IMG/VR virus record: IMGVR_UViG_3300046169_000074
Span: 1 to 54,237 of that record
Strand: one strand, 5' to 3'
Length of the DNA stretch: 54,237 nt
Origin: a virus
Taxonomy: Duplodnaviria; Caudoviricetes
Part shown: positions 1-54,237 of the stretch, piece after piece
How positions within the stretch are numbered: the first letter of the stretch is position 1
Layout: the number at the start of each line of letters is the position of its first letter
The notes under the pieces: generated by a model
Database searches by the model: none
Told to the model about the DNA's origin: nothing
The model's input: only the letters and a program-made list of their open reading frames with translations
Position numbers and translations under genes: made by a program

Positions 1-5
1 GGGTT

Positions 6-350
6 ATGTCAAACACTATGTTCGACAAGCTAAACGACTCTACTAGTGTTGAAGACGATAACGGAGGTGTTGTTACCACATTGACTAGCGGTAATAATAT
101 AAGCATATCAGCTACGGGTGAAATATCATCTGAGGCTGTTACTACTAATACTACTTACGGTTTAGGTACTAGTAATGGTGTTACAGCTGGTGATATTGAA
201 TTAAATCTAGATGCTAGCGGTACAGCTAGTGATTCAACAGTTACTATAAGACCAGGCACAGGTATAAGTTTATCTCAAGCCTCGGATGTTTTAACTATAA
301 CTAACGATGTAACCGATACCACGTATGGTTTAGCTACAGCTTTCCAATGA
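6..350 (+). CDS. Upstream fragment of tail fibre gene (probably joined to 562..3681 through frameshifts)
   Basis: Thr/Ser/Gly-rich beta-type sequence (GTGISLSQASDVLTITN) resembling the following fibre ORF; 350-562 has no clean intergenic signals. Confidence 0.5.
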   Translation: MSNTMFDKLNDSTSVEDDNGGVVTTLTSGNNISISATGEISSEAVTTNTTYGLGTSNGVTAGDIELNLDASGTASDSTVTIRPGTGISLSQASDVLTITNDVTDTTYGLATAFQ

Positions 351-561
351 TGGATTGATGTCGTCATCAGACTACAGCAAGTTATTCGGTATAGACTCTG
401 GCGCTCAGGTAAATGTGAAGCCAGATTGGACGGCTGCTGTAGGTGCGTCAAGTGAGATATTAAATAAACCCTACTATACCTTCTGGTAATCAAATAGTAG
501 ACTGGACTACAGACCAAGGTGGTGTTGTAGAGATAGATCCGGCTAACTTCCCTAGCAGTGG

Positions 562-3500
562 TTGGGGAGCTCCATACTCTACATACGCCGCGAAGTTACA
601 GGGTCAGTAGTGAGGCAAGGCCTTGCTACAACTCATAAAGGTGCTATATTATTCTCTAACAGTTCTGACCCAAGTGGTAGTACGCCTAGTTATGTTAGAG
701 CTGATGATGACTTTTACTATAAACACCATACAAACCAGCTTTTTATAAACGAGGTGGTTGGTGACTTAACAGGTACGGCAGATAAAGTTAAAATTACTGA
801 TCATACTAGTAATACTGACGCGTCTTATTACTTAACGTTCTCGGATGGTAGAACTAGTAGCGAGGATTTGGAAGCTGACGTTGGTTTGAAATACAATCCT
901 TTTGAAGGTAAATTATACGTTAGTAGTTTATCTGGTAGTGCTAGCTCAGCGGTGTATGCTAATAAAATAAAATTACAAGAAGAAACGTATATAGATGTTA
1001 ACGACGACCCTACTAAAATGCGAATGGTGTTTGCTGAGGGTGCGAGCTTGGATAGTACTAGCATATCGGCTAATACTTACTATGCACCTAATGATGAGTT
1101 TGTTTACGACACTACAAATAATAAATTAATAGTACCCAACGTAGAGGCAACTTCATTTACCGGAGGTCTTACTGGTAATGTAACTGGCAATCTTACTGGT
1201 TCAGCTACTAAACTAAAGGTGACCAGCGACGACGTATCTACAACCGCTCACAGATTAACTTTTAGCGCCGGCTATGGTAATAGTCAAAGCATGGAATCGT
1301 CTAGTGGTTTAACATTTAAACCAAGTACTGGTGATTTAGTTTCCACGTTATTTACAGGTGCTTTAGTAGGTAATGCTGACACGGCAACTACTGCTACTAC
1401 CGCTACTACTGCTACCACAGCTACTACTGCTACTAATATAGTGGTAACTGACGATGAAAGTACTAACGCTAATCAAGCTTTACTATTTGCTAACTCATTA
1501 AATGGTAGTACCTCAACTGGCGCTAAAAGCGATGGTGATTTATATTACAACCCTAGCACAAGTACGCTACATACACCTTTAATGAAGGGTGACGTAGACG
1601 GTAAAGTTGTTTTTGATATTGTAAACGATGAGGGAACTACTATACCTTTAGGTTCACCTCTATATAGTAAGGGTGAGCTTGGGGCTAGTGGAGTCGTCAA
1701 AGTAGGTATAGCTGATTGTGATGACGTTAATAAAATGCCTTGTATAGGTTTAGCGTTATCTGAATTAGGTACTCAAGAAGACATTGACGATAGAGGCTTA
1801 GGTATAGTTACCGGAGTGTTGAATAGTAGTGCTAATAACACAGCGTTATCTTCGTTTACAAACTTAGTGGTAGGTGATACTTTATACGTTAGTAGTTCTG
1901 GTGGTTTAACACAGACAAAACCAACTGGACAATCTAGTCAAATACAAAACGTAGGTATAGTATTAAAAACTAACAGTACTAAGTGCCAAGGTTTAAAGGT
2001 TAGTGCTATTGGTAGGTCTAATGACGTACCTAATCTAGATCAAGACTATTTGTTTATAGGTAACGCATCTAATCAAGCTGTAGCTACGAGTGCACCTATG
2101 GTTAGTGTTATAACAGCTGCTGACGCCGCCGCCGCGCGAACAGAGCTTGGTATAACTGATCAGTTGGCCGCGGGGTCTTCTGGTGATTTACAATATAGAA
2201 ACGCTAGTACAGGTGAATTTGCTGGGACCACTTATGTTGTTTACAGTCCTAGTAATTACGCTGTCCCGCCAAGGTTAACAATAGGTTCTCCAGCTGAATT
2301 TCTTGTCTCTGGACCTGGTGTATTATTTCCAGGGCTTGTTAGTAATGCTACTCAAACCCACGTAGTTGGTATTGACAGTAATGGTAAGTTGTACAAGCAA
2401 GCTGCTGGTACGGGGACGGGAACAGGCCAAGCAGCTGGACCTGGTAGTGCTATTCAATTTAGAGCTTCCGGTACGGGTGTAACCGCTGGTGTTACTGAGT
2501 TTCAATTTTTAGGCGATTCAATTGGTAAAAAACTGTATGTTGAAGGTAGGGCTACGATAGGAGATTCTGCCAATATAGCTTCAGGCGTTTATGCTTTAGC
2601 TATAGGTACCAACACTAGAGCTCTTTCTCAAGACGCTTTCGCACTTGGTGAAGACGCTATAGCTTCTGGTAGACAAAGTATAGCCGGTGGATATGACTGT
2701 ACAGCAAGTGGAGCCGCGTCTTTTGCTATTGGAGCTTTAACAACTGCTTCAGGAGAGAGAGCAATAGCATTTGGTGCAAACAATGAAGTTGAATCCATAG
2801 ATGGTGTTGTTATGGGGCAGAGTCATTCTGTAACTCAAGATAGTGCAAGGTCTTTAACTCTTGGTTTTGAAAACACTAACCATGCGCCTAACACCCTTTT
2901 GATGGGTCAAGAGAATATTATCAACAAAACCTTTGTAGACGGGTCAGCAGGTGCTGGTGTGGGTTCATTTGTTGGTGGATATTCAAACCAAACAATGTCT
3001 AATGATGGTATTATTTTCGGCTCTCTATGTAATGGTAATTTAGGTAGCCCCGGTTCTGATAACTCTAAAAACCAATTCTTATTTGGTTTAGGTTTGGCAA
3101 TACCAAAAAATAATGCAGGTGACGCAGCGGGACAAAGTCAAACAGTCGTAGGTAAATACAACTCAGACCAAAACCAAGCTCACACTTTGTTTGCAGTAGG
3201 TAATGGAACTTCTACTGTAAGAGCCAACGCCTTTCTTGTAGATGACGCGGGGAGAGTAGGTATTGGTTATGATTTACCAACATATACATTGGATGTTGTT
3301 GGTGATGCAAGAAAATCAATAGGTGGCTCTACTTGGGCGACAACTTCTGATGAGAGAGTAAAGAAAAATATTAGACCATACGAAAAGGGCTTATCAGAAA
3401 TAACACAAATAGAAACTAAGGTTTTTAACTATAATGGTAAAGGTGGTACTATTGATGATTCAATAGACAACGTAGGTGTAATAGCACAAGAAATATCAAA

Positions 3501-3681
3501 AGTTTTTCCTAACACAGTAGAAGCGTATAACTCTAAATTAGATAAAAACGATGATGAGGAAACAGAGATATTATCTTTCAACCCTAACGAATTAACTTAT
3601 GCTTTAATTAACTCGGTAAAAGAATTAAACGAAGAAATAAAAGCTTTAAAACAAGAAATACAACAATTAAAAAATAGTTAA
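562..3681 (+). CDS. Tail fibre/spike with YadA-like head repeats and C-terminal intramolecular chaperone (peptidase S74-like)
   Basis: GNVTGNLTG and TAT repeats; ASGxxA(F/I)A(I/L)G repeats; TSDERVKKNI...VGVIAQEI...LINSVKEL then a coiled coil. Confidence 0.85.
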   Translation: MGSSILYIRREVTGSVVRQGLATTHKGAILFSNSSDPSGSTPSYVRADDDFYYKHHTNQLFINEVVGDLTGTADKVKITDHTSNTDASYYLTFSDGRTSSEDLEADVGLKYNPFEGKLYVSSLSGSASSAVYANKIKLQEETYIDVNDDPTKMRMVFAEGASLDSTSISANTYYAPNDEFVYDTTNNKLIVPNVEATSFTGGLTGNVTGNLTGSATKLKVTSDDVSTTAHRLTFSAGYGNSQSMESSSGLTFKPSTGDLVSTLFTGALVGNADTATTATTATTATTATTATNIVVTDDESTNANQALLFANSLNGSTSTGAKSDGDLYYNPSTSTLHTPLMKGDVDGKVVFDIVNDEGTTIPLGSPLYSKGELGASGVVKVGIADCDDVNKMPCIGLALSELGTQEDIDDRGLGIVTGVLNSSANNTALSSFTNLVVGDTLYVSSSGGLTQTKPTGQSSQIQNVGIVLKTNSTKCQGLKVSAIGRSNDVPNLDQDYLFIGNASNQAVATSAPMVSVITAADAAAARTELGITDQLAAGSSGDLQYRNASTGEFAGTTYVVYSPSNYAVPPRLTIGSPAEFLVSGPGVLFPGLVSNATQTHVVGIDSNGKLYKQAAGTGTGTGQAAGPGSAIQFRASGTGVTAGVTEFQFLGDSIGKKLYVEGRATIGDSANIASGVYALAIGTNTRALSQDAFALGEDAIASGRQSIAGGYDCTASGAASFAIGALTTASGERAIAFGANNEVESIDGVVMGQSHSVTQDSARSLTLGFENTNHAPNTLLMGQENIINKTFVDGSAGAGVGSFVGGYSNQTMSNDGIIFGSLCNGNLGSPGSDNSKNQFLFGLGLAIPKNNAGDAAGQSQTVVGKYNSDQNQAHTLFAVGNGTSTVRANAFLVDDAGRVGIGYDLPTYTLDVVGDARKSIGGSTWATTSDERVKKNIRPYEKGLSEITQIETKVFNYNGKGGTIDDSIDNVGVIAQEISKVFPNTVEAYNSKLDKNDDEETEILSFNPNELTYALINSVKELNEEIKALKQEIQQLKNS
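1381..1434 (+). repeat. In-frame 9-bp tandem repeat encoding (Thr-Ala-Thr)x6
   Basis: acggcaact actgctact accgctact actgctacc acagctact actgctact. Confidence 0.85.
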
Positions 3682-3682
3682 T

Positions 3683-3973
3683 ATGGCTAAGTACAACAAT
3701 ATAGTAACGGCTGACACTCACACATTAACTCCATTAGCTTCTGGTTTTGGTAGTATATCTAGTATTTATATATCAAACAATGATAGTAATAGTACGGATA
3801 TAGATGTGTTCTTAGACACCGGTACTAACCAATATTACTTCGTAAAAGGGTTAAATATACCGGCTAACACTTCTTTAGTCTTAGAGGATAGTATACCTTT
3901 TGATTCTAACACTTATAGTTTAAAAATAACAAACACTGGTTTGACACCAAATTTAACCGTAATAATAACTTAA
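3683..3973 (+). CDS. Hypothetical protein, probably tail-associated
   Basis: 96-aa ORF abutting the fibre gene; beta-rich. Confidence 0.6.
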   Translation: MAKYNNIVTADTHTLTPLASGFGSISSIYISNNDSNSTDIDVFLDTGTNQYYFVKGLNIPANTSLVLEDSIPFDSNTYSLKITNTGLTPNLTVIIT

Positions 3974-3974
3974 C

Positions 3975-4301
3975 ATGGAAGAAAATAAATTAGATATAAC
4001 AGAAGGTTCTAAGATAAACTTAGACATTAAAAGTTTAATAGGTATAGTAATGGGTATCGTTTCGCTAGCTGGGATATGGTTTACATTGACAGCTGAAATA
4101 GATCAGCTACAATTAGACGTTGTTCGCATGCAAGACGCTGTTAAGTTGAACGAGGAGTTTAGAATCAAATGGCCCCGTGGCGAGATGGGTGCATTACCAG
4201 ATGACGCTAAGCAAGATTTAAAAATAGAGTACCTACAAGAAGATGTAGAGTATTTAGAAGGTGTAGTTAAGGCTATAGAAATAGAGCAAGCTAAGAAGTA
4301 G
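3975..4301 (+). CDS. Single-TM plus coiled-coil protein, possible lysis accessory
   Basis: Hydrophobic LIGIVMGIVSLAGIWFTL; adjacent to endolysin. Confidence 0.5.
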   Translation: MEENKLDITEGSKINLDIKSLIGIVMGIVSLAGIWFTLTAEIDQLQLDVVRMQDAVKLNEEFRIKWPRGEMGALPDDAKQDLKIEYLQEDVEYLEGVVKAIEIEQAKK

Positions 4302-4319
4302 TTATTTGTAGTGATTATA
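4292..4319 (+). promoter_or_regulatory. Class II promoter-like motif (TAAV-N15-GTRAYTATA)
   Basis: TAAG-N15-GTGATTATA upstream of endolysin. Confidence 0.6.
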
Positions 4320-4347
4320 GTATTAAGACTAAATTATTTTATAATAT

Positions 4348-4803
4348 ATGAGACTAAGTAAAAACTTTGTACTGTCAGAGATTACTAGAAGTAGTACTGC
4401 GGTAAGATTAGGAATAAACAATGGACCAGATAAAGAGCATTTACAAAACATTCAGCATCTTATTACGCAAATTGTACAACCGATGCGAGACGATTTGGGT
4501 CCTATTCGCATTAGTTCTGGTTATCGCAGCCCAGTACTCAATTCTACCATTGGTGGTAGTAACAAGAGTCAGCATTGTAAAGGCCAAGCTCTGGATCTCC
4601 AGTTTTGGGAAGGTGGAAAAATGAATAATAAAAAGATTTATGATTGGATAATAGACAGTGGTTTAGAGTTCGATCAAATGATAAACGAGTTTGATTTTGC
4701 TTGGATACATTTATCGTTAAAAATAGAAGGTAATAGGAAACAAATCCTAGAAGCTTATAAAGACGATAATAACAAAACAAAATACAGACTAGCTAATGGA
4801 TAA
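4348..4803 (+). CDS. Peptidase M15A-family endolysin
   Basis: LSKNFVLSE, ISSGYRS, SQHCKGQALD, WIH zinc-ligand motifs. Confidence 0.85.
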   Translation: MRLSKNFVLSEITRSSTAVRLGINNGPDKEHLQNIQHLITQIVQPMRDDLGPIRISSGYRSPVLNSTIGGSNKSQHCKGQALDLQFWEGGKMNNKKIYDWIIDSGLEFDQMINEFDFAWIHLSLKIEGNRKQILEAYKDDNNKTKYRLANG

Positions 4804-5452
4804 TAAAAGTAAGAAACCACCAAAAGGTAATATAAAATTTAATATAACTTTATCGGAAGAACAAAAAGCAGCTAAAGAGCAGATAATGAATCATGCTTTT
4901 AGCTTTGTTGTCGGCAAGGCTGGTAGTGGTAAAACATTACTAGCTGTTCAAGTAGCTTTAGATATGTACTTTAAAAGACAGTACAATAAAATAGTTATTA
5001 CTAGACCAACTGTCTCAACTGAAGACAACGGGTTTCTACCTGGTACTGAAAAAGAGAAGTTGGAACCTTGGCTCGTACCGATTATGTCTAACATGCGGAA
5101 AGTCTATAACAAACCTGATAAGCTTAAAACTATGGTTGACAGCGAAGAGGTTGAGTTAGTTTCGTTAACGCATTTTAGAGGTAGAACATTTGACAACGCC
5201 GTGGTTATTGTAGATGAGTTTCAAAACTTAACTAAGTCACAATTAAGAATGGCTTTAGGTAGATTAGGTAAAGACTCTATTATGATTTTCTGCGGTGACA
5301 ACCAACAAGTAGATCTTAAAGATGCATTTAACTCAGCTATAGATGATGTACCTAAGATAAACAATTGCAAGCATGTTTATAAAGTCATACTGAAAGACAA
5401 CCATAGACATAAAGCTATAGATGAAGTATTAGAATTATTAACAGGATATTGA
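4796..5452 (+). CDS. phoH: PhoH-family ATPase
   Basis: GKAGSGKT, ITRP, GFLPG, RGRTF, VDEFQN, GDNQQVD. Confidence 0.92.
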   Translation: MDNKSKKPPKGNIKFNITLSEEQKAAKEQIMNHAFSFVVGKAGSGKTLLAVQVALDMYFKRQYNKIVITRPTVSTEDNGFLPGTEKEKLEPWLVPIMSNMRKVYNKPDKLKTMVDSEEVELVSLTHFRGRTFDNAVVIVDEFQNLTKSQLRMALGRLGKDSIMIFCGDNQQVDLKDAFNSAIDDVPKINNCKHVYKVILKDNHRHKAIDEVLELLTGY

Positions 5453-5453
5453 T

Positions 5454-5750
5454 ATGGCAAGATTAGACAAATCAAAAATGGCTTGCAACAAGCCTAGGAA
5501 GTCACCTAAAGCGGGTAAGAAGAAAGTAGTTAAAGCTTGTAGTGGTGGTAAAGAAAAATTAATACACTTTGGCGCTAGCGGTTATGGCCACAACTACTCG
5601 GCTGCTGCTAGAAAAAGCTTTAGAGCTAGACATAAATGTGGTCAAGCAAAAGATAAGCTATCAGCTAGATATTGGGCTTGTAAAAATTTATGGGCAGGTA
5701 AAGGTGGTAGCACTAAGTCTAGCCCTAAAGGTAAAAAGGGTAAGTACTAA
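5454..5750 (+). CDS. Small highly basic protein
   Basis: Lys/Arg-rich 98 aa with LIHFG, RKSFRARHKC, ARYWAC. Confidence 0.7.
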   Translation: MARLDKSKMACNKPRKSPKAGKKKVVKACSGGKEKLIHFGASGYGHNYSAAARKSFRARHKCGQAKDKLSARYWACKNLWAGKGGSTKSSPKGKKGKY

Positions 5751-5751
5751 A

Positions 5752-5780
5752 AAAGGGAGGTTATTAAGCCTCCCTTTATT
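5752..5780. terminator. Intrinsic terminator, likely bidirectional
   Basis: aaagggaggtt-attaa-gcctcccttt hairpin near the convergence of the two blocks. Confidence 0.8.
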
Positions 5781-5805
5781 AATATAAACTTAACTTTAAG
5801 TTAGT

Positions 5806-5833
5806 TAACTGCTGAATCGTTTTAGTAATTATC
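5806..5833 (+). promoter_or_regulatory. Class II promoter-like motif
   Basis: TAAC-N15-GTAATTATC, after a terminator and 5 nt before an ATG. Confidence 0.55.
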
Positions 5834-5838
5834 TAGCT

Positions 5839-5913
5839 ATGAAAAGAAAAGTTGAAATAAGTAAACTACTATATGTAGTAATAATGATCGTGGCTTACGC
5901 TGTATCGATCTAA
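5839..5913 (+). CDS. 24-aa hydrophobic peptide MKRKVEISKLLYVVIMIVAYAVSI
   Basis: ATG..TAA read by hand; basic N-terminus plus TM-like stretch; stop overlaps the nrdA stop. Confidence 0.45.
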   Translation: MKRKVEISKLLYVVIMIVAYAVSI

Positions 5914-7536
5914 CCTTCGCAAGAAGAACACTCTAGTATATTCCTACTAAATGCTTGTGCAGAGCTTTTACTAAATTGATAGTATAAAGTTTTAACACCT
6001 TCCTTCCAAGCATATAAATACAACTGATTAATATCTTTAGCTGGTACACTAGGATCTATCATTAAGTTTAGGCTTTGTGATTGATCTATATACTTCTGTC
6101 TTTGAGCAGCTTGTAATACTATTTCTTTAGGTGATATTTCTACAAACGACTTGAAAACTTCTTTAGTCGGAAAATTTAAATGCTGAACCGAACCATCCTT
6201 GTTTAGTATATCCTCCCAAACTTCATCTGTATTCAAACCATACTTATCTAGCTCACACTCTAAAAAGGGGTTTTTATATACTGTTTTAGACTTAGCTAAA
6301 TCCTTTACAAAGTAATTAGACTTGATAGGTTCAATACCCATACTAACTGCTCCGTGGATGAATGAGCTAGATTTAGTAGGTGCAATAGCCATTAATGTTG
6401 TGTTTGCAAAACCTTCGCGTATACATTCATATCCCTTGTATTCAGAGAGCCATTTAGAAGCCGTCTCTGATCGTTCTTTTATAGTCTTGAATATTTCATT
6501 GTTCAAAGCTTTAGCCTGCAGAGAATCAAAGTTTATTAACTTAGATTGAAACAGAGAATGGTAACCTAAAACTCCTACGCCAATAGCTCTATGCTGTGAA
6601 GCAAACCTATTAGCTCTAGCTAAACCAGGTAGCGTAGCAGATTTGACAATGAACTCATCTAAAACAGCATTTAAAAACTGAGTATATACCTCAATAGCGT
6701 CAGTGCTTTTAATTTCATCCCAGTGTAACAGGTTAATAGAACCTAAACAACACACGAAAGAGTTGAAGCTATCAGTTGGCAACTGTATTTCAGAGCATAA
6801 GTTTGAAGCTGTAATATCTAAACCTAACTCTTTGTAAGGTGAGTTATTATTAGAGTTGTCTTTAAACATTATGTATGGAAAACCAAACTCAGATCTTCGC
6901 TGAATTATCTTAGCCCAAACTTCTCTCTTCTTTTTACTACCCTTAGACATACTCTGCATCCATTCATCTGTAACGGTGATACCGTATTGTAGATTTTGAA
7001 TAGGGTTTCCTTCTGTACCAATATCCAGAAACTCTAATATATCAGCATGTTCAACAGGTAGATATACAGCACAAGCACCTCTTCTAGCCTCAGCTTGCTT
7101 AGCAAACATCGACAGTGGTATCGTACATACGAGCATAATGAACAGGTCCGTCAGCTTTACCACCAGTTGAAATAACTGTACCTCGTGGTCTTATATTTCC
7201 TAAATAAGCTGATGTTCCTCCTCCATATTTAGACATCATACCGATCTCCCTAGATGCATTTAGAATTGAATCAAGATTGTCATCAATGTTAGATCCGTAA
7301 CAACTAATTGGTAAACCTTTATTTTTACCAAAGTTTATCCACACAGGAGTAGACAAGGAGTAAAAACCCCTTGCCATATAGTCTTCAAACTTCTGAGCGA
7401 ATCCATCTATCTTTAAATGTTTCTCAGCTGTGTTAGCTATATCTTTAATTCTTTGTTCTGGTGTCTCGGTTATGTAACCTCTAGACAAGAACAGCCTGGA
7501 CTCATCATTGAGCCAATAATATTTCTTTCGTTCCAT
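5910..7536 (-). CDS. nrdA: Ribonucleotide reductase class I alpha subunit (one extra base near 7101)
   Basis: PISC, GGGTS, RRGA, SNLCSEI, CCLGS, AIAPTKSS, IDQSQSLN, KTLYY, C-terminal CSSCEG; the two ORFs join if one base is removed. Confidence 0.92.
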
Positions 7537-8519
7537 TAAAATAAATCGTCTGCGGTTATACTTTTACTTTTCTTATTGTAATCAACTGATTTTTTATAGA
7601 AGAAATCACCTTCTTTAGTAGCTGTAATCTCAACATCAAACCACTTAGTTTGTTCAAGGGCTTTTTTATCAACTTCAAACACAGAATCATATCCTATTTT
7701 TTCTAGTGAATTATTGAATCTATTTTTAATAAATTCCTTAATAGTATCTTTACTTAGGAAGCTAAGCTCTCCAGCTTCAAATATCCAGTCTAATACATCG
7801 CACTCAGCTTTATAAGCTTTAGCACATGCTGATTCAATGAGTTGTTTAAAGTCCTCATCAAACCACTCTGGATTTTCTGATCTTATTATATTTATAATTT
7901 CAGCACCAAAGTTACCGTGTATTTCCTCTTCTTTAGATGTTGCTTCAACTACGTTAGATATACCCTTTAGTACATTATTATTCTTATTGAAAGACATCAT
8001 AATCAAAAACTGACTAAACAAGCTAACGTGTTCTATAAATAAAGAAAACAACAATACCGACTTAGTGTACATCTTGTTATCTCTAGATCTAGTACCGTCT
8101 AAGTATTTAGTTAGGTATTTTATCCTAGCTTCAATAGCAGGTACATCAACAACTGTTTTAAATTCTTCTTCTAAACCTAGTATCCTAATCAACCTAGCAT
8201 AAGCATCCTTATGTCTAACTTCAGATTCTGCAAATGTCATACCTACATCACCAACCTCAGTGATAGGCATTCGCTTATACATATCAGCCCAAAATGTTTT
8301 AACACTAACTTCTATCTGAGCTATCGATAACATAGTCTTCTTAATTATATCTCGTTCTTGTTCAGATATATTAACCTTGAAGTCTTGTACATCGTCAGTA
8401 AAATTAAACTCAGTATCAATCCAATACGAGTGTCTTATAGCATCTTTGTAATCAAGTAGTTGTGGATATTGATACGGTAATATGTTAACTCTTTTTTCAA
8501 ATATATTATTCTTCTTCAT
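7536..8519 (-). CDS. nrdB: Ribonucleotide reductase class I beta subunit
   Basis: ESEVRHKDAY, EHVSLFSQF, EEEIH diiron motifs, DFF; likely start MKKNN. Confidence 0.92.
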   Translation of the reverse strand: MKKNNIFEKRVNILPYQYPQLLDYKDAIRHSYWIDTEFNFTDDVQDFKVNISEQERDIIKKTMLSIAQIEVSVKTFWADMYKRMPITEVGDVGMTFAESEVRHKDAYARLIRILGLEEEFKTVVDVPAIEARIKYLTKYLDGTRSRDNKMYTKSVLLFSLFIEHVSLFSQFLIMMSFNKNNNVLKGISNVVEATSKEEEIHGNFGAEIINIIRSENPEWFDEDFKQLIESACAKAYKAECDVLDWIFEAGELSFLSKDTIKEFIKNRFNNSLEKIGYDSVFEVDKKALEQTKWFDVEITATKEGDFFYKKSVDYNKKSKSITADDLF

Positions 8520-8667
8520 CGTAGAATTGTTCAATTGTTAAACAAACATCTACGAATGGTAAATAAAATACGTGATTAGATAATTGAGACTCTTCAGTCT
8601 CTGTGTTGTAACTTCTAAACCCTAATAGTATACCAGGGTATAAACCTAATGTCAATGTCCAATTCAT
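8506..8667 (-). CDS. 53-aa hypothetical protein
   Basis: MNWTLTLGLYPGILLGFRSY...YLPFVDV read by hand; fills the gap in the operon. Confidence 0.6.
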   Translation of the reverse strand: MNWTLTLGLYPGILLGFRSYNTETEESQLSNHVFYLPFVDVCLTIEQFYDEEE

Positions 8668-8668
8668 A

Positions 8669-9118
8669 TTACTTTCTTTTTTGTTTAATTAATTCTATAA
8701 CTAAGTCGCATTCCTTTTGGTTTTGAGGCTTGTATAAAGTTACATGTTTCATTTTATGGTTTACATATTTTTTAAACATCTTCCAACGCAAAGGAAAACT
8801 TTCGTTTGCTCGACCTTTAGTTTCTATTACAAAGTCATGGCTAATGAAATCAGGTGTATATTTAATAGGTAGTATTTTTTTACAACCCCTATTTACTAAA
8901 TCGCCTTTACCATTAGCTTGGCGTTCGTAACTTTCTACTTCAAACTCAAAACTTTCTTGCAATGTAAATGTACAACCTTCGTAGTCAGCTTTTATACCAG
9001 CTTCTTTAAGAGCTTTGTACATATACTTTTCTAAGCCAGAAGCGAAGGTGATGCCATCATACACCACCTTCTTAGCTCTTACTGGGCCTTTACGTTTAAC
9101 TCGCTTTTTCATCCGCAA
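8669..9118 (-). CDS. T7 endonuclease I-like Holliday junction resolvase
   Basis: FASGLE, YTPDF, VIETKG (PD-(D/E)xK). Confidence 0.8.
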   Translation of the reverse strand: MRMKKRVKRKGPVRAKKVVYDGITFASGLEKYMYKALKEAGIKADYEGCTFTLQESFEFEVESYERQANGKGDLVNRGCKKILPIKYTPDFISHDFVIETKGRANESFPLRWKMFKKYVNHKMKHVTLYKPQNQKECDLVIELIKQKRK

Positions 9119-9395
9119 ACTTATCTAGCTTCAACATTTCTTCAGCTATTGATTCTTTAGCTGATTGAAGATATAATATAGCATCCATTAATTCTTCTTG
9201 TACATCATTTAGATAACCGAATAAGTCTTTATGACCACCAGCTCTTTCGTCATTAAGAGTTCTACCATACTTTTGAAAACCTACATCAGATCGTTCTACA
9301 AACTTATCACATACGTTTCTTACTACTGGGTCTCTAAATTTATACATTTTAGATTCTACTGCATCCATACTGTCGTATATTTCTCTGCTACTCAT
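9096..9395 (-). CDS. Putative all-alpha NTP pyrophosphohydrolase-like protein
   Basis: GFQKYGRTL...VQEELMDAILY (EExxD). Confidence 0.5.
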   Translation of the reverse strand: MSSREIYDSMDAVESKMYKFRDPVVRNVCDKFVERSDVGFQKYGRTLNDERAGGHKDLFGYLNDVQEELMDAILYLQSAKESIAEEMLKLDKFADEKAS

Positions 9396-10195
9396 AAAGA
9401 TTGTTTTACAAAAGTTCCATTAATCATTTTACCTTTCCTGTTTTTAATTTCAGCATAAGCCGCATCAATACATCTCTCGATAGAAGTCTCGGTCATGTGA
9501 GCTAGGTTGGTTAACACTACAACCATATCGCCTATAGCATCAATGATTTCTGCACGATCTTCCTTTAACAAAGCACTACCAAGCTCTCCAGCTTCTTCCA
9601 TTAACTTTAGATACTGTGTTTTAGCATTACCTTCATTGTACAAACCTCTTTCGTGAGCCCATTCACGTATCATAGTAAATCTTAAAGCTTCAGCTTGAGG
9701 TACTTTAACTAGGTCATCAAAGTTCTTAGATTGATCTGACCACGAACCTAGTTTTTTATTGTAAACAAAACACCTATTTTCATTGTAATAAGATGGTTTA
9801 ACATTACTCATTATCCAGTCTACACTTTTAGGTGATAGGACTACGTCACCATATTCAGTACTCCATTCCATACCTATGTTATCAAGCAATTGTCCTTTAA
9901 GCTTGCTCACTGGGCAAGGGAACGTAGTAGTTTGTTCAGTTATATTAATATCCATACTATTTAATTTGGTTTTATTAGGTTTTAAATCTTTATAAGGTGT
10001 TGTATCAACTCTATACCCATATTCTTTTTGAAGATCAATCTCACGCTTAGATATGTAATGCATGTCTTTAGACACGTCTAATATCTCGTACTCATGAGCT
10101 TCGTAACCTTGTTGGTCTGTAACTCTACGTTGTAAATTTTTAGTTACACCAATCTTCTTGCCGGGTATGTGGTAAATGTAATAATTAGGTTCCAT
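9392..10195 (-). CDS. N-terminal GIY-YIG-like domain fused to C-terminal MazG-like pyrophosphatase
   Basis: YYIYHIPGKKIGVTKNLQRR...RE; QYLKLMEEAGEL...IIDAIGDMVVVL; likely start MEPNY. Confidence 0.7.
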   Translation of the reverse strand: MEPNYYIYHIPGKKIGVTKNLQRRVTDQQGYEAHEYEILDVSKDMHYISKREIDLQKEYGYRVDTTPYKDLKPNKTKLNSMDINITEQTTTFPCPVSKLKGQLLDNIGMEWSTEYGDVVLSPKSVDWIMSNVKPSYYNENRCFVYNKKLGSWSDQSKNFDDLVKVPQAEALRFTMIREWAHERGLYNEGNAKTQYLKLMEEAGELGSALLKEDRAEIIDAIGDMVVVLTNLAHMTETSIERCIDAAYAEIKNRKGKMINGTFVKQSL

Positions 10196-10841
10196 AGTTA
10201 GGTAGTTTATTGTTATACAAATGTAAATTATGAGCGTGGTGGTAGTACCAACCAGTATCAATATTCAGTCTCTCTGCAACTATTTTTTGTAGTCGTGAAA
10301 ATTGGTATTGATCATTACAAAAGCCGTACCAGAGATCGTTAGAACGCATGTATACAGACATACAGAGCTTATTATCTACAATTGTAAACTGAACAGCATA
10401 AGTACATGGTGTATCGTTATCGTATAACTCGTGCTCTTTAGCGTCATATATACTTATAGCTGCTTGCCTAGTGTCTTTTTCATACTTTAGCTTATTAACT
10501 ACATATTCCAACTGTTTATTTCTACTCCACTGCCAACCATAGTTTGAGTTCACACAGCCGTCGGTGTCTGCCATATGATTCCATATATCAGGAACTTTAC
10601 CATATAATTCACCGAGCTTTTTTATGTTATTATCTCCAGATAAATACCATAACCACTCAGCCTCAGCATAATCTATACTCCATTTACGGTCTTTATTTGT
10701 TATCTCTCTCAACATTGGATTATCTAAGTAAAACCCCACGTTGAATAATGCTTTAGTATCACCGAAATTAACACCTTGTTCTATTATCAAGCTGTGGTAA
10801 AACTCGTAAGCATCATTTGCTGTTTTAAAGTGTCTAGTCAT
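10185..10841 (-). CDS. Thymidylate-synthase-superfamily enzyme, dCMP hydroxymethylase-like
   Basis: NSNYGW, catalytic PC, MRSNDLWYGFCND with Asp at the position of the ThyA dUMP-specifying Asn, NLHLY. Confidence 0.75.
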   Translation of the reverse strand: MTRHFKTANDAYEFYHSLIIEQGVNFGDTKALFNVGFYLDNPMLREITNKDRKWSIDYAEAEWLWYLSGDNNIKKLGELYGKVPDIWNHMADTDGCVNSNYGWQWSRNKQLEYVVNKLKYEKDTRQAAISIYDAKEHELYDNDTPCTYAVQFTIVDNKLCMSVYMRSNDLWYGFCNDQYQFSRLQKIVAERLNIDTGWYYHHAHNLHLYNNKLPNYGT

Positions 10842-11088
10842 TGTGTTTTTTATAATAATATTTGCAATATTCATACATTTTAGCTAAAGCTTCTAGACCA
10901 GTGTATCTATTAGGATCTTCTGTAACCTTGTCTTTAATAGTTATTTCAACTATCCAAGCTTGATCGTCTGACCAATCAGGTATAACAGCTATCCATATTC
11001 CATTTAATCTACACCAACCAAAGTGCTTAGCCATTTCATCTGATTGAACTAAGAAACCTGGGTTTCTACCTTTTACCTTTTTAGGCAT
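10834..11088 (-). CDS. Hypothetical protein
   Basis: 84-aa ORF overlapping both neighbours. Confidence 0.6.
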   Translation of the reverse strand: MPKKVKGRNPGFLVQSDEMAKHFGWCRLNGIWIAVIPDWSDDQAWIVEITIKDKVTEDPNRYTGLEALAKMYEYCKYYYKKHND

Positions 11089-12803
11089 TATTCCCAGGGT
11101 AAAGCTTCGTTCTCAACGACGTCGGCAGCTAGTGGTATATAACTACCTGACTTAGGTTCCCATGTGAAATGTGATTCAGCACCATTTTCACCTAAGTTCT
11201 GGAATTTAACCTTGAGAACTTTAGCTTTAACAGTTTTGAGTTCATAATCTCTGTGGATAAGCAACCCGTGATAACTAGCATCGTACCATTCACCACCACC
11301 TTTAATGTTATACATAGTTGGTTCTTCAATTTTTCCATCTTTGTCTTTATACATTTTAGTTGGATGAGCTACTATAATAACTAACACATCATACTTTTTA
11401 GCAAACGTTTCAATCTTAGTTAGATATTCCATAGTATACCTATTAACATCTTCGGTTTTACAATTTAAATCTCTAACTTTATTAAACGGATCGATAACTA
11501 AACATTTAATACCTTTACGTTTTACTAACTCAGCACCTTTAGTTAATACATCTTCTAATGTATATCTATCCATATCAATGAAAAAGTAATTATCATCTAT
11601 ATGATCAGTAACATTATTCCACTTTTCAGAGCCTATGTCAGAAGTTGTAGGTAAACCCTCCCAGGTTTTACGTATTAACTTATGTGCGTGCAAATAATTA
11701 GGTTTGTTTTCGGGTGATGCAAAAGCTGTCTTCCATCCATAGTTTTTATTGTAGCCAATACACATTTGATCTACAAAATCTGATTTACCAGATGATGGTA
11801 TACCCGTTACAGTTATAAACTGTGATGTATATGTAGAGAATATTTTATCAAAATTCTCTAAACCAACTTGGTAACCAGGTTTAAAACCATTATGAACAAA
11901 GTCTAATAAATCATTTTCAAGATCGCGTAAAGTAGATACACCTTCTAAAGGTACTTGAGTAGCAGTGTTTATAACACTTCTAAGTTTCTCTTTACCGTGT
12001 TTGATTAAATAATCATTAGCATCTTTAACATCTCCGAAATCTACTAAGTAACAAACCTCAGCGCCTAACCTGCGTATAAACTCTTGCTTAAGAGCTTGAC
12101 CAGGTTCGTCAGCATCAACGGCTAGTATAATCTTTTCTTTATCTTCTAGATAGTCAATACAATTATCTAGGTAGTCAAGATTATTACTATTTAACGTTGC
12201 ACCGTTAGGTACTGAAACTACATTTTGTATACCAGCTTCGTGCAAAGCTAGAACATCCATTTCGCCTTCGACAATAACACAAGAATTATAACCTACAATA
12301 CTATTAATATTGTAGAATATTTTCTCAGCACCTTTGTATAGCTTAAAGTTTTTACGACCATCTCTATATTTTACGTTGATCAACTCATCACCCATAAAAT
12401 AATTAAACTGTATCGCATTTTCTTTTTGTCCTGTTTGAGGCATAAACTCAGGACCTTCAGTGACACCTAACTCATCTAAAGTACTTAAGGAAATACCACG
12501 ATCTGAAAACCATTCTTGAACTTTAGTTTGTACTTGCTTGTACTCACCATCTGGTTGAACAGGTCGTATGTATTCCTTCGTACTATTACCCTTTCGTTTG
12601 TATGTATGCAACTGAAAACTACTATCACAATTGTGACAAGTACCGAGACCACGTTCCCAATCGTAAGAAGCACATTTTGCTTTACGATTTTCGGGTTTCC
12701 TATCAGCGGAGCACAAAGGACAAGTCCCCTGTGTCTTACCCGCTTCTAAGCCATATTGATTGAAATCGTCAATCAAAAATCCATTGATCTCTACTGTTTC
12801 CAT
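11088..12803 (-). CDS. T7 gp4/Twinkle-like primase-helicase
   Basis: CPLC..CHNC zinc finger, TOPRIM EGEMD and DAD, Walker A GIPSSGKS, LVIDP, VAHP. Confidence 0.92.
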   Translation of the reverse strand: METVEINGFLIDDFNQYGLEAGKTQGTCPLCSADRKPENRKAKCASYDWERGLGTCHNCDSSFQLHTYKRKGNSTKEYIRPVQPDGEYKQVQTKVQEWFSDRGISLSTLDELGVTEGPEFMPQTGQKENAIQFNYFMGDELINVKYRDGRKNFKLYKGAEKIFYNINSIVGYNSCVIVEGEMDVLALHEAGIQNVVSVPNGATLNSNNLDYLDNCIDYLEDKEKIILAVDADEPGQALKQEFIRRLGAEVCYLVDFGDVKDANDYLIKHGKEKLRSVINTATQVPLEGVSTLRDLENDLLDFVHNGFKPGYQVGLENFDKIFSTYTSQFITVTGIPSSGKSDFVDQMCIGYNKNYGWKTAFASPENKPNYLHAHKLIRKTWEGLPTTSDIGSEKWNNVTDHIDDNYFFIDMDRYTLEDVLTKGAELVKRKGIKCLVIDPFNKVRDLNCKTEDVNRYTMEYLTKIETFAKKYDVLVIIVAHPTKMYKDKDGKIEEPTMYNIKGGGEWYDASYHGLLIHRDYELKTVKAKVLKVKFQNLGENGAESHFTWEPKSGSYIPLAADVVENEALPWE

Positions 12804-12811
12804 CTATTTAA

Positions 12812-13120
12812 TTAAAATGGTAAGTCATCTTCTTGAACCGCGGCTTTTTGAGGCGCTGGTGCTTGACCATCTCTAGGTGCTGTAGCAACATTATCACCGT
12901 TAGTCCATACAACACGTACGTTACCTAAGTAAGTTTTAGCTGCTTTAGCCTCACGTTCTTCTTTGGTTTGCTCTACGCATACAGGGCCTTGATTACCGAA
13001 CTGATCAGGCTCATCGTTTAATGTAACTGTAATAGGTAGGTACTTACCTTTTTTACCGTTAATGATTTTGTCTTTAGGAATCTCATTGAGATTAATTGAC
13101 GTTTTAATAATACTTGCCAT
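12812..13120 (-). CDS. Single-stranded DNA-binding protein
   Basis: Acidic C-terminal EDDLPF tail; adjacent to the helicase. Confidence 0.7.
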   Translation of the reverse strand: MASIIKTSINLNEIPKDKIINGKKGKYLPITVTLNDEPDQFGNQGPVCVEQTKEEREAKAAKTYLGNVRVVWTNGDNVATAPRDGQAPAPQKAAVQEDDLPF

Positions 13121-13123
13121 ACT

Positions 13124-13369
13124 CTACTGTTTAATTAAGGTTACTAAATTTCTAACTTGTTCTACCGACGCACCCGTTGATCGTCTGAAGTTATCAAACT
13201 TTTTGTGATAAGGATGAAGTCCGTTACGTGAGTTTCTATTCATATAGAAGTTGTCACTGTTTGCTTTGTACTTGTTGCCTGAAATAGAACAGGTCATCAT
13301 TTTTGCTCTTGCCATTGGTTTTGGGTTTAAGAGATTAATAAAAAATTGACTTATTGATTGTTTATTCAT
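13124..13369 (-). CDS. Hypothetical protein
   Basis: 81-aa ORF directly after a class I motif. Confidence 0.6.
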   Translation of the reverse strand: MNKQSISQFFINLLNPKPMARAKMMTCSISGNKYKANSDNFYMNRNSRNGLHPYHKKFDNFRRSTGASVEQVRNLVTLIKQ

Positions 13370-13372
13370 ATA

Positions 13373-13407
13373 TATAATATCTTTAGGTAATCGTATTTAT
13401 ATTGTAA
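13373..13407 (-). promoter_or_regulatory. Class I promoter-like motif (ACRA-N7-ACGA-N8-AGATATTAT)
   Basis: TTACAATATAAATACGA-TTACCTAA-AGATATTATA. Confidence 0.75.
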
Positions 13408-14053
13408 TTAGTATTTTAAGGCTTTACTAATCAAAGGAAACTGATCTTTAAATATACTTTTAGCTTCCTTAGCAACTAACTGTATTTCTTTCTGAGCATG
13501 CTCGTCATCTCTAAGCTGTAGGAAGTGTATCCAACTTCTAATACTACCAGTCATAAATATTTTAGTTTTAGTAGTCAGCGGTAGTATCATCCTAGCTTGC
13601 TCTCTAGCTACGCCAGCGTTTAATAATTCTACATATAAAGATTTTATAGCGCCCAACATACCGTTTATAACTTCATTAGCGTTAGTTGTAGCGTGAAACC
13701 TTATAGTAGGATTAAATACCTCCGTAGATGACTGCCTATTGTCATCACACTGCTTACGTAACTCTATAGGTTCAAACATTTCATCTAACTTGTTTACATC
13801 TTGGTATCGTTGACTAAACTCTTGAAATGTAAATGATCGATGTCTTATAAGCTGTATACCTATTGCTTTGCTAGTATTTATTTCTAATGTTAAGTAGCTA
13901 TGCTCGAAAGGGGCTGAAGTGCTTATGATTGATTAAATAATTTATAAGACCCTCTGGTTTAGCTTTCTTATCCTTACGACTACTACTAACTCTAGCTATT
14001 TCGACTATATTATCTTCAGCGTTAGGTGTAACTGATTGTAGTTTCACATTCAT
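13408..14053 (-). CDS. thyx: Flavin-dependent thymidylate synthase (one extra base near 13910)
   Basis: HFSPFEH, RHRSFTFQEFSQRY (RHRx7S), EQARMILP, HAQKEI; span is 646 nt = 3n+1. Confidence 0.9.
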
Positions 14054-14055
14054 AG

Positions 14056-14788
14056 CTATAATGTTTTAGTTAGTAAATATTGATTTGTATCGAAGTCTTC
14101 TGTCTTGTAAAACAAGTCGTAAGCATCACTAGCTTTACGTACTTTATCTTCGCCCTGACCTATAAAAGCTATCTGAACAGTCAAATAAACCTACTTGATG
14201 AGTGTTTTTATCTATAACTATAAATATCATTTCGTAACCAAACAACTTATTATAAATATAAGCTTGACTATCGTAGTTGTATTTAGACGCAGACCATTTA
14301 AACTTATCTATATCACTGGTAGTTTTAAGATCAATAACTAATTGCTCTTCGTGGTTAATTATATCAGCCTTACCCTTCCATTTATTTCCGAATATCTCTG
14401 TAACAGCTGGCTCTTCGTATGTCACGTCACCTAGTAGTGGTCGTATAAGATCTTTACAAACATCGTTACTCATCACAGCATCCATCATCAACTCTATATT
14501 ATCAACCTCGTGTTGTAATAGACAAACTTCACCACCAGAAAGTTCTTTATATACTTTAGTATTACGAGTTGAAGCTTCGATGATTTTAAAACTCTTTAGT
14601 TTATCAGGTTCTAATATAGCCGTATGGAAATAACCTCCGACAGCAAACGCTGGATTATTACCTTTAGGTTTATTAAGCTCTTTAGGGTTTTTTAGTAAGG
14701 CACTTATGTTTGAATTACTTAAAAACTGTTGACCAAACTCTCCGTAGTAATGCTCATCATCTCTTAATTTGTCTATAATATCCTTCAT
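14056..14788 (-). CDS. RecE/PD-(D/E)xK-like exonuclease (one extra base near 14153)
   Basis: LSNS, GGYFH, KGKAD, IDLKTT, YDSQAYIY; reading continues to TAG at 14056 in the shifted frame. Confidence 0.8.
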
Positions 14789-14789
14789 A

Positions 14790-15320
14790 CTAGTTCTTTA
14801 GTTTCTTACGTTGATCAGCTGTTACAGCGTATTTAGCTTCTATAGCAGCAATATCACCACCACCTTTAACAAACTCTATTGCTTTAGCTAATTGATCATT
14901 AGTCATCTTCTTTTTAGCTGGCTTGCTATCGTGTTTGTTGGTAGCGTCTGCATCCTCAGTATCATCAATTAAGAATAGGTTACCTAAAGCGTATTTTTTA
15001 CCGTAAGTAGATGCGGCACCAAATTGCTGAGACGTTTGCATACCTTTTTGATTAAGGTCTACACCGACTATTGCTGTTGCTGTAATTGAGTTTTCGCCAT
15101 CTGATATTGTGGCTGTAGATTGCATCATTGGTACAGGGTCAACGCTAATGATTTCTTCATTAACTGTTACGTACACATTATGCTTTACTAGGAACGGTTT
15201 TACCGCTTCGAGGATGTCTTCAGCTTTACGGAAGTAGTACTTACCGAAGCTATTGTACGAAGACTTTTTAGCTTTTAATTCAGTCTGAACGACTGCTAAA
15301 GTTTTGGTTAATTTAGTCAT
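14790..15320 (-). CDS. ERF-family single-strand annealing protein
   Basis: EDILEAVKP, QQFGAASTYGKKYALGNLFLIDDTEDAD. Confidence 0.85.
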   Translation of the reverse strand: MTKLTKTLAVVQTELKAKKSSYNSFGKYYFRKAEDILEAVKPFLVKHNVYVTVNEEIISVDPVPMMQSTATISDGENSITATAIVGVDLNQKGMQTSQQFGAASTYGKKYALGNLFLIDDTEDADATNKHDSKPAKKKMTNDQLAKAIEFVKGGGDIAAIEAKYAVTADQRKKLKN

Positions 15321-15344
15321 TGGCTTTTGGTTTATCGGTACCTA

Positions 15345-15372
15345 TATAATCACATATAAGGCCCCTAATTTA
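15345..15372 (-). promoter_or_regulatory. Class II promoter-like motif
   Basis: TAAA-N15-GTGATTATA between sigma and ERF genes. Confidence 0.6.
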
Positions 15373-15392
15373 ACATTTATTTTTAACTTAAA

Positions 15393-16148
15393 CTACAGGT
15401 AATCAACCACTTGCGAGTGCGGTACATTATCTATTAATTTGTCTATAGCTTGCTTTTTTAACTGTGAAACACGTACGTAAGAGCTAGTACCTTTAATACC
15501 TAAAACTTCAGCTATCTCTTTAGCGGAATACTTACTACAGTCTAAACCGTAAGATAATCTCAATACTTGATATTCTTTAGGGTTTAAATGCTCCATCATT
15601 ATACTTTTTAAGTATGCTAGCAATATATCTTTATTATATTCTTTAGCATTATCAGGTATATCATTAAAAGTGTTATTATCATCAGTATTATTATCTAAGC
15701 TTAAAAACACCGAATTAAAAAACAAGGCAACCATTTTTTTATCCTCACCGAAATCTTTACGTATTTCGTTTAGTTTATGCTCTGGTATACGCATAGTACC
15801 TCTATTCATATCAATAGCTCTTCGTATTGCACCACGTATACGTTTTGCTAAAAAAGATTTTAGTCTTTGTTCTTGATCTTCGGCTTCGCATATAGTATTC
15901 CAGTTGATTCTATCAACAGCTTGTATTAAACCTAAATTACCTTCTTGTATAAGATCATTTATAGTCATAACACCTGAAGCTTGTTGAGCTGTGGAAAACT
16001 TACGTGCTAAATTCTCTACCAAAGGTAAAAACTTAACTATAAGTTGATCTCTAGTGTATTCATGAAACTCTCTACGAGGGAGAAGCTCAATACTTTCGCT
16101 TACATCATTTTTATATCTTAAATAATTTTGTATATTATATTTCTTCAC
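15393..16148 (-). CDS. Phage sigma70-family RNA polymerase sigma factor (group 3-like)
   Basis: LPLVENLARKF, DLIQEGNLGLIQAVDR, RIRGAI, MRIP, region 4 KEIAEVLG...RVSQLKKQAIDKL. Confidence 0.9.
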   Translation of the reverse strand: MKKYNIQNYLRYKNDVSESIELLPRREFHEYTRDQLIVKFLPLVENLARKFSTAQQASGVMTINDLIQEGNLGLIQAVDRINWNTICEAEDQEQRLKSFLAKRIRGAIRRAIDMNRGTMRIPEHKLNEIRKDFGEDKKMVALFFNSVFLSLDNNTDDNNTFNDIPDNAKEYNKDILLAYLKSIMMEHLNPKEYQVLRLSYGLDCSKYSAKEIAEVLGIKGTSSYVRVSQLKKQAIDKLIDNVPHSQVVDYL

Positions 16149-16783
16149 AATGTTCCATTTAATAGTTCTTTTTCTCTTTTTAATTCGTTACATATATTAC
16201 GATGAATTGTACGTGTAGAACAGTCTAATAAACTTGCTAGACGGCTTATCGTGATCTTTTTTCCCATATCGTTAATATCTATCATACATTGATAAATATC
16301 ATCAGGATGGATCCGTTTTTGACGACCTATTAAACCACCTACTATACTTAACTTTTCAGCTTTATCGATACCTATACCTTGTTTAAATATAACCTTACGT
16401 AGTTTATTCTTAGGTGGAGCATCAAGATCAGACATGTAAACGTCATGTATAATTCTATCTAACGATGCTTCAGATATTGTAAAGGTACAAAAACCATTTG
16501 ACTTATCAGCTATAAATTCCGATAAATCTGTAAAATCATCTGTAGTCAACCTAGGATTTAAATACCAAAGCACTAATAAGTGCCATTTTAAACTCTTAAA
16601 AGTATTTATCTTTGCCTTGCTTTTAAATAAATCATAAGCAGAATATGTACCGTCAGCGTAAAACCAATATTGATTTGTTTCTATAGTAGGTTCTTCTAGA
16701 CTTGTATTTGGGTCTAACCTAGTTATAATTCTTTTACGATGTAACCATTCAAAATTCCTTGATATATTTAAGTTTTGTGACAT
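16145..16783 (-). CDS. Protein with C-terminal helix-turn-helix (regulator or replication initiator)
   Basis: KITISRLASLLDCSTRTIHR; overlaps the sigma start. Confidence 0.65.
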   Translation of the reverse strand: MSQNLNISRNFEWLHRKRIITRLDPNTSLEEPTIETNQYWFYADGTYSAYDLFKSKAKINTFKSLKWHLLVLWYLNPRLTTDDFTDLSEFIADKSNGFCTFTISEASLDRIIHDVYMSDLDAPPKNKLRKVIFKQGIGIDKAEKLSIVGGLIGRQKRIHPDDIYQCMIDINDMGKKITISRLASLLDCSTRTIHRNICNELKREKELLNGTL

Positions 16784-16821
16784 TAGCCAGTTACTATATT
16801 ATTAATTAGGCTTTTGTCACA
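16776..16821. repeat. 46-bp palindromic site, copy 1 (inverted relative to copies 2 and 3)
   Basis: TGTGACAttaGCCAGTTACTatattaTTAATTAGGCtttTGTCACA; covers the HTH gene ATG. Confidence 0.85.
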
Positions 16822-16903
16822 GTCGGAGTGTAACGTTGCAATGATAATCCGCTTAGAATCATCACCTTGAGGATATTTAATTTTATTAAATTCCTCTATT
16901 TTC

Positions 16904-17374
16904 TTAATTAGGTCTTCTTTCATAAATAGTTTCTTTATTAGGGTTTGCAACTGTATTTTTTTCGCCTATGTAATAATTCCAATAAGCCTCAACACTACAT
17001 TCAGCTTTATACTCATCAGGCATACACTGAGGTGGTTGTGTTAATAATTCCATTGGTATACCTTTAGGTATTTGCCATAAGTGCTTACATTTAGTTATAG
17101 ATAAATGCTCTTTACCGTATCTATTTCTATATTCCTCACCTAAGCCCATCATATGTCTGTATAACCAAGAATAGTTACTAGCATTCTCACGCGTCCATTT
17201 TGTTGAAGGGTGATTATAATGCGCTTTCTTATAAGGTATATCTACACTACTTTCATAATGATGATGTGCAGTACATAGCATTTGTGCAGATTCTAAGATC
17301 ATTTTAACTACATGCTTATTATATTGTAGCCTCGCAGCTTCAAACGGATCTTCATCTAAGTAAAATATATTCAT
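16904..17374 (-). CDS. Pyrimidine-dimer DNA glycosylase (DenV-like) family protein
   Basis: MNIFYLD, KHVVKMILESAQML, HPSTKW, EYRNRYGKEH, QCMP. Confidence 0.75.
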   Translation of the reverse strand: MNIFYLDEDPFEAARLQYNKHVVKMILESAQMLCTAHHHYESSVDIPYKKAHYNHPSTKWTRENASNYSWLYRHMMGLGEEYRNRYGKEHLSITKCKHLWQIPKGIPMELLTQPPQCMPDEYKAECSVEAYWNYYIGEKNTVANPNKETIYERRPN

Positions 17375-17535
17375 TCGTTCCAGCGTTTTATTATGTTAAT
17401 AACTATGAAGGCGTTAGCAATAATAGCTTGTAGAACTATAATTGTTCTAAATATAGCTACTCTATCAGCTTCTTTGTTAGTTTTACCACTTTTTTCACCA
17501 AGGGCTCTAGCCCAATGTCTCCATAAGTATCTCAA
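17371..17535 (-). CDS. 54-aa membrane peptide
   Basis: TTG start, WRHWARALGEKSGKTNKEAD followed by a hydrophobic stretch. Confidence 0.55.
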   Translation of the reverse strand: MRYLWRHWARALGEKSGKTNKEADRVAIFRTIIVLQAIIANAFIVINIIKRWNE

Positions 17536-17643
17536 TCTTCATATATTTTGTCTAACAGTTGTACAGCAACTCTTAGAGTTATTTTTTCTTCTTCGTATAG
17601 TTTTTGAACTAATTTACTTATCTTCATACGCTTTATTTGACTT

Positions 17644-18546
17644 TTATTCATAATCTCGTATACATTTAAACAAAGGGTGTCGGTAACTACCAGCTTTAGT
17701 ACGTTCGAAGTACGTAAAGGTAGCTGTTTTACCAATCCATTTTTGCATTTGTTTGAAATTTGTTTGTAACTTTTTGAAATTATCCATTACAGGCATACCA
17801 AATTCAATACCGTTAGCATCAATAGCTAGAAATTTACCGATAGTACCAGTTCGTTTACCTTTACCTTCAACCCAGCCAACTATTTCAGCTTCAGAGTCAT
17901 GGAAGTCTTTGAATTTACGTAAACTATGAGATCGTTTAGACTGATACTCAGAGTTAGTACGTAATATAGAACCTTCGTAACCTTTAGCTAAGTTAGACCC
18001 GTGTAGTTGTTTTGCAAACTTTTCAGCCCATACTTCGTGAGTTTCAACGTGTTTTACACAATAAGACTCTGTTAAATTCAACTTAACCCACTCGTCACGT
18101 AGATCAAACTTACCTGACCAGTGTTCAGATTTAGCGAAACGATCTGATAATATAGCATCGTAACAGTGGAACTGAACTAGGTTTTTAGATTCTATTCTGT
18201 GATCCATTGTAGGTTTAGTTTTACGCACACAAGATATAATCTTTTCAAAGTCATCTTTTAGATCGTGGTTGTACAATTCACCGTCAAGAACTACATCTGG
18301 GTTACATTCAAAGAACCATTGTAAACTTTCAAGTATGTGCCGTATGTTTTTCCACTCTTTACCAGTACGTGAATAAGCTTTAATAACAGTACCTAAAACT
18401 ACTGGGTCGTACTCAGCTTGTATTAAGCAACGTACGCCATCAAGCTTTGGTTGAATGAAGTTTTTAGTTTTATAATCTATTGGTTTTTTACTTACCGGGT
18501 AAGCTAGCATTGGTTTATGTCTCATCATCTTGTTCTCCTTCTTCAT
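17644..18546 (-). CDS. ATP-dependent DNA ligase
   Basis: PMLA, QPKLDGVR, LDGELY, YEGSILR, KFKDF. Confidence 0.92.
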   Translation of the reverse strand: MKKENKMMRHKPMLAYPVSKKPIDYKTKNFIQPKLDGVRCLIQAEYDPVVLGTVIKAYSRTGKEWKNIRHILESLQWFFECNPDVVLDGELYNHDLKDDFEKIISCVRKTKPTMDHRIESKNLVQFHCYDAILSDRFAKSEHWSGKFDLRDEWVKLNLTESYCVKHVETHEVWAEKFAKQLHGSNLAKGYEGSILRTNSEYQSKRSHSLRKFKDFHDSEAEIVGWVEGKGKRTGTIGKFLAIDANGIEFGMPVMDNFKKLQTNFKQMQKWIGKTATFTYFERTKAGSYRHPLFKCIRDYE

Positions 18547-18799
18547 TTGGTTTGTTAAATTCTTCAGTTATATTAAGTTTATCAGTTAATTTTTCTATTT
18601 TAATCTTCATTACAGCACATTTTTCATACTCTTCACGATCTAGGTATATGTTTTGTAATGTAACACATCTAGCTAACTCACCTACCATATGATCTCTACT
18701 GTCATGGGTAAGCCAGTCTTCGCCAGATGTCATCATAGCTTTTTTTATCAAGGCATCAGCTACGTATACGCCTAGTTTTTCTAAGTCTTCGTTCGTCAT
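18515..18799 (-). CDS. Hypothetical protein with UVR-like motif
   Basis: EEYEKCAVMKIKI. Confidence 0.55.
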   Translation of the reverse strand: MTNEDLEKLGVYVADALIKKAMMTSGEDWLTHDSRDHMVGELARCVTLQNIYLDREEYEKCAVMKIKIEKLTDKLNITEEFNKPNEEGEQDDET

Positions 18800-18802
18800 A
18801 TA

Positions 18803-18837
18803 TATAATATCTACATCAATTCGTATTTAGATCGTAA
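18803..18837 (-). promoter_or_regulatory. Class I promoter-like motif
   Basis: TTACGATCTAAATACGA-ATTGATGT-AGATATTATA. Confidence 0.75.
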
Positions 18838-19254
18838 TTTATCTGGTTTACCTACAAATAAACAGGTTTTACCTTCAAATATACTAACCCAGAACTCTTC
18901 ACAACCAGGTTTAACCCATATATAGTATACAAAATCAACCCACAACTTCGTTGTTTCTGACTCTAGTATTATTTTAGAGCTAAACTTTTGGTTTTCTAAG
19001 TACTTTATTAAGTTTATTGGAACTCTAGTTATAACATACTCATCAGTATCTTCTAAAAACTTAGCTAATTCAACACCTAAGTAAGCAGGGAAACCATCAT
19101 AATGTCTATATATTTGATAGGTTTCAGGCTTTTTAGGTCTTTCACTGAACGAAATACCTGGTTCTCGCTTAGCAAATCTTATTATTCCTTTAGTCGACAT
19201 ATTTACCTTTTTTATAGCCAAATGAGAATATTTGATCATTATCAAGCATTTCAT
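18811..19254 (-). CDS. Hypothetical phage protein
   Basis: YRHYDGFPAYLG motif; true start may be MSTKG. Confidence 0.6.
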   Translation of the reverse strand: MKCLIMIKYSHLAIKKVNMSTKGIIRFAKREPGISFSERPKKPETYQIYRHYDGFPAYLGVELAKFLEDTDEYVITRVPINLIKYLENQKFSSKIILESETTKLWVDFVYYIWVKPGCEEFWVSIFEGKTCLFVGKPDKLRSKYELM

Positions 19255-19365
19255 TTAGAAATTTATACTCATTAGTTAACCTTGGTCTAATACAGTACTT
19301 CGTTGAGTAAATTACTTCTTCTGAATGAGCTCTTTCAGTATAAAAAAACTGTACTAAATACTTTT

Positions 19366-19677
19366 TCATACTTCAAAATCTTCAACGTTAGCACCCATTT
19401 TCTTTAACATATCTACAACTGTACCTGGTAATTCAAACATACCATCATAATCAGTCAGTAGCTCACTAGAGAACCATAAACCACCCTCAGCGTAGTAGTC
19501 GTTACCTCCGCTCTCTTCGTCGTAAAGCTCAAATCCGCCGTTTTCATTGTCTTTATCCCACCATACCTCGTAATTCATAGTTTTACTCTCTGGCTTAGTT
19601 CCATTAAATGACGTTTGGTAATTAACATACTCAACTTCCTTGCGTTTTTCACTTAAAATATTAGATTGTTTTTCCAT
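19366..19677 (-). CDS. Hypothetical acidic protein
   Basis: 103-aa ORF, YAEGGLWF...DYDGMFELP. Confidence 0.6.
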   Translation of the reverse strand: MEKQSNILSEKRKEVEYVNYQTSFNGTKPESKTMNYEVWWDKDNENGGFELYDEESGGNDYYAEGGLWFSSELLTDYDGMFELPGTVVDMLKKMGANVEDFEV

Positions 19678-19990
19678 AATTGTCTTTGTAAATAGGTATT
19701 TGAGTTCTATACCTTTTGATTCTACTTAATTTTTCAGCTTCTGCTTTTGCGATGTTCTCTTGCTTGATCTTTTGTTTGTTGCGTTTGAAGTCTATTTGCT
19801 CTTGAATTAGATCTGAGTTGTAATACTTTTTAACTTTATCGAGCCTCCATTGTACATCTCCGATCTCTTCGATGATCTCTGGCGTTAAATCTTTGCTAGA
19901 CTTGTTAAGTTGTTGCGTTATAACTGTAGCTAACTCTAGAAGTTCTTCAACTAGTTTTTGATGATCTTTTAAGTTTTTACCTATATCCAT
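19661..19990 (-). CDS. MazG-like pyrophosphatase domain protein
   Basis: KLVEELLEL...IIEEIGDV. Confidence 0.6.
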   Translation of the reverse strand: MDIGKNLKDHQKLVEELLELATVITQQLNKSSKDLTPEIIEEIGDVQWRLDKVKKYYNSDLIQEQIDFKRNKQKIKQENIAKAEAEKLSRIKRYRTQIPIYKDNYGKTI

Positions 19991-20080
19991 TACTCATCCG
20001 ATGTGTTATAAGCTACTATACATATAATTCCGACACTAAGTGCTGTAGCTATCATTAATAATAAGTGCATAATTTTCTGT

Positions 20081-20272
20081 TTAAAGGTTTGCTTTTTTAA
20101 TAAAGTGATTCGCTACTTGTGGTATATGCTCTTTGTAATACGGTTGCTCATCTTTACACCACATACGTACCTCGTCTTTTGTTTTAAATGTTTGGTAAGG
20201 AAACGTCACTTCCAGACTTTCAATAAAGTCAGACACGTGCCAACCTTCCCAAATGTGTTTATCGTTTTTCAT
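20081..20272 (-). CDS. Hypothetical protein
   Basis: 63-aa ORF with A-rich leader after tRNA-like element A. Confidence 0.6.
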   Translation of the reverse strand: MKNDKHIWEGWHVSDFIESLEVTFPYQTFKTKDEVRMWCKDEQPYYKEHIPQVANHFIKKANL

Positions 20273-20285
20273 AGTTTTATTTATT

Positions 20286-20387
20286 TAGTGCTCAAGGGTG
20301 GATTCGAACCACCACTTCCAATTACTACTTCCGTATCTACCCGCTTAGTTCATAGTTGTAGCGCTCTATCATATCAGAGTCTTGAGC
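20286..20387 (-). ncRNA. tRNA-like element A with expanded anticodon loop
   Basis: Acceptor GCTCAAG/CTTGAGC, D-like CTCT/AGAG, GCTAC/GTAGT stem around about 29 nt, T arm GGTGG-TTCGAAT-CCACC, 3' ACTA. Confidence 0.65.
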
Positions 20388-20470
20388 CGTAAGCCTTATT
20401 TCTTCTCCATTAGACAGGATTATATAGGGACCTGAATTGCGAACCTTAAAGTTTGCTTACGTAACGTTTG

Positions 20471-20617
20471 CTGTAGGGGAAGGACTCGAACCTCCACGTA
20501 GCGGTTAGCTATAGGACAAGTTGTGCACAATGGTGGTCAACCCGCTATCCTAAAGTTTATTCCGTGATCTACACCCCCGAGACAGGAGGGCACGTCTGCC
20601 AATTTCGTCACCCTACA
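20471..20617 (-). ncRNA. tRNA-like element B: GTC anticodon, Leu-type D arm, about 78-nt variable arm
   Basis: Acceptor TGTAGGG/CCCTACA, ACG-AAATTGGCAGA-CGT, CCCTC-CTGTCTC-GGGGG, GGAGG-TTCGAGT-CCTTC. Confidence 0.75.
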
Positions 20618-20755
20618 ATTAGCTTAGAATAAACCTATCTTTTTACTAATTCCTCTTGAATTTCGTTTGTATCTTTCATAATTTTACTTTATTTTGCTTA
20701 ACTTCTACTGCCGCTATAACGAATACAGCGATTATACCTGCTATATAGTATGACA

Positions 20756-21031
20756 TTAGTCTAGTAACACCATATAAGCTTCCGCATTATTATGTCTAAA
20801 CCAGTCTAAACCTCTTCGAAGATCTTTGACAGCTTCATTATACGAGTCTGTATGTGGATTCATACGTTCAGTCCACATAGTAGCACCCATCACCATATCG
20901 TATATAGATAGTTCTATTGCGTTTAGCTTTATACTTTCTCTACTAAATGGGTTTGTACATACTGCACCTTCTGTATAAACCTCACCGTTGAACCATTTAG
21001 GTACTTTTTGTTCTTTAGTATTAGTCTTCAT
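20756..21031 (-). CDS. Hypothetical protein
   Basis: 91-aa ORF in the early cluster. Confidence 0.6.
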   Translation of the reverse strand: MKTNTKEQKVPKWFNGEVYTEGAVCTNPFSRESIKLNAIELSIYDMVMGATMWTERMNPHTDSYNEAVKDLRRGLDWFRHNNAEAYMVLLD

Positions 21032-21407
21032 TTTCTATTGAGCTTATAATTTGTAAGTGGTTGTCTAATATATTGCTTTGTATTCTATTCGCTAAGCTTT
21101 CTACAAGATAGCTTTCAACGTTGTAACTATCTACATTTATAGTGTTGTCGTAGTCAATGCTTAATTCTACGTTAATATCATCGCTGCTTAAGCTATCTAA
21201 CTCTGATTCAACGGTTTCGTAAATACAATCTTGTATCTCATCCCACTGCTTATCAGTCATAGATGGTTTATTAGCTAGTTTTAAGTCTTTATGAAGGTTA
21301 TCACTAAGCTGTTTAGCTGCGCCTAACTGTGTAGCTAAGTCTCTTATTACTTCGTCTTGTTGAGTTATTTTAAGCTCTAACTCATCAGCTGTTTTACTCT
21401 TGTACAT
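21021..21407 (-). CDS. Hypothetical coiled-coil/acidic protein
   Basis: 128-aa ORF overlapping neighbours. Confidence 0.6.
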   Translation of the reverse strand: MYKSKTADELELKITQQDEVIRDLATQLGAAKQLSDNLHKDLKLANKPSMTDKQWDEIQDCIYETVESELDSLSSDDINVELSIDYDNTINVDSYNVESYLVESLANRIQSNILDNHLQIISSIENED

Positions 21408-21591
21408 ATGTTAATCCTTTATAGTTAATCCATTCTTCAACGCCTGGCGTGTCTTGGTAGTCAATGCAACCGAAGTTGTTAGGTGTGTTACCAACCTCGT
21501 AAGGTCGCCATTTAGTAGTATAAACTATACCAGCTATCTCGTTGGTTACTAGCATTCTACCGGTTTCTTTGTTAATTTTTAGTGTCTGCAT
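21394..21591 (-). CDS. Hypothetical protein
   Basis: 65-aa ORF downstream of a class I motif. Confidence 0.6.
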   Translation of the reverse strand: MQTLKINKETGRMLVTNEIAGIVYTTKWRPYEVGNTPNNFGCIDYQDTPGVEEWINYKGLTYVQE

Positions 21592-21606
21592 TTGTTTTTC
21601 GTTTAT

Positions 21607-21641
21607 TATAATATCTTTGAGTGGTCGTATTTATATTGTAT
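21607..21641 (-). promoter_or_regulatory. Class I promoter-like motif
   Basis: ATACAATATAAATACGA-CCACTCAA-AGATATTATA. Confidence 0.75.
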
Positions 21642-21642
21642 A

Positions 21643-22218
21643 TTAAGTTAAATTATACCTGTGACCGTCAATAATTACTTGAACCTCTCTTGCGCTACAT
21701 AAATCTTTTTCTAAAGTTAAGTAGTCCGAAAGTAAAGCATCATACTTCTCTGATAAAATATCATAGTCTCTAGCTGTCTTTGTAGGTAAATTATTCATTA
21801 CATAAGAATCTATATGGTATAAAGTTTTACCTTTATAGTAATTCTTCAGTATATAGTTGGCTAAGTAAATGATTCTGTCTTCTTCTCTGTTTATTAATAT
21901 ACGCTTAACTGACTCGTAAGACTTATATTTCTTAGTGAAATTGCAGAAATATTTTTTAGTATGTAAATACTTCTTGTTAATCTGATAAGAACTATGACCG
22001 TATTCACTACAATTTCTAACGTAACCCGAAGAGTATATAGCGAATTTTAACTTTGTAGTTTTACCAGTTGAAAACAATCTCTCTGCAGGTATTTGCCACA
22101 TTCTTGTACCATTCTTTTGTTGAATTTTCGATGTAATTTCTTTAATACCGAGTACATCGAACAAAGCTAGAGCTTCGTGGTGCGACTTTACATACTCGTT
22201 TTCGTAAGTTTGTTTCAT
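21643..22218 (-). CDS. Hypothetical protein
   Basis: 191-aa ORF, no recognised motif. Confidence 0.6.
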   Translation of the reverse strand: MKQTYENEYVKSHHEALALFDVLGIKEITSKIQQKNGTRMWQIPAERLFSTGKTTKLKFAIYSSGYVRNCSEYGHSSYQINKKYLHTKKYFCNFTKKYKSYESVKRILINREEDRIIYLANYILKNYYKGKTLYHIDSYVMNNLPTKTARDYDILSEKYDALLSDYLTLEKDLCSAREVQVIIDGHRYNLT

Positions 22219-22535
22219 AAGTATAATATTTTTTCAATTCTTTCTTTTTCACTCTGGCTTAGCGTACCGTAGTACTCGTAGTAAAACTCATCTAGTGATA
22301 AATTACCGTTACGATCACCATTTTCGCTTAATTCTACAAGCAGATCTTCTGCCTTACTCCACATTTCGTCGTAATTATCCATACTATTTAGTTATATAAA
22401 ATCCTTGTTCATGGTTTGCCTCAGAAGCGTTTAGCTCAGCTAGTATTTCTTGTGCGTTTTCTTCATCTAATCCTTCTCTAATTACTTGCTCCCAGTCTGA
22501 AGTTTTGGAGCAGCATACAATTTTGTACTTGTAAA

Positions 22536-22739
22536 TCATATCTCTTTAATTTTAGTGTTAACGTTTTCCATTGCCATTCTGTAACCTGTATTCATACTCA
22601 TCTGCATGAGAAGTAAATCCATATTACCGTGATTAGCTTTAGCGAATTTCTCTAAGTAGTCTCTGTTAGGAGCTGCTACCATAGATCTTTCAAGCCTACC
22701 GAGCTCTCTGTCGATGTATTCTGTTAGTTCTTTATTCAT
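22536..22739 (-). CDS. Hypothetical protein
   Basis: 67-aa ORF with A-rich leader. Confidence 0.55.
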   Translation of the reverse strand: MNKELTEYIDRELGRLERSMVAAPNRDYLEKFAKANHGNMDLLLMQMSMNTGYRMAMENVNTKIKEI

Positions 22740-22897
22740 GACTAATTTTTATTAAGTTAATTTCTTCGTTTATCATGTCTAATCTTGACATACCTTCTAG
22801 TGTTTCTACTTCGCATTCCCAGCAAGTGCCACACTCTACTTGTTCTCTTAACGTTTCTAACGCTAGTATTAGTAAATCTTTGTTCATAATTTTAATT

Positions 22898-22941
22898 TAG
22901 TGGACATGGTAGGAATCGAACCTACATTAACCATTATGCCC
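22898..22941 (-). ncRNA. tRNA-like element C (acceptor stem plus T arm only)
   Basis: GGGCATA-ATGGTTAAT-GTAGG-TTCGATT-CCTAC-CATGTCC-ACTA. Confidence 0.6.
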
Positions 22942-23054
22942 TTAAAAGCTATGTTACTCGTCAGTAACTCCATCTCCAGCGGAAGTTTCGTGGTTCCTAG
23001 TTGCACTTAGTTCCATGTCTACTACATGGTTCCAGACCTGTGAGTGTTTTAGCC

Positions 23055-23264
23055 TTACCTTAAACAAGTACCGTAACCTTTACGTCTACCTGCTTTATAC
23101 AAAGCGTCAGCAGTTTCTTGACTAACTATTTGTATTGTGTTACCTGTCTTGTGATTGGTGATCGGTGCACAAGCATATCGCTGTGTACGTGAACAACCTA
23201 TACAAGTTGTATACCCTAAGTCTAACCGTCCTTGTGGTATCTCTGTGTTACATTTACATTTCAT
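23055..23264 (-). CDS. DksA/TraR-like C4 zinc-finger protein
   Basis: CKC..EIPQGRL..GYTTCIGC. Confidence 0.55.
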   Translation of the reverse strand: MKCKCNTEIPQGRLDLGYTTCIGCSRTQRYACAPITNHKTGNTIQIVSQETADALYKAGRRKGYGTCLR

Positions 23265-23267
23265 ATA

Positions 23268-23302
23268 AATAATATCTCAGAGTGATCGTATTAGTTTTGT
23301 GA
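23268..23302 (-). promoter_or_regulatory. Class I promoter-like motif
   Basis: TCACAAAACTAATACGA-TCACTCTG-AGATATTATT. Confidence 0.75.
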
Positions 23303-23455
23303 TTTGAACGTACTTGGCCAGTCACCACAGAAGTCATAACATGCTTCACATACGTCATCTTCGCAAAGGTGCAGAGGTGCAGAGCAAATACTACACTCAG
23401 ATGAGTTATCGTCTTCAATAAACTCAGTAAAATAAGTCTCGTTGCTGTTCTTCAT
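23291..23455 (-). CDS. 54-aa Cys-rich acidic peptide
   Basis: CSIC...CEAC read by hand. Confidence 0.5.
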   Translation of the reverse strand: MKNSNETYFTEFIEDDNSSECSICSAPLHLCEDDVCEACYDFCGDWPSTFKSQN

Positions 23456-23644
23456 ACTCTTGTATTTGTATATTTAAATACTCTATTTCCCACTCGTCTC
23501 TGTTCTCTTTGATCTTATCTGTAGTAAGTTGCATATACTTTTACTCCTTTTTTAGTTTCACAAATTAGTTTATCTTCTTTCTGTATAACCTTTTCCGTTA
23601 CTTTTGGTTTATACTTAGGGTTCTTGCTGTTTAGTTTTCTTTTC

Positions 23645-23806
23645 TTACTCATTGTCTTCAAAGCTGTTAAAGGATAATATTAGTGCCATTAATGTTACTG
23701 GTGCTACGGCAAGGAACATAATCTTACCTGTCTGATTGAACAGCATCACCATTGAGGAGCATACTATAATAAGTATTAGTCCGTAGTAAAAAGCTAGTGC
23801 TTTCAT
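23645..23806 (-). CDS. 53-aa two-TM membrane peptide
   Basis: MKALAFYYGLILIIVCSSMVMLF...MFLAVAPVTLMALILSF. Confidence 0.55.
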   Translation of the reverse strand: MKALAFYYGLILIIVCSSMVMLFNQTGKIMFLAVAPVTLMALILSFNSFEDNE

Positions 23807-23945
23807 AGTTTTAGTTTAGTTGTTAGTAAAAATCGTAGTATATATCTAATACTTTCTCTCTTTGAGCTTTCGTTAGTCTGCTCCAATGCTCGTTGAATAG
23901 TTGAAAACCTATTCTTAATACTTTTCCATTCATAATTTATAATTT

Positions 23946-24023
23946 TAGTGATAGCGTGAGAATCGAACTCACCAATACTCCAAGACTACCTGTTGTATAT
24001 ATTTCTGCGCCGTGTTATCACTA
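23946..24023 (-). ncRNA. tRNA-like element D (T arm plus acceptor-like stem, degenerate core)
   Basis: TAGTGATAAC/GCTATCACTA stem; GTGAG-TTCGATT-CTCAC; 3' ACTA. Confidence 0.6.
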
Positions 24024-24105
24024 CTTTAATAAGTGCACCTCGACTTACGATCACTACAATACTTGTTCATATTTGATTACCAGTAAACAAGTGGAACTAA
24101 CTGGA

Positions 24106-24336
24106 CTACTTCTTCCACCATGGGTTATATGGTTTCTTGTAATTTAACTCGTAGTACTTCGCGTACATTTGCTCAGCTTCGATCTTATAACCATCACTTG
24201 ACAACTTATCTATAGTGTCAAATATTTGGCGATGCTCTCGACTACCGCTTTTGTAGTCACGGTGATCGTCTGAGTAACCATAGAGCCAATCGTGTGATTC
24301 GAGCTGACTCTCGAGTGTTTGTAATAACTTACACAT
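24106..24336 (-). CDS. Hypothetical protein
   Basis: LESHDWLYGYSDDH motif. Confidence 0.65.
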   Translation of the reverse strand: MCKLLQTLESQLESHDWLYGYSDDHRDYKSGSREHRQIFDTIDKLSSDGYKIEAEQMYAKYYELNYKKPYNPWWKK

Positions 24337-24337
24337 G

Positions 24338-24577
24338 TTACTCTACAACTACTGCTTCTGACTCACGAAGAACTTTTGGTAAGTTTCCACTCGCAGTGTA
24401 AGATTTGTACTTGTCCCAGCAAGCCATTTGCTCTAAAGAACCTTTCATAATCTCGAACGCTTTGTCGTGAGAATAAGTAACTGTGTTACCGTTTTTGAAT
24501 GATACTTCAATGTTAGTATCTTTTCCGATTAGAGATTTACGCACTACGAATCTCTTTGATTTAAGTAAATTTGCCAT
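24338..24577 (-). CDS. Early protein, paralog of 25011..25232
   Basis: KRFVVRKSLIGKDT...HD...MACWDKYKSYT. Confidence 0.75.
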   Translation of the reverse strand: MANLLKSKRFVVRKSLIGKDTNIEVSFKNGNTVTYSHDKAFEIMKGSLEQMACWDKYKSYTASGNLPKVLRESEAVVVE

Positions 24578-24622
24578 AACTTATTGATTTTTATTTAGTT
24601 ATTAATTGTTTTTAGTTACGTT

Positions 24623-24657
24623 TATAATATCTACACTTGTTCGTGTTTAGTTTGTAA
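24623..24657 (-). promoter_or_regulatory. Class I promoter-like motif
   Basis: TTACAAACTAAACACGA-ACAAGTGT-AGATATTATA. Confidence 0.75.
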
Positions 24658-24747
24658 AAGTAGTAGATTTGTTTTAGTGATAATTTTTAGCTAGCAGGTA
24701 CTCCACCACTTGTCTCAATGAGCAATAATACTTCATTTAGTGAATAG

Positions 24748-24794
24748 TGTGACATTAGGCTACTAATATAGTATAGTAACAGGCAATTGTCACA
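24748..24794. repeat. 47-bp palindromic site, copy 2
   Basis: TGTGACAttaGGCTACTAATatagtatAGTAACAGGCaatTGTCACA. Confidence 0.8.
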
Positions 24795-24933
24795 GTTTAT
24801 CAAGAGATCTTATTGCTTGAAATAGTGCAATGATCGAAGTGATAGCAGTTAATAGAAAACCTGTGTGATGAGTGATCCACAAATGTGAAGCAAACAGAGT
24901 TAGGTACAGTGTAAACATGTGATACTTTTGCAT
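24790..24933 (-). CDS. 47-aa hydrophobic peptide
   Basis: MQKYHMFTLYLTLFASHLWI...FLLTAITSIIALF read by hand. Confidence 0.5.
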   Translation of the reverse strand: MQKYHMFTLYLTLFASHLWITHHTGFLLTAITSIIALFQAIRSLDKL

Positions 24934-25010
24934 AGTAATTTATTTTAAATAATTAGTAATGATCGCGTGTGATACTATGATCGCCGATGTGAGTAGAATA
25001 AAGATCGCCA

Positions 25011-25232
25011 TTAGTCAACGATCTTCATGTCTCTACAAAAAGCTGGCATTGCATTGCTATTCGTATATGATTTATACTTTGTAAAGCAATTCATACTTTC
25101 GAACCTCTCCTTGTGAGCGTTGTATACTTCGTCGTGATTATACTTCACGTTCTCACCCTTCTTGTTGGTGAATGTAATAATAGTGTCTTTGCCAATTAAT
25201 GACTTGCGAATAACGAATCTTTTTAATTCCAT
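25011..25232 (-). CDS. Early protein, paralog of 24338..24577
   Basis: KRFVIRKSLIGKDT...HD...MNCFTKYKSYT. Confidence 0.75.
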   Translation of the reverse strand: MELKRFVIRKSLIGKDTIITFTNKKGENVKYNHDEVYNAHKERFESMNCFTKYKSYTNSNAMPAFCRDMKIVD

Positions 25233-25260
25233 AATAGTGTTTGTTTATTTTAGTTACGTT

Positions 25261-25295
25261 TATAATATCTGTTGTACTTCGTTTTTAGTTTGTGA
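25261..25295 (-). promoter_or_regulatory. Class I promoter-like motif
   Basis: TCACAAACTAAAAACGA-AGTACAAC-AGATATTATA. Confidence 0.75.
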
Positions 25296-25296
25296 A

Positions 25297-25458
25297 TTAC
25301 TCGATTGCTTTTAATTTTTCTAAGAATAAGAACATACAAAACCCAGAACTGAAAGCTATTGCGTAGAAGATTGAATGCTCTGCCATGCCGAGCCATAGAG
25401 CTACGAGAGTTGAGAATAAGCAGAAGAAGAATGCAGCGTAAAGTAAGATAGTTTTCAT
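25297..25458 (-). CDS. 53-aa two-TM membrane peptide, first gene of the leftward block
   Basis: MKTILLYAAFFFCLFSTLVALWLG...IFYAIAFSSGFCMFLFL. Confidence 0.6.
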   Translation of the reverse strand: MKTILLYAAFFFCLFSTLVALWLGMAEHSIFYAIAFSSGFCMFLFLEKLKAIE

Positions 25459-25481
25459 AAGTAGTTTATTTTTGTTACATA

Positions 25482-25516
25482 TATAATATCTAATTCGCTT
25501 CGTAGCGAGATCGTGA
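25482..25516 (-). promoter_or_regulatory. Class I promoter-like motif
   Basis: TCACGATCTCGCTACGA-AGCGAATT-AGATATTATA. Confidence 0.7.
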
Positions 25517-25519
25517 AAG

Positions 25520-25579
25520 TAGGGGTGGGTATAGAGATTGCGTTTTGGTATAGGGGTGGGGTGGCTTAAAGGTAGGGGG
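25520..25579 (+). repeat. G-rich direct repeat (TAGGGGTGGG x2 plus TAGGGGG)
   Basis: Copies at 25520 and 25551; G run at 25575. Confidence 0.7.
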
Positions 25580-25634
25580 CTACACTTTAATTATATATAT
25601 ACAACATCCCTAAAAAAGGGTACCCTATAAAAAG

Positions 25635-25680
25635 TATGACATTAGCCTAATTAAGTATAGAGTAACAGGCTAGTGTCACA
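25635..25680. repeat. 46-bp palindromic site, copy 3
   Basis: TATGACAttaGCCTAATTAAgtatagAGTAACAGGCtagTGTCACA. Confidence 0.85.
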
Positions 25681-25683
25681 CTG

Positions 25684-25712
25684 TAAATAATTAGGTGATA
25701 CGTGTAACTATA
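25684..25712 (+). promoter_or_regulatory. Class II promoter-like motif heading the rightward block
   Basis: TAAA-N16-GTAACTATA. Confidence 0.55.
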
Positions 25713-25736
25713 CTACTGAACATTAAAATACATGTT

Positions 25737-25886
25737 ATGCCTTTTGGAAAAAGTAAAAGTAATTATAAAAAGATGATGCGTAAAGAGAAGCGAGCACATA
25801 ATAAAGCTGCACGCCAAACATTTCGTGAAGATCATCCAGGGGCTTTAAAAAGATTATTCGGAGCTTACAAAATAAAAAATAAATAA
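25737..25886 (+). CDS. 49-aa basic peptide
   Basis: MPFGKSKSNYKKMMRKEKR... Confidence 0.55.
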   Translation: MPFGKSKSNYKKMMRKEKRAHNKAARQTFREDHPGALKRLFGAYKIKNK

Positions 25887-25887
25887 A

Positions 25888-26667
25888 ATGGCTAAATACG
25901 CTTTAATAAGATCTAAGGATGAAATGACTGGCATTAAGAATGCTAATCACGATTTCTCTACAAACGACACAACTGGTTGGGCTGTAGGTAATGATAGTGC
26001 CGTAACTATTAGTGTGAGTGATAACAAACTTACAGTTATGGATGCTACCTCAGGTACCGCTAGTGGTTTGGGTTTCCAAAGTACTAGTTCAAATATACTA
26101 CCTCATAATTATATGTTTGAGTTATCTTACAAAATAACTGAAGTCATAGGTGAAATAACTTCTGTAACAGTATCTCAGGGTAGTGCGGGAGCATTAACCA
26201 TACCGACTACTGCTGGTGAGCATACTATTAGAGGTCGTTACCAAGCCGCTGCCCAAGGTGATGTGGGTGAATTAAAGTTCTATATCAACAGTGCTGTAGC
26301 TAATAGCGGTTTGACTTTTGAATACATATCAGTAAAGGTTATAAATTTCCTTAGTACTGGTACTCACTTGCTACCTACTGAGGGTATTATAACTGGTGTA
26401 GAGGATGACTCAATGATAACAACTGAAAACACTAACGAAATAGGTTCCGCAACCTCCTCCTTGTTGACTAATACTGGTGGTAGTGTGCTTAAAATGGCAA
26501 CACCAGGTTTTACTGAAACTATTGAGGTTTTCCACGAACCTGACTCAAGTAGAAAAGCTACAAACTCTATAATAAAAGCCCTAGCCAAAGCTAGTGAGGC
26601 TAAAGGTTTGTTTTACGATATAACAGACGAAATTAGTACAAATATAAGATACATTGAAATAGCATAA
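25888..26667 (+). CDS. Hypothetical beta-rich protein with CBM-like segment
   Basis: NHDFSTNDTTGW...EYISVK. Confidence 0.6.
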   Translation: MAKYALIRSKDEMTGIKNANHDFSTNDTTGWAVGNDSAVTISVSDNKLTVMDATSGTASGLGFQSTSSNILPHNYMFELSYKITEVIGEITSVTVSQGSAGALTIPTTAGEHTIRGRYQAAAQGDVGELKFYINSAVANSGLTFEYISVKVINFLSTGTHLLPTEGIITGVEDDSMITTENTNEIGSATSSLLTNTGGSVLKMATPGFTETIEVFHEPDSSRKATNSIIKALAKASEAKGLFYDITDEISTNIRYIEIA

Positions 26668-26669
26668 TT

Positions 26670-26978
26670 ATGGTAAAATATATTGGAATAAAGAAAGCAG
26701 TAGGTGGTGAGCCTTATTACTTTTTAGCAGATGGTATAAAATTTGTAGAACAGGTTACTAGTTCACAAGTTAAAGCGCATTTTCACAGCGGGTCTTCAAC
26801 TAACGACACTATTACCATCACGGTAACTAATGGACCTACTGATTTTACAACGCTTAGAACATCATTTATATCAGAGCTTGCTAGAATAGGTAACTTAAAA
26901 GACGGTAATTTTCAGAATATGAACTTAACTTTTGGAGCTGGTGAAAGCTTCGCAGTTTCGGGTTTTGTCGTAAACTAA
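26670..26978 (+). CDS. Hypothetical protein
   Basis: 102-aa ORF in the operon. Confidence 0.6.
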   Translation: MVKYIGIKKAVGGEPYYFLADGIKFVEQVTSSQVKAHFHSGSSTNDTITITVTNGPTDFTTLRTSFISELARIGNLKDGNFQNMNLTFGAGESFAVSGFVVN

Positions 26979-26979
26979 T

Positions 26980-27099
26980 ATGAAGAAGCGTAAGAAAAAG
27001 TCACCCTGCTGGTCAGGCTACGAGATGATAGGTATGAAGAAAAAAGGTTCTAGAAAAGTACCTAACTGCGTACCTAAGAAGAAAGGTAAAAAGAAATAA
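26980..27099 (+). CDS. 39-aa Lys-rich peptide with CWxGY...VPNCVP motif
   Basis: MKKRKKKSPCWSGYEMIGMKKKGSRKVPNCVPKKKGKKK. Confidence 0.65.
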   Translation: MKKRKKKSPCWSGYEMIGMKKKGSRKVPNCVPKKKGKKK

Positions 27100-27119
27100 T
27101 AATAAGTAAATATATAGAC

Positions 27120-27191
27120 ATGCCTTATAAGAAAAAAGGATCGACTAAAAAGAAGTCAAAAGGAAAATGCTGCAGTAAGTGCGGTAAGTAA
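27120..27191 (+). CDS. 23-aa Lys-rich peptide
   Basis: MPYKKKGSTKKKSKGKCCSKCGK. Confidence 0.45.
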   Translation: MPYKKKGSTKKKSKGKCCSKCGK

Positions 27192-27218
27192 CAATCAATT
27201 AACCAAAACCAAATTAAA

Positions 27219-27512
27219 ATGACCTATTATTACTACAAAACCAGTACCATTAATACTGGACAACCGAAAATTACGGACGAGAAAATAGCTGAGTGGAAGC
27301 ATTTAGCTGATAAAAGCAACTGGAGAATAACTCAGCTACCAAATGGGTACTACCAAACAGAAGTTAACTCACCAACTGACGAAAAAGTCTGGGTTGACAT
27401 TACAAGGAGAGAAACACTCGATGGGGCTGAGGCTGCTATCGATGGCAGTATCGAACATTATGGTAAAAAACTGGAATTCGTTGCTGGACCAAAAGTAGTT
27501 AAGACGTTTTAA
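27219..27512 (+). CDS. Hypothetical protein
   Basis: 97 aa, WRITQLPNGYYQTE. Confidence 0.7.
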   Translation: MTYYYYKTSTINTGQPKITDEKIAEWKHLADKSNWRITQLPNGYYQTEVNSPTDEKVWVDITRRETLDGAEAAIDGSIEHYGKKLEFVAGPKVVKTF

Positions 27513-27553
27513 CAAGCGCATCAATATAATTTAATTTAATAAAATACCACATT

Positions 27554-29119
27554 ATGGAATACAACTTACCAAGCGAATTGGTTAAGAACTTAGACTTCGG
27601 TGATAAGGCTAAAAATAAAGTAGTCACAGGAGTTCAAAAACTTGCGAAAGCCGTAAAGTCCACGTTAGGAGCATCAGGGAAATGTGTCGTTTATGAAGAT
27701 GGACGCGGTAAACCGGTGATCACAAAAGACGGTGTAACCGTTGCGGAAAGCGTAGTCTTATACGATCCGGTTGAAAACATGGGTGCTACACTAATTAAGG
27801 AAGCGGCTCGCAATACAGTGAAAGAGGCTGGTGACGGTACAACTACCGCTACAGTACTAGCTGAAGCACTTATACAATCTATTGACTCTGCCGTCGCTGC
27901 AGGGTTATCTATCAGACAAATTAAAGATGAAGTTAACACATGTTTAGAAGAAGTTCTAAATACTCTAACTGACTCAGCTGTTGAAGTTGAAGGTGACATG
28001 CTCCAATCTGTTGCTGCTATTTCTTGTAACAACGATAAAAAGCTAGGTGGTATAATCGCTGAAGCTTACGAGACTGTTGGTAAGAACGGTGTAGTACTAA
28101 TGGAGGAGAGTGAATCTGAAGACACTTATGTAGAAGTAGTTGATGGTGCTCAGTTTGATTCTGGTATTACATCACCGCATTTTATAACTAATACTGATAA
28201 ACACACAGCGGAGTTAGACAACCCTTATGTACTAACTGTTATGTCTGAAATACCTAATATTAGAAAGATTCAAGGTGTTTTAGAGTACGTTATTAAAGCC
28301 AACCGAGCTTTACTTATTGTAGCACCCGTTGCTCAGCAGGTAAAATCGGCGCTTCTTATGAATAAGGTGAAAGGTAATATAAAAGTTAACATCGTTGACC
28401 CACCTGGATTTGGACCTACACGTAAAGATGCTTTAGAGGATATTGCTATACTAACTGGTTCTACTATCATCAATGAGGAGCTTGGCGATGATTTAGATTT
28501 AATAACACCAGATAGCTTAGGTGAAGCTGAATTTTCGGTTACCAACGATAAAAACACTGTTATAACTCTAGAAGGAATGACTCAAGAGCTTGAGGATCGT
28601 ATAGATGAACTAAACTATAAGATAACTGAAGAGCAAAATGGGTTTATCAAAGGTAAGCTTGAGCAAAGGCTAGCCACTCTTTCTGGTAGCGTTGGTATAG
28701 TTAAAGTTGGCGCTAACTCCAAAGTTGAGTTAAAAGAAAAGAAAGATAGAGTTGAAGATGCTATATACGCAACTAAAGCTGCTTTACAAGAAGGTATTGT
28801 ACCAGGTGGTGGAGTAGCACTATTAAACGTTTCTCAAAAAATTTTTTCCACCCAAGGTGGACAAGTTCTTTTATCAGCTCTAAGAGCTCCTTTTGAAACC
28901 ATATTGGATAACGCAGGGTTTGAACTTAAAGCTGATCCACAGGGAGCTGGAGTAGGTTTAGATGTAGTAACAGGGGAACAGGTTGATATGATTAACGCTG
29001 GAATTATAGATCCTGTACTAGTTACTAAGACGGCATTGAAAAACGCCACTAGCGTAGCGCTAACCGTAATGTCCGCTGATTGTGTAATTTCAAACGTCAG
29101 AGCAAATGAAAGCAATTAA
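27554..29119 (+). CDS. groEL: Chaperonin GroEL
   Basis: ITKDGVTVA, AGDGTTTATVLA, PGFG, KKDRVEDA, GIVPGGG, GIIDP. Confidence 0.97.
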   Translation: MEYNLPSELVKNLDFGDKAKNKVVTGVQKLAKAVKSTLGASGKCVVYEDGRGKPVITKDGVTVAESVVLYDPVENMGATLIKEAARNTVKEAGDGTTTATVLAEALIQSIDSAVAAGLSIRQIKDEVNTCLEEVLNTLTDSAVEVEGDMLQSVAAISCNNDKKLGGIIAEAYETVGKNGVVLMEESESEDTYVEVVDGAQFDSGITSPHFITNTDKHTAELDNPYVLTVMSEIPNIRKIQGVLEYVIKANRALLIVAPVAQQVKSALLMNKVKGNIKVNIVDPPGFGPTRKDALEDIAILTGSTIINEELGDDLDLITPDSLGEAEFSVTNDKNTVITLEGMTQELEDRIDELNYKITEEQNGFIKGKLEQRLATLSGSVGIVKVGANSKVELKEKKDRVEDAIYATKAALQEGIVPGGGVALLNVSQKIFSTQGGQVLLSALRAPFETILDNAGFELKADPQGAGVGLDVVTGEQVDMINAGIIDPVLVTKTALKNATSVALTVMSADCVISNVRANESN

Positions 29120-29363
29120 CGATTACGTAGTAGTTGATCAGATTAAAGAAGGTCCTAAGAAAGTCGGTGGGTTACTGCTCACTGACACTACAGACTCTGA
29201 CAACAGATACAAGAAAGCTAAAGTAGTTTCAGTAGGGAACTTAGCGGACATAATTAAGGAAGGTAGTATGGTAATGTACGATAAGCACGCCGGCCACGAT
29301 ATTACATATGAAGATTCTCTATATAGAGTTATAAAACTTAGAGATATAGTATTAGTAGAGTGA
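29106..29363 (+). CDS. groES: Co-chaperonin GroES
   Basis: NDYVVV, GGLLL mobile loop, VVSVG, RDI. Confidence 0.85.
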   Translation: MKAINDYVVVDQIKEGPKKVGGLLLTDTTDSDNRYKKAKVVSVGNLADIIKEGSMVMYDKHAGHDITYEDSLYRVIKLRDIVLVE

Positions 29364-29794
29364 GAGTAGAGGATATTAAAGATGCTCAACTGTTTAAATA
29401 TTATAGGTTAGTTAGAAAGTGGGCTTGTAAGCAGAACGGTATAACCGACGCTGAGCTAGAGTTACTTATATATCTCAACTGCTTAGAGAGGTTTACTAGA
29501 GATGAGTTCATAAACGGAACTTACATATACTCATGGGATAAAACGAGGTGGGATAGATTACGTAAAGAAGGTTGGATAGATGTGTGGAGACATAGAAATA
29601 GAACCACAATAAAGTATTCTATATTTAAAACATCGTTTAAATGCAACCTATTAATAAACAAGATATATAAAATACTGCTGGGTGAGGAGGATATACCTAT
29701 GAAATCTAGTAACGTGTTTTACAAAAATAAAAGTTATACAGATAAGGTCATGAATAAATCTATTGATGACATGATTAAAGATTCAGAAAGATAA
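29360..29794 (+). CDS. Hypothetical protein, possibly winged-helix
   Basis: GITDAELELLIYL...LRKEGWI. Confidence 0.55.
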   Translation: MRVEDIKDAQLFKYYRLVRKWACKQNGITDAELELLIYLNCLERFTRDEFINGTYIYSWDKTRWDRLRKEGWIDVWRHRNRTTIKYSIFKTSFKCNLLINKIYKILLGEEDIPMKSSNVFYKNKSYTDKVMNKSIDDMIKDSER

Positions 29795-29797
29795 GAT

Positions 29798-30208
29798 ATG
29801 ATTGGAAATTTATTAGGAGGTTTATTTGGAAAAATAGTAGACAATGCAGATGAAATCCTCGACAAGGTTATTACTACAGATAAAGAACGTGATGAAGCTA
29901 AGCTCAAGCTTAAGCAAATTCTACTCGAAGCTGAGCGTGAAGCGTTTAACAAAGAAGTCGAGGACAGAAAGGATGCTAGAGATTTGTATAAGGACGACGC
30001 TATTATTCAGAAGGTATTAGCTACATTATTTACAGTAGCTTACTTCGGTTTGACATACACTATGTTTAAGTATTTCGTTTTAAACACTTTAGAGCTTAGT
30101 GATTACGAGATTGGTTTTATTAGTACTGTATTCGGTGCTATGAGTGCTAAAGTAAATACTATCGTAGACTTCTTCTTCGGTGGTTCATCAAAGAAAAATA
30201 AAGATTAA
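29798..30208 (+). CDS. Holin-like membrane protein (3TM type)
   Basis: DKVITTDKER, DRKDAR, two TM segments, DFFFGGS. Confidence 0.7.
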   Translation: MIGNLLGGLFGKIVDNADEILDKVITTDKERDEAKLKLKQILLEAEREAFNKEVEDRKDARDLYKDDAIIQKVLATLFTVAYFGLTYTMFKYFVLNTLELSDYEIGFISTVFGAMSAKVNTIVDFFFGGSSKKNKD

Positions 30209-30218
30209 ATTAAAAACA

Positions 30219-30491
30219 ATGGCTAAAAAAGAAAAAATGGTTGATTTAAAACCACAGGTAGAAAAAATTACAGAAGAAGAGTTGAACGAGCTTAGAGGTG
30301 TTGTGAATAATATAAACACACTGCAGTTTGAGATAGGTAAAATAGAAGCTCAAAAACACCAATATCTACACAACCTCGCGAACGCTGGTGATGCGGTAAC
30401 AGCTCTTCAAAGTAAAATGGAAGAGAAGTACGGTACTTTTGATATTGACCTATCTGATGGTTCTCTAAAGAAGAAAGAGGATGACAAATAG
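30219..30491 (+). CDS. Coiled-coil hypothetical protein
   Basis: Heptad helices ending EEKYGTFDIDLSDG. Confidence 0.65.
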   Translation: MAKKEKMVDLKPQVEKITEEELNELRGVVNNINTLQFEIGKIEAQKHQYLHNLANAGDAVTALQSKMEEKYGTFDIDLSDGSLKKKEDDK

Positions 30492-30705
30492 TGTTATAAG
30501 AAAAATAACTATTGGTAAGGATTATAAAAACGATTCTATGCACTACGCTATAGGTCAAGGTGTTTATGGTGGTCATACGATATGTCATATATTAGAAGAC
30601 GAGTATAAGTACTCGATATACATATCTAAAGGTGATATAGTTATACCTTGGAAAGACTTTAATAAAAACATGGCTGTGTCTGTAGAATATGACTTAGAGT
30701 ACTAA
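30481..30705 (+). CDS. Hypothetical protein
   Basis: IRKITIGKDYKNDSMHY. Confidence 0.65.
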   Translation: MTNSVIRKITIGKDYKNDSMHYAIGQGVYGGHTICHILEDEYKYSIYISKGDIVIPWKDFNKNMAVSVEYDLEY

Positions 30706-31286
30706 TGAAACCTATTGTAGACTTTATAATAAAACCTTTAGGCGAGAGGTATAGTAATTCAAAAAAGGTTGGTGATAAAGAACTTATACTAAATACGGAG
30801 GTATTTAACCATCAATTTGTAAATAGGATAGCTGTAATAGAATCCTCACCATTACACAATCCATTAGGCTTAATGGAAGGTGATAAAATCATAGTTCATC
30901 ACAATGTTTTTAGGAGATGGCATAACGTTAAAGGTTTAGAGAAAAATAGTAGAAGCTTTCTAAGCGAAGACCAATACGTAGTACAACAAGATCAAATATA
31001 TATGTATAACAGGGATGGTGAATGGTCTTGCCTCCCTGGATATACTTTCGTGAAGCCTTTAGTGTCTAAGGATGAATTATCTGTAGACAAAGAAGTTCCG
31101 CTCATGGGTGTAGTTAAGTACTCAGATGGTTCTTTTCTGCCTACACAACTTGTAGGATTTTCACCTGGTGATGAATTTGAGTTTGTTGTAGATGGCGAGA
31201 GGCTCTATAGAGTTATAAACAAGTATATTAATATTGAATATGAATATAAAGGAGACGAAGAAGAGTATAATCCAAGCTGGGCATAA
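30705..31286 (+). CDS. Tandem GroES-like protein
   Basis: FIIKP..EGDKIIV..QDQI and FVKP..GVVKY..VDGERLYRV. Confidence 0.55.
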   Translation: MKPIVDFIIKPLGERYSNSKKVGDKELILNTEVFNHQFVNRIAVIESSPLHNPLGLMEGDKIIVHHNVFRRWHNVKGLEKNSRSFLSEDQYVVQQDQIYMYNRDGEWSCLPGYTFVKPLVSKDELSVDKEVPLMGVVKYSDGSFLPTQLVGFSPGDEFEFVVDGERLYRVINKYINIEYEYKGDEEEYNPSWA

Positions 31287-31512
31287 AGCTGTTGAGGAGC
31301 TTATCAAAGTTGCTAAAGAAGCTATTGTAGATTCTGACGATGATATATCTGCTGATAGATTGAAGAATGCCGCTGCTACTAAAAAGTTAGCTATATTCGA
31401 TGCTTTTGAAATACTCAATAGAATACAAGAGGAGGAAGATTTATTAACAGGTAAAGAGTCTTCAGAGGCTAAATCAAGCTTCAAAGGTTTTGCGGAAGGG
31501 AGGTCTAAGTAA
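31240..31512 (+). CDS. Putative terminase small subunit
   Basis: Helical ORF overlapping the terL start. Confidence 0.5.
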   Translation: MNIKETKKSIIQAGHKAVEELIKVAKEAIVDSDDDISADRLKNAAATKKLAIFDAFEILNRIQEEEDLLTGKESSEAKSSFKGFAEGRSK

Positions 31513-33737
31513 TGTATAAGCAAAGCTTAGTAAAAACTGTAGAGCCTTTAAAGATTAATACGCTAAATAGACTAAATAAGTCTAAGTCTTGGCAGTATGG
31601 TTATAACAAGGAAAACGATATTGTAGTAATATCTAAAACTGGACAGATTGGAGAGGTGTTAGAGATCCAGGGCTTAAAGATAGCTCTACCTCTAGCGCCT
31701 AAAAATATTTATAGTGCTGGTAAAGTTAAAGATCAAAAGTGGAAAAGGTTCGATGAAAATCCAGCTTTTAAAAAAATACAAACTGTATTTGATTGGCAGG
31801 AGTATCCTGATGAGTTTAAAGAAACTCACTATCCATACATAGATCAAGAGTTTAAACGTAGGGAGGAAGGTTTTTGGTTTATGAATAAAGGCAAGCCAAC
31901 ATACTTAACGGGTTCTTACTATATGTATCTACAATGGAGTAAAATAGACGTTGGTGCTCCAGACTTCCGTGAAGCTAATAGATTGTTTTTTATATTTTGG
32001 GAAGCTTGTAAAGCTGATAAGAGATGCTACGGGATGTGTTACTTAAAAAACCGTAGATCAGGTTTCTCTTTCATGAGTTCGGCTGAAACCGTTAACTTAG
32101 CTACTTTAGCAAGTGATAGTAGATTTGGGATACTATCTAAATCTGGTGCGGATGCTAAGAAGATGTTTACGGATAAAGTGGTGCCCATAAGTTTTAATTA
32201 CCCTTTCTTTTTCAAGCCAATACAAGATGGTATGGATAGACCTAAGTCAGAGCTAGCTTATAGAGTTCCTGCTAAAAAGTTTACCAGAAAAAAGATGAAG
32301 CAGAAAGAAGAGATGGACGACTTAGAAGGTCTTGACACCACTATTGACTGGAAGAACACGGGTGACAACAGTTATGATGGTGAGAAATTAGCGCTTCTAG
32401 TTCACGATGAAAGTGGTAAGTGGGAGAAACCTGACAATATTAGGAATAACTGGAGAGTTACTAAAACTTGTTTACGTTTAGGTAGTAGGATTATTGGTAA
32501 GTGTATGATGGGTTCAACATCTAATGCTTTAGATAAGGGTGGTCAGAACTTTAAAGATTTGTACAAAAACTCTGATGTAAACAACAGGAATAAGAACGGT
32601 CAAACTAAATCTGGCTTATATTCACTGTTTGTACCAATGGAATGGAACTACGAGGGGTTTATTGACGAGTATGGTCACTCAGTTTTCAATACGCCAACCG
32701 AAGACATATTTGACCCACACGGGGATGTTATAGAGTATGGAGTAGTAGATAACTGGGAGAATGAAGCAGAAGGTCTTAGAGATGATCAGGATGCACTCAA
32801 TGAATTTTATAGGCAATTTCCCCGTACAGAAGAGCATGCGTTCAGAGATGAAACGAAACAGAGCTTGTTTAACTTGATAAAGATATACGAGCAGATAGAT
32901 TATAATGAAGGTAATAGGAACTCTTCAGTAACTAACAAGGGTAATTTTCAGTGGGAGAATGGAATCAAAGACACTAGAGTTGTATTTAACCCAGACCCCA
33001 ATGGTAGGTTCGAGGTAAGTTGGGTTCCAAGCATAGACCTTCAAAATAGAGTTGTAATAAAGAATGGTATAAAATACCCAGGTAACGATCATATGGGTGC
33101 GTTCGGCTGTGACTCTTACGATATATCTGGAACTGTTGACGGTAAAGGATCTAAAGGAGCTTTACATGGTTTAACTAAGTTTTCCATGGAAGACGCTCCA
33201 GCTAATACCTTTTTTCTAGAGTACCTAGCTAGACCTCAAACAGCTGAGATATTCTTTGAAGACGTATTGATGGCTTTAGTATTCTACGGTATGCCGATAT
33301 TAGCTGAGAACAATAAACCTAGATTACTGTATTATTTACGTAGAAGAGGTTATAGAGGTTTCAGTATGAATAGGCCAGATAAGATTTGGAATAAGTTGTC
33401 CGTAGCTGAAAGAGAGGTTGGTGGTATACCAAACTCTAGTGAGGATATAAAGCAAGCTCACGCGGCTGCTATCGAAATGTATATAAACGACCACGTCGGT
33501 ATGACTGGAGAGGGTACTTATGGAAACATGTACTTTAACACAACACTAAACGACTGGGCTAAATTTAATATAAACAACAGAACTAAGTTCGATGCTTCTA
33601 TTAGCTCTGGCTTAGCAGTAATGGCTTGTAATAGGCATATGTACGCGCCTAACCCTCAAGTGAAGAGGCAGCCTTTAAATATTATGGTATCTAAGTACGA
33701 TAACGAAGGAATTAATTCAAGAATAATTAAGAGATAA
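31512..33737 (+). CDS. terL: Terminase large subunit
   Basis: KNRRSGFS, LLVHDESGK, MGST, nuclease GCDSYD, AENN, FDASI. Confidence 0.9.
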   Translation: MYKQSLVKTVEPLKINTLNRLNKSKSWQYGYNKENDIVVISKTGQIGEVLEIQGLKIALPLAPKNIYSAGKVKDQKWKRFDENPAFKKIQTVFDWQEYPDEFKETHYPYIDQEFKRREEGFWFMNKGKPTYLTGSYYMYLQWSKIDVGAPDFREANRLFFIFWEACKADKRCYGMCYLKNRRSGFSFMSSAETVNLATLASDSRFGILSKSGADAKKMFTDKVVPISFNYPFFFKPIQDGMDRPKSELAYRVPAKKFTRKKMKQKEEMDDLEGLDTTIDWKNTGDNSYDGEKLALLVHDESGKWEKPDNIRNNWRVTKTCLRLGSRIIGKCMMGSTSNALDKGGQNFKDLYKNSDVNNRNKNGQTKSGLYSLFVPMEWNYEGFIDEYGHSVFNTPTEDIFDPHGDVIEYGVVDNWENEAEGLRDDQDALNEFYRQFPRTEEHAFRDETKQSLFNLIKIYEQIDYNEGNRNSSVTNKGNFQWENGIKDTRVVFNPDPNGRFEVSWVPSIDLQNRVVIKNGIKYPGNDHMGAFGCDSYDISGTVDGKGSKGALHGLTKFSMEDAPANTFFLEYLARPQTAEIFFEDVLMALVFYGMPILAENNKPRLLYYLRRRGYRGFSMNRPDKIWNKLSVAEREVGGIPNSSEDIKQAHAAAIEMYINDHVGMTGEGTYGNMYFNTTLNDWAKFNINNRTKFDASISSGLAVMACNRHMYAPNPQVKRQPLNIMVSKYDNEGINSRIIKR

Positions 33738-33739
33738 AT

Positions 33740-36025
33740 ATGGCAGAGTCTGTTGTAAACTTCCCCTCTCAAGCGGTAAGTGATTTAGAAAAAATGTCAC
33801 CTGATTATGGTGAAAGGGTAGCTAAAGCTATCAAGCAGGAGTGGTTCACTGATACCTACTCTAAATTTAGTAACAACTTAAATAACTTTCACAGATTAAG
33901 ACTTTACGCTAGAGGTGAACAACCGGTTGATAAGTACAAGAACGAACTATCTATAAATGGTGATTTATCTTACTTAAACTTAGATTGGAAACCAGTTCCA
34001 ATAGTACCTAAGTTTGTAGACATAGTAGTTAATGGCATGTCTCAAAGAAATTACGAGGTGAATGCATTCTCTCAAGACCCATACGGCGTTAGTAAGAGAA
34101 CAGATTACATGGAGTCTATATTAAGAGATTTAAAGTCTAAAGATTACAATGATATAGCTGAGCAGTCGTTTGGAGTTAATCTCTATGAAAATGATAAAGA
34201 ATCACTTCCTGAGTCTGAAGAGGAATTAGCTTTGCATATGCAATTGAGTTACAAGCAAGCTGTTGAGTTAGCTGAAGAGCAAGCTATAAACGTGTTGTTT
34301 GAGAATTGCAATTACAACTTAGTAAAGAGGAGAGTTTTACAAGACTTAGTAGAGATAGGTATCGGTGCTACTAAAACTACATTTGACTTTGCGGATGGAG
34401 CAGCTGTTAAATATGTTGATCCGTCAAACTTAGTTTATTCTTATACTGAATCTCCTTACTTTGACGATGTGTATTACGTAGGTGAAATAAAAGAAATACC
34501 TATAAACGAGTTGGTTAAAGAGTTCCCTAATCTATCTGAATCTGAAATAGAGGAGATAACTAAAAACTCTTTCGACTACACCAGCGTAACTAATAATCAA
34601 GATAAGAATAAAATAAATGTACTTTACTTCAACTACAAAACGCACAACAATGACGTTTACAAGTTAAAGAAGACTGGTAGTGGTGCTGATAAAGTTATAA
34701 AGAAGGATGATTCATTCAATCCACCAAAGGATATGGATGGTGAGTTTAGTAGATTAGATAGAGTACAAGAGTGTTTATACGAGGGTGTTTATGTTTTGGG
34801 AGCTGAGAAATTGCTTAAGTGGCAGATGGCACCAAACATGATGCGTAAAGATTCAGATTTTGGTAAAGTCAAAATGAATTATAGCATAGTAGCTCCTAGG
34901 ATGTACGAAGGTAGAATACAATCTCTTGTTGGTAGAATAACTGGCTTCGCTGATATGATTCAGTTAACGCATTTAAAACTACAGCAAGTTATGAATCGTA
35001 TGGTACCTGATGGTGTCTACTTAGACGCAGATGGTTTAGCGGAAGTTGATTTAGGTAACGGTACAAACTACAATCCACAAGAAGCTTTAAATATGTTCTT
35101 CCAAACAGGTAGTGTTATTGGTAGATCATTTACTTCTGAAGGTGATATGAATCCTGGTAAAGTACCTATTCAGCAGATTCAAAACGGTGGAGGTGGTAAC
35201 AAGATACAAAGTTTAATTACTACTTACAATTACTACCTTCAAATGATAAGAGACGTAACAGGTCTTAATGAAGCTAGGGATGGTAGTACTCCAGATAAAA
35301 ATGCTTTAGTTGGTATACAAAAAATGGCTGCCGCAAACTCAAACACAGCTACGAGGCATATACTACAATCTATGCTTTACTTAACAGCTGAAAACGCTGA
35401 AGCTATGTCCCTTAGAATATCAGATATTATAGAATATTCCCCAACTAAAAAAGCGTTTATTAGAGCCATAGGGGCTCACAATGTAGCTACGCTTAAAGAG
35501 TTGAAAAAATTACACTTGTGTGATTTTGGTATTTTTATAGAGCTCATGCCTGATGACGAAGAAAAGCAAATGCTGGAGAATAATATTCAAGTAGCTTTAT
35601 CGCAAGGTTTGATAGAATTAGATGACGCTATAGATCTTAGAGACGTTAGAAGTATTAAGCTAGCTAATCAACTACTTAAGATTAAACGAAAGAAGAAGCA
35701 GGATAGAGATCAGCAACTTCAACAGCAAAACATACAAGCTCAGTCACAAGCTAACGCTCAAGCTCAGCAACAGTCAGCTCAAACAGAGATACAAAAAGAT
35801 CAAGCTAAAGCTCAAACAGAGGCTCAATTGGAGCAACAGAAAAACGATTTAAAAATTGAGTACCTTCAAAAAGAGGCTGAGGTCAAAAAGCAGTTGATGC
35901 AATTCGAGTTTGAATTAAACTCTAAACTTCAAGATAAAGAAAAACAAGGTGAATCAGTTAAAAAGTTCGAATCATCAGGTAATGATATAGTTACGGGTGA
36001 CATTGGTCTTGACAAATATAAATAA
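33740..36025 (+). CDS. Portal protein
   Basis: Follows terL; PIVPKFVD, TGLNEARDG, Gln-rich C-terminal coil. Confidence 0.85.
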   Translation: MAESVVNFPSQAVSDLEKMSPDYGERVAKAIKQEWFTDTYSKFSNNLNNFHRLRLYARGEQPVDKYKNELSINGDLSYLNLDWKPVPIVPKFVDIVVNGMSQRNYEVNAFSQDPYGVSKRTDYMESILRDLKSKDYNDIAEQSFGVNLYENDKESLPESEEELALHMQLSYKQAVELAEEQAINVLFENCNYNLVKRRVLQDLVEIGIGATKTTFDFADGAAVKYVDPSNLVYSYTESPYFDDVYYVGEIKEIPINELVKEFPNLSESEIEEITKNSFDYTSVTNNQDKNKINVLYFNYKTHNNDVYKLKKTGSGADKVIKKDDSFNPPKDMDGEFSRLDRVQECLYEGVYVLGAEKLLKWQMAPNMMRKDSDFGKVKMNYSIVAPRMYEGRIQSLVGRITGFADMIQLTHLKLQQVMNRMVPDGVYLDADGLAEVDLGNGTNYNPQEALNMFFQTGSVIGRSFTSEGDMNPGKVPIQQIQNGGGGNKIQSLITTYNYYLQMIRDVTGLNEARDGSTPDKNALVGIQKMAAANSNTATRHILQSMLYLTAENAEAMSLRISDIIEYSPTKKAFIRAIGAHNVATLKELKKLHLCDFGIFIELMPDDEEKQMLENNIQVALSQGLIELDDAIDLRDVRSIKLANQLLKIKRKKKQDRDQQLQQQNIQAQSQANAQAQQQSAQTEIQKDQAKAQTEAQLEQQKNDLKIEYLQKEAEVKKQLMQFEFELNSKLQDKEKQGESVKKFESSGNDIVTGDIGLDKYK

Positions 36026-36061
36026 CAATTTTATCCTTTAATTATTTTATAAAATTATATT

Positions 36062-37204
36062 ATGGCAAATAACGAAGAACCTATTAAGGTTGATTTAAAA
36101 ACCACTGAATCATCTACTAGTGATGACATCATCAAGGTAGATTTAAACAAACCAGTGGAAGAGGAAGTAAGCGAACAAGTTGAGCAAGAGGTGGAGTCTA
36201 ACGGTGAAACTGTTGAAGCTACTGAAGAAGAAGCACAGCAGGACGAATCACCAGTCTTAGAGTTAATTGAAGATAATGATACTACAGTTGAAGACTTAGA
36301 TGAAGCGGTTTCACAGGTTGATGAAGTGAAGGAAGATGAAGCTAAGGTGGATTTAGCGGCTGAGACTAGCGGGGTAGTAGTACCTGAAGACATTCAGAAG
36401 CTAATGGATTTCATGAACGATACTGGTGGTGATCTTCAGGACTATGTAAGACTAAATACAGATGTTTCAAAACTAGATACAACTGATGTCCTGGACGAGT
36501 ACTACAAACAAACAAAACCACACTTATCTTCTGAGGAAAGAAGCTTTTTACTAGAGGAGACATTTAGCTTTGACGAAGAGGTTGACTCAGATAGAGATAT
36601 TAAGAAAAAGAAAATAGCTTTAAAAGAAGAAGCTGCTAAAGCTAGAAAGTATTTAGAATCTCAAAAAGATAAGTACTACAATGATATTAAAGCTAGTACT
36701 AATTTAACTATAGATCAAAAGGAAGCTATAGATTTTTACAATAAGTACAAGCAAGATTCAGAAAAAACTGCCTTAAATAAAGAGGCTAATAATAAAGATT
36801 TTATACATAAAACTGATAACTTATTTAACTCAGAGTTCAAAGGTTTTGAATTTAAAGTTGGGGAAAGTAAGTTTAGGTACAACGTTAAAAATCCTAACGA
36901 AGTCAAAGCAACTCAAAGTGATTTGAACAACTTTATCAACAAGTTTGTTGATAGTGATAGTAAACTTCAAGACGCGGCGGGTTATCACAAATCTTTGTAC
37001 GCAGCTATGAATCCAGATGCTTTAGCTCAGCATTTTTACGAGCAAGGTAAAGCTGATGCGATTAAACAAACTGTAGCACGGAGTAAGAACATCAACACGG
37101 AAGCAAGACAAACTCACGGCGAGACGCAAGTGGGTGGGCTTAAGTTTAAAGTTCTAGGTGATTCTACTAACGACTTCAAAGTTAAAATTAGAAATAAACG
37201 TTAA
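36062..37204 (+). CDS. Putative capsid scaffolding protein
   Basis: Very acidic N-terminus; lies between portal and capsid. Confidence 0.65.
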   Translation: MANNEEPIKVDLKTTESSTSDDIIKVDLNKPVEEEVSEQVEQEVESNGETVEATEEEAQQDESPVLELIEDNDTTVEDLDEAVSQVDEVKEDEAKVDLAAETSGVVVPEDIQKLMDFMNDTGGDLQDYVRLNTDVSKLDTTDVLDEYYKQTKPHLSSEERSFLLEETFSFDEEVDSDRDIKKKKIALKEEAAKARKYLESQKDKYYNDIKASTNLTIDQKEAIDFYNKYKQDSEKTALNKEANNKDFIHKTDNLFNSEFKGFEFKVGESKFRYNVKNPNEVKATQSDLNNFINKFVDSDSKLQDAAGYHKSLYAAMNPDALAQHFYEQGKADAIKQTVARSKNINTEARQTHGETQVGGLKFKVLGDSTNDFKVKIRNKR

Positions 37205-37221
37205 TTTAAAAATTTCAAAAA

Positions 37222-38628
37222 ATGGGAGTTTTACAACAAGGTGCTGTTACTGGAATAGCACCAACTGCTAACAAGCAAGTTACGGCTGGGTCTTACTTAG
37301 ACTTTCAGTCCGCTGCTGGAGTTAACTTCGCGCAGCAATATCTACCTGAGCTACTAGAGAAAGAGGCTGAGGTATTCGGAAATAGATCTTTATCTGGTTT
37401 CCTAGAAAAAGTGGGAGCTGAAGAGGCTTCTGCGTCTGATCAAGTAGTTTGGTCTGAACAAGGTAGACTACACATTTCAGCAGCTGGTACTATCGCGGAT
37501 GGTACTGATTTAGCGGCTGGAAAAATTACAGCAACAGGTCACGGCGTTAGAATTGGTGATACTATCGTTCTTACGCAAGTTAATGTTGGGACTTTGAAAT
37601 GTTACGTATCTGGCGTTAACGATGACGACTTTACAGTTAAACCTTACACTCAAGCTGCGCTTAACACTTCAGGTGGTTCTGCTGTAACCTTTACTGCTGC
37701 TGCTGTGACTGGTTTCGTATACGGATCTGAATATGGTAAAGGGTTACCTGGTAGAGGTGAGTCTCTTGAACCTGAATTTACTTCTTACTCTAACCAAATG
37801 TTTATCATGAAGGACAAGTACGAAGTATCTGGTTCTGATGCTTCTCAAATTGGTTGGGTTGAAGTTTCTGGTGAAGAAGGTCAATCTGGTTACCTTTGGT
37901 ACTTGAAAGCTGCTGGTGATACTAAAGCGCGATTTACTGATTATTGTGAAATGGCTTTAGTTGAAGCTGAGAAATTAAAGTCGGGTAATACTAACGGTGC
38001 ACCTAAAGGTTCTGAAGGTTTATTTTCTGCTATCGACTCTCGCGGTATTGTTTGTGAAGCTGATGCTAATGGTAGCTTCTCACTAGCTACTGAGTTTGAT
38101 GTTATCTTAAAAGAGTTTGATAAGCAAGGTGCTATTGAAGAGTATGTTATGTTCTTGGATAGATCTGCAGCTCTCGATATTGATGACATGTTAGCTGGTC
38201 AAAATTCTTACGGTGATGGTGGTACTTCTTACGGAGTGTTCAACAACAGCGAAGATATGGCTATCAACTTAGGTTTCTCTGGTTTCCGCCGAGGTTCTTA
38301 CGACTTCTACAAAACTGACTGGAAATACTTAAACGACGGTGCTACTAGAGGTGCTCTTAATGGAGGTACTGCTGACGTTAAAAAAGGTGTTATGGTTCCT
38401 GCTGGTGTAACTTCTGTATACGACCAAGGTCTAGGTAAAAACCTAAAACGACCATTCTTACACGTTCGTTATAGAGCTGCTGGTATCGAAGATCGTCGCT
38501 TTAAAACTTGGACTACAGGTTCAGTTGGAGCTACTACTTCTGATCTAGATGCAATGGAGATGCACTTCTTGACTGAAAGATGTCTAGTTGTTCAGGGTGC
38601 TAACAACTTCTGTACTTTAGTTGGATAG
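37222..38628 (+). CDS. Major capsid protein
   Basis: Position, size, strongly biased codons, downstream terminator; WSEQGRLH, GFRRGSYDF. Confidence 0.85.
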   Translation: MGVLQQGAVTGIAPTANKQVTAGSYLDFQSAAGVNFAQQYLPELLEKEAEVFGNRSLSGFLEKVGAEEASASDQVVWSEQGRLHISAAGTIADGTDLAAGKITATGHGVRIGDTIVLTQVNVGTLKCYVSGVNDDDFTVKPYTQAALNTSGGSAVTFTAAAVTGFVYGSEYGKGLPGRGESLEPEFTSYSNQMFIMKDKYEVSGSDASQIGWVEVSGEEGQSGYLWYLKAAGDTKARFTDYCEMALVEAEKLKSGNTNGAPKGSEGLFSAIDSRGIVCEADANGSFSLATEFDVILKEFDKQGAIEEYVMFLDRSAALDIDDMLAGQNSYGDGGTSYGVFNNSEDMAINLGFSGFRRGSYDFYKTDWKYLNDGATRGALNGGTADVKKGVMVPAGVTSVYDQGLGKNLKRPFLHVRYRAAGIEDRRFKTWTTGSVGATTSDLDAMEMHFLTERCLVVQGANNFCTLVG

Positions 38629-38642
38629 TTACTAATATAATT

Positions 38643-38673
38643 CTGGGGAGGTTTAAAAGCCTCCTCAGTTTTT
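38643..38673 (+). terminator. Intrinsic terminator
   Basis: ctggggaggt-ttaaaa-gcctcctcag-ttttt. Confidence 0.85.
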
Positions 38674-38696
38674 AATTTATTTTATTATATATTATT

Positions 38697-39503
38697 ATGG
38701 CAAAAGCAAAAGCAAAAGCAACGCAAGTTGATAGCGTTGAAAAAACAAATGTTAAACAGCCTGAAGTTAAAGCTGTTAAAAAAGATACTTGGGAATTTAA
38801 AGATAGAACATACTCTTTAAAAGGAGACACACCGGTAGCTAGAATAATGAAGAGCTCAAACCTTTACTGGTTCGACGAAGGAAAGGGCTACGAAAGAGAG
38901 CTTATGTTGACTTCTAATCAACGTACGGTGTTTGTTGACGAAATGCAAGGTGTTAAAAGACCTGAAAAAATTATATTTAGAGATGGTCTATTGTTGGTCC
39001 CAAAAAATAAAGTTATACTTCAAAAACTACTATCTTTGTACCACCCAGGGTTGGGTATTACTTACGAAGAGTTAAAACCTAAAGAGGATGCTATAAAGGA
39101 AGTTGATGTACTTGAGTTACAACTTGAAGCTATGAACCTAGCTAACGATATGGACGTAGATATAGCTGAAGCAATAATGAGGGTTGAGATCGGTTCTAAG
39201 GTTAGTGAGATGAGTTCTAAGGAGCTTAAAAGAGATTTGTTAATATTTGCTAGGTCAAACCCTAGCTTGTTCATAGAGCTGGCTAACGATGATAATGTAC
39301 ATTTACGTAACGTCGGTGTTAAAGCCGTGGAGTTAGGTATAATTAAATTATCGCCAGACAATAGGGCTTTTATTTGGGCCTCTAACGATAGAAAGTTATT
39401 GACCGTTCCTTTTGATGAGCACCCGTACTCTGCTTTAGCCGCTTGGTTTAAAACAGATGAAGGTATGGAGGTACTTAATACTGTAGAGAAAAAGATTAAG
39501 TAA
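38697..39503 (+). CDS. Conserved head-module hypothetical protein
   Basis: 268-aa ORF after capsid. Confidence 0.7.
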   Translation: MAKAKAKATQVDSVEKTNVKQPEVKAVKKDTWEFKDRTYSLKGDTPVARIMKSSNLYWFDEGKGYERELMLTSNQRTVFVDEMQGVKRPEKIIFRDGLLLVPKNKVILQKLLSLYHPGLGITYEELKPKEDAIKEVDVLELQLEAMNLANDMDVDIAEAIMRVEIGSKVSEMSSKELKRDLLIFARSNPSLFIELANDDNVHLRNVGVKAVELGIIKLSPDNRAFIWASNDRKLLTVPFDEHPYSALAAWFKTDEGMEVLNTVEKKIK

Positions 39504-39524
39504 TACACAGTGTATGAATATATT

Positions 39525-39556
39525 AATAGCCACCTTAGCGGGTGGTTATTTTTTTT
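39525..39556 (+). terminator. Intrinsic terminator
   Basis: aatagccacc-ttagcg-ggtggttatt-tttttt. Confidence 0.85.
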
Positions 39557-39583
39557 AAGTGATATTATAAACATGTAATATAG
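39556..39583 (+). promoter_or_regulatory. Class II promoter-like motif (variant)
   Basis: TAAG-N15-GTAATATAG. Confidence 0.45.
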
Positions 39584-39606
39584 TATATAGGATTAATAAT
39601 TATTAT

Positions 39607-39987
39607 ATGCCGCTAAAAGGATTAAATAAATTAAAAAACTTATTTTGGTATAGTGATAGTGAGCCCAGTGAGATAACTATAGCTGTGTTTAACTTAATAG
39701 CTTTACCATGTCTAATAGTTAGGGAGTTTGAAAATCCTAGTGCTATATTAATAATGTTATCTTTAATGTGTGGTGTTTTTCAGTTTTGGGCCGTACTATG
39801 GGGTGATAGCTTAAACTACAGATTAATATCGGTACAAGCTGCGTCGTTACTTAGCGTAGCTGTTTTAGTGAACTTATATATGGATGATTGCTTAGGTAGC
39901 TCTAACGTTACCTGGTTCATTGTTTGTATATTGACTTTCTGGAACACAATTAGAGTATTTAACGAGAAGATAGAAAAAGGTTTGTGA
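39607..39987 (+). CDS. Four-TM membrane protein
   Basis: Four hydrophobic segments in 126 aa. Confidence 0.7.
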   Translation: MPLKGLNKLKNLFWYSDSEPSEITIAVFNLIALPCLIVREFENPSAILIMLSLMCGVFQFWAVLWGDSLNYRLISVQAASLLSVAVLVNLYMDDCLGSSNVTWFIVCILTFWNTIRVFNEKIEKGL

Positions 39988-40298
39988 TGGATGATTACGT
40001 TCAAATATTAATAACTATAATTGGTGTTCTAGGTTCAGCCAGTATATGGAAGTTTCTAGAAGCTAGGATGAAAATGAAATCTCAAGAAAAAAGTGAAGCT
40101 AGTAAGAACGATGACGGTATGCAGTATAGAGATGATTTAAAAAATAGAGTTTGCAACCTAGAGGCTATGCTTGCTAGATCTTCTGACGAAAAAGACGAGC
40201 TTAGGGATAAGGTACTTATGTTAACTGGTGAAGTGGAAGCACTTAAGGTTAAAGTAGAGTTCCTTAGTAAAGAAAATGATAGGCTTAAAAACAAGTAG
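39987..40298 (+). CDS. N-terminal TM plus coiled-coil protein
   Basis: ILITIIGVLGSASIW followed by heptads. Confidence 0.7.
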   Translation: MDDYVQILITIIGVLGSASIWKFLEARMKMKSQEKSEASKNDDGMQYRDDLKNRVCNLEAMLARSSDEKDELRDKVLMLTGEVEALKVKVEFLSKENDRLKNK

Positions 40299-40315
40299 AT
40301 ATATGCACAAAAAGT

Positions 40316-40344
40316 AAGACCACCTTTAACCGGGTGGTTTTTTT
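40316..40344 (+). terminator. Intrinsic terminator
   Basis: aagaccacc-tttaaccg-ggtggtttt-ttt. Confidence 0.85.
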
Positions 40345-40350
40345 ATATAG

Positions 40351-40378
40351 TAACATATCACTTTATTATGTAACTATA
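40351..40378 (+). promoter_or_regulatory. Class II promoter-like motif
   Basis: TAAC-N15-GTAACTATA. Confidence 0.6.
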
Positions 40379-40397
40379 TTATTGTAAAAAAAGAGCA

Positions 40398-40559
40398 ATG
40401 AAATCAAAGGGATTAGGTGATACCGTAGAAAAAATAACTAAAGCTACTGGCTTAAAAAGCTTGTACGATATAGCTGCACGAGCAGTTGGTTATGAGGACT
40501 GTGGTTGTGATAAAAGGAAGGCTTGGCTTAATAAGCAGTTCCCTTATAAAAACTATTAA
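40398..40559 (+). CDS. 53-aa protein with GLGDT...CGC motif
   Basis: MKSKGLGDTVEKITKATG...DCGCDKRKAWLN read by hand. Confidence 0.7.
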   Translation: MKSKGLGDTVEKITKATGLKSLYDIAARAVGYEDCGCDKRKAWLNKQFPYKNY

Positions 40560-40560
40560 T

Positions 40561-41283
40561 ATGTCTTATAAAGAAATAAGTGTAGACACTGTTTATCAAA
40601 AAGTTTTAGCTATAGCTAATAAAGAGCAGAGAGGTTATATAACCCCTCAAGACTTTAACTTGTTTGCTAAGCAAGCACAACAGGAAATTTTTGATAACTA
40701 CTTTAGTAGGCTTAAAGTAGCTCACTTAAAACCATCTAATCAATCTGACTCTTCTGACGAAATAAACGAGCTGAATGAAAAGCTGTCCATACATAGAACT
40801 GTAGATAATACGGCTTTGAAAGAATCTGTTTCTGAGCCTTATATATATACGACTCCTTCTAACGCATACAATATAACATCTGTTAATTTTACCAATTCTA
40901 AAGGTCAATTAATAGAAATAACAAACGTGGATAGAAGTAAAGTACATTATATGTTGCTAAACCCGCTAACAGCTCCAACTCTATCAAACCCAGTTTACGT
41001 TAGAACTACTGGTGGAGATATAGAGATTTATCCTACAAACTTCACGTCAGATATTAACGTGCACTATATAAAGAAACCTAACGACCCTAATTGGGGTTAC
41101 GTCATAGTTGGCGGGAAGGCTATGTATAACTCAAACTCTTCCAGTAACTTTAACTTACATGCCTCTGAAGAAAACAACTTAGTAATGAGGATACTAGTAT
41201 TATCAGGTATATCTATAAAAGACGAGATGCTAACGAGTGTTGTTAGTCGTGATATTGAGAATACTGAAATTAAAAATAATTAA
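40561..41283 (+). CDS. Tail ring/adaptor protein
   Basis: NKEQRGYITPQDFN, YIKKPNDPNW; position in tail module. Confidence 0.65.
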   Translation: MSYKEISVDTVYQKVLAIANKEQRGYITPQDFNLFAKQAQQEIFDNYFSRLKVAHLKPSNQSDSSDEINELNEKLSIHRTVDNTALKESVSEPYIYTTPSNAYNITSVNFTNSKGQLIEITNVDRSKVHYMLLNPLTAPTLSNPVYVRTTGGDIEIYPTNFTSDINVHYIKKPNDPNWGYVIVGGKAMYNSNSSSNFNLHASEENNLVMRILVLSGISIKDEMLTSVVSRDIENTEIKNN

Positions 41284-41285
41284 CG

Positions 41286-42629
41286 ATGGGACTACTAGAT
41301 AACGAAACTCAGAGAGGTTACTACAATGAACCTAGTGGATATGGTAACTATCAGTTTACTTCACTAGATAATATTATAAACGGTTTTATGGTGGCTTACG
41401 TTGGTGAAGGTAAGTTAATTTCCAAAGTTAATAGAACGGATGTTCAATTTCATGGTATGAGGGCTTTGCAAGAGTTTTCTTACGATATATTTAGGTCTAT
41501 GAAATCTCAAGAGATTGAAGTACCTAATACTTTGAAAATGATTTTACCACAAGACTACGTTAACTACACTAAGTTGACTACTAGTGGTAGTGATGGGATA
41601 CAGAGAGTTTTATACCCAACCGGTAAAACATCTAACCCTACGTCTATGCAGCAAAATGATGATGGGGATTACAAATTCACCACTGAGTTAAATAGAAAAA
41701 TAACTATAACCGCTCCAGAGTACAGTGACTTGACTGACCAAGATGCTTTCTCTTTAATGGCTAAGCGAGTTAAAGTAGATGGGTCAATAGATAAGCAGGA
41801 TATTTATTTTATATTTAACTTGGATAATAACATATCTGGTAATTTGGTTTCGATACCTTCAGACACTAGTAATGTGGTTAGGGCTTACATAACTGTTGAC
41901 GACAATGATACTAGAAGTGTTATAGCTGGGAAAATGGCAAATGCTATAAATACATTTCACCAAGCATACTCAGTATCTGTATCTGGCCACACTCTAACCA
42001 TACAATATTTAGATAGTCACGAGTGGCCATCTAGCGAGAATATAGCTAATAGCACTGGTAGCTCCACCGGGGGTGACTTATCATACGGCGGGGTGACTAT
42101 AAATAATCTTAATATAACGGTTTTAGAAACTGGTTTAGGTGTTAGTTTATCATCTAACGCCTTATTAAATAACGAGTCTAATACTTGGTCTAACTACAAA
42201 TCGTATACAGAGTACGATTACAGAGATAATAGCTACCAACCGGATGACTTAAAGCAAAATACATTTGGCAATAGATACGGATTAGACCCTCAGCACGCTC
42301 AAGACAATGGTACTTTTTACATAGACAACTCTAAAGGCTTCATACACTTCGGTTCGGCATTAGCTGGTAGAAATGTTATACTACACTACGTTAGTGATGG
42401 ATTAGGTACTGACAGCGAGATGATTGTGCATAAATTTGCCGAAGAAGCTGTATATAAATGGATAGCACATGCTATTGTATCTTCAAGATCTAACATGCCA
42501 GAGTACATAGTGCAAAGATTTAAGAAAGAAAAATTCGCTGAAGCTAGAAAAGCTAAAATAAGGTTATCAAACATTAAGATAGAAGAGTTCACTCAGGTAT
42601 TAAAAGGCTTAAGTAAACCTATAAAGTAG
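41286..42629 (+). CDS. Tail ring/tubular protein with central insertion
   Basis: LPQDYVNY...YVSDGL...HKFAEEA. Confidence 0.65.
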   Translation: MGLLDNETQRGYYNEPSGYGNYQFTSLDNIINGFMVAYVGEGKLISKVNRTDVQFHGMRALQEFSYDIFRSMKSQEIEVPNTLKMILPQDYVNYTKLTTSGSDGIQRVLYPTGKTSNPTSMQQNDDGDYKFTTELNRKITITAPEYSDLTDQDAFSLMAKRVKVDGSIDKQDIYFIFNLDNNISGNLVSIPSDTSNVVRAYITVDDNDTRSVIAGKMANAINTFHQAYSVSVSGHTLTIQYLDSHEWPSSENIANSTGSSTGGDLSYGGVTINNLNITVLETGLGVSLSSNALLNNESNTWSNYKSYTEYDYRDNSYQPDDLKQNTFGNRYGLDPQHAQDNGTFYIDNSKGFIHFGSALAGRNVILHYVSDGLGTDSEMIVHKFAEEAVYKWIAHAIVSSRSNMPEYIVQRFKKEKFAEARKAKIRLSNIKIEEFTQVLKGLSKPIK

Positions 42630-42635
42630 TATATA

Positions 42636-45600
42636 ATGGCAGAAATTAAACATACTTTCACGGCTGGTAGAATGAACAAGGATCTAGATGAGAGATTAGT
42701 TCCCAATGGTGAATATAGAGATGCTCAAAACATTCAAGTTAGAACTACAGATGGTGACGCTGCTGGAACTGTACAAAACTTACAAGGTAATAAGGTAGTT
42801 GGATCAACGAACTACAAGAAACAGTTATTAAATAATCACGATTTTTCTGAAGGTAGTGATGGATGGGTTGAAAAACAAGATTCATTTAGTCAAAACCTAC
42901 TAGGTCACGACACTATAGATACTACAGACGCTAGTACTAGCGGGTATAGCGTATCTCCCCTTTAGAACTTACTCACCTACAGGGGAGGAAGCTGCTGTAA
43001 GGATAACAGCGACAAACACTTTAATATCCTGGAGTTTGGATAAATCATACTCCCAAACAGGGGATAAAAACTTTTCTATATGGGTTAAAGCCGATAGTGT
43101 TAACACTGGTAATAATCAATTAACTTTAAAAGCCAAGCAAGATGCTGGGCAACAGCAGGAGCTATACTCGATCACGGATGGTTGGGTTAGGTACGATGTG
43201 TCGTTTGAAATACAGCAGCTTTTAACTGGTACCCAGATAAATGATAGTATTGAATTTAACATAAGTTGTGATGTTGGTGATGTTTTCCACATTTACAAAC
43301 CGAACTTAGTTAGATCTAGCAATGCTATAACTAACGACTACTTGGCATTTAAAGATAACAATCTAATAGTTAACTCTGTAAACACTTCCTATAAATCATT
43401 AGGTAGTGAAATGCTAAGTAATAATTCTGTTTTATACGAGAGTGGTGAAGACCCAAGTTGGACTAGCGTGAACGTTGACTACAGTAGCAGCAGAGCGATG
43501 TTGAAAGGTGGTTTATACTCGTCACTATCTCAGGGAACACTACTAGACACGCAGAGTTATGAGGTTAAATTTAGTGCTATAGTTAGATCTGGTTACTTAA
43601 CCGTTGGTAGTTATAGATTTGAAGAAGGTGTATACTTAAATCAAACAGTAGAAATATCTAACTTCTTAGGTACTCTTGAGTTGGTAGGTACTAAAAAGGC
43701 TGATCTAGATGAAGATGGTGAGATTCTTATAGAGGATCACGACATAACTGTAACCAATGTTGAGTTAAAGCCTATAGTATCTTTAGAGAGAGGTATTAAC
43801 GATTTTAGTACTAAGGATGACGTTGTAATGCAGCGCGGAGAAACTTATGAGTTAGAGTATGAAATAGTTCCTAGTACAAGGCCCGCTAATGAGCTTGCTT
43901 TAATAGTAGATAAATCTTATAGTGTTCTTGGTAATAAAGGTGGTAGAATATTTTTATCAACGAAGCCAGGTGTTCATAAGGTTAAATTCACTTACACCGC
44001 AAGCAGTAAAGGTCCTTTAACGTTTGAGGTTTACTCGGATAACACAAGAGCGCTTGTTGATAAATTAGAAATAGGTTATATATCTTTAGTAAACATTAGT
44101 GAATCGGTAAGTTCATCCAAGTGTATAGGGTCAGTAAATGATCCAAAAATAAATAGTTCTTACTTTATGTTTGCTAGCGATGAAATTTCTCACGGAAATC
44201 CTAGCGTTATTGGAAGCGAGGTTAAATATATAGACTATATAATAGAGCAAAATGTCAGTGGTGACACCGTTAATGTATTTAACGACGTTTTTGGTGTTGT
44301 TCAGACAGCCACTAAAGCTGGTTTAAGTGAACAAGAGTTAGTCTCTGGTTTTGAGTCTTTTGAAGTAGTTGATGGTAGTAAGTACAAGCCTGGCATGGTG
44401 GTTAGGTTTATAACGAAAGGTGGTAGAAACCTACTAAAGCCGGATTCTAAAATATTATCTATAAGAGATAATACTATAACACTGGATAAAGCTCAAAACG
44501 TTAATATAAACTCACCTGATATAAACGATACTTTATTTGAGGATGAATCCCAATGGGGTCAATCACCATCCGAGAATATAACGTTTGTAGATATTAGCGT
44601 GCCAATGTTTGGCTTAAAGCTAAACACTTGTTCTATTTCAGCGTCACCAAATCAACCAGTTACTTTGACTGCTAATAATTCTACCTTAATTAGCGGTAAT
44701 AGTTACAAGTTCAATTACTCTATACTTTCTAATGATGGCGTTAAGGATTTAAGAATTTGGAATGGTTTTGAAGACTTAAAAGTACCAAGCACCGTTGGAG
44801 CTCACGAGATAAATTTCGAAACTCCAAACTCTATATCATCAAATCAATTTAAGATTACAGTAAACGATCAGTCGGATTTTAACTATAGTGAGAATTTAAT
44901 AACAGGCGCTAGTAGTAACTTTGAGCAGAGCACGGGTGGGTGGAGCACTGGGTCTATATCAAATGCGATTTCTGAATACGATTACTACACAAATACTCAT
45001 CAAGGTTATAGATATAGACTCACGTTTGGGCTTATAACACCTAATCTTAGTCAAGTCACAACTTTGAGTAACTTACCTTTAGAACCCACCACTACTTATG
45101 AAATTAGTTTCAAAGCTAGTAGAAAGGGCGACAATCAAAACTCACTTTATCAAATAACGTTGAATGATCAAGTAGTTGGATTCAATTTAACAAACTACAC
45201 TCAAGAGTTTACGTTGACTTTAACTACTAGTGGATCTATTAGTAGTAATAAAATGAAAATATCATCACCTAACGACCATGAGGGTGTTATATACATAGAC
45301 GACATTAAGCTGAGGAAAAGATCCGGTAGTCAACCTAACATACAGTTAAACTCCGCTTCTTTAGTAAGTGAAGATGGTTCTGTAGATGTGGTTACATTCG
45401 AAGCTCCTAAAGTTTTAGAATTCAATCAAAACAGTTTAATAAATAACATTAACGTTATAGATGATTTACTACTCTGGACTGATGGTGCTAGTGAGCCTAA
45501 GAAAATAAACATAACTAGGTGCAAAGCTGGTACTGAAGGTTATACTAGTAGTACTAAGTTATTTTTAAACACACCAAGTGGTTTGAAGTTAGCGTCAAAT

Positions 45601-48600
45601 ATATTAGGTATTGATAGTAAAAATTTAATCTTAGATGGAGACTTCCCGTCAGCGTACAGACCATTGCGTTGGGTTGGTAGTAACGGTACAACAGCGTCTT
45701 TTAACTCTAATAGCTTAAAAGTTGAGATAGTATCCGTTGGTAATACTAATTACGCATTTTTCAACCCACCACTTACTGACAGTGTATATTTACATAAAGG
45801 TAAAGAGTATCAAATAAAAGCCGACTGTAACTTAGAGGATTCTAGTAGCGCTAAAATAGTTATACCAAGTATTGGTGAGACTAACACTTTATACGCTGAC
45901 GGTAAGTTATCGCTAAACTTCATAGCCAAAAAGGATGGTAACGTAGTACCACAGTGCTTTGTTACTGGAGATGTTGGTGACTTCGCAAGATTTAGCAATA
46001 TATCACTGGCTTTATTTAGAAATGCTAGTGATGACAATGTGTTAAATGAGCATGTAACCGTAATTAAAAAAGCTCCTAAAGCAGGTCCAGATATAGAGGT
46101 AATATCGGCTGAAGACATGGGTTACGGTAGTGCTACTTTAGATGGGTTTACGGGTTTTTGGGATTTTGAGAGTGATGAACCTATGAGTTCTAACTCGTCT
46201 GGTTCCTTTGCCTTAGATAGCAGTAAGCCCTTCAAGACTGGTGACAGTTTAATTTTAAGTAGTAGCTTGAACGGAGATGTTGACGTTGAGGTTTCTTTAA
46301 TTATAACGGCCATAAGAGGTAAAGCTATTTACTACAGATTAGTCTCTGTAGATACTGAGTTAACATCTGAGCATGAAAATTGGCAGGTTTCAACTAATCA
46401 ACCGCTTGGTATATTTGAAAACAGCTTTTGCAGGTTAGCTTATAGATATAAATACAACGATGGTGAGTACTCTAGTTTATCACCTTGGTCAGACCTGATA
46501 TTCGAACCTGGTGAGTTTAATTATACCGTGGAAGAGGGTCATAATTTGGGTATGATAAATCTTGCTAAAGAAATACATGTCACAAACTTAATTAACGAGC
46601 AAACTCCTAACGATGTTACTAGTGTAGACCTTATATTATCCAGTACAGATTCTAGCTTAGCTTATATAGTTAAAACTATAAACAAATCTTTTGACCCTGA
46701 GTGGGAAACTGATTTAGTTAAAATAAATTCAGAGGTAATGCATAATACGCTACCCGAAGATCAAATATTAAGAGTGTGGGATAACGTACCTATAAAAGCT
46801 AAGTCACAGGAGGTTGTTGGTAACAGAGTTGTTTATGGTAACTATGCTCAAGGTTACGATATACCCTTCACCCCTAGCCTGTACCAATCGTTAAAGTCTA
46901 CTGTTGTAAGTGATATTGGTAAACCTAAAAAGTCTGTTAAATCTGGTAGAACTTACAAAGTTGGATTTGTATTCGAAGATAAAAATGGTAGGCAAACACC
47001 AGTTTTATCACCAGGTAGTAGGGTTACTTCATCTGAAGACGAAGGTGGCCAACAGTCGTCAAGTGTTACCGTTAATAAAGCTAACTCTAGTTCAGCTAAT
47101 AGGATAATGGCTGGGCAAGGTTGGAGTAGCGACTCATCTAACTCCTCTAAACCAGAGAATTGGATGGAGTATGTTAGATTCTATGTCAAAGAAAGTAGTA
47201 ATGATTACTACAATTTGGCTATGGATAGGTGGTACAACGCTGAGGACGGCAACATATGGGTCTCCTTTTCTTCTTCAGATATAAATAAAATATCAGAAGA
47301 CTCTTATATAACTTTAAAGAAAACCCATGGGTCTAACCAACCTGTAGCTAGTTCTGATAACTACAAGGTATTAGCAATAAGTAAAGAAGCTCCAGATTTT
47401 ATAAAGACTGTGCGAAGAATTATTGGTTCTATCAATATACCGGGTGGTTTGGATAAAAGCTACTATGAAGAGGTTGATGGTGATTTACTTAACTTGTCTT
47501 TAAATAAAGACTTGAAGGTGAATAACAATGATTATAAGTCTTTTAATTCCTCAAATAGCCCTGTAGAAATAAATGGTAAACTTAAGGTTAGGTTGGTAGC
47601 TACCTCTATAACTAATAACGTATCTTTATCAACTAGCTTTATTGATGTTAATTATTTCAAGCAACCACTAGACACTAGCGACGATGGTAACCTTAGGATA
47701 AGTAAACAGTTTGGTACTCAAGCTAACTTTTATAAAAGGTTTGTAGACTTAGGTTATTTTAATAGTATAAATCACGCGCAACAGCAACTATCAAACCCTA
47801 ATAATGGTCATATAAAATACGAGTTAGTTTCTGAAACTTTGGAAAATAAACCAGAGTTTGATGGTAGGTTTTTTGTTAAAATAAATAAAAGCGAAGACGT
47901 ATTAAACAACGTTATAAACAATGGTAAAACCATAAACGTATTTGAATCTATTGGTACCATAAGCCTTGGGTGCGTTAGCTCTGACATAGCAAATAACGGT
48001 AGACTGCTTACCCAGCAAATGAATCCTTACGGGTACGAGTGGGGTAGTAACGCAGCTAGTAGCTTTGGTACTTCTAGCGGTGGTTACAACCCTAACGGAG
48101 AGGTGTTAGCAAACCCCTTGTCTAAAACTGCGGCTCAGTATATGGGTGGTTGTACTTACAAGGCTATTGGTAAAGAGTATTGGGATTTTTATAGACAGTG
48201 GCATACTAGGGTTGTAGAGGGTGTAGGTGGTTTAAATGCGGCTAGGAAGGGTAACATACCAGTTGGTGGTTTCTTAGATGAAGCTCAGTACATGACTAAA
48301 GGTCCTTACGGTGGTAGTATACCAAAACAGCCATATGCTTTTAGTAGGTCGCCACTAGCATCTTCGCAGAGTAGAACTAATGACTTGATGACTATAGCGA
48401 TACCTAGCCTACCTATGCCTCTAACTGAGTACTCAGATGGTTACTTATACATGAAATTGTTTAAAGCTGGTGCTATATTTTCTTGGTCGTCGGACCCTCA
48501 AGCCGTGAAATACAGGGTCGTAAGCGCTTTCAAGCACACACGTTCTTCGTACGCTTCATCGGGTTGTAAACCATGTGAAGAGCAAGAAGACTTGTGCAAA

Positions 48601-51136
48601 AGGAGTTCTTGGCTAATACGCTTTGAAAGACTCAATGGAGATGGAGAAATACAACCTAAGACTGGTATAGATCTTGATAGGTTTGACCCTAGACATCATA
48701 TAGACCACGATGGTACAGGTAGAGGTGATTTAATATTATACGAAGTTTCGTCTTTCACAGAAGACACAACAGACACATCCAAAAGTGGTAATGAGGGGGT
48801 TTGGGAGACAGTTCCAAACGCCGGTATAGATCAAGATATTTACTACGAAGCCTCAAAGTCTATACCTCTATTCTTGAATTCTAAAACTATTAAAGAGTTC
48901 GCTCCAATTGACTGCACGGTAGAATCGTATAATTCTGCTGGTACACAAGTGGTTGATTCGATTAGAACTTTTAAAGTGTCGGGTTATCACGAAAAATACT
49001 TATTAGTTAGCGGTAGTATAGCTTCTGAAGACTATAGAGCATACGGTATAAATCGTTATGGGTATCTAAAATTTTTACACAAAGATGGTACTATAACTAA
49101 ATCTGATATAGAGGGCATGGGTAATATTGTAGATGGTGAATTTGTAAACACCACGCCTATCTACTCTCAAGTTACTACTACAAACGTCCCTGGAGTTGAC
49201 GCTGAATGGAATCAAACAATAACGGTAACAAACTATGACGACATAGAAGTCGGGGCAACTATAGTTGGTAGGTATGGACCAATGGCTTACAACAATACTT
49301 TTGTTAAAGAAAAACTTGGTCTCAACGTAGTACTATTAAACAAACCATTACAAAGAGCTGCAAGGTGTTAGTGGTTATTACACTTTAAGCGATGCTATAT
49401 TCCGTAACCATAGTAATGCTATAAAGCTTCAAGACGAGGTTTACGAAAACGAAATCGTATTACCTTGGTACAATTGTTATTCATTTGGTAATGGTGTAGA
49501 ATCAAATAGAATTAGAGACGACTTTAACGCACCTATTATAGGTAGTGGATTTAAGGCCTCAACTTCCCTCGAAGGATACTCTAGAGAAAATAAAACCAAT
49601 GGTTTAATATACTCAGGTATATACAATTCTCAATCTAGTATTAACAACTTAAACGAGTTTAACGCAGCTTTAAAGATAACTAAAGACTTAAATCCTTCCT
49701 ACGGACCAATACAAGCTTTGCATTCTAGGAACACAGACCTACAAGTCTTTACGGAAGATAGAGTTTTAAAGATACTATCTAACAAAGATGCCTTATATAA
49801 CGCTGATGGTAACGTAAATATAACGTCCACTAACAATGTTTTAGGTCAAGCCACGCCGTACTTAGGCGATTTTGGTATATCAAATAACCCAGAATCTCTA
49901 ACTCACGATCAATATAGAAGCTACTTTGTAGATAAGCATAGAGGAGCTGTATTAAGATTGTCTAGAGACGGTATAACAGTTATATCAGACTTGGGTATGA
50001 AGAGTTGGTTTAGAGACAATCTTAGGACGTCTAAATTGGTTAAGGGTTCTTTCGATATAGTTAACGGGGAGTACAACGTTACTATAGAGCATAGCGATGA
50101 GTATCAAAAAGAGCCTTGTAACTTGTCTTTCAACGAAGCCTCTAAAGGTTGGGTTAGCTTCAAGTCATATATACCTGACAATAGTATATCTAGCAACGGT
50201 AGGTTTATAACCACTAAAAATAATAAGATATGGGAGCATTACTCTGATGATGTTAATAGAAACACTTTCTATGGTGACACTGGTTTAGAAATAGTAGAAA
50301 ATGGTACGTTTGCTATAGATTTACGAAGTTGGGATTTGACAACACCAGATAATAAGCATTTAGTTAGTAGAGTAGATACTGCACCGTATTTCAATAGAAC
50401 AGCATTACTAATAGATGGACTTAGGGGTAAAGAGGAAACTGGTTCTATAAAACAGGATGTAAGTAGTAGAACTAATAGAAAAACTAAATATAAAGTTTCA
50501 TTCCTTTATTACATAGTAGCTGGTAATTTAACATTAGATGTTGAGGATGGTAGTGAGTACGATCAACTGTTTGAAAATAAAGGTGAGTGGACTACTCATT
50601 CATTTATTCACGATTCTGAAAACAAGATACTTAAAGCTATACACTTTTATGGGCAAACTGGTAGATATGTAAAAGCTTATGTGGCTAATGTTTCTATAAA
50701 ACCTTACCATGATAACTTTGGTAAATCTAAGGTGTCTTTATTGATGAACGATATTCCTGGTACAATAAAGAGCTTTAAGTCTATAAACTTCGAAGGATCA
50801 GAGGGTAACTCAGTAAACGTAGCTAATCAGTTCTTTACAGATGTAAACGGTAATTCCATAGAAGTTACTGACAACATGTTTAACAAAATGTATGACGACA
50901 CATCTAGTGGTGATGGTTGGAGTGCGTCTATTACTACGGATATGAGTACTGGTTTAGTCAATGGCTTTGTAAATAAAGAACAGAAGTGGTTTGGTAGTAT
51001 TGTTGGTGATTTAAACTCTGATGAGATTGATTATAAATCAATAGACTTAAGTGATTCTAACATACAAGGATTAGGTTTTGCGAAGTTAGTAACTGAAGGT
51101 AATGCTACAAAGGTTGAAATAAAAATAACAAATTAA
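42636..51136 (+). CDS. Giant tail stabilization (muzzle-like) protein, about 2830 aa, frameshifted near 42960 and 49360
   Basis: GRMNKDLDERLVPNGEYRDA start; YRYKYNDGEYS; GNRVVYGNY; NCYSFGNGVESNRIRDDFN in the frame upstream of 49718; GWVSFKS. Confidence 0.7.
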
Positions 51137-51139
51137 AAT

Positions 51140-53101
51140 ATGGCTAATTACACTATAACTGATTTGAAATTAATTGGAACTGTTGGTAGTCAAGTTGGCT
51201 CTTCAGTACCACTAGAGGAGGATAGAACGTTGTTTATAACACCAAATCCTGGGTACGTAGTTAGCAGTAGTGACTTTACGGCGCCTGAGGTAAAACCAGA
51301 CGCTATAGCTAGTATAATACTAGGTGACACACTTACGCCGGGGGAGTTAGGTAACGAGGTTTTTGTAAAGTTAAGCTTCAACAATAATGTTAATATTGAG
51401 AGCGCTACTAGTATCCAAAATCTGGGTATAAAAGGTGACGCTGTGCTATATCACAAACCATTGATCGGTAATAAGCAGGAGCTAGAATCTTACTTTAAGG
51501 TTAACATAGAATCTACAAACACCTCCAATGTAATTACCACCAGCCCAGGTTTCACTAATTCTAATGGTGTTTTAACTGGTAAAGTTAAACCCATGATTAA
51601 GACAGAGTCCGTTAAAATAACTATAACGGCTGATGATGGTTATTATTTTGAGAAAAAACCAACAGTCAGTACTGTTTCTGCTAACTTCATCACAACAACT
51701 AGTAATATAGTCAGGAACTTTAGAAACAGAATAATATCTTATGATATAAGTGTTTTTTATGTATCGGCGTTTGATTCCTATGAAGCTGACTCTTTAGAGT
51801 TAGATATTAATGCTAGTGTTGAGGTGTTAGAAGCCTCTCAGCCAAGATGTTATAAGAGTAGCATTTGGCAGTCCCTTATATCGCTGATGGAGGTGAGGTT
51901 AAAAACATAGTATTAACAGCGGCTATTTACAGTGAATGGGATTTAGGAGATCGTTAGAAGAGTCAGATGACGCTGTTATAGCTAGTTTGTCAGGGAGCTA
52001 AAACAATACTGAAAGATAACGAAGTAGATTACGGTAAAAGTTTTGAAGTTAACGGGGTTGAGTTCGAAAGCTTCGAGTTCAATATACCTGCTAACCAAAG
52101 AGGTTAACACATATAGTGGTATTCAAGATATTTACGAAGCCTACGTATTAACTATAACTCCAGCTACGGGAACCTCTATTAAAAGTACTATAAGTGATAA
52201 GTACTTAATGGTTCAAGTTAAAGATCCTTCCATACTACTTAGTTGCGGTATTGGTGGTTTATCTCCAATGAATACAATTTTTTCAAACCTCATACCAAGA
52301 ACTACAGGTAGTAGTGATATTATAATTAATGGTAAACCAAATAAGACGGCTAAGTTTCTATCCTATGATAACACCTTTAATTTAAAGAGAGTTGTAGAGC
52401 ATACATATACCACGACAAGCGCTAACGGTTTGCAATTTCACCCAACACTAATTCGCCACTCATCATTACCGTGTACTGGATCTAGTGACAAGGTCTTAAC
52501 TACTCAAAGCGATGGTTCTGAGTGGTTTGACATTGTTCTTGATTCCGTTGAGGGTATGGAAACTTTTGTAAATGATATGACTATAGTTTACCCGCCGGGC
52601 GATAGGAATGATGGTAACCCTTTTATACCTGGTGTTGTTAGAAATATAGATATACCAAATAAAACAGTTTCTATTAGCGCTTCACATTTTGATTCTTCGG
52701 ATGTTGGACAAGGTGGTTCATGGGATAGTGCCGATTTACAAAACGCTACTTTCTACTTTGTACTTAGCAGTTTTGAGGGTGGTGTGTCACATAAGCAAAA
52801 TTGGTTTGTACCAACTTCTAACAGGGGTCTTAGACGTGGTAATTCTTATGATTTTACTATATCTGGTTTAAGTGGAGAGCAGGTTGATCTTCAAACAGTT
52901 AAAATTAGATACAACGTAGCCATAAATAGATTTGGAGACAATTATAATACATTTAGAAATAACATGTCTAACGTATTAACCCCGCTGAGCGAACTTAACG
53001 ATATAGCAAAGGATTACTTTCCACATGTACCCCTTAATTTAACGCTGGATCAAGGACACTTTTTAACGGAACCTAGTAACAGCACTTGGTATACACCTTA
53101 A
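51140..53101 (+). CDS. Putative virion structural protein (ORFs 51140..51910 and 52043..53101 probably one gene)
   Basis: Ig-like ITPNPGY and TADDGYYF segments; disrupted zone about 51840-52080. Confidence 0.5.
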
Positions 53102-53113
53102 ACATTAAAAAAA

Positions 53114-53504
53114 ATGACTGAAGTAACTATAACCTTTGACAATAAACCTAATGAATCTCTCCAGGTGGGTGACTGGATTTTACGTACCGAAACTAGCGAC
53201 ACCTCGGGCTTTAACGTAGCTTCAAGTAACGTTGAAAAATATGGAGTGGTTAAAAGTATAGCGAAAGATTATACAGATGTGGACGGTAGCTTAGTGCCGA
53301 ATGGTGATTGGCTGGTAGTTGTTGACAAGTTGGATTTGTCTAAACCACTATCTACAGCTGACTACGTATTATTCTTAAAAGACTCTAGAGTAAACCTATC
53401 TGGTGTTACGGGTTATTACGCAGAAGGTAGAAATGAGTAATAGTAAGACTGAAAAAGCTGAGCTATTCTCTGTAGCGTCGGAAATATCTGAAAGTAGTAA
53501 ATAA
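53114..53504 (+). CDS. Virion-module hypothetical protein (one extra base near 53426)
   Basis: NESLQVGD...GYYAE then VEMSNSKTEKAELFSVASEISESSK in the shifted frame. Confidence 0.65.
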
Positions 53505-53525
53505 CAATACAATAACGTAATTATA
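53498..53525 (+). promoter_or_regulatory. Class II promoter-like motif
   Basis: TAAA-N15-GTAATTATA. Confidence 0.6.
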
Positions 53526-53548
53526 ATAAAGAAATAAAAATTTAAATT

Positions 53549-54237
53549 ATGATTGATCCAGTAACTGGCTTTCTAGTAGGTAAGGGCCTTAAATTTATAG
53601 GTGGTCTATTTGGTAGACGTAAAGCTAGGCGTAAAGCTAGAGCGGCTGAAGCTCGTGAGGCTGAGCGTAGAAAAGAGATGGAAAGGTTGAAAGATGCTTA
53701 CTCCAATATAAGTACTACTAACCCATTTTTAAACATGCAGAACCAATTTATGGGTGCTAAAAATGTTTACGCTGACGCTGAGAATGTTATGGAAGACTTA
53801 ACGGTTAACCAACAGCAGGCTCAGTTTGAATCTCAACAATTTGCGCAAAGTCAAGCTAACATACTATCTAGCTTAAGACAATCAGCTGGTGGTAGCGGTA
53901 TAGCGTCTCTAGCTCAATCTTTAGCCCAGCAGGGTAGGTTGAGAGCTCAACAAGCTTCAGCTAGTATAGGTAGACAAGAGGCTGCTAATCAAAGGTTAGC
54001 GTCTCAAGAAGCTTCTAGACTTCAGGTTAGAGAGATGCAGGAAGGATCTAGATTGCAAGATATACAACTTAGAGAAGAGTCTAGAATACAAAATATGGAA
54101 AGGAAAGGTGAATTAATATCTAGGCAGCAACAGAGAGATCAAACTGGTACGCTATTAGGTATGGCACAGGGTGAAACCGCTATGGCTAGGCAGGAAAGAA
54201 TGGGTTACGAAAAACAAAGACAGCAGTATGAAACTGG
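53549..54237 (+). CDS. Putative internal virion/ejection protein (3' partial)
   Basis: MIDPVTGFLVGKGLKFIGGLFGRRKARR then Gln/Ala-rich helices; open to the window end. Confidence 0.6.
   Translation, partial: MIDPVTGFLVGKGLKFIGGLFGRRKARRKARAAEAREAERRKEMERLKDAYSNISTTNPFLNMQNQFMGAKNVYADAENVMEDLTVNQQQAQFESQQFAQSQANILSSLRQSAGGSGIASLAQSLAQQGRLRAQQASASIGRQEAANQRLASQEASRLQVREMQEGSRLQDIQLREESRIQNMERKGELISRQQQRDQTGTLLGMAQGETAMARQERMGYEKQRQQYET

Follow-up and report, generated by a model that had tools for sequence, protein, structure and literature searches.

The window analysed here is a stretch of 54,237 nucleotides, positions 1 to 54,237 of the IMG/VR virus record IMGVR_UViG_3300046169_000074, which is around 84% complete. 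As the initial annotation had described, three open reading frames (ORFs) fill positions 9096–10841: 10185–10841, 9392–10195 and 9096–9395. They are tightly packed, with a 7-nt gap and then an ATGA overlap, and encode a thymidylate synthase (TS) homologue, a fusion protein with a MazG-type domain and a small conserved protein. The features of this cassette and its surroundings are as follows.

10185–10841, minus strand: predicted dCMP 5-hydroxymethylase, a short TS-fold enzyme of 218 aa (PF00303 plus a gp42-like signature)
9392–10195, minus strand: three-domain protein of 267 aa with a C-terminal MazG/PRA-PH domain (MazG fusion; Pfam, PDB, Foldseek)
about 9998–10195, minus strand: GIY-YIG-clan-like domain, residues 1–66 of the MazG fusion (weak T5orf172/MUG113 matches)
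residues about 85–160 of the MazG fusion, minus strand: conserved alpha/beta domain
about 9395–9688, minus strand: MazG/PRA-PH NTP pyrophosphohydrolase domain, residues about 170–267 of the MazG fusion (EEAGE...EIIDAIGD)
9096–9395, minus strand: conserved 99-aa protein, in 72 of 80 related loci; its start overlaps the MazG fusion stop (ATGA)
8669–9118, minus strand: DUF1064/Holliday-junction-resolvase-like nuclease (PF06356, E 6.9e-11; phrog_190)
7536–8534 (beta) and 5910–7536 (alpha), minus strand: class I ribonucleotide reductase (ORFs)
13408–14053, minus strand: thyX, flavin-dependent thymidylate synthase (PF02511 on both parts, 1.6e-5 and 8.6e-25)

Gene neighbourhood and phage affiliation

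The gene order is conserved. The MazG fusion gene directly follows the TS homologue in 77 of the 80 related loci, the DUF1064 nuclease gene, which lies directly downstream of the cassette, is found in 71, and ribonucleotide reductase genes follow the cassette in 57–62. IMG/VR contains 522 cassette-related stretches, and holders of the window stretch occur in 11 public studies, which are catalogued under seawater, marine or viral metagenomes. A megablast search of positions 9000–14000 of the window against the phage collection returned zero matches.

Two of the neighbouring genes are broken in the record. In thyX, one inserted base near 13906/13907 leaves two frames, the second of which reads RHRSFTFQEFSQRY (an RHR...S.R-type motif); the gene for the reductase alpha subunit is likewise interrupted, by a surplus base at 7102. 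The extra thyX base is absent from the contigs of 4/4 public runs, and its removal joins both frames; base 7102 is missing from L009 (97.9% identical) and likewise from contigs of 4/4 runs. Because the extra bases are absent from independent contigs, we rejected programmed frameshifts and pseudogenes as explanations; an alternative genetic code was also rejected, as the breaks are frame changes and not in-frame stops.

TerL had 87 matches in the phage collection, 68 to Flavobacterium phages and 15 to Cellulophaga phages (counted as a genus group in which individual phages are not told apart), with the rest from Tenacibaculum, Maribacter and one spring podovirus of approximately 60 kb. On the strength of this protein, we place this uncultured marine phage among the relatives of Flavobacterium and Cellulophaga podoviruses. 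The crAss-like affiliation proposed initially found no support: beyond the TerL kinship, neither DNA_pol_A nor DNA_pol_B was found in the window or in four relatives that are ≥99% complete, and the only PHROG match of the 2111-aa ORF is to ‘virion structural protein’. Scans of the same five sequences found no dNMP kinase, dCMP deaminase, DHFR, carbamoyltransferase or AAA_28 kinase, and none of the scanned ORFs was recognised as a glycosyltransferase or sugar-nucleotide gene, which agrees with the initial annotation, where neither a dNMP kinase nor a glycosyltransferase had been seen. A literature search found no paper on this marine clade, which is not proof that none exists.

Active site of the TS homologue

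The ORF of the TS homologue spans 10185–10874 on the minus strand, with a likely start at 10841 that coincides with the database call. The protein matches PF00303 (Thymidylat_synt; E 6e-26 and 91.6 bits, with the cut-off at 24.3), and the top matches in a PDB profile search were MilA (4.4e-23), ThyA (5.3e-17) and T4 gp42 (3.9e-15). In a database search, at least 8,000 candidates (8,000 of 8,000 scored) fell at E ≤ 1e-5. In a quick IQ-TREE phylogeny of 64 rows, in which 33 of the 61 forks were not resolved, the window clade (9 rows, SH-aLRT 99) stood apart from the T4 clade.

The protein reads VNSNYGWQW and YMRSNDLWYGFCNDQ, so the motifs on which the initial annotation relied are real and correctly located. 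The catalytic Cys is that of DTPCT; it corresponds to E. coli C146 and T4 C148 and never varies within the family alignment; the Ser-x-Tyr pair (T4 S94 and Y96) is part of NSNYGW. The final Asp of RSNDLWYGFCND aligns with E. coli N177 and T4 D179 in both HMMER and MAFFT alignments, confirming the Asp reported at this position, and the T4 gp42 sequence does contain the motifs attributed to it there, as INSNYGW and MRSNDVVFGFRND. Across 14 catalytic or specificity sites of T4 gp42 (E60, S94, N95, Y96, R123, R124, D145, C148, T149, S169, D171, D179, H216 and Y218), the TS homologue is identical at 13. The sole mismatch is R124, which the partner subunit contributes to phosphate binding and which is Gln in the window protein and Gln or His in its clade. 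The shared sites include the Asp three residues ahead of the catalytic Cys (T4 D145), which occurs together with Ser-x-Tyr.

These residues are widely kept. Asp177, Asp169, Asp143 and Ser-x-Tyr are present in 59 of 59 related loci examined, the combination D143/T147/D169/D177 in 104 of 124 cluster representatives of at least 190 aa, and Ser-x-Tyr with Asp143 and Asp177 in 84 of 122 cluster representatives. Published residue rules for the TS family turn on N177D, L143D/E and D169N (PMC13326640). Asp or Glu at −3 together with Ser-x-Tyr is reported to mark a hydroxymethyl over a methyl product, and the T4 D145N substitution to abolish hydroxymethylase activity (PMC6400193). A preference for deoxyribose has been linked to Ser167 and Arg126' (PMC5175136), both of which are present here (RSND and TRQ in the alignment). 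Read against these rules, the active site is supported as being of the cytosine type and the hydroxymethylase type, and the protein probably has dCMP hydroxymethylase activity.

Databases name the close homologues only ‘thymidylate synthase’, and the relatives have no other thymidylate synthase, as might be expected of an ordinary dTMP synthase or of a dUMP hydroxymethylase, both acting on uracil nucleotides. However, the protein has Asp in place of Asn177, Asp in place of Leu143 and Thr in place of His147, whereas E. coli ThyA retains L143, H147 and N177 in the same alignment; its tail past H-x-Y is 9 aa, compared with 55 C-terminal residues in ThyA. The protein falls far short of the cut-off of every NCBIfam ThyA equivalog model (42–73 bits against 108–427; for example, 73 against 327), and the three aligned dUMP hydroxymethylases (SPO1 gp29, PaMx11_51 and one from a Kuttervirus) all have Asn177 and Asn147. 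Activity on uracil nucleotides is accordingly very improbable. The initial annotation had reached a similar view by arguing that a separate thyX would make a second dTMP synthase redundant. The thyX gene is indeed present, but the redundancy argument is weak, because thyX is absent from 80/80 related loci and 5/5 near-complete relatives, all of which keep the same TS homologue, and because T4 also carries both a TS and gp42.

The 5-hydroxy-dCMP synthases RB69 gp48 and DLP3 gp80 (NAR 2026, PMC13326640) are short TS homologues too and, like the window protein, combine Asp177 with an acidic residue 143 and have a truncated tail. An enzyme of this type, dependent on flavin and O2, would yield 5-hydroxycytosine as a handle for glycosylation; the tail of RB69 gp48, an active enzyme, is similarly short, at 12 aa past H-x-Y. 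The diagnostic D169N of that type (PMC13326640), seen as Asn169 in the RB69 gp48 control, is absent from the window protein, which has Asp, as do 59/59 relatives. With no glycosyltransferase or sugar-nucleotide genes recognised in the scanned ORFs either, we give this activity hardly any weight.

The initial annotation had also allowed for 5-methylcytosine (5mC) as the product. A dCMP methyltransferase of the type of Xanthomonas phage Xp12 or Pseudomonas phage PaMx74, giving 5mC DNA, would account for the Asp at position 177, which is common to the TS homologue and the 5mdCMP synthase PaMx74_52, and for the pyrophosphohydrolase gene, as one adjoins the TS homologue of PaMx74 too; moreover, ThyA carrying N177D is able to methylate dCMP (cited in PMC8670742). 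Yet 5mC is unlikely, because the residue reported to distinguish methyl-forming from hydroxymethyl-forming enzymes (PMC6400193, PMC13326640) is Asp as in T4, accompanied by Ser-x-Tyr, whereas PaMx74_52, the single methyl-type example compared, has Asn143, Pro147 and Ala-Ala-Tyr. A dCMP deaminase and a DHFR accompany the PaMx74 gene, and neither was found here. Hydride transfer would also be unlikely for an enzyme that lacks the ThyA C-terminal tail. We consider methylation improbable. By alignment, the TS homologue shows none of the features that distinguish ThyA, dUMP hydroxymethylases, 5-hydroxy-dCMP synthases or the PaMx74 5-methyl-dCMP synthase.

The MazG fusion protein

The C-terminal domain of the MazG fusion passes the Pfam cut-offs (PF03819, 23.0 bits against 22; PF01503, 22.5 against 21.3), and the MazG and PRA-PH profiles match 26 of 26 aligned homologues. 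EEAGE and EIIDAIGD make up the EExxE...ExxD metal motif in the family alignment, and a PDB profile search with the family matched 1vmg (E 1.1e-7). An AF2 model (pLDDT 83.8) gave Foldseek probabilities of 1.00 to the MazG-like enzyme of cyanophage S-2L, to DCTPP1 and to others, with whole-chain E values of 0.02–0.3; the first two domains were not placed by this whole-chain search. Among 18 homologues, the N-terminal domain matches T5orf172 in 16 and MUG113 in 13, every match being weak, and its PDB profile search yielded a chance match only (E 0.86).

The initial annotation had compared the locus to the T4 scheme, in which dCMP is modified and dCTP is removed. The comparison holds for the hydroxymethylase-type active site and for the nearly constant position of MazG after the TS homologue; it does not extend to the sequence of the pyrophosphatase, as hhalign of the MazG domain family against the T4 dCTPase gp56 gave a probability of 1.5% and no sequence likeness. 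Aligning the MazG family with PaMx74_53 produced nothing significant. That the domain is a dCTPase is conceivable, although we rate it below an even chance. TS and PRA-PH domains have been reported to co-occur, often only on cytosine-modified viral contigs (PMC8670742). Elemovirus, a cultured relative by terminase, has a stand-alone PRA-PH gene and no TS homologue, from which it follows that MazG need not be tied to cytosine modification.

A candidate pathway for cytosine modification

Because a gp42-like active site is followed by a MazG pyrophosphatase, the phage DNA probably contains modified cytosine, and a T4-like hydroxymethylase–MazG cassette is the explanation that we favour, with some reserve. 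In such a pathway, the Cys of DTPCT would attack C6 of dCMP, the Asp at the N177 equivalent would read and protonate the cytosine, and methylene-tetrahydrofolate would supply the one-carbon unit. Asp(−3) and Ser-x-Tyr could then position a water molecule for hydration of the exocyclic methylene, giving 5-hydroxymethyl-dCMP (5hm-dCMP) and tetrahydrofolate with no hydride transfer and no dihydrofolate. The MazG-fold pyrophosphohydrolase would most plausibly convert dCTP to dCMP and pyrophosphate, which would both keep plain C out of the phage DNA and feed the hydroxymethylase, while dTMP would be made separately by ThyX.

The scans turned up neither a phage kinase nor a phage polymerase, so phosphorylation of 5hm-dCMP to the triphosphate and its incorporation would fall to host enzymes. 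In T4, the path from 5hm-dCMP to DNA requires gp1, and the window has zero candidates for a gp1-type step. In E. coli assays, a TS homologue lacking its kinase produced only traces of the modified base (PMC13326640). The sequences show the fold, the active-site residues, the order of the genes and how far these are conserved, and from them we infer the substrate and product of the enzyme and the substrate of the MazG domain; incorporation into DNA, too, is a step that we can only infer, because no phage polymerase, kinase, deaminase, DHFR or carbamoyltransferase was found. The chances that the virion DNA contains 5-hydroxymethylcytosine (5hmC) or a derivative seem about even to us.

The nucleotide may instead have another fate. 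In this alternative, 5hm-dCMP or another modified cytosine nucleotide is made but little of it is built into virion DNA; the enzyme drains or reshapes the host dCTP pool or serves some other end, and MazG has a house-cleaning or pool-balancing role. The absence of kinase, polymerase and transferase families from the window and four near-complete relatives is in keeping with this, as is the stand-alone PRA-PH gene of Elemovirus. The phage contigs also assemble easily from ordinary short-read runs (4/4, summed depth of about 5 to 300), which speaks against a bulky modification of the kind that would obstruct library preparation, but plain 5hmC does not hinder sequencing. Draining dCTP without a substitute would, moreover, hurt the phage’s own replication. 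The phage enzymes with this signature that are characterised in two reports all feed DNA synthesis (PMC13326640, PMC6400193), and host polymerases put 5hmdC and 5hodC into plasmids in E. coli assays (PMC13326640). A purely metabolic role is therefore rather unlikely, and incorporation through the T4-like cassette remains our preferred reading.

A more far-reaching version of incorporation is a minimal replacement of cytosine by two or three genes: the trimmed hydroxymethylase, the GIY-YIG-like/MazG fusion and perhaps the 99-aa partner, together with a host kinase and polymerase. The fusion would both remove dCTP and, by means of its GIY-YIG-like domain, attack unmodified host DNA, much like T4 endonuclease II. 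We regard this version as speculative and rather improbable.

Relation to known systems

The cassette is a known phage strategy in stripped-down form. T4 gp42 (PDB 1b49/1b5e/6a9a/6a9b) with the gp56 dCTPase resembles it in the TS fold and the 13 of 14 shared sites, in a nucleotide pyrophosphatase encoded beside or near the enzyme, and in a separate dTMP synthase in the genome. The differences are nevertheless considerable. The two TS-fold proteins are about 32% identical over 71% of the length (246 aa in T4 and 218 aa in the window), R124 is replaced by Gln and the quick tree does not join them. The window pyrophosphatase has a MazG fold, is fused to two extra domains and bears no detectable likeness to gp56, and a gp1-type kinase, a phage polymerase and a glucosyltransferase were not found in the window.

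The best-scoring relative of solved structure is MilA, the CMP 5-hydroxymethylase of Streptomyces rimofaciens (PDB 5jnh, 5b6d), which likewise has Asp at 143 and 177. MilA serves antibiotic synthesis, is 325–342 aa long, compared with 218 aa here, and carries the ribose-favouring residues Ala176 and Lys133' (PMC5175136) where the window protein has the deoxy-type Ser and Arg.

The pairing of TS with a MazG-type pyrophosphatase on modified viral contigs has already been published, in the MetaGPA study (eLife 2021, PMC8670742), which found TS and PRA-PH/MazG domains together on cytosine-modified contigs, as in the window. Its top two discriminating sites, Asp177 and a non-His residue at 147, both occur here, and DNA ligase, another of its associated domains, is also encoded in the window. 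In that study, however, the pair was tied to carbamoyltransferase and deaminase genes (PMC8670742), which are absent from the window.

If the hydroxymethylase assignment is correct, thousands of database entries named ‘thymidylate synthase’ are mis-named. A common marine phage group would carry 5hmC, with a bearing on restriction escape, on library bias in viromes and on the detection of modified cytosine in DNA from the environment, and a clade in which neither a phage kinase nor a phage polymerase was found would test how little a phage needs for base replacement. Were the minimal two- or three-gene system real, 5hmC would rank among the common bases of viral DNA in the ocean. None of this alters what is known about how such pathways operate.

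The closest homologue in cultured phages is gp42 of the Bacteroides phages BF503P2 and BF486P2 and their relatives (OP172667–OP172672; 41.7–42.9% identity, E 3e-45), which has a signature identical to that of the window protein and a short tail as well. These phages also carry a second TS homologue, dut, an AAA_28 P-loop protein and a carbamoyltransferase, none of which is present in the window. The carbamoyltransferase is of the kind that acts on 5hmC.

The 99-aa protein

Of the two NTP-pyrophosphatase-like genes initially annotated after the TS homologue, only the first, with its C-terminal MazG/PRA-PH domain, withstood analysis. We rejected the 99-aa protein as a second pyrophosphatase, because Pfam, PDB profiles, hhalign, AF2 with Foldseek and the ESM Atlas all failed to link it to MazG. 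It has no Pfam match and no PDB profile match at E ≤ 10, its hhalign probability against the MazG fusion is 0.5%, Foldseek on its AF2 model returned no match at E ≤ 0.001, and its ESM Atlas matches are viral hypothetical clusters only. A complex prediction for the MazG fusion and the 99-aa protein gave scores of 0.00 and 0.00, which carry no weight either way.

In the AF2 model (pLDDT 75), the 99-aa protein forms a hairpin of two helices, the second of which carries an invariant QEE-x-MDA. Over 12 aligned columns only, this QEELMDA helix resembles the EE-x-x-D helix of small MazG proteins (for example, IQEELADV in 1vmg).

A predicted dCMP hydroxymethylase

The window, an entire linear virus record (54,237 bases; 84% complete by CheckV), carries genes on the minus strand at 5910–22218, among them three closely packed ORFs that fill positions 9096–10841:

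10185–10841, minus strand: thymidylate synthase (TS) homologue, 218 aa if the second Met is taken as the start, in agreement with the protein collection
9392–10195, minus strand: MazG protein, 267 aa, starting at the Met of MEPNYY, 7 bases past the preceding stop
9096–9395, minus strand: orf99, 99 aa; its ATG overlaps the preceding stop as ATGA

The TS homologue matches Pfam Thymidylat_synt (E = 6e-26) and scores far too low for any of the NCBIfam ThyA equivalog models (best, 73 bits against a cut-off of 327). The solved structure it matches best is the CMP hydroxymethylase MilA (4.4e-23), followed by a ThyA (5.3e-17) and T4 gp42 (3.9e-15).

Published work provides residue rules for this family (E. 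coli ThyA numbering unless stated). Replacement of N177 by Asp makes dCMP preferred, Asp or Glu in place of L143 accompanies hydroxymethyl products, and D169 to Asn marks newly discovered 5-hydroxy-dCMP synthases (PMC13326640, NAR 2026). In T4 gp42, D145, S94 and Y96 hold the hydration waters, D145N is inactive, and ‘Asp three before Cys plus Ser-x-Tyr’ is the proposed hydroxymethylase signature (PMC6400193). The ribose preference of MilA is tied to Ala176 and Lys133' (PMC5175136), and sites 177 and 147 best separate modified from unmodified viral contigs (PMC8670742).

At T4 gp42 sites E60, S94, N95, Y96, R123, R124, D145, C148, T149, S169, D171, D179, H216 and Y218, the TS homologue has E, S, N, Y, R, Q, D, C, T, S, D, D, H and Y (13 of 14 identical). 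The RSNDLWYGFCND and NSNYGW motifs reported in the initial annotation are real and lie on key residues: the final D of the former is the N177/D179 position, and the latter contains the Ser-x-Tyr pair. The protein thus has Asp at 177, together with Thr at 147, and Ser and Arg at the MilA Ala176 and Lys133' sites. Alignment controls were taken from annotated records: E. coli ThyA, T4 gp42, RB69 gp48, PaMx74_52, SPO1 gp29, PaMx11_51 and a Kuttervirus homologue, a presumed dUMP hydroxymethylase, as its signature indicates. As published, ThyA has L/H/N and the dUMP hydroxymethylases D/N/N at 143/147/177, RB69 gp48 has Asn169, and PaMx74_52 has N143 and P147.

Because the control residues behave as published, the sequence supports the earlier proposal that the TS homologue is a dCMP hydroxymethylase. 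It speaks against a dTMP synthase, a dUMP hydroxymethylase or a 5-hydroxy-dCMP synthase and, less firmly, against a 5-methyl-dCMP synthase. Only 9 residues follow H-x-Y (55 in ThyA, 28 in T4 gp42); this short tail is no defect, because the active RB69 gp48 also ends early, after 12. Phylogeny had been suggested as a check; in a quick tree of 64 rows, 33 of 61 forks were open and the enzyme's clade was not joined to T4 gp42. It is the active site, and not the tree, that supports counting the enzyme among predicted dCMP hydroxymethylases.

thyX and probable errors in the record

Positions 13370–14143 hold thyX between orf81 and an exonuclease gene. The initial annotation had argued that thyX makes a second dTMP synthase redundant. 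This carries little weight, because thyX is absent from 80/80 related loci (the best of 522 IMG/VR relatives) and from 5/5 relatives at least 99% complete; exactly one PF00303 gene was present in each genome searched (5/5). Since orf81 and the exonuclease gene are adjacent in relatives, with spacing ~670 bases shorter (for example, in related locus L010), thyX looks like a lineage-specific gain. The active-site argument holds without it.

As recorded, thyX (13408–14053) is broken into two frames at AGCCCCTTTCGAG. One base each at 7102 (ribonucleotide reductase (RNR) alpha), 13906/13907 and 14156 is absent from contigs of 4/4 public runs from four studies, and base 7102 is also absent from a close relative stretch (97.9% identical over 5.2 kb). 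Because single-base removal joins the two parts of each broken gene (RNR alpha and thyX) in one frame, the three extra bases are probably sequencing or assembly errors. The insertion at 14156 changes the 3' end of the exonuclease gene.

Partner genes and conservation

Of two genes previously described as NTP-pyrophosphatase-like, the MazG protein retains that description and orf99, a conserved two-helix protein with no detected link to MazG, does not. An AF2 model of the MazG protein (pLDDT 83.8) has three domains. The third matches MazG/PRA-PH in 26/26 homologues and PDB 1vmg at 1.1e-7; it has no likeness to T4 gp56 or the PaMx74 pyrophosphohydrolase. For this domain, Foldseek matches with a probability of 1.00 include the cyanophage S-2L MazG-like enzyme and DCTPP1. 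The middle domain is conserved and matches no known family. The first (9998–10195) folds as beta-beta-alpha-beta-alpha in the model and gives weak, recurring GIY-YIG clan matches (T5orf172, 16/18; MUG113, 13/18; GIY-YIG, 3/18). Its residues Tyr8, Lys14/Gly16, Arg24 and Glu52, invariant in 26 homologues, form a pattern resembling the core of GIY-YIG nucleases. Among GIY-YIG enzymes is T4 endonuclease II, whose target is cytosine DNA.

Genes counted within 8 kb in 80 loci (the best of 522 IMG/VR relatives)
MazG protein: 77/80
orf99: 72/80
Primase-helicase: 72/80
DUF1064: 71/80
RNR beta: 62/80
thyX: 0/80

A relative of the TS homologue is encoded in 522 of 527 candidate IMG/VR stretches. The T4 gp42 residues S94, Y96, D145, C148, D171 and D179 are kept in all 59 loci with a full extractable ORF, and D/T/D/D occurs at 143/147/169/177 in 104 of 124 cluster representatives of at least 190 aa. 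A full-database search returned 7,726 clusters at E ≤ 0.001, of which 40 also passed E ≤ 1e-30. Runs from 11 studies, catalogued as seawater, marine or viral metagenomes, contain the stretch 9000–14100.

Phage affiliation and known systems

Nothing supports the earlier description of a crAss-like phage: all 87 records matching the terminase are Flavobacterium, Cellulophaga, Tenacibaculum or Maribacter phages, plus one ~60 kb spring podovirus. The gene set mirrors that of Elemovirus (GroEL/ES, Erf, exonuclease, sigma factor, ligase and primase-helicase). Unlike the window, Elemovirus, which has a stand-alone PRA-PH gene, and the spring phage lack a TS homologue. In Flavobacterium phage elemoF 6-3D (NC_055853.1), the stand-alone phosphoribosyl-ATP pyrophosphohydrolase (MazG-like) gene (1–384) lies near DUF1064 and primase-helicase genes, and the whole record lacks a TS homologue. 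GroEL and a GroES-like co-chaperonin, encoded in the window at 27554–29119 and 30705–31286, are common to the window, Elemovirus and Manatee Spring podovirus MW202828.

In outline, the cassette would work like T4 gp42 plus a dCTP-removing enzyme, and it fits the TS/PRA-PH pairing that the MetaGPA work ties to cytosine-modified viral contigs (PMC8670742). It follows a known scheme; its unusual features are that the enzyme is trimmed, that the MazG protein is a fusion and that a phage kinase and polymerase are missing. The nearest cultured homologue of the TS homologue is in Bacteroides phages, where a 5hmC pathway fits because a carbamoyltransferase and a P-loop protein are also carried. Bacteroides phage BF503P2 (OP172671.1) encodes, at 6678–12708, a carbamoyltransferase (Carbam_trans_N and C), an AAA_28 P-loop protein, a first TS homologue, dut and a second TS homologue, annotated merely as hypothetical proteins or hydroxymethyltransferases. 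Both TS homologues have Asp at 143 and 177. This region is likely to be a pathway from 5hmC to 5-carbamoyloxymethyl-C in a cultured gut phage.

Pathway gaps and possible DNA modification

DNA_pol_A, DNA_pol_B, dCMP deaminase, thymidylate-kinase and dNK-type kinases, DHFR, carbamoyltransferase and AAA_28 were not found in the window or in four relatives at least 99% complete, and Pfam or PHROG scans of window ORFs of at least 100 aa revealed no glycosyltransferase. The initial annotation had likewise seen neither a dNMP kinase nor a glycosyltransferase. The missing DHFR would be consistent with enzymes whose folate product is THF instead of DHF, as for a hydroxymethylase and for ThyX. Between the making of 5hm-dCMP and the presence of 5hmC in the DNA, the principal missing step is the kinase.

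GATATC, an EcoRV-type site, occurs 0 times in the window against 17.0 expected (z = −5.1) and 130 times against 277 expected in 79 related loci, 37 of which have zero copies. Such scarcity points to restriction pressure, unrelieved by whatever cytosine modification there may be. CATG is low as well (ratio, 0.65).

Follow-up and report, generated by a model that had tools for sequence, protein, structure and literature searches.

A strand-biased motif with sigma-70-like promoter geometry in the leftward block of an uncultured marine phage and its relatives

Phage-encoded sigma factors such as SPO1 gp28 and gp33/34, T4 gp55 and phiEco32 gp36 are known to read middle and late genes. In these phages, the early promoters are read by the host enzyme before the phage sigma acts, the order that is classical for SPO1 and phiEco32. 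Another kind of promoter is found in the T4 MotA-box middle promoters and the PhoB pho-box promoters, which carry activator boxes and no -35 element. The N4 vRNAP recognizes promoters in which a short inverted repeat folds into a hairpin. In the crAss-like marine phage phi14:2, early transcription is carried out by the packaged gp66, according to the available part of the report on it (10.1101/2020.03.07.982082).

The motif discussed here, termed class I, was not described in print as far as full-text searches went, and a sequence-word search with its 15-base box gave no match. What is new here is the +1 and leaderless geometry, the checks on a giant virion protein, the comparison of the sigma helix and the negative result on covariation. 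One information-rich promoter with predicted leaderless starts would provide a handle on the takeover of transcription by Flavobacteriaceae phages, and the motif can be used for annotating transcription units in metagenomic genomes of the clade.

The phage and its probable host

The window, that is, the whole stretch of DNA analysed (54,237 nucleotides), is the entire 54-kb viral record IMGVR_UViG_3300046169_000074 and is about 84% complete; the genomes of relatives in the clade measure 63-72 kb. The sequence-only reading had started from crAss-like phages, a premise which had to be abandoned. The terminase and the portal belong to PHROG families common to Flavobacterium, Cellulophaga and Tenacibaculum podophages (32-47% identity), and, judged by sequence comparison, the phage is a member of an uncultured marine clade with structural genes resembling those of Flavobacteriaceae podophages. 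The nearest GenBank record, MW202828, has only the structural module in common with it, and the early block found no DNA match in the phage collection. Related viral contigs number in the hundreds (sigma homologues in 124 viral stretches, and 389 matches to the giant protein); no cultured clade member with the sigma was found. Near-identical clade DNA is present in seawater and viral metagenome runs from 13 studies. In RNA-labelled runs, contigs were seen with shares of 0.05-0.13, as scattered pieces on positions 12000-27500 that carry no 5'-end or strand information.

A Bacteroidota host is probable because of three observations: a Shine-Dalgarno core occurs in only 1 of 80 genes, the structural relatives infect Flavobacteriaceae, and Flavobacteriaceae hosts were predicted, in the accessible part of Nishimura 2017 (PMC5332604), for a marine phage genome group that includes phi38:1 and members bearing GroEL and sigma genes. 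This group is taken to be the neighbourhood of the present clade. The cellular homologues of the sigma were uninformative about the host, as they were only phage-like contigs in MAGs of many unrelated taxa.

The class I sites and their clade-wide family

The motif ACRA-N7-ACGA-N8-AGATATTAT has seven exact matches in the window, all on the minus strand (Table 1), and none in any of 100 dinucleotide-preserving shuffles. When two mismatches are allowed, the same seven alone are recovered (shuffle mean 0.08). A matrix built from the relatives and applied at a lenient threshold also returned these seven sites, with no eighth copy and nothing on the plus strand. Thus, the seven exactly spaced repeats, and their confinement to the leftward block, stand as they were first noticed, with the correction that the positions given then were one base too low. 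The boxes were likewise rightly placed about one helical turn apart, as their starts are spaced 11 and 12 nt. The copies also become denser toward the divergence point near 25.6 kb, with intervals of 5430, 2804, 1661, 1355, 638 and 221 nt, and four of the seven are packed into 2.3 kb where the block begins, before tiny ORFs. Six occupy short gaps immediately 5' of minus-strand ORFs; the copy at 18804 overlaps the final ~25 nt of the upstream ORF.

The +1 positions of the window copies in Table 1 are predictions from the geometry of the wider family. The 69-aa ORF at copy 4 has 85% identity to its counterpart in the relative G1 over residues 1-69. For the ORF at copy 7, the homologue in G1 has its start 22 nt farther downstream, a place at which the window has no ATG. 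Downstream in the unit of copy 6 are genes for a DNA ligase, a DNA-binding protein, a 212-aa helix-turn-helix protein, the sigma, Erf and an exonuclease; the unit of copy 7 includes those for a primase/helicase, ThyX, MazG, a resolvase and ribonucleotide reductase.

Table 1. Positions of the class I copies, the candidate regulatory genes and the quasi-palindromic elements in the window
Feature	Position	Exact match	Strand	Remarks
Class I copy 1	25478..25514	25483-25514	-	nearest the divergence point; predicted +1 G 25478; heads 53-aa ORF 25297-25458
Class I copy 2	25257..25293	25262-25293	-	predicted +1 G 25257; heads 73-aa ORF 25011-25232
Class I copy 3	24619..24655	24624-24655	-	predicted +1 G 24619; heads ORFs 24338-24577 and 24106-24336
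Class I copy 4	23264..23300	23269-23300	-	predicted +1 is the ATG A at 23264; 69-aa ORF 23055-23264, predicted leaderless
Class I copy 5	21603..21639	21608-21639	-	predicted +1 A 21603; heads ORFs 21394-21591, 21021-21407 and 20756-21031
Class I copy 6	18799..18835	18804-18835	-	predicted +1 is the ATG A at 18799; 94-aa ORF, predicted leaderless
Class I copy 7	13369..13405	13374-13405	-	predicted +1 is the ATG A at 13369; 81-aa ORF, predicted leaderless
Sigma-70-family factor, 251 aa	15393..16148		-	candidate motif reader
212-aa protein, C-terminal helix-turn-helix	16145..16783		-	stop overlaps the sigma start; candidate co-factor or regulator
Quasi-palindromic element copy 1	16776..16819		.	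just 5' of the 212-aa/sigma operon; position conserved in relatives
Quasi-palindromic element copy 2	24744..24799		.	about 100 nt upstream of class I copy 3
Quasi-palindromic element copy 3	25637..25685		.	divergent region between both gene blocks

Judging from these alignments and scans, class I is a local variant of a putative promoter that a large clade of uncultured marine phages has in common, and the conservation that had been looked for in relatives is evident. In 80 loci around sigma homologues, scanning with a matrix derived from the window gives 310 sites on the strand of the sigma and 0 on the opposite one; the family matrix finds, in the same loci (1.26 Mb), 423 sites on the sigma-gene strand versus 1 on the other. 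The information summed over the motif is ~51 bits. A -10-like hexamer occupies positions -12 to -7 and reads GATATT in all seven window sites and GATAAT in relatives, the -8 base being T in 7/7 window sites versus A in 253/255 family sites. A purine stands 7 nt past the hexamer in 254 of the 255 distinct family sites, and the base just before it is a pyrimidine in 204 of them. In 391 of the 423 cases, an ORF of 40 aa or longer begins no more than 200 nt from the site. The sharpest peak of ORF starts is an ATG placed exactly at the hexamer+7 purine (58 of 423 sites), and leaderless mRNAs are therefore implied.

There is no normal -35 element. Its place is taken by two conserved boxes, which span roughly -38 to -32 and -28 to -22, and a variable gap of 8 nt separates the second from the hexamer region. 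No hexamer like TTGACA is found 16-18 bp upstream of the -10, the nearest look-alike being TTACAA at 20 bp; positions -35 to -30 read CAAACT. A generic promoter scan did not flag the class I sites. At -13, each genome keeps a single base, which is G, A, C or T depending on the genome, and such genome-wide concerted variants (at -8 and -13) indicate a co-evolving reader. As a whole, the geometry looks like that of promoters of the sigma-70 family, so that the site would serve a bacterial-type RNA polymerase. It is similar to these promoters in its TATAAT-like hexamer (5/6 bases in relatives and 4/6 in the window, with the consensus -35 and -10 hexamers taken as printed by the promoter-scan tool), its A/T-rich 6-nt discriminator and the purine 7 nt past the hexamer. 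It differs from them in having G for T at -12, invariant over the 255 distinct family sites, and boxes in place of a TTGACA-like hexamer at 17 +/- 1 bp.

It may be asked whether the sites are promoters at all. A pair of direct boxes spaced by one helical turn is reminiscent of tandem transcription-factor sites, and the motif adjoins start codons, so that regulator binding or an RNA processing or translation signal could be imagined. Such a role is nevertheless very improbable in view of the strict 423:1 orientation, the conserved -10-like hexamer followed at a constant distance of 7 nt by a purine at which ORFs are seen to begin, the absence of conserved self-complementarity from the class I consensus, and the fact that the seven units have no other promoter-like element.

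Candidate readers of the motif

The motif is unlike the Bacteroidota -33/-7 promoter, as was noted from the start: no class I site matches TAnnTTTG near -7 with TTG 17-22 bp upstream. Genome-wide, the full pattern has 4 matches versus 5.85 expected, all inside ORFs, and TAnnTTTG occurs within 80 nt upstream of 1 in 81 genes versus 3.9 expected. This host-type consensus is visible in upstream regions of phi14:2, where it is plain before the middle genes; it is also plain in elemoF, a Flavobacterium phage that lacks the sigma. In the sigma-less relatives (MW202828 in whole, elemoF over its first 32 kb), there are no class I sites. Of five further complete genomes, all five carry the sigma together with the motif or a near variant. 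As this association sets one clade against two outgroups, it counts phylogenetically as a single event.

That the phage encodes a sigma factor was correctly recognized earlier. The protein matches phrog_351 at 4e-27, Pfam Sigma70_r2 and r4, and TIGR02937 with 76 bits against a cut-off of 42.9, and it aligns to SigA regions 2-3 and 4. In its region-2.4-like helix, G and R stand where the alignment puts the Q and T of primary sigmas, positions whose residues presumably read the promoter base at -12. The G and R, along with F99, K102, R103 and R110, are invariant in 41/41 members of the sigma family. The 212-aa gene lies upstream of the sigma in 74 of the 80 loci. Its product has a weak HTH_11 match, and a fold search with its model (pLDDT 87) gave nothing significant, with a best E of 0.55 and top ECF-sigma chains at probability <=0.1.

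From these observations, we tentatively infer that class I is read by the host core enzyme carrying the phage sigma, a reading to which we give a little less than an even chance. The seven sites would then form the full set of one promoter class for the leftward block, which runs from small early ORFs through recombination, sigma and replication genes to those of nucleotide metabolism. Each site would serve a bacterial multisubunit RNA polymerase, with the start at the purine 7 bases past the hexamer; in three of the seven, this is the A of the start codon, which would give leaderless mRNAs. The 212-aa helix-turn-helix protein may assist at the boxes. As class I has the look of early promoters and its sites lie upstream of the sigma gene, sigma-dependent reading would need a separate starter. 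A different start, readable by the host enzyme, would supply the first sigma molecules, and a candidate for it is the quasi-palindromic element before the sigma operon; this element would be a promoter of a second type or else an operator. A cascade of two tiers with the sigma, as previously suggested, remains likely, and the sigma may read class I itself rather than the next tier.

The early look of the sites also suits an order like that of SPO1, in which class I would consist of early promoters read by the host holoenzyme, with its primary or another sigma, and the phage sigma would serve the later rightward genes. The layout of the early region (copies clustered at the divergence point, tiny ORFs, and sites that precede the sigma gene, directly so in L070, L083, L084 and L086) agrees with this order, and the geometry suits any sigma-70-family holoenzyme. 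The available part of the phi14:2 report also describes in vitro transcription by Cellulophaga RNAP from the sigma-70-type coliphage promoter T7 A1 (10.1101/2020.03.07.982082). On their late strand, G1 and G4 do not carry the octamer GATAATAT with the boxes, and the upstream regions of late genes bear other motifs; therefore, there is a second specificity which the sigma could serve. A mirror of the A-to-T change of the window hexamer in a late promoter was considered as well; it matched in G1 and failed in G4. Moreover, no covariation of the promoter with the phage sigma was seen. The bases at -13, -36 and -23 gave no clean signal against residues of the sigma, those of its DNA-reading helices included, or of the 212-aa protein, the best-scoring sigma columns for -13 were merely the most variable ones, the helix-turn-helix showed no correlation with promoter variants, and L087 has A instead of G at -36 despite a region-4.2 helix identical to that of L070 and L086. 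Against reading by the host holoenzyme, the motif agrees with the Bacteroidota -7 element at no more than 2-3 of its 6 specified bases, its upstream box is 20 bp from the hexamer, and the sigma-less relatives with Flavobacteriaceae hosts use the ordinary host type. Conservation of ~51 bits with genome-specific concerted variants would also be unusual for host-read promoters. On balance, this order appears rather unlikely.

The sequence-only reading was right to see promoters of the leftward early/replication block; it had named as their reader a crAss-type packaged polymerase with double-psi barrels, which is not borne out. A search for phi14:2 gp65, gp66 and gp67 (tblastn, E<=1) found no match in the window or the complete relatives G1 and G4, and gp65 gave one chance-level match (E 0.38) in the outgroup MW202828. 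PF00940 was absent in five relatives that are 97-100% complete, a weak result since the control genomes were silent too. In the complete relatives, where no RNA polymerase was found, a giant virion gene of 2575-2992 aa fills part of what the window lacks, and the remaining genes of that stretch encode tail fibres or have no function assigned. The conserved C-terminal 981 aa of the giant protein show an HAD-phosphatase-like domain plus helices, with no barrels. The test for a gp66-like polymerase was a sequence search, and the fold comparison covered the part that follows the N-terminal 1594 aa. Among the 120 homologues listed, some carry the Zeta_toxin/AAA_33 kinase family and one a lysozyme family, and none a polymerase family; the giant ORF itself was assigned to no known family. 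A DxDxD motif in the giant proteins was rejected as a sign of a polymerase, since it lies ~36 residues from the C-terminus with no barrel context.

An injected, virion-borne polymerase or initiation factor, with the N-terminal ~1600 aa of the giant protein as the candidate, thus seems improbable as the reader of class I. It would fit a genome that has no host-type promoter anywhere and relatives whose giant ORF (2575 or 2992 aa) falls in the region missing from the window. The sigma-less MW202828 has a 3859-aa ORF and seven hairpin-repeat copies before its early genes, which we take to be reminiscent of N4 vRNAP promoters, and phi14:2 provides a precedent of a packaged polymerase. These points are to be set against the search results given above and the hexamer/+1 geometry, which is that of a sigma-dependent enzyme; the phi14:2 vRNAP transcripts, too, have no common motif in the part of the report available. 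A broader proposal dispenses with the host primary sigma for the entire transcription programme of this abundant marine clade, with the sigma, the helix-turn-helix protein or a polymerase module of the giant protein injected along with the DNA. We regard it as a long shot; if an initiation factor were injected, class I would fire at once on the host core or on the injected enzyme.

Class I beside known promoter systems

The second box and its spacer presumably resemble T7-type promoters. The likeness was set aside, as the continuous block of ~23 bp through +1 that marks a single-subunit promoter is here broken by the variable 8 nt. A hairpin promoter of the N4 vRNAP kind is also not seen, since the class I consensus has no inverted repeat or other self-complementary segment.

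Like the present phage, phi14:2 is a marine phage linked to Flavobacteriaceae and has divergent gene blocks, with its GroEL gene lying before those for terminase and portal; its early genes, so far as the available part of its report goes, are not read via host-type promoters. It differs in using host-type promoters, absent in the present phage, for its middle and late genes, and a comparison of the two whole proteomes found nothing in common beyond ribonucleotide reductase, GroEL and a pair of short matches.

Like the MotA-box and pho-box promoters, class I combines a good -10 with conserved boxes over or in place of the -35, its two boxes lying ~11 bp apart on one face of the DNA. Unlike them, it has no identified homologue of MotA, AsiA or PhoB to go with it, and no fold relative is known for the candidate box reader, the 212-aa protein. 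With the phage-sigma promoter sets of SPO1, T4 and phiEco32, class I shares a sigma-70-family protein and a uniform, multi-copy, non-host promoter within one block. Unlike those sets, it stands before the sigma gene as well as before the genes that look earliest, in a genome with no host-type promoter visible.

Genome layout, relatives and host

The window record is linear, with a CheckV completeness estimate of 84%. Its leftward block runs from 25.5 to 5.9 kb, with small ORFs of unknown function, DNA ligase, a DNA-binding protein, a sigma-70-family factor (15393-16148), Erf and exonuclease in this order, followed by primase/helicase, ThyX, MazG, resolvase and ribonucleotide reductase. In the rightward block are the genes for GroEL, terminase, portal, capsid and tail. 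The window is collinear with its closest complete relative, G1 (67,128 bp). By this comparison, a region equivalent to about 28.0-43.6 kb of G1 is absent from the window; it contains a giant ORF of 2575 aa (2992 aa in G4, another complete relative), and its remaining genes are tail fibres or unknown. Near-identical DNA is present in seawater and viral metagenome runs.

The best relatives of the terminase belong to the uncultured podovirus MW202828 (65%) and the Flavobacterium elemo phages (47%), followed by the Cellulophaga phages phi46:3, phi18:3, phi13:2, phi38:1 and Calle (37-40%) and a Tenacibaculum phage (32%). With phi14:2, a crAss-like Flavobacteriaceae phage with a packaged polymerase, the window has nothing in common but GroEL, ribonucleotide reductase and a pair of short matches. 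The sequence-only reading had started from a crAss-like phage; with other podophages as terminase kin and so little shared with phi14:2, this premise did not hold up, and by the tests run the window phage appears not to be crAss-like. A Shine-Dalgarno core is found in just 1 of 80 genes, and this, together with the hosts of the cultured relatives, fits a Bacteroidota host. For a group with phi38:1 and GroEL-/sigma-bearing environmental genomes, Nishimura et al. 2017 (PMC5332604) likewise predict Flavobacteriaceae hosts.

The ribonucleotide reductase large subunit occupies two overlapping minus-strand ORFs in the window, 5910-7163 (417 aa) and 7099-7536 (145 aa), and a single 541-aa ORF in G1; the split is a frameshift or an assembly error. 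Two minus-strand ORFs are thymidylate-synthase-like: 10185-10874 is ThyX-like, and 13408-13779 (123 aa) matches just positions 473-583 of the 866 in a ThyA-type PHROG profile. There are also tRNA-like stretches on the minus strand at 20289-20387 and 22901-22977 (26.7 and 24.2 bits against the Rfam tRNA threshold of 29), with more T-arm-like ends at 20.4-20.7 kb and 23.9-24.0 kb; ARAGORN called no tRNA in the window. As the first stretch is 99 nt long, it may have an insert inside.

The class I motif and its geometry

Class I is the motif ACRA-N7-ACGA-N8 followed by a stretch that includes a -10-like hexamer. As the sequence-only reading had claimed, a pattern search of the window returned seven exact matches, 7/7 on the minus strand, and 100 dinucleotide-preserving shuffles returned none. 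No further site appeared in the window when two mismatches were tolerated, and a relative-derived matrix at a lenient threshold gave the same seven sites and 0 on the plus strand. The described rise in density is also seen, the spacings falling from 5430 to 221 nt on approaching the divergence point near 25.6 kb. Six of the seven sites occupy short gaps directly 5' of minus-strand ORFs, and the site at 18804 overlaps the end of the upstream ORF. In the divergent region itself, 25520-25600 is rich in C, with CCCC and CCACCCC occurring several times, in a genome of 35% G+C; this tract is not conserved in G1.

Coordinates of the class I sites and other features (window positions unless another record is named; class I sites by their low coordinates)
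Feature	Location	Strand	Predicted start purine (family geometry)	Basis or remark
Class I site	13374	-	13369, A of start codon	exact match; ATG four bases after motif
Class I site	18804	-	18799, A of start codon	exact match; ATG four bases after motif
Class I site	21608	-	21603	exact match
Class I site	23269	-	23264, A of start codon	exact match; ATG four bases after motif
Class I site	24624	-	24619	exact match
Class I site	25262	-	25257	exact match
Class I site	25483	-	25478	exact match
Quasi-palindrome copies	16776-16819, 24744-24799, 25637-25685			
Quasi-palindrome half copy	20745-20793
Giant virion-region protein	L091 (related locus) 9644-17371 = G1 29644-37371			ORF of 2575 aa
ATGTAAY/TATAAT-like motif	39561-39600, 40340-40400	+		intergenic, late block
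ATGTAAY/TATAAT-like motif	G1 16650-16700, 37380-37410			intergenic, late block

The motif was then sought in 80 loci, each up to 20.8 kb, around sigma homologues of 58-79% identity. With the matrix from the seven window sites, all 310 sites found lie on the sigma strand and none on the opposite strand; the matrix rebuilt from those hits gave 423 against 1 over 1.26 Mb, and, as it derives from the hits of the first and is not independent of it, the opposite strand serves as the control. Conservation in relatives, which had been proposed as a check, is found, with a 423:1 strand bias over the 80 loci. The consensus of the 255 distinct sites consists of a tT-ACAAAC box, a 3-nt linker, an AATACGA box, an 8-nt variable stretch, one genome-specific base, GATAATAT and an A/T-rich stretch, and the information summed over the family matrix is ~51 bits. 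The exact window pattern was found in none of the relatives; in the window's lineage, the hexamer has a T where 253 of the 255 family sites carry A. Other lineages vary in their own concerted ways. Just before the hexamer, one base is fixed per genome: G in 16 genomes, A in 14, C in 7 and T in 4. Likewise, the first box has A changed to G throughout loci L070, L086 and L082, and the second box has G changed to A or T in L042, L088 and L081, and to A in the complete genomes G007 and G010. The promoter positions that vary are -36, -23, -13 and -8. Judged by its sequence, class I appears to be a promoter family common to the whole clade. Full-text and sequence-word searches, the supplementary files of the phi14:2 paper aside, found no description of it in print.

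Seven bases past the hexamer, A or G is present in 254 of the 255 distinct sites, and a pyrimidine precedes this purine in 204. The ATG of an ORF of at least 40 aa lies within 200 nt downstream of 391 of the 423 sites. Its distance has a sharp peak, with 58 ATGs starting exactly at the purine, and a second, broad peak 24-28 nt past the hexamer. At the 81-aa ORF at 13369, conserved N-terminal residues are encoded ahead of the next in-frame ATG, which makes the promoter-proximal ATG the true start; the G1 homologue has a 22-nt leader instead. The open-complex geometry of sigma-70-family holoenzymes consists of a -10-like hexamer with a 6-nt discriminator and a start at a purine. In the consensus, no -35-like hexamer is present at 17 +/- 1 bp upstream of the class I hexamer, and one helical turn separates the two boxes, which occupy about -38 to -32 and -28 to -22. 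Class I would work like a sigma-dependent promoter, with the -35 replaced by two phased boxes. Beside these start-site regularities, a non-promoter role for the motif is very improbable.

What reads class I

The 251-aa sigma factor matches Sigma70_r2 and r4, and TIGR02937 above cut-off. It has 124 confirmed matches in IMG/VR and none in the GenBank phage collection. When aligned to SigA, its region-2.4-like helix reads F99..K102 R103 I R/K G106. I R109 R110, with G and R at the places of the Q and T of primary sigmas, and these residues are invariant in 41/41 distinct family members. In primary sigmas, this Q and T read the -12 base. The -12 base of class I is an invariant G, not T, and its match to the altered region 2.4 is suggestive, not proof. 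That the phage sigma reads class I is the preferred reading, though its chance is put slightly short of even.

The distribution of promoter types argues for the same reading. The middle genes g070, g075, g108 and g110 of phi14:2 have upstream the Bacteroidota type (TTG, ~19-21 nt, TAnnTTTG), which is also seen in the intergenic regions of the first 32 kb of the sigma-less Flavobacterium phage elemoF. The window has 4 full-pattern matches where 5.85 are expected, each of them within an ORF, and of 81 genes just 1 has TAnnTTTG in the 80 nt upstream of it (3.9 expected); G1 and G4 show no enrichment of the pattern. Class I itself differs from the Bacteroidota -33/-7 consensus, as had been stated. 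No class I-like site was found in the same 32 kb of elemoF or in MW202828, likewise sigma-less, and sigma and motif occur together in all complete genomes checked, 5/5 further ones plus G1 and G4. The promoter sets also vary in concert genome-wide. As a separate observation, intergenic regions downstream of terminator hairpins in the late block share another promoter-like motif, ATGTAAY with a TATAAT-like stretch behind it, which may be a late promoter class.

Other observations speak against the phage sigma. The layout is early-like with sites upstream of sigma, so that a separate starter would be required. The promoter variants are tracked by no residue of the sigma's reading helices, nor by the helix-turn-helix of its neighbour, a conserved 212-aa protein. 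The Cellulophaga RNAP can, in addition, use a sigma-70-type promoter in vitro, according to 10.1101/2020.03.07.982082. Direct reading by the host holoenzyme, which would suit an early layout, is judged less likely than reading by the phage sigma, with class I so different from the host type.

The 212-aa protein, with a C-terminal helix-turn-helix, is encoded immediately upstream of sigma, overlapping its start, in 74 of the 80 loci; its model (pLDDT 87) has no significant fold relative. A quasi-palindrome, conserved in relatives, adjoins the 5' side of this operon. Its arms of 11-18 nt are separated by ~20 nt; the operon always has a copy directly in front of it, and others are near the divergence point. 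By a strict pattern, it is present in 31 of 45 loci among those listed (of 80), typically ~650 nt upstream of the sigma start. It holds -35-like and -10-like hexamers in both directions. It could be a host-readable starter of the sigma operon or an operator of the helix-turn-helix protein; more broadly, a role as promoter, operator or RNA stem may be considered. In run X16, one contig connects window 16793 to 24774, omitting 7980 nt, exactly at two of the copies; it stems either from a recombinant relative or from misassembly at the repeat. The sigma gene itself occurs twice in each of two records. In G010 (the record of locus L157), it is found at 2276-3025 and 65785-66534, near both ends of a 67-kb 'linear' record, which suggests that the ends overlap; the 129.5-kb record of L047/L068 is probably two genomes joined.

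Phage polymerases and known promoter systems

The sequence-only reading had proposed a packaged double-psi-barrel RNAP. No phage RNA polymerase was found in the window. PF00940 is absent from five relatives 97-100% complete, which is weak evidence, since the control genomes are equally silent. A tblastn search at E<=1 with the phi14:2 proteins gp65, gp66 and gp67 gave nothing in the window, G1 or G4; its sole match, gp65 in MW202828, was at chance level (E 0.38). The giant ORF of G1 is unmatched in PDB sequences, PHROGs and Pfam, and a protein atlas grouped it only with viral hypothetical proteins.

A model of its conserved C-terminal 981 aa, built on an alignment of 26 rows (mean pLDDT 67, pTM 0.38), has an alpha/beta domain whose matches (probability up to 1.0, E 0.035-0.17) are HAD phosphatases, the T4 Pnkp phosphatase among them. 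After this domain come ~650 residues that are all helical and then a small part rich in cysteine; the model has no barrels. Among the 120 homologues listed (of 132) of the N-terminal 1594 aa, none has a polymerase family, some have Zeta_toxin/AAA_33 kinase families and one has lysozyme. The modelled phosphatase-like domain and the kinase domain of the homologues are reminiscent of polynucleotide kinase-phosphatase modules such as T4 Pnkp. With gp65-gp67 unmatched and barrels absent in the modelled part, the packaged double-psi-barrel enzyme was not borne out, and an injected polymerase or factor as reader of class I is improbable, though less so than a non-promoter role. If a very divergent polymerase is present, it could lie in the N-terminal 1594 aa.

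In MW202828, a perfect hairpin repeat with a 6-bp stem occurs seven times ~20 nt ahead of its early genes, and there is a 3859-aa ORF with no family match (MW202828.1, loci L008/L009, 44476-49906 and 741-12320). Taken together, the repeat and this ORF bring to mind N4-type virion-polymerase systems. Class I, for its part, is neither T7-like nor like the N4-like hairpin promoters, does not resemble crAss-like early transcription, and departs from the canonical -35/-10 type in the absence of a -35-like hexamer. Its likeness is to the activator-box promoters, in which boxes replace the -35, as two phased boxes do in class I.

Follow-up and report, generated by a model that had tools for sequence, protein, structure and literature searches.

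A helix-turn-helix (HTH) gene and a sigma factor gene form a leftward operon in the window, which is the whole of a 54-kb marine podovirus record, and several kilobases away lies the intergenic region from which early and late genes diverge. Both places carry copies of one palindrome of 46-47 bp, of which the window holds exactly three. The features that matter for the discussion are:

15393..16148, minus strand: gene of a sigma-70-family phage factor, overlapping the HTH stop codon
16145..16783, minus strand: HTH gene, 212 aa, with a predicted C-terminal helix-turn-helix; from sequence and model, the proposed binder of the palindrome
16776..16821, minus strand: palindrome copy 1 ("class A"), 46 bp, whose proximal arm holds the HTH start codon
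16783..16923, minus strand: small upstream ORF, its 3' end running through copy 1 and stopping at the TAATG junction
24748..24794, plus strand: palindrome copy 2 (47 bp), flanked by paralogous early genes
25469..25517, minus strand: promoter-like repeat of family D1/D2, the first in the leftward direction, 117 nt away from copy 3
25521..25583, no strand assigned: G-rich tract that is kept in relatives and separates the leftward repeat from copy 3
25635..25680, plus strand: palindrome copy 3 (46 bp), with TATGACA as its left arm, in the intergenic region from which early and late genes diverge
25682..25714, plus strand: promoter-like element, TGTAAATAAT ... GTGTAACTATACT, just after copy 3

Sites were sought as TGTGACA plus TGTCACA within a total span of 44-49 bp, with at most one mismatch over both 7-mers. 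Against the three in the window, 300 dinucleotide-preserving shuffles gave a mean of 0.057 sites and a maximum of one (17 of the 300). Copy 1, which reads TGTGACA-AAA-GCCT...AGTAAC-TGGC-TAA-TGTCACA on the minus strand, is inverted with respect to copies 2 and 3, and these two are direct repeats of each other. Its arm, ATGTCACA on the minus strand, doubles as the beginning of the HTH ORF (start codon onward, M-S-Q), and the ATG overlaps the TAA of the small upstream ORF as TAATG. Copy 2 lies 89 nt from a leftward promoter-like repeat (24610-24658) and is flanked by small genes that are indeed paralogous (24338-24577 and 25011-25232; 49% identical, E 4e-23), while the right end of copy 3 stands 28 nt before the TATACT of a conserved motif; both copies are non-coding. 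Positions and settings are thus exactly those of the original prediction, which had put an inverted copy over the HTH ATG, a second between paralogous early genes and a third beside a rightward promoter.

The TGTGACA/TGTCACA arms together with AGCC/GGCT are present in all three window copies and in 75 unique relatives, so that the half-site can be written TGTGACA-NN-AGCCY, often continued by N-TTA. Between the half-sites is an AT-rich centre of variable length (10-14 bp), and the whole element measures 45-48 bp across relatives. The symmetric arms of the consensus first proposed are therefore retained, but its AATTAA-N6 core does not hold throughout the family. The core had also been called asymmetric; the asymmetry is weaker than that, and AGTAAC, on the side that always faces the HTH gene, is the sole part consistently stronger on one side.

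At the divergence region, one or two further copies occur in all four records, window and relatives, that cover it. The first rightward gene starts with an ATG at 25737. Relative to the first rightward promoter-like element, copy 3 would occupy about -86 to -41 if TATACT serves as the -10, and it lies ~120-165 bp upstream of the first leftward one. This context (G-rich tract, site, TGTGAyTATACT) is kept in 4/4 genomes, including the related G001, G003 and G004, and a motif like the one after copy 3 follows copy-3-type sites in many relatives. The early region between the sites is hypervariable, and the contig of another relative, G002, breaks on both its sides.

Seawater metagenomes and marine viral metagenomes of 13 studies contain the stretch 16500-26000. 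By terminase similarity these phages are of the Flavobacteriia type; the portal is P22-like, and the phage looks lytic. The HTH protein family comprises at least 8000 clusters (90% identity, public data), all unnamed or "hypothetical", and 451 relatives of the protein are present in IMG/VR; a protein atlas likewise returned unnamed viral HTH clusters only. Among the cultured phages searched, none has the HTH-sigma module, and megablast and tblastn with HTH and sigma gave no match. A weak A1 match (E 0.0014, 13.5 bits) in Flavobacterium phage elemoA was set aside, its position being among structural genes. Full-text searches for the arm sequences in phages returned no paper on the element among the matches listed, nor did the full texts on Cellulophaga phage sigma factor and chaperonin; passages of PMC6487183 have no bearing on it.

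What kind of protein is encoded beside copy 1? Its predicted C-terminal three-helix HTH is conserved, with R191, T192 and R195 invariant in 42 sequences. In the structure model (pLDDT 87.8) this unit can be superposed on TetR-type DNA-binding domains (Z at most 6.6, rmsd 2.8, 53 residues), and HTH_11 matches 42/42 members, the window's protein scoring 20.2 bits, below the curated Pfam cut-off of 25. The N-terminal 150 residues have no recognisable fold: VIA-align of this domain by itself reached Z 5.4 at best, a value that allows no interpretation. For the HTH protein, Foldseek found no PDB match with E up to 0.001, and a PDB sequence search gave chance-level matches only. Profile-profile comparison with the phage sigma (probability 0.35%) detected no kinship.

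Conservation in relatives ties the site to the gene. In 80 HTH homologues gathered by protein similarity alone (54-80% identity), the palindrome stands at the start of the HTH gene in every one, with 0, 1 and 2 mismatches across the two 7-mers in 45, 29 and 6 loci, respectively. The HTH ATG lies within the gene-proximal arm in 71/80, a sigma gene follows in 78/80 (gene order HTH, sigma, Erf), and the gene upstream varies. Conversely, two related phage records that lack the HTH gene have no true palindrome copy, and none was found in 33 loci (210 kb) of a distant HTH subfamily with other recognition helices, whose gene follows a GroES-like gene and begins without a palindrome. The expectation that site and HTH would be conserved together is borne out in that their presence and absence agree; true covariation is not seen because the arms and the recognition helix are both nearly invariant among close homologues, and the link is to this extent confounded by phylogeny. 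Bacterial genomes hold 12 exact matches to the pattern only, 3 of them on contigs carrying the phage HTH-sigma module, a finding that argues against a common host regulon site. One solitary, class-B-like copy was observed in a bacterial chromosome, within a Salibacteraceae islet.

The sites, their placement, their conservation and their substitution pattern are observed, and the last of these is informative about the level at which the element acts. In relatives, the ORFs upstream run through the left arm in all three frames (frames 1, 0 and 2 at 59, 13 and 3 of 75 sites) and stop at varied offsets; together with the non-coding copies 2 and 3, this points to a function at the nucleic-acid level rather than to a coding constraint. 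The half-site variants CGTGACA and TATGACA arise independently in either arm (10 and 7 of 75 in the left, 6 and 10 of 75 in the right). Judged from sequence, such a pattern points to recognition of two half-sites as sequence, not to a hairpin.

The HTH protein is most probably the binder, and the palindrome may then be its two-fold symmetric site, serving feedback on the HTH-sigma operon and the gating of the divergent promoters; we regard this reading as about an even bet. The operator proposed for the HTH protein in the original prediction gains from the placement in 80/80 loci and from conservation in sequence rather than in pairing or coding, and binding stays predicted. We infer the effect of binding as follows. 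The HTH and sigma genes would first be expressed by read-through of leftward early transcripts, which is proposed because the gene junction leaves no room for a promoter. Accumulating HTH protein would then occupy copy 1 and stop further HTH-sigma expression, a negative feedback exerted either as a roadblock or by occluding the initiation region, and by also occupying copies 2 and 3 it could gate the early-to-late switch. Several points count against an operator: the Pfam HTH score of the protein is below its cut-off, and its N-terminal part has no recognisable fold; phylogeny confounds the link of site and gene; the length range of 45-48 bp is awkward for a rigid dimer; copy 1 sits within a gene junction that is transcribed, and could act there just as well at the RNA level; and the arms resemble a -35 hexamer.

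The last two of these points lead directly to other explanations. In RNA, the early leftward transcript could fold into a hairpin with the HTH AUG in its 3' arm, a translational operator or coupling device, and copy-2-type sites would be terminator or processing hairpins between early units. The predicted folds are stable (-14.5 to -19.3 kcal/mol; z-scores -3.9 to -4.4), the start codon is within the arm in the 71 loci counted above, stop and start overlap as TAATG, and many copy-2-type sites of relatives have an A-run and a T-run alongside. Yet covariation between the arms (0.061) equals the shuffle mean (0.061) and is reached by 234/500 shuffles, no compensatory change occurs, and half of the arm variants disrupt pairing (C.A, A.C); copy 3, with both divergent promoter-like elements downstream of it, may lie outside any transcript; the window copies have no T-run, none of 5 terminator-like matches falls at a palindrome, and Rfam gives no match at the sites at E up to 1. 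We consider an RNA-level element unlikely. It is rather improbable, too, that the palindrome serves another protein, be it a host factor or one encoded by the phage, for instance the upstream phrog_624 "DNA binding protein". That the HTH protein is the binder is itself a prediction, 46/80 loci have a phrog_624 homologue no more than 2.5 kb upstream, and a bacterial chromosome has the one copy already described; against this, the phrog_624 gene is missing from the flank in the other 34/80, bacterial genomes are almost devoid of copies, and autoregulation accounts best for the fixed position on the HTH start. As for the -35 resemblance, the arm GTGACA and a central TAnAGT as -10 could make a promoter read by the phage sigma, with a near-leaderless HTH-sigma transcript and positive autoregulation. 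All three copies contain GTGACA-N16/17-TATAGT, TATATT or TAGAGT (9-10 of 12 positions in a consensus scan), and the constant orientation of the AGTAAC side fits. This, however, is quite unlikely: promoter-like matches in the region are not above chance (40 vs 47.1 in shuffles), the would-be -11 position is A in 45/75 sites only, the two arms are equally conserved, although a promoter would not need the downstream one to be, and Erf, the endolysin gene and the first late gene are preceded by a different motif, TGTGATTATA.

The two remaining explanations give the palindrome a role in DNA metabolism. That the copies are replication-origin or unwinding sites with the HTH protein as initiator is very unlikely in our estimate. 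The AT-rich centre, a cumulative GC-skew minimum at ~23-25 kb and nine TGTCA/TGACA 5-mers in ~90 bp beside copy 2 of G004 are in keeping with an origin; but the skew switch coincides with, and is inseparable from, the switch in gene strand, the copies are spread over 8-12 kb instead of being clustered, and the iteron-like cluster is found in one of five genomes, G004. Recombination sites, offered in the original prediction as an alternative, would flip the 8-9 kb early region or cut out 0.9 kb. The inverted copy 1 facing direct copies 2 and 3 has the right geometry, HTH_7 (the resolvase HTH) matches 10/42 homologues weakly, and run X2 has two contig joints inside palindromes, 16793->24773 (depth 12.5) and 24770->25659 (depth 2). 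Both joints include additional letters and could come from a variant site whose alignments were split, and inverted isoforms did not turn up in contigs; contigs of the independent runs X1, X2 and X5 bridge all three sites in the canonical arrangement, and the segment between the sites has one orientation in 4/4 genomes. The three copies differ in their centres and hence share no crossover spacer. Just as the window had been said to lack a recombinase, serine and tyrosine recombinases (PF00239/PF00589) were found in 0/5 genomes, namely the window and four relatives that are 99-100% complete by CheckV, where the same searches match 12 and 14 of 14 controls; nor was a resolvase catalytic domain found in the HTH protein. 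Recombination sites are accordingly not supported and strike us as barely credible.

Operator sites of the HTH protein, the reading preferred here, can be set beside known systems. Lambda-like repressor/Cro-type operators are dyad-symmetric sites of ~17 bp at divergent promoters, and the likeness lies in the dyad symmetry, the several copies in a divergent control region, the small HTH protein and the copy at the regulator's own gene, which implies autoregulation. In contrast, the palindrome is 45-48 bp long, with bipartite half-sites of ~14-18 bp around a variable AT-rich centre; one copy is 8-12 kb away, in a gene junction on the start codon; and the HTH family is unannotated, its N-terminal domain having no clear match to a solved fold. 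Translational operator hairpins that contain a start codon are known from the MS2/Qbeta replicase and from the T4 RegA/gp32 targets. Here as well the regulator's AUG is in the 3' arm of a conserved hairpin-forming sequence, but extra copies are in probably untranscribed DNA, there is no covariation, and the candidate binder is an HTH protein. Phage N15 has dispersed centromere-like palindromes bound by SopB, similar in that one HTH protein would bind a small number of palindromes dispersed through a phage genome and affect transcription; the differences are that no ParA/Sop-type partition ATPase was named in PHROGs scans of the window ORFs, and that this phage looks lytic, with its P22-like portal. 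In T4-type phages, PeSL cassettes (promoter-early stem-loops) flank hyperplastic regions, and our elements, too, are repeated, stem-loop-forming, next to early promoter-like repeats and on either side of a hypervariable early region; unlike PeSLs, they keep nearly the same sequence in hundreds of genomes and are tied to a single regulator gene. The hix/gix/res sites of small serine recombinases share with the palindrome imperfect inverted half-sites and a ~200-aa protein with a C-terminal HTH, but the catalytic domain was not found, the site is ~20 bp too long, and there is neither a shared central dinucleotide context nor an isoform seen.

A conserved cis-element tied to an HTH-sigma operon offers a testable handle on the timing of expression in abundant uncultured marine phages, and it is a compact sequence signature for spotting these phages and their early/late control regions. 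A bolder combination, which we hold unlikely as a whole, is a long-range switch in which the HTH protein would bridge the sites flanking the 8-12 kb early cassette, by looping or insulation, and silence the cassette during sigma-dependent transcription; jointly with it, the near-invariant 46-bp sites might act as portable recombination joints by which co-infecting phages swap early cassettes, and the Salibacteraceae chromosome copy might be a captured phage-responsive element, such as a sensor or decoy.

A last observation concerns assembly: many IMG/VR contigs end near a palindrome. Such ends were considered as genome termini, and this was rejected because G001, G003 and G004 overlap at their contig ends with 89-99% identity; they are read as assembly breaks at an inverted repeat or a hypervariable region.

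The original prediction had described three copies of a long palindrome in the window, and these are confirmed in the sequence at the following positions:

16776-16821, minus strand: copy 1, at the start of the HTH gene
24748-24794, plus strand: copy 2, between two paralogous genes that are 49% identical
25635-25680, plus strand: copy 3, in the divergent region, with TATACT 28 nt beyond

The palindrome is a cis-element that is both real and highly conserved. When a single mismatch at most is allowed over both outer 7-mers, the window contains three sites; 300 dinucleotide-preserving shuffles gave a mean of 0.057 and a maximum of 1. Copies 2 and 3 are oriented opposite to copy 1, whose proximal arm, read on the minus strand as ATGTCACA, is the beginning of the 212-aa HTH ORF (16145-16783). 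The HTH ATG overlaps, as TAATG, with the stop codon of a small ORF upstream, and the HTH stop codon is overlapped by a sigma-70-family gene. A degenerate fourth site (20745-20776), located at the 3' end of the ORF 20756-21031, runs from the left arm (TATGACATTAGTCT) straight into AGTAAC and has no right arm; it resembles the left portions of copies 2 and 3 at 78-79% (repeat families D9 and D11).

How far does this conservation reach? The palindrome is found at the HTH start in four related virus genomes (G001-G004), whose HTH proteins are 70-80% identical. The contigs of G001, G003, and G004 cover the early region, and there one or two further copies occur 8.5-11.8 kb upstream, their relative orientation unchanged; in G002, whose contig breaks off at either edge of this region, such copies are not visible. 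An exact-pattern scan of IMG/VR returned at least 121 stretches, and the 80 loci fetched from these contain 82 sites (78 distinct, 46-49 bp long), with 41 distinct HTH-homologue ORFs whose start coincides with a site or follows it by no more than 45 nt. The unbiased test starts instead from the protein, using the best 80 of 451 IMG/VR relatives of HTH (54-80% identity): the palindrome is at the gene start in all 80 of these loci. Over both 7-mers, 45 of them have no mismatch, 29 have one, and 6 have two; the site measures 46 bp in 61 loci, 47 bp in 15, and 48 or 45 bp in two each. In this same set, the start codon falls inside the arm in 71 loci, and the sigma gene and Erf are downstream of HTH in 78 and 72, respectively. 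The gene upstream is variable; a ligase homologue is present on that side in 57 and a phrog_624 homologue in 46. With regard to the assemblies, the contig ends of G001 (1-846 and 66500-67128, an overlap that contains copy 2) and of G004 (1-805 and 71332-72097) share no more than 89-93% identity where they overlap, as would happen if the assembly had circled into a strain variant.

The HTH protein belongs to a very large, unnamed family that forms at least 8000 clusters when grouped at 90% identity and has 401 representatives at the 50% level. In an alignment of 42 homologues the mean column identity is 64%, and R191, T192, and R195 of the putative recognition helix are invariant. The HTH families that Pfam returns are all below threshold. 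AlphaFold gives a confident model (pLDDT 87.8), in which known DNA-binding three-helix units are resembled by the C-terminal 60 residues only (Z up to 6.6); the N-terminal 150 residues have no clear match among solved folds, and kinship with the neighboring sigma factor is not detectable. A distantly related subfamily, whose identity is 24-36% and whose recognition helices are different, is located after a GroES-like gene, and the TGTGACA palindrome is absent from its loci (33 loci, 210 kb). In the fetched loci L244-L275, the genes of this subfamily begin at or over the GroES-like stop, and some members are 241-256 aa long with a C-terminal extension. The chaperonin-like genes of the window are:

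27554-29119: GroEL-like gene, far from HTH
30705-31286: GroES-like gene, far from HTH

In two related phage records, both a credible HTH homologue and a true palindrome are missing.

Another question is what kind of constraint keeps the palindrome so constant. Among 75 distinct sites, the upstream ORFs enter the left arm in three frames (frame 1 in 59 sites, frame 0 in 13, frame 2 in 3) and terminate at offsets between 5 and 40, and neither copy 2 nor copy 3 lies in coding sequence; a coding role therefore does not account for the constancy. An element acting at the RNA level ranks highest among the alternatives, and palindrome sequences do fold better than shuffles. In the alignment of the 75 sites, the 11 base pairs that the evident hairpin would form showed no covariation beyond shuffles (0.061 vs 0.061, a score reached by 234 of 500 shuffles), and no Rfam family matches at the palindrome sites. 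The half-sites vary in another manner: CGTGACA replaces the left one in 10 of 75 sites and the right one in 6, TATGACA in 7 and 10, so that the variant types are identical on either side, and left and right vary independently. This is the pattern that a protein reading two equivalent half-sites would predict, and it is not predicted by a hairpin. The likeliest reading, to which we give about an even chance, is that the palindrome serves as operator for a new HTH regulator, which would control the HTH-sigma operon together with the early/late divergence region. Regulation by operators is already known as a kind; the architecture is unusual in its 45-48 bp site, its bipartite half-sites, the start codon within an arm, and the copies that bracket the early cassette.

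The remaining alternatives follow in descending order. A different binder is second, and a promoter is third. A replication origin, which the original prediction had offered beside the operator, ranks lower, and a recombination site, its other suggestion, is last. Resolvase-type and integrase-type domains are lacking in the window and in the four relatives (CheckV 99-100% complete). In the window's ORFs, the recombination-related PHROGs matches are Erf, an exonuclease, and a Holliday-junction resolvase only. The centers of the three copies are unlike one another, and in 4 of 4 genomes the coding strand of the 8.5-11.8 kb from the HTH site to copy 3 is that of HTH. Contigs of independent marine sequencing runs bridge the canonical arrangement at copy 1 (X1, X5), copy 2 (X1, X2), and copy 3 (X2). 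Run X2 also has joints inside the palindromes, from 16793 to 24773 (depth 12.5) and from 24770 to 25659 (depth 2), the two sides being separated by 7 and 3 other letters, respectively; these can be split alignments of variant sites.

Rightward from ∼25.7 kb are the GroEL-like, terminase, portal, virion, and tail-fibre genes; leftward, from ∼25.46 kb down to 5.9 kb, are small early ORFs, ligase, HTH, sigma factor, Erf, exonuclease, primase-helicase, and nucleotide metabolism. Several motifs accompany this layout:

15345-15354, minus strand: TGTGAyTATA-type motif (TGTGATTATA), before Erf
4310-4319, plus strand: TGTGAyTATA-type motif (AGTGATTATA), before the endolysin gene
25702-25714, plus strand: TGTGAyTATA-type motif, before the first rightward gene
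18790-18838, 21606-21645, 23267-23306, 24610-24658, 25248-25296, 25469-25517: repeat family, read on the plus strand as TTATAATATCT-N8-TTCGT-N-TTTAG-N-TTGT
25521-25583: G-rich tract with GGGGTGGG-type runs, separating copy 3 from the first leftward promoter-like repeat

Around copy 3 the same order is kept in the window, G001, G003, and G004: leftward promoter-like repeat, G-rich tract, CCAATATTTACAA-like motif, palindrome, (T)GTAAATAAT, and TGTGAyTATACT. It is seen again at many copy-3-type sites of other relatives, after which the TGTGAyTATA-type motif is conserved; such motifs may represent a class of promoters that the phage sigma factor helps to read. If TATACT is taken as a -10 element, copy 3 lies at about -86 to -41. 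The TTATAATATCT repeats, located upstream of leftward small genes, look like an early promoter but do not fit the Bacteroidota -33/-7 consensus. The G-rich tract, kept in G001, G003, and G004, is where small between-strain indels are located. In G004, nine TGTCA/TGACA 5-mers crowd into ∼90 bp adjoining its copy 2 (24248-24338; L032:4248-4338) over a background of 1.8/kb, a cluster with no counterpart in the other four genomes.

As for the phage itself, the window is an entire IMG/VR virus record of 54,237 bp, and CheckV puts its completeness at 84%. Its large terminase is 65% identical to that of the uncultured podovirus MW202828 and 47% to those of Flavobacterium phage 'elemo', and is also similar to terminases of Cellulophaga, Tenacibaculum, and Maribacter phages; no record in a phage collection matched the window DNA, the HTH protein, or the sigma protein. 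In the genes for the ThyX-type thymidylate synthase (13408-14053, minus strand) and the ribonucleotide reductase large subunit (5910-7536, minus strand), reading continues in another frame, which is a frameshift or an assembly error. ARAGORN found no tRNAs in the window, and tRNA-like Rfam matches at 20289-20387 and 22901-22977 (both minus strand) score 26.7 and 24.2 bits, under the gathering score of 29.

In bacteria, 12 stretches came up when the genomes of 185,579 species were scanned for the exact pattern. Eight of these, located in DNA of 51-70% G+C, are unrelated palindromes, and three lie on MAG contigs with the phage HTH-sigma module (one contig of 63 kb). The last is a solitary copy resembling class B, a type other than that at the HTH start, in a 1.29-Mb contig of a Salibacteraceae MAG chromosome (L293:10320-10366; G005 contig 1, 622319-622365). 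A tRNA-Ser gene precedes it by 380 bp, and the 3-kb islet around it has 35% G+C, against 44-46% in the flanking DNA. The four ORFs of the islet have no Pfam family and no match to the phage loci compared, and PADLOC gave one weak match only (Cmr6, E 0.00064). This copy may be a pointer to the host group or a captured phage element.

Follow-up and report, generated by a model that had tools for sequence, protein, structure and literature searches.

The described RNAs that lie closest to the element reported here are the bacterial class II tRNA-Leu, the tRNA-Asp, the long-armed tRNAs whose anticodons are neither those of leucine nor those of serine, and the noncoding RNAs that imitate tRNA. Among the bases by which such molecules are recognized, A73 is a determinant for leucine, G73, G34, U35, C36, and C38 are the five strong determinants for aspartate, and the pair U1-A72 marks tRNA-Asn and tRNA-Gln for the amidotransferase (PMC9976931). 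The allo-tRNAs of Clostridia, Proteobacteria, and Acidobacteria have 8/4 or 9/3 acceptor/T arms, and those that combine a variable arm with G73 often carry GUC (PMC5389517); the nev-tRNAs of nematodes are variable-arm tRNAs with mismatched anticodons (PMC3333845); and the noncoding RNAs that imitate tRNA, the bacterial Y RNA among them, are in some cases encoded by phages (PMC4201824). A further candidate structured RNA, DNAVirus_1850, has been reported from 27 places in IMG/VR and overlaps a tRNA-Asp call of ARAGORN at one place only, with no function given to it (Fremin et al. 2023, PMC10690425).

Here we describe a tRNA-like RNA gene with a giant variable arm, found in a viral contig, together with the family to which it belongs. 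The RNA is real, conserved, and apparently uncharacterized, and the family is an apparently undescribed set of conserved class II tRNA-like RNAs with an enlarged variable arm, whose structure covaries, which is distributed over Bacteroidota chromosomes and phages, which a phage lineage has acquired, and which standard tRNA finders and Rfam miss. No published description of the family was found in the literature searched, PMC7609411 included and supplements apart. The behavior of DNAVirus_1850, compared here by description alone, would fit the giant-arm family, and the two may be the same (PMC10690425).

Organization of the element and its locus

The window, that is, the whole stretch of DNA that was analyzed, is a viral contig of 54,237 bp with a completeness rating of 84% and a G+C content of 35.7%, whose phage-type genes encode GroEL, an ATP-dependent DNA ligase, ribonucleotide reductase, a primase-helicase, ERF, and a sigma factor. 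The gene and its parts, given from the 5' to the 3' end of the RNA, are as follows.

20471..20617, minus strand: tRNA-like RNA gene, whole, 147 nt, with U1 at 20617 and the discriminator G73 at 20471
20611..20617, minus strand: acceptor stem, 5' strand UGUAGGG; U1-A72 in 74/75 and G2-C71 in 75/75 aligned members, pairs 4-7 covarying
20592..20608, minus strand: D arm, 3-bp stem ACG/CGU and loop AAAUUGGCAGA; double-side changes in 2/3 stem pairs
20574..20590, minus strand: anticodon-like arm CCCUC-CUGUCUC-GGGGG; near-invariant across the family, with limited variants
20496..20573, minus strand: variable arm, whole, 78 nt
20569..20572, minus strand: V1 helix, 5' strand GUAG, pairing with CUAC at 20498-20501; 98% of cells paired
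20562..20564, minus strand: V2 helix, 5' strand CGG, pairing with CCG at 20502-20504; double-side changes in 3/3 pairs
20556..20561, minus strand: internal-loop strand AAUAAA, facing CUAA at 20505-20508; conserved
20546..20555, minus strand: V3 helix, 5' strand, pairing with 20509-20518; one U-U mismatch
20532..20543, minus strand: apical motif GGGUUGACCACC; G75-C85 near-invariant in long-armed members
20521..20530, minus strand: arm-tip palindrome UUGUGCACAA, 10 nt, perfect
20479..20495, minus strand: T arm GGAGG-UUCGAGU-CCUUC; canonical T loop, 99.2% of cells paired
20472..20478, minus strand: acceptor stem, 3' strand CCCUACA; taken from the sequence and the 75-member alignment

The 147-nt cloverleaf with intact arms, the Leu-type D arm, the CUGUCUC loop, the G discriminator, and the 78-nt variable region, all of which a sequence-only reading of this DNA had reported, can be read directly. 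The acceptor stem (UGUAGGG/CCCUACA) is Watson-Crick in 7/7 pairs; the D arm reads UG-ACG-AAAUUGGCAGA-CGU, with an 11-nt loop that contains GG and is class II/Leu-like; and the anticodon-like arm joins a perfect 5-bp stem to a 7-nt loop with GUC at 34-36, U37, and C38. A 7-bp acceptor stem, a 5-bp T stem, a UUCRANY T loop, and G18 G19 thus make up the frame of a cloverleaf, and C74 is encoded at 20470, with no CCA.

Standard annotation passes over this gene. With default settings ARAGORN reports zero tRNAs across the whole window, and with -m it reports no tmRNA there; Rfam 15 gives no match on the 147-nt element, whether its gathering threshold is applied or E<=10 allowed, so that no known family, RF00005 and the tmRNA models included, was recovered on it. 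When introns are allowed (-i0,120 -ps90), ARAGORN calls the element a tRNA-Asp with a 67-nt intron, a poorer reading that contains a mismatched anticodon stem and ignores the perfect CCCUC/GGGGG arm. Scans around the gene for sigma-70-type promoters and for terminators scored no higher than shuffles, Bacteroidota promoters lying outside the range of the tool. Further aberrant tRNA-like sequences occur near the element.

Folded as a single sequence, the RNA has a minimum free energy of -45.6 kcal/mol (z = -0.57), which 52 of 200 shuffles equal or better. Fold stability is therefore at chance level, and the case for a real RNA must rest on sequence comparison.

A family in Bacteroidota and phages

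The exact 17-nt anticodon-like arm served as the key for a search of viral contigs and species-representative bacterial genomes, and it was found in at least 119 viral contigs and in at least 145 occurrences on at least 120 bacterial genome contigs. Among the viral loci listed, 115/119 have the D-arm motif before the 17-mer and the T loop and CAG after it; two of the others are truncated where the stored locus ends, one is unrelated (L131), and one differs in its 5' half (L153). The genomic occurrences listed show both hallmarks in 140/145 cases, the remainder consisting of two that are cut, one that is partial, and two that are unrelated. Titles are available for 80 of the at least 120 genome contigs, and 79 of these name Bacteroidota and one Kineococcus, the latter match being a chance hit. 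The titled carriers belong mostly to the Cytophagales (Dyadobacter, Spirosoma, Algoriphagus, Cyclobacterium, Belliella, Echinicola, Persicobacter, and others), to the Saprospiraceae and Lewinellaceae, and to the Chitinophagales. The idea that the element is a one-off chimera is contradicted by this distribution, which places it in a large family conserved in the chromosomes of Bacteroidota and in phages.

A covariance model, R1, was built from 75 sequences comprising the window copy, other phage copies, and bacterial copies. Its score of 152.2 bits against the window copy (model positions 1-144) is high by construction, because that copy belongs to the training alignment; independent support for membership comes from 94.6% identity to one phage copy (L048) and 83% to a bacterial copy, and the window copy carries the family signature CCCUC-YNKUCYC-GGGGG with U1-A72, G2-C71, and G73. 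Of five named bacterial genomes searched with R1, 5/5 have between one and five copies at 100 bits or more: Persicobacter has five, in tandem, a Saprospiraceae chromosome three, Algoriphagus two, and Dyadobacter and Spirosoma a single copy each. The next-best matches in the named genomes score 29-57 bits, all seven of those fetched being tRNA-Leu. At E<=1e-12 the model is positive in 15/151 evenly sampled Bacteroidota genomes, so that among the genomes searched the family is confined to part of the phylum.

The blindness of standard tools extends to the relatives, with ARAGORN at default settings calling 0/118 viral and 0/118 genomic members among the matches listed and Rfam matching none of four further members at E<=1. 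A distant-mode blastn search of GenBank phages with the 801-nt region, the 161-nt element, and two other members returned no family match, its sole matches being T-arm stretches of 24-29 nt in mycobacteriophage and Arthrobacter phage tRNAs (E = 0.5). An exact 25-mer from the 3' end of the element was found in 0 viral contigs.

Comparative evidence for the structure

Two alignments bear on the structure. The first, of 68 distinct phage members, yielded with RNAalifold a consensus structure of 33 pairs, compensatory changes occurring in 21 of them and, within V3, in six of eight pairs. The second contains 75 sequences, namely the window copy with 34 further copies from phages and 40 from bacteria, chosen at random out of 53 phage and 81 bacterial sequences that have the standard 5' length, and was scored against a structure written from the window copy, that is, the cloverleaf with V1, V2, and V3. 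Over the 36 pairs and 2,589 cells of this structure, 92.9% are standard pairs as against 78.5% in shuffled alignments, a value that 0/500 shuffles reach, and changes on both sides are seen in 24/36 pairs. Because the sequences are related, the shuffle control overstates the significance of this result, and a better guide is provided by slid controls, in which the partners are shifted by 1-3 columns and pairing falls to 48-56%, and by the number of double-change pairs in each helix: 5/7 in the acceptor stem, 2/3 in the D stem, 3/4 in V1, 3/3 in V2, and 4/5 in the T stem. V3 aligns less well in this set, with 66% of cells paired, and the five pairs of the anticodon-like arm never vary, because the members were collected through the 17-mer. 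Across the 75 members, then, the acceptor, D, and T stems covary along with the three variable-arm helices.

This outcome sorts the pairings that had been proposed within the variable region from the sequence alone. GTAG/CTAC and TAGGA/TCCTA are real helices, corresponding to V1 and to part of V3, and both covary in relatives. GTTG/CAAC is indeed seen in the single-sequence fold, but the comparison leaves it unsupported, because GGGUUGACCAC is a conserved motif and CAAC belongs to the palindromic tip, and the alternative TAGCGG/CCGCTA pairing is peculiar to the window copy and receives no support from relatives. The variable region as a whole is a system of covarying helices with internal-loop sequences conserved in bacteria and phages alike, which speaks against the earlier suggestion of a removable insert.

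Beyond the helices, the elbow and core bases U8, A14, A15, G18, G19, A21, U54, U55, C56, A58, and C61 are invariant, and the variable arm of the family has a conserved internal loop, AUAAA against CUAA, in which A58, A60, A62, A112, and A113 are invariant or nearly so. The arm itself ranges from 39 to about 140 nt, in a continuous series from 39 nt upward; most long-armed members bear an apical motif, GGG(U/G)U(U/A)GACCAC, which is missing from short-armed members (down to 108 nt total). The idea that the GUC loop pairs with the GAC of GGGUUGACCAC was considered and dropped as unsupported, members without the motif keeping the loop; such a pairing lies beyond the reach of covariation because both sequences are conserved.

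Relation to tRNA-Leu, tRNA-Asp, and other tRNA-like RNAs

The body of the RNA resembles bacterial class II tRNA-Leu in its 3-bp D stem, its AAAUUGGYAGA-type loop, and its 7/5 acceptor/T arms, and also in the unpaired bases that flank the variable stem, one on its 5' side and two on its 3' side. Unlike tRNA-Leu, the family has G73, U1-A72, a GUC loop, a frozen anticodon-like arm, and a pyrimidine at position 37, and whereas the fetched tRNA-Leu genes measure 82-88 nt in total, its variable arm alone spans 39 to about 140 nt and contains internal loops. The best reading of this comparison is that the family derives from a tRNA-Leu-type body.

The constancy of the anticodon-like arm was judged from samples gathered without selection by the 17-mer, small ones of 34 phage arms and 17 bacterial members. 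In an arm-free viral scan of 39 loci, 26 have the standard arm, eight have variants that keep the pairing and UGUCUC, and five are unrelated. In the 17 bacterial members recovered with R1 the loops are UUGUCUC (seven), CUGUCUC (three), UCGUCUC (two), CUUUCUC (two, from one genome), CGGUCUC (one), CUGUCCC (one), and UUGUCCC (one), so that U33 is present in 14/17, G34 in 15/17, and U35 with C36 in 17/17, UUC replacing GUC in the two copies of that one genome. Position 37 is a pyrimidine and position 38 a C in all 17. The combination of U33 with a purine at 37, usual in an anticodon loop, is thus absent both from the window copy, which has U37, and from these bacterial members, and by established tRNA knowledge the pyrimidine at 37, the variable position 33, and the frozen stem sequence argue against normal decoding.

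The same loop brings the family close to tRNA-Asp, with which it shares G73, G34, U35, C36, and C38; all five Asp determinants are held by the window copy, the family conserves them together with U1-A72, and its loop differs from that of the host tRNA-Asp (CUGUCAC) at position 37 alone. We infer an Asp identity for the family RNA from these marks in its sequence, and the RNA is probably aminoacylatable. The likeness to tRNA-Asp ends with the class II body, U1-A72 in place of G1-C72, U37 in place of a purine, and position 10, where the bacterial Asp determinant G10 is not conserved (A, U, or G in the family). The window copy itself departs from tRNA-Asp in U1-A72, A10, and a 78-nt variable arm, and carriers keep an ordinary tRNA-Asp with G1-C72 besides. 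The judgment that this is no ordinary tRNA-Asp, made at the outset from the sequence alone, stands: the RNA is tRNA-like, keeps its cloverleaf intact, and bears a giant variable arm that is structured. So large an arm, placed on the variable-loop side, might get in the way of a class II synthetase.

Allo-tRNAs and the nematode nev-tRNAs are similar to the family in combining a long variable arm with an anticodon that is neither Leu nor Ser, and in G73. Unlike the allo-tRNAs, the family has 7/5 arms in all aligned members, occurs in Bacteroidota and phages, and has one near-fixed loop rather than many anticodons, along with a far longer arm. As a noncoding imitator of tRNA, the giant-arm family is also comparable to the tRNA mimics, YrlA among them. 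YrlA carries its tRNA-like part internally, between ends that form a Ro-binding stem, unlike the giant-arm RNA, whose ends form the acceptor stem and which no Rfam mimic family matches. The Y-RNA-like topology that had been suggested for the element is for this reason rejected, the Rfam Y RNA and YrlA models also giving no match at E<=10; among 24 window and locus proteins scanned, no Pfam match to TROVE/Ro was found.

Gene neighborhood, processing, and expression

The bacterial gene stands alone, with a canonical tRNA within 300 nt in 1/118 loci among the matches listed; the phage gene is found in tRNA clusters, with a canonical tRNA 300 nt or less away in 69/118 loci among the matches listed, often just 3-4 nt downstream of the preceding tRNA. 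In the 80 bacterial loci analyzed, a regulator of the Lrp/AsnC family lies divergently about 160 nt upstream in 43, SufB follows this regulator in 26, and an AMP-binding enzyme is found downstream in 19. The neighbor families Lrp/AsnC and SufB were confirmed on examples, and they reveal no clear functional link to the gene.

An A at -4 and at -2 is conserved in phage and bacterial copies, and no conserved upstream promoter motif beyond these two was found in 91 bacterial and 67 phage copies. Nearly all members have a C after G73, as the fetched tRNA-Leu genes likewise do after their discriminator, and a full CCA is encoded in 16/93 bacterial and 3/70 phage copies. The placing of phage copies within a few bases of canonical tRNAs, taken together with flanks like those of tRNA genes, suggests a tRNA-like maturation.

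Of 24 public runs listed, 20, mostly seawater and viral metagenomes, contain part of a 7-kb stretch of the window; the run data are assembled contigs, and some runs have no cover over parts of this stretch. One 275-nt contig, from a run labelled as cDNA and probably DNA, is identical to 20328-20602. A 1,299-nt metatranscriptome contig from a relative of about 93% identity spans 20468-20641 with a single gap of 1 nt, and no joint crosses the arm. This is weak evidence that the unspliced form is present in an RNA library, as the contig is possibly DNA carry-over and is silent on ends, strand, and level.

Origin of the phage copy and its palindromic tip

Related phages were gathered through the ligase, which led to 44 loci at 57-74% identity. 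On these loci R1 finds no second member, its best other matches being canonical tRNA-Arg genes that score no more than 30 bits, and blastn of the element against the same 44 loci returns nothing; in the five closest relatives, searched over their full records and four of them rated 100% complete, R1 again finds no member. The copies most similar to that of the window (L048 and L135 at 94.6%, L107 at 93.2%, and L100 at 87.9% identity) belong to contigs in which no similar ligase is found, and the best bacterial copy is the one at 83%. Given that the relatives are without the gene and that the closest copies come from such contigs, this phage lineage acquired its copy horizontally. The copy also points to a Bacteroidota host for the phage.

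The 10-nt palindrome at the tip of the arm is a feature of phage copies, being present in 42/70 distinct phage members as against 4/88 bacterial ones, and shuffles reach 10 nt in about 8% of cases. At least 13 different palindromes are found at phage tips, and their central four bases are self-complementary as well. A duplex, unlike a hairpin, needs a self-complementary centre, and the palindromic tips therefore suggest the pairing of two RNA molecules; the palindrome may instead act at the level of DNA. Such a device would resemble the kissing-loop dimerization sites of retroviruses. The median gain on co-folding is -15.9 kcal/mol for phage arms, -8.1 for shuffles, and -6.95 for bacterial arms, which is weak evidence, since any hairpin gains in a calculation of this type.

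Proposed function and alternatives

We consider it on balance probable, judging from the comparisons above, that the element is a functional gene for a non-decoding RNA that would derive from a tRNA-Leu-type body, mature in the manner of a tRNA, and be read by an aminoacyl-tRNA-handling enzyme, the phage copy supplying the host RNA or competing with it. RNase P would cut at U1, and the CCA end would be completed after the encoded C74. The product would take no part in ordinary decoding, in keeping with a pyrimidine always at 37, a U33 that is not fixed, and a frozen stem; its acceptor end and loop would be read by an enzyme that handles aminoacyl-tRNA, most likely AspRS; and during infection the phage copy would supply, or compete with, the host RNA, possibly as the dimer that the palindromic tip suggests. 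An RNA of the same shape could, however, be a protein-binding mimic to which no amino acid is ever attached and which, as decoy or regulator, occupies an enzyme that binds tRNA (AspRS, an amidotransferase, a modification enzyme, or a tRNA-targeting nuclease), its phage form being dimeric. This possibility deserves attention, even if we regard it as unlikely, and the scaffold or decoy role first suggested from the sequence may still apply. Such a mimic would account for an anticodon-like stem that is frozen, unlike real tRNA stems, for the unvarying pyrimidine at 37, for the palindromic tips of phage copies, and for the retention of the gene by a phage without a canonical tRNA (ARAGORN, default settings), whereas it fits poorly with an acceptor end of chargeable type (7-bp stem, G73, and C74, with CCA in 16/93 bacterial copies), with one to five chromosomal copies at a conserved locus, which suit a housekeeping function better than defence or counter-defence, and with the bacterial loci analyzed, where no partner protein gene accompanies the family gene. 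A bolder reading, in which the RNA would be a non-ribosomal carrier of Asp or Asn and a scaffold on which these are made or delivered apart from translation, charged by AspRS, amidated by GatCAB by virtue of U1-A72, kept from the ribosome by pyrimidine 37 and the arm, and dimeric in the phage, appears to us highly doubtful. GatB is present in 15/15 carriers, but also in 126/151 of the sampled genomes overall, and the named carriers have AsnRS in 5/5, AsnA in 0/5, and AsnB above the cut-off in 2/5; such phyletic counts are at best suggestive of a link with asparagine metabolism and do not discriminate, and together with the AsnC/Lrp-type regulator upstream in 43/80 loci they leave the case for a carrier circumstantial.

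That the RNA is a working decoder, whether an odd isoacceptor of tRNA-Asp or a tRNA delivering some other amino acid at GAY codons, is doubtful. Pyrimidine 37 occurs in 17/17 and U33 is lost in 3/17 of the model-found bacterial members, a canonical tRNA-Asp is also present in carriers, and the arm extends to about 140 nt, a length that, to our knowledge, no decoding tRNA approaches; a decoder would nevertheless explain why the cloverleaf and the tertiary-contact bases are intact, why most members have GUC at 34-36, and why the gene lies within phage tRNA clusters, and allo-tRNAs (PMC5389517) and nev-tRNAs (PMC3333845) provide precedents. That the variable region of a tRNA gene here contains an intron or small mobile insert, whose removal would give a tRNA of normal size, is very improbable. 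The unusual length and the 67-nt intron that ARAGORN (-i0,120 -ps90) proposes are in its favor, yet that proposal is the one with the mismatched stem that disregards CCCUC/GGGGG, the arm covaries and keeps its loop sequences in more than 200 copies, its length is continuous from 39 nt upward, and the RNA-library contig, for what this weak observation is worth, spans the arm unspliced and without a joint; we also know of no bacterial splicing system that operates at the variable-region position. A decaying pseudogene or a functionless product of recombination might be suspected where tRNA finders and Rfam miss an element and other aberrant tRNA-like sequences lie nearby, but every helix is kept by compensatory changes, the tertiary-contact bases are invariant, and members of the family occur in at least 117 viral contigs and, at a conserved locus, in Bacteroidota chromosomes, which leaves decay or accident with a negligible probability.

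Significance

If the family is as it seems, part of a major bacterial phylum and many of its phages carry a conserved and often multi-copy tRNA-shaped RNA that annotation has missed, and the family would account for one class of tRNA-like genes that are "missing" or misread in Bacteroidota and in marine or freshwater viral contigs. Because it keeps the marks by which synthetases and amidotransferases recognize their substrates without the features needed for decoding, the family is a testable candidate for a role outside ordinary translation. That phages have repeatedly captured the gene, placed it among tRNA genes, and added a self-complementary tip suggests that the RNA may be important during infection.

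Further tRNA-like elements in the window and across the phage group

The giant-armed RNA gene is accompanied in the window by three further tRNA-like elements, and comparable elements recur in the related phage loci that were collected by way of their ATP-dependent DNA ligase.

tRNA-like elements of the window and of the related phage loci
20289-20387, minus strand: element B, aberrant tRNA-like gene (acceptor stem, D arm and T arm read from the sequence)
22901-22977, minus strand: element C, degenerate tRNA-like (RF00005, 24.2 bits)
about 23949-24020, minus strand: element D, degenerate tRNA-like (T arm, and acceptor stem with 6 of 7 pairs)
Loci L002-L045, 1-5 kb upstream of the ligase, plus strand: acceptor-plus-T-arm elements (strict and relaxed scans)

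Element B follows the giant-armed RNA gene on its downstream side at a distance of 84 nt and combines a perfect acceptor stem and a perfect T arm with a D arm of 4 bp, the place of the anticodon arm being taken by 44 nt instead of 15 nt; its score against RF00005 is 26.7 bits, under the cut-off of 29 bits that was applied to it. Relatives of element B, which measure 154-212 nt, carry a large insert at the position of the D arm and show one compensatory change in the acceptor stem, are contained in two of the related phage loci (L015 and L038), and more were found on other viral contigs (6 of 13 pattern matches). Element C directly follows a 69-aa gene, a place that is occupied in some relatives by a canonical tRNA-Arg(TCT), and is called by ARAGORN, with its threshold lowered, as a TTA "stop" tRNA; element D is placed after a 76-aa gene.

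Acceptor-plus-T-arm elements of 73-244 nt are a feature of the early region of the whole phage group, with a set that changes between loci and that comprises at least five distinguishable sequence families. The strict scan of the loci returned about 20 such elements on the gene strand versus 1 on the other strand, and the relaxed scan 134 versus 42.

Protein-coding genes of the window

5910-7536, minus strand: ribonucleotide reductase large subunit, two overlapping ORFs (profile matches)
12812-13779, minus strand: region with a ThyX-type thymidylate synthase match in a 123-aa ORF (profile match)
27554-29119, plus strand: phage-encoded GroEL-type chaperonin (sequence comparison)

The two reductase ORFs correspond to the N-terminal part (145 aa) and the barrel (417 aa) of the large subunit, and the ThyX-type match spans the C-terminal half of the profile only; these ORFs may represent split genes, frameshifts, or intervening elements. 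The chaperonin shares about 40% identity with its counterparts in Flavobacterium, Cellulophaga, Vibrio, and other phages.

Variation within the giant-armed family

The chromosome of Persicobacter diffluens (L226) bears five almost identical copies of the giant-armed gene, arranged in tandem with a period of 172 nt. In some members of the family (viral loci L060, L075, L084, L097, L127, and others) the D loop is interrupted by an additional hairpin, about 20-30 nt in length, and some bacterial members have additional hairpins within the variable arm; the giant-armed scaffold therefore accommodates insertions at defined points.
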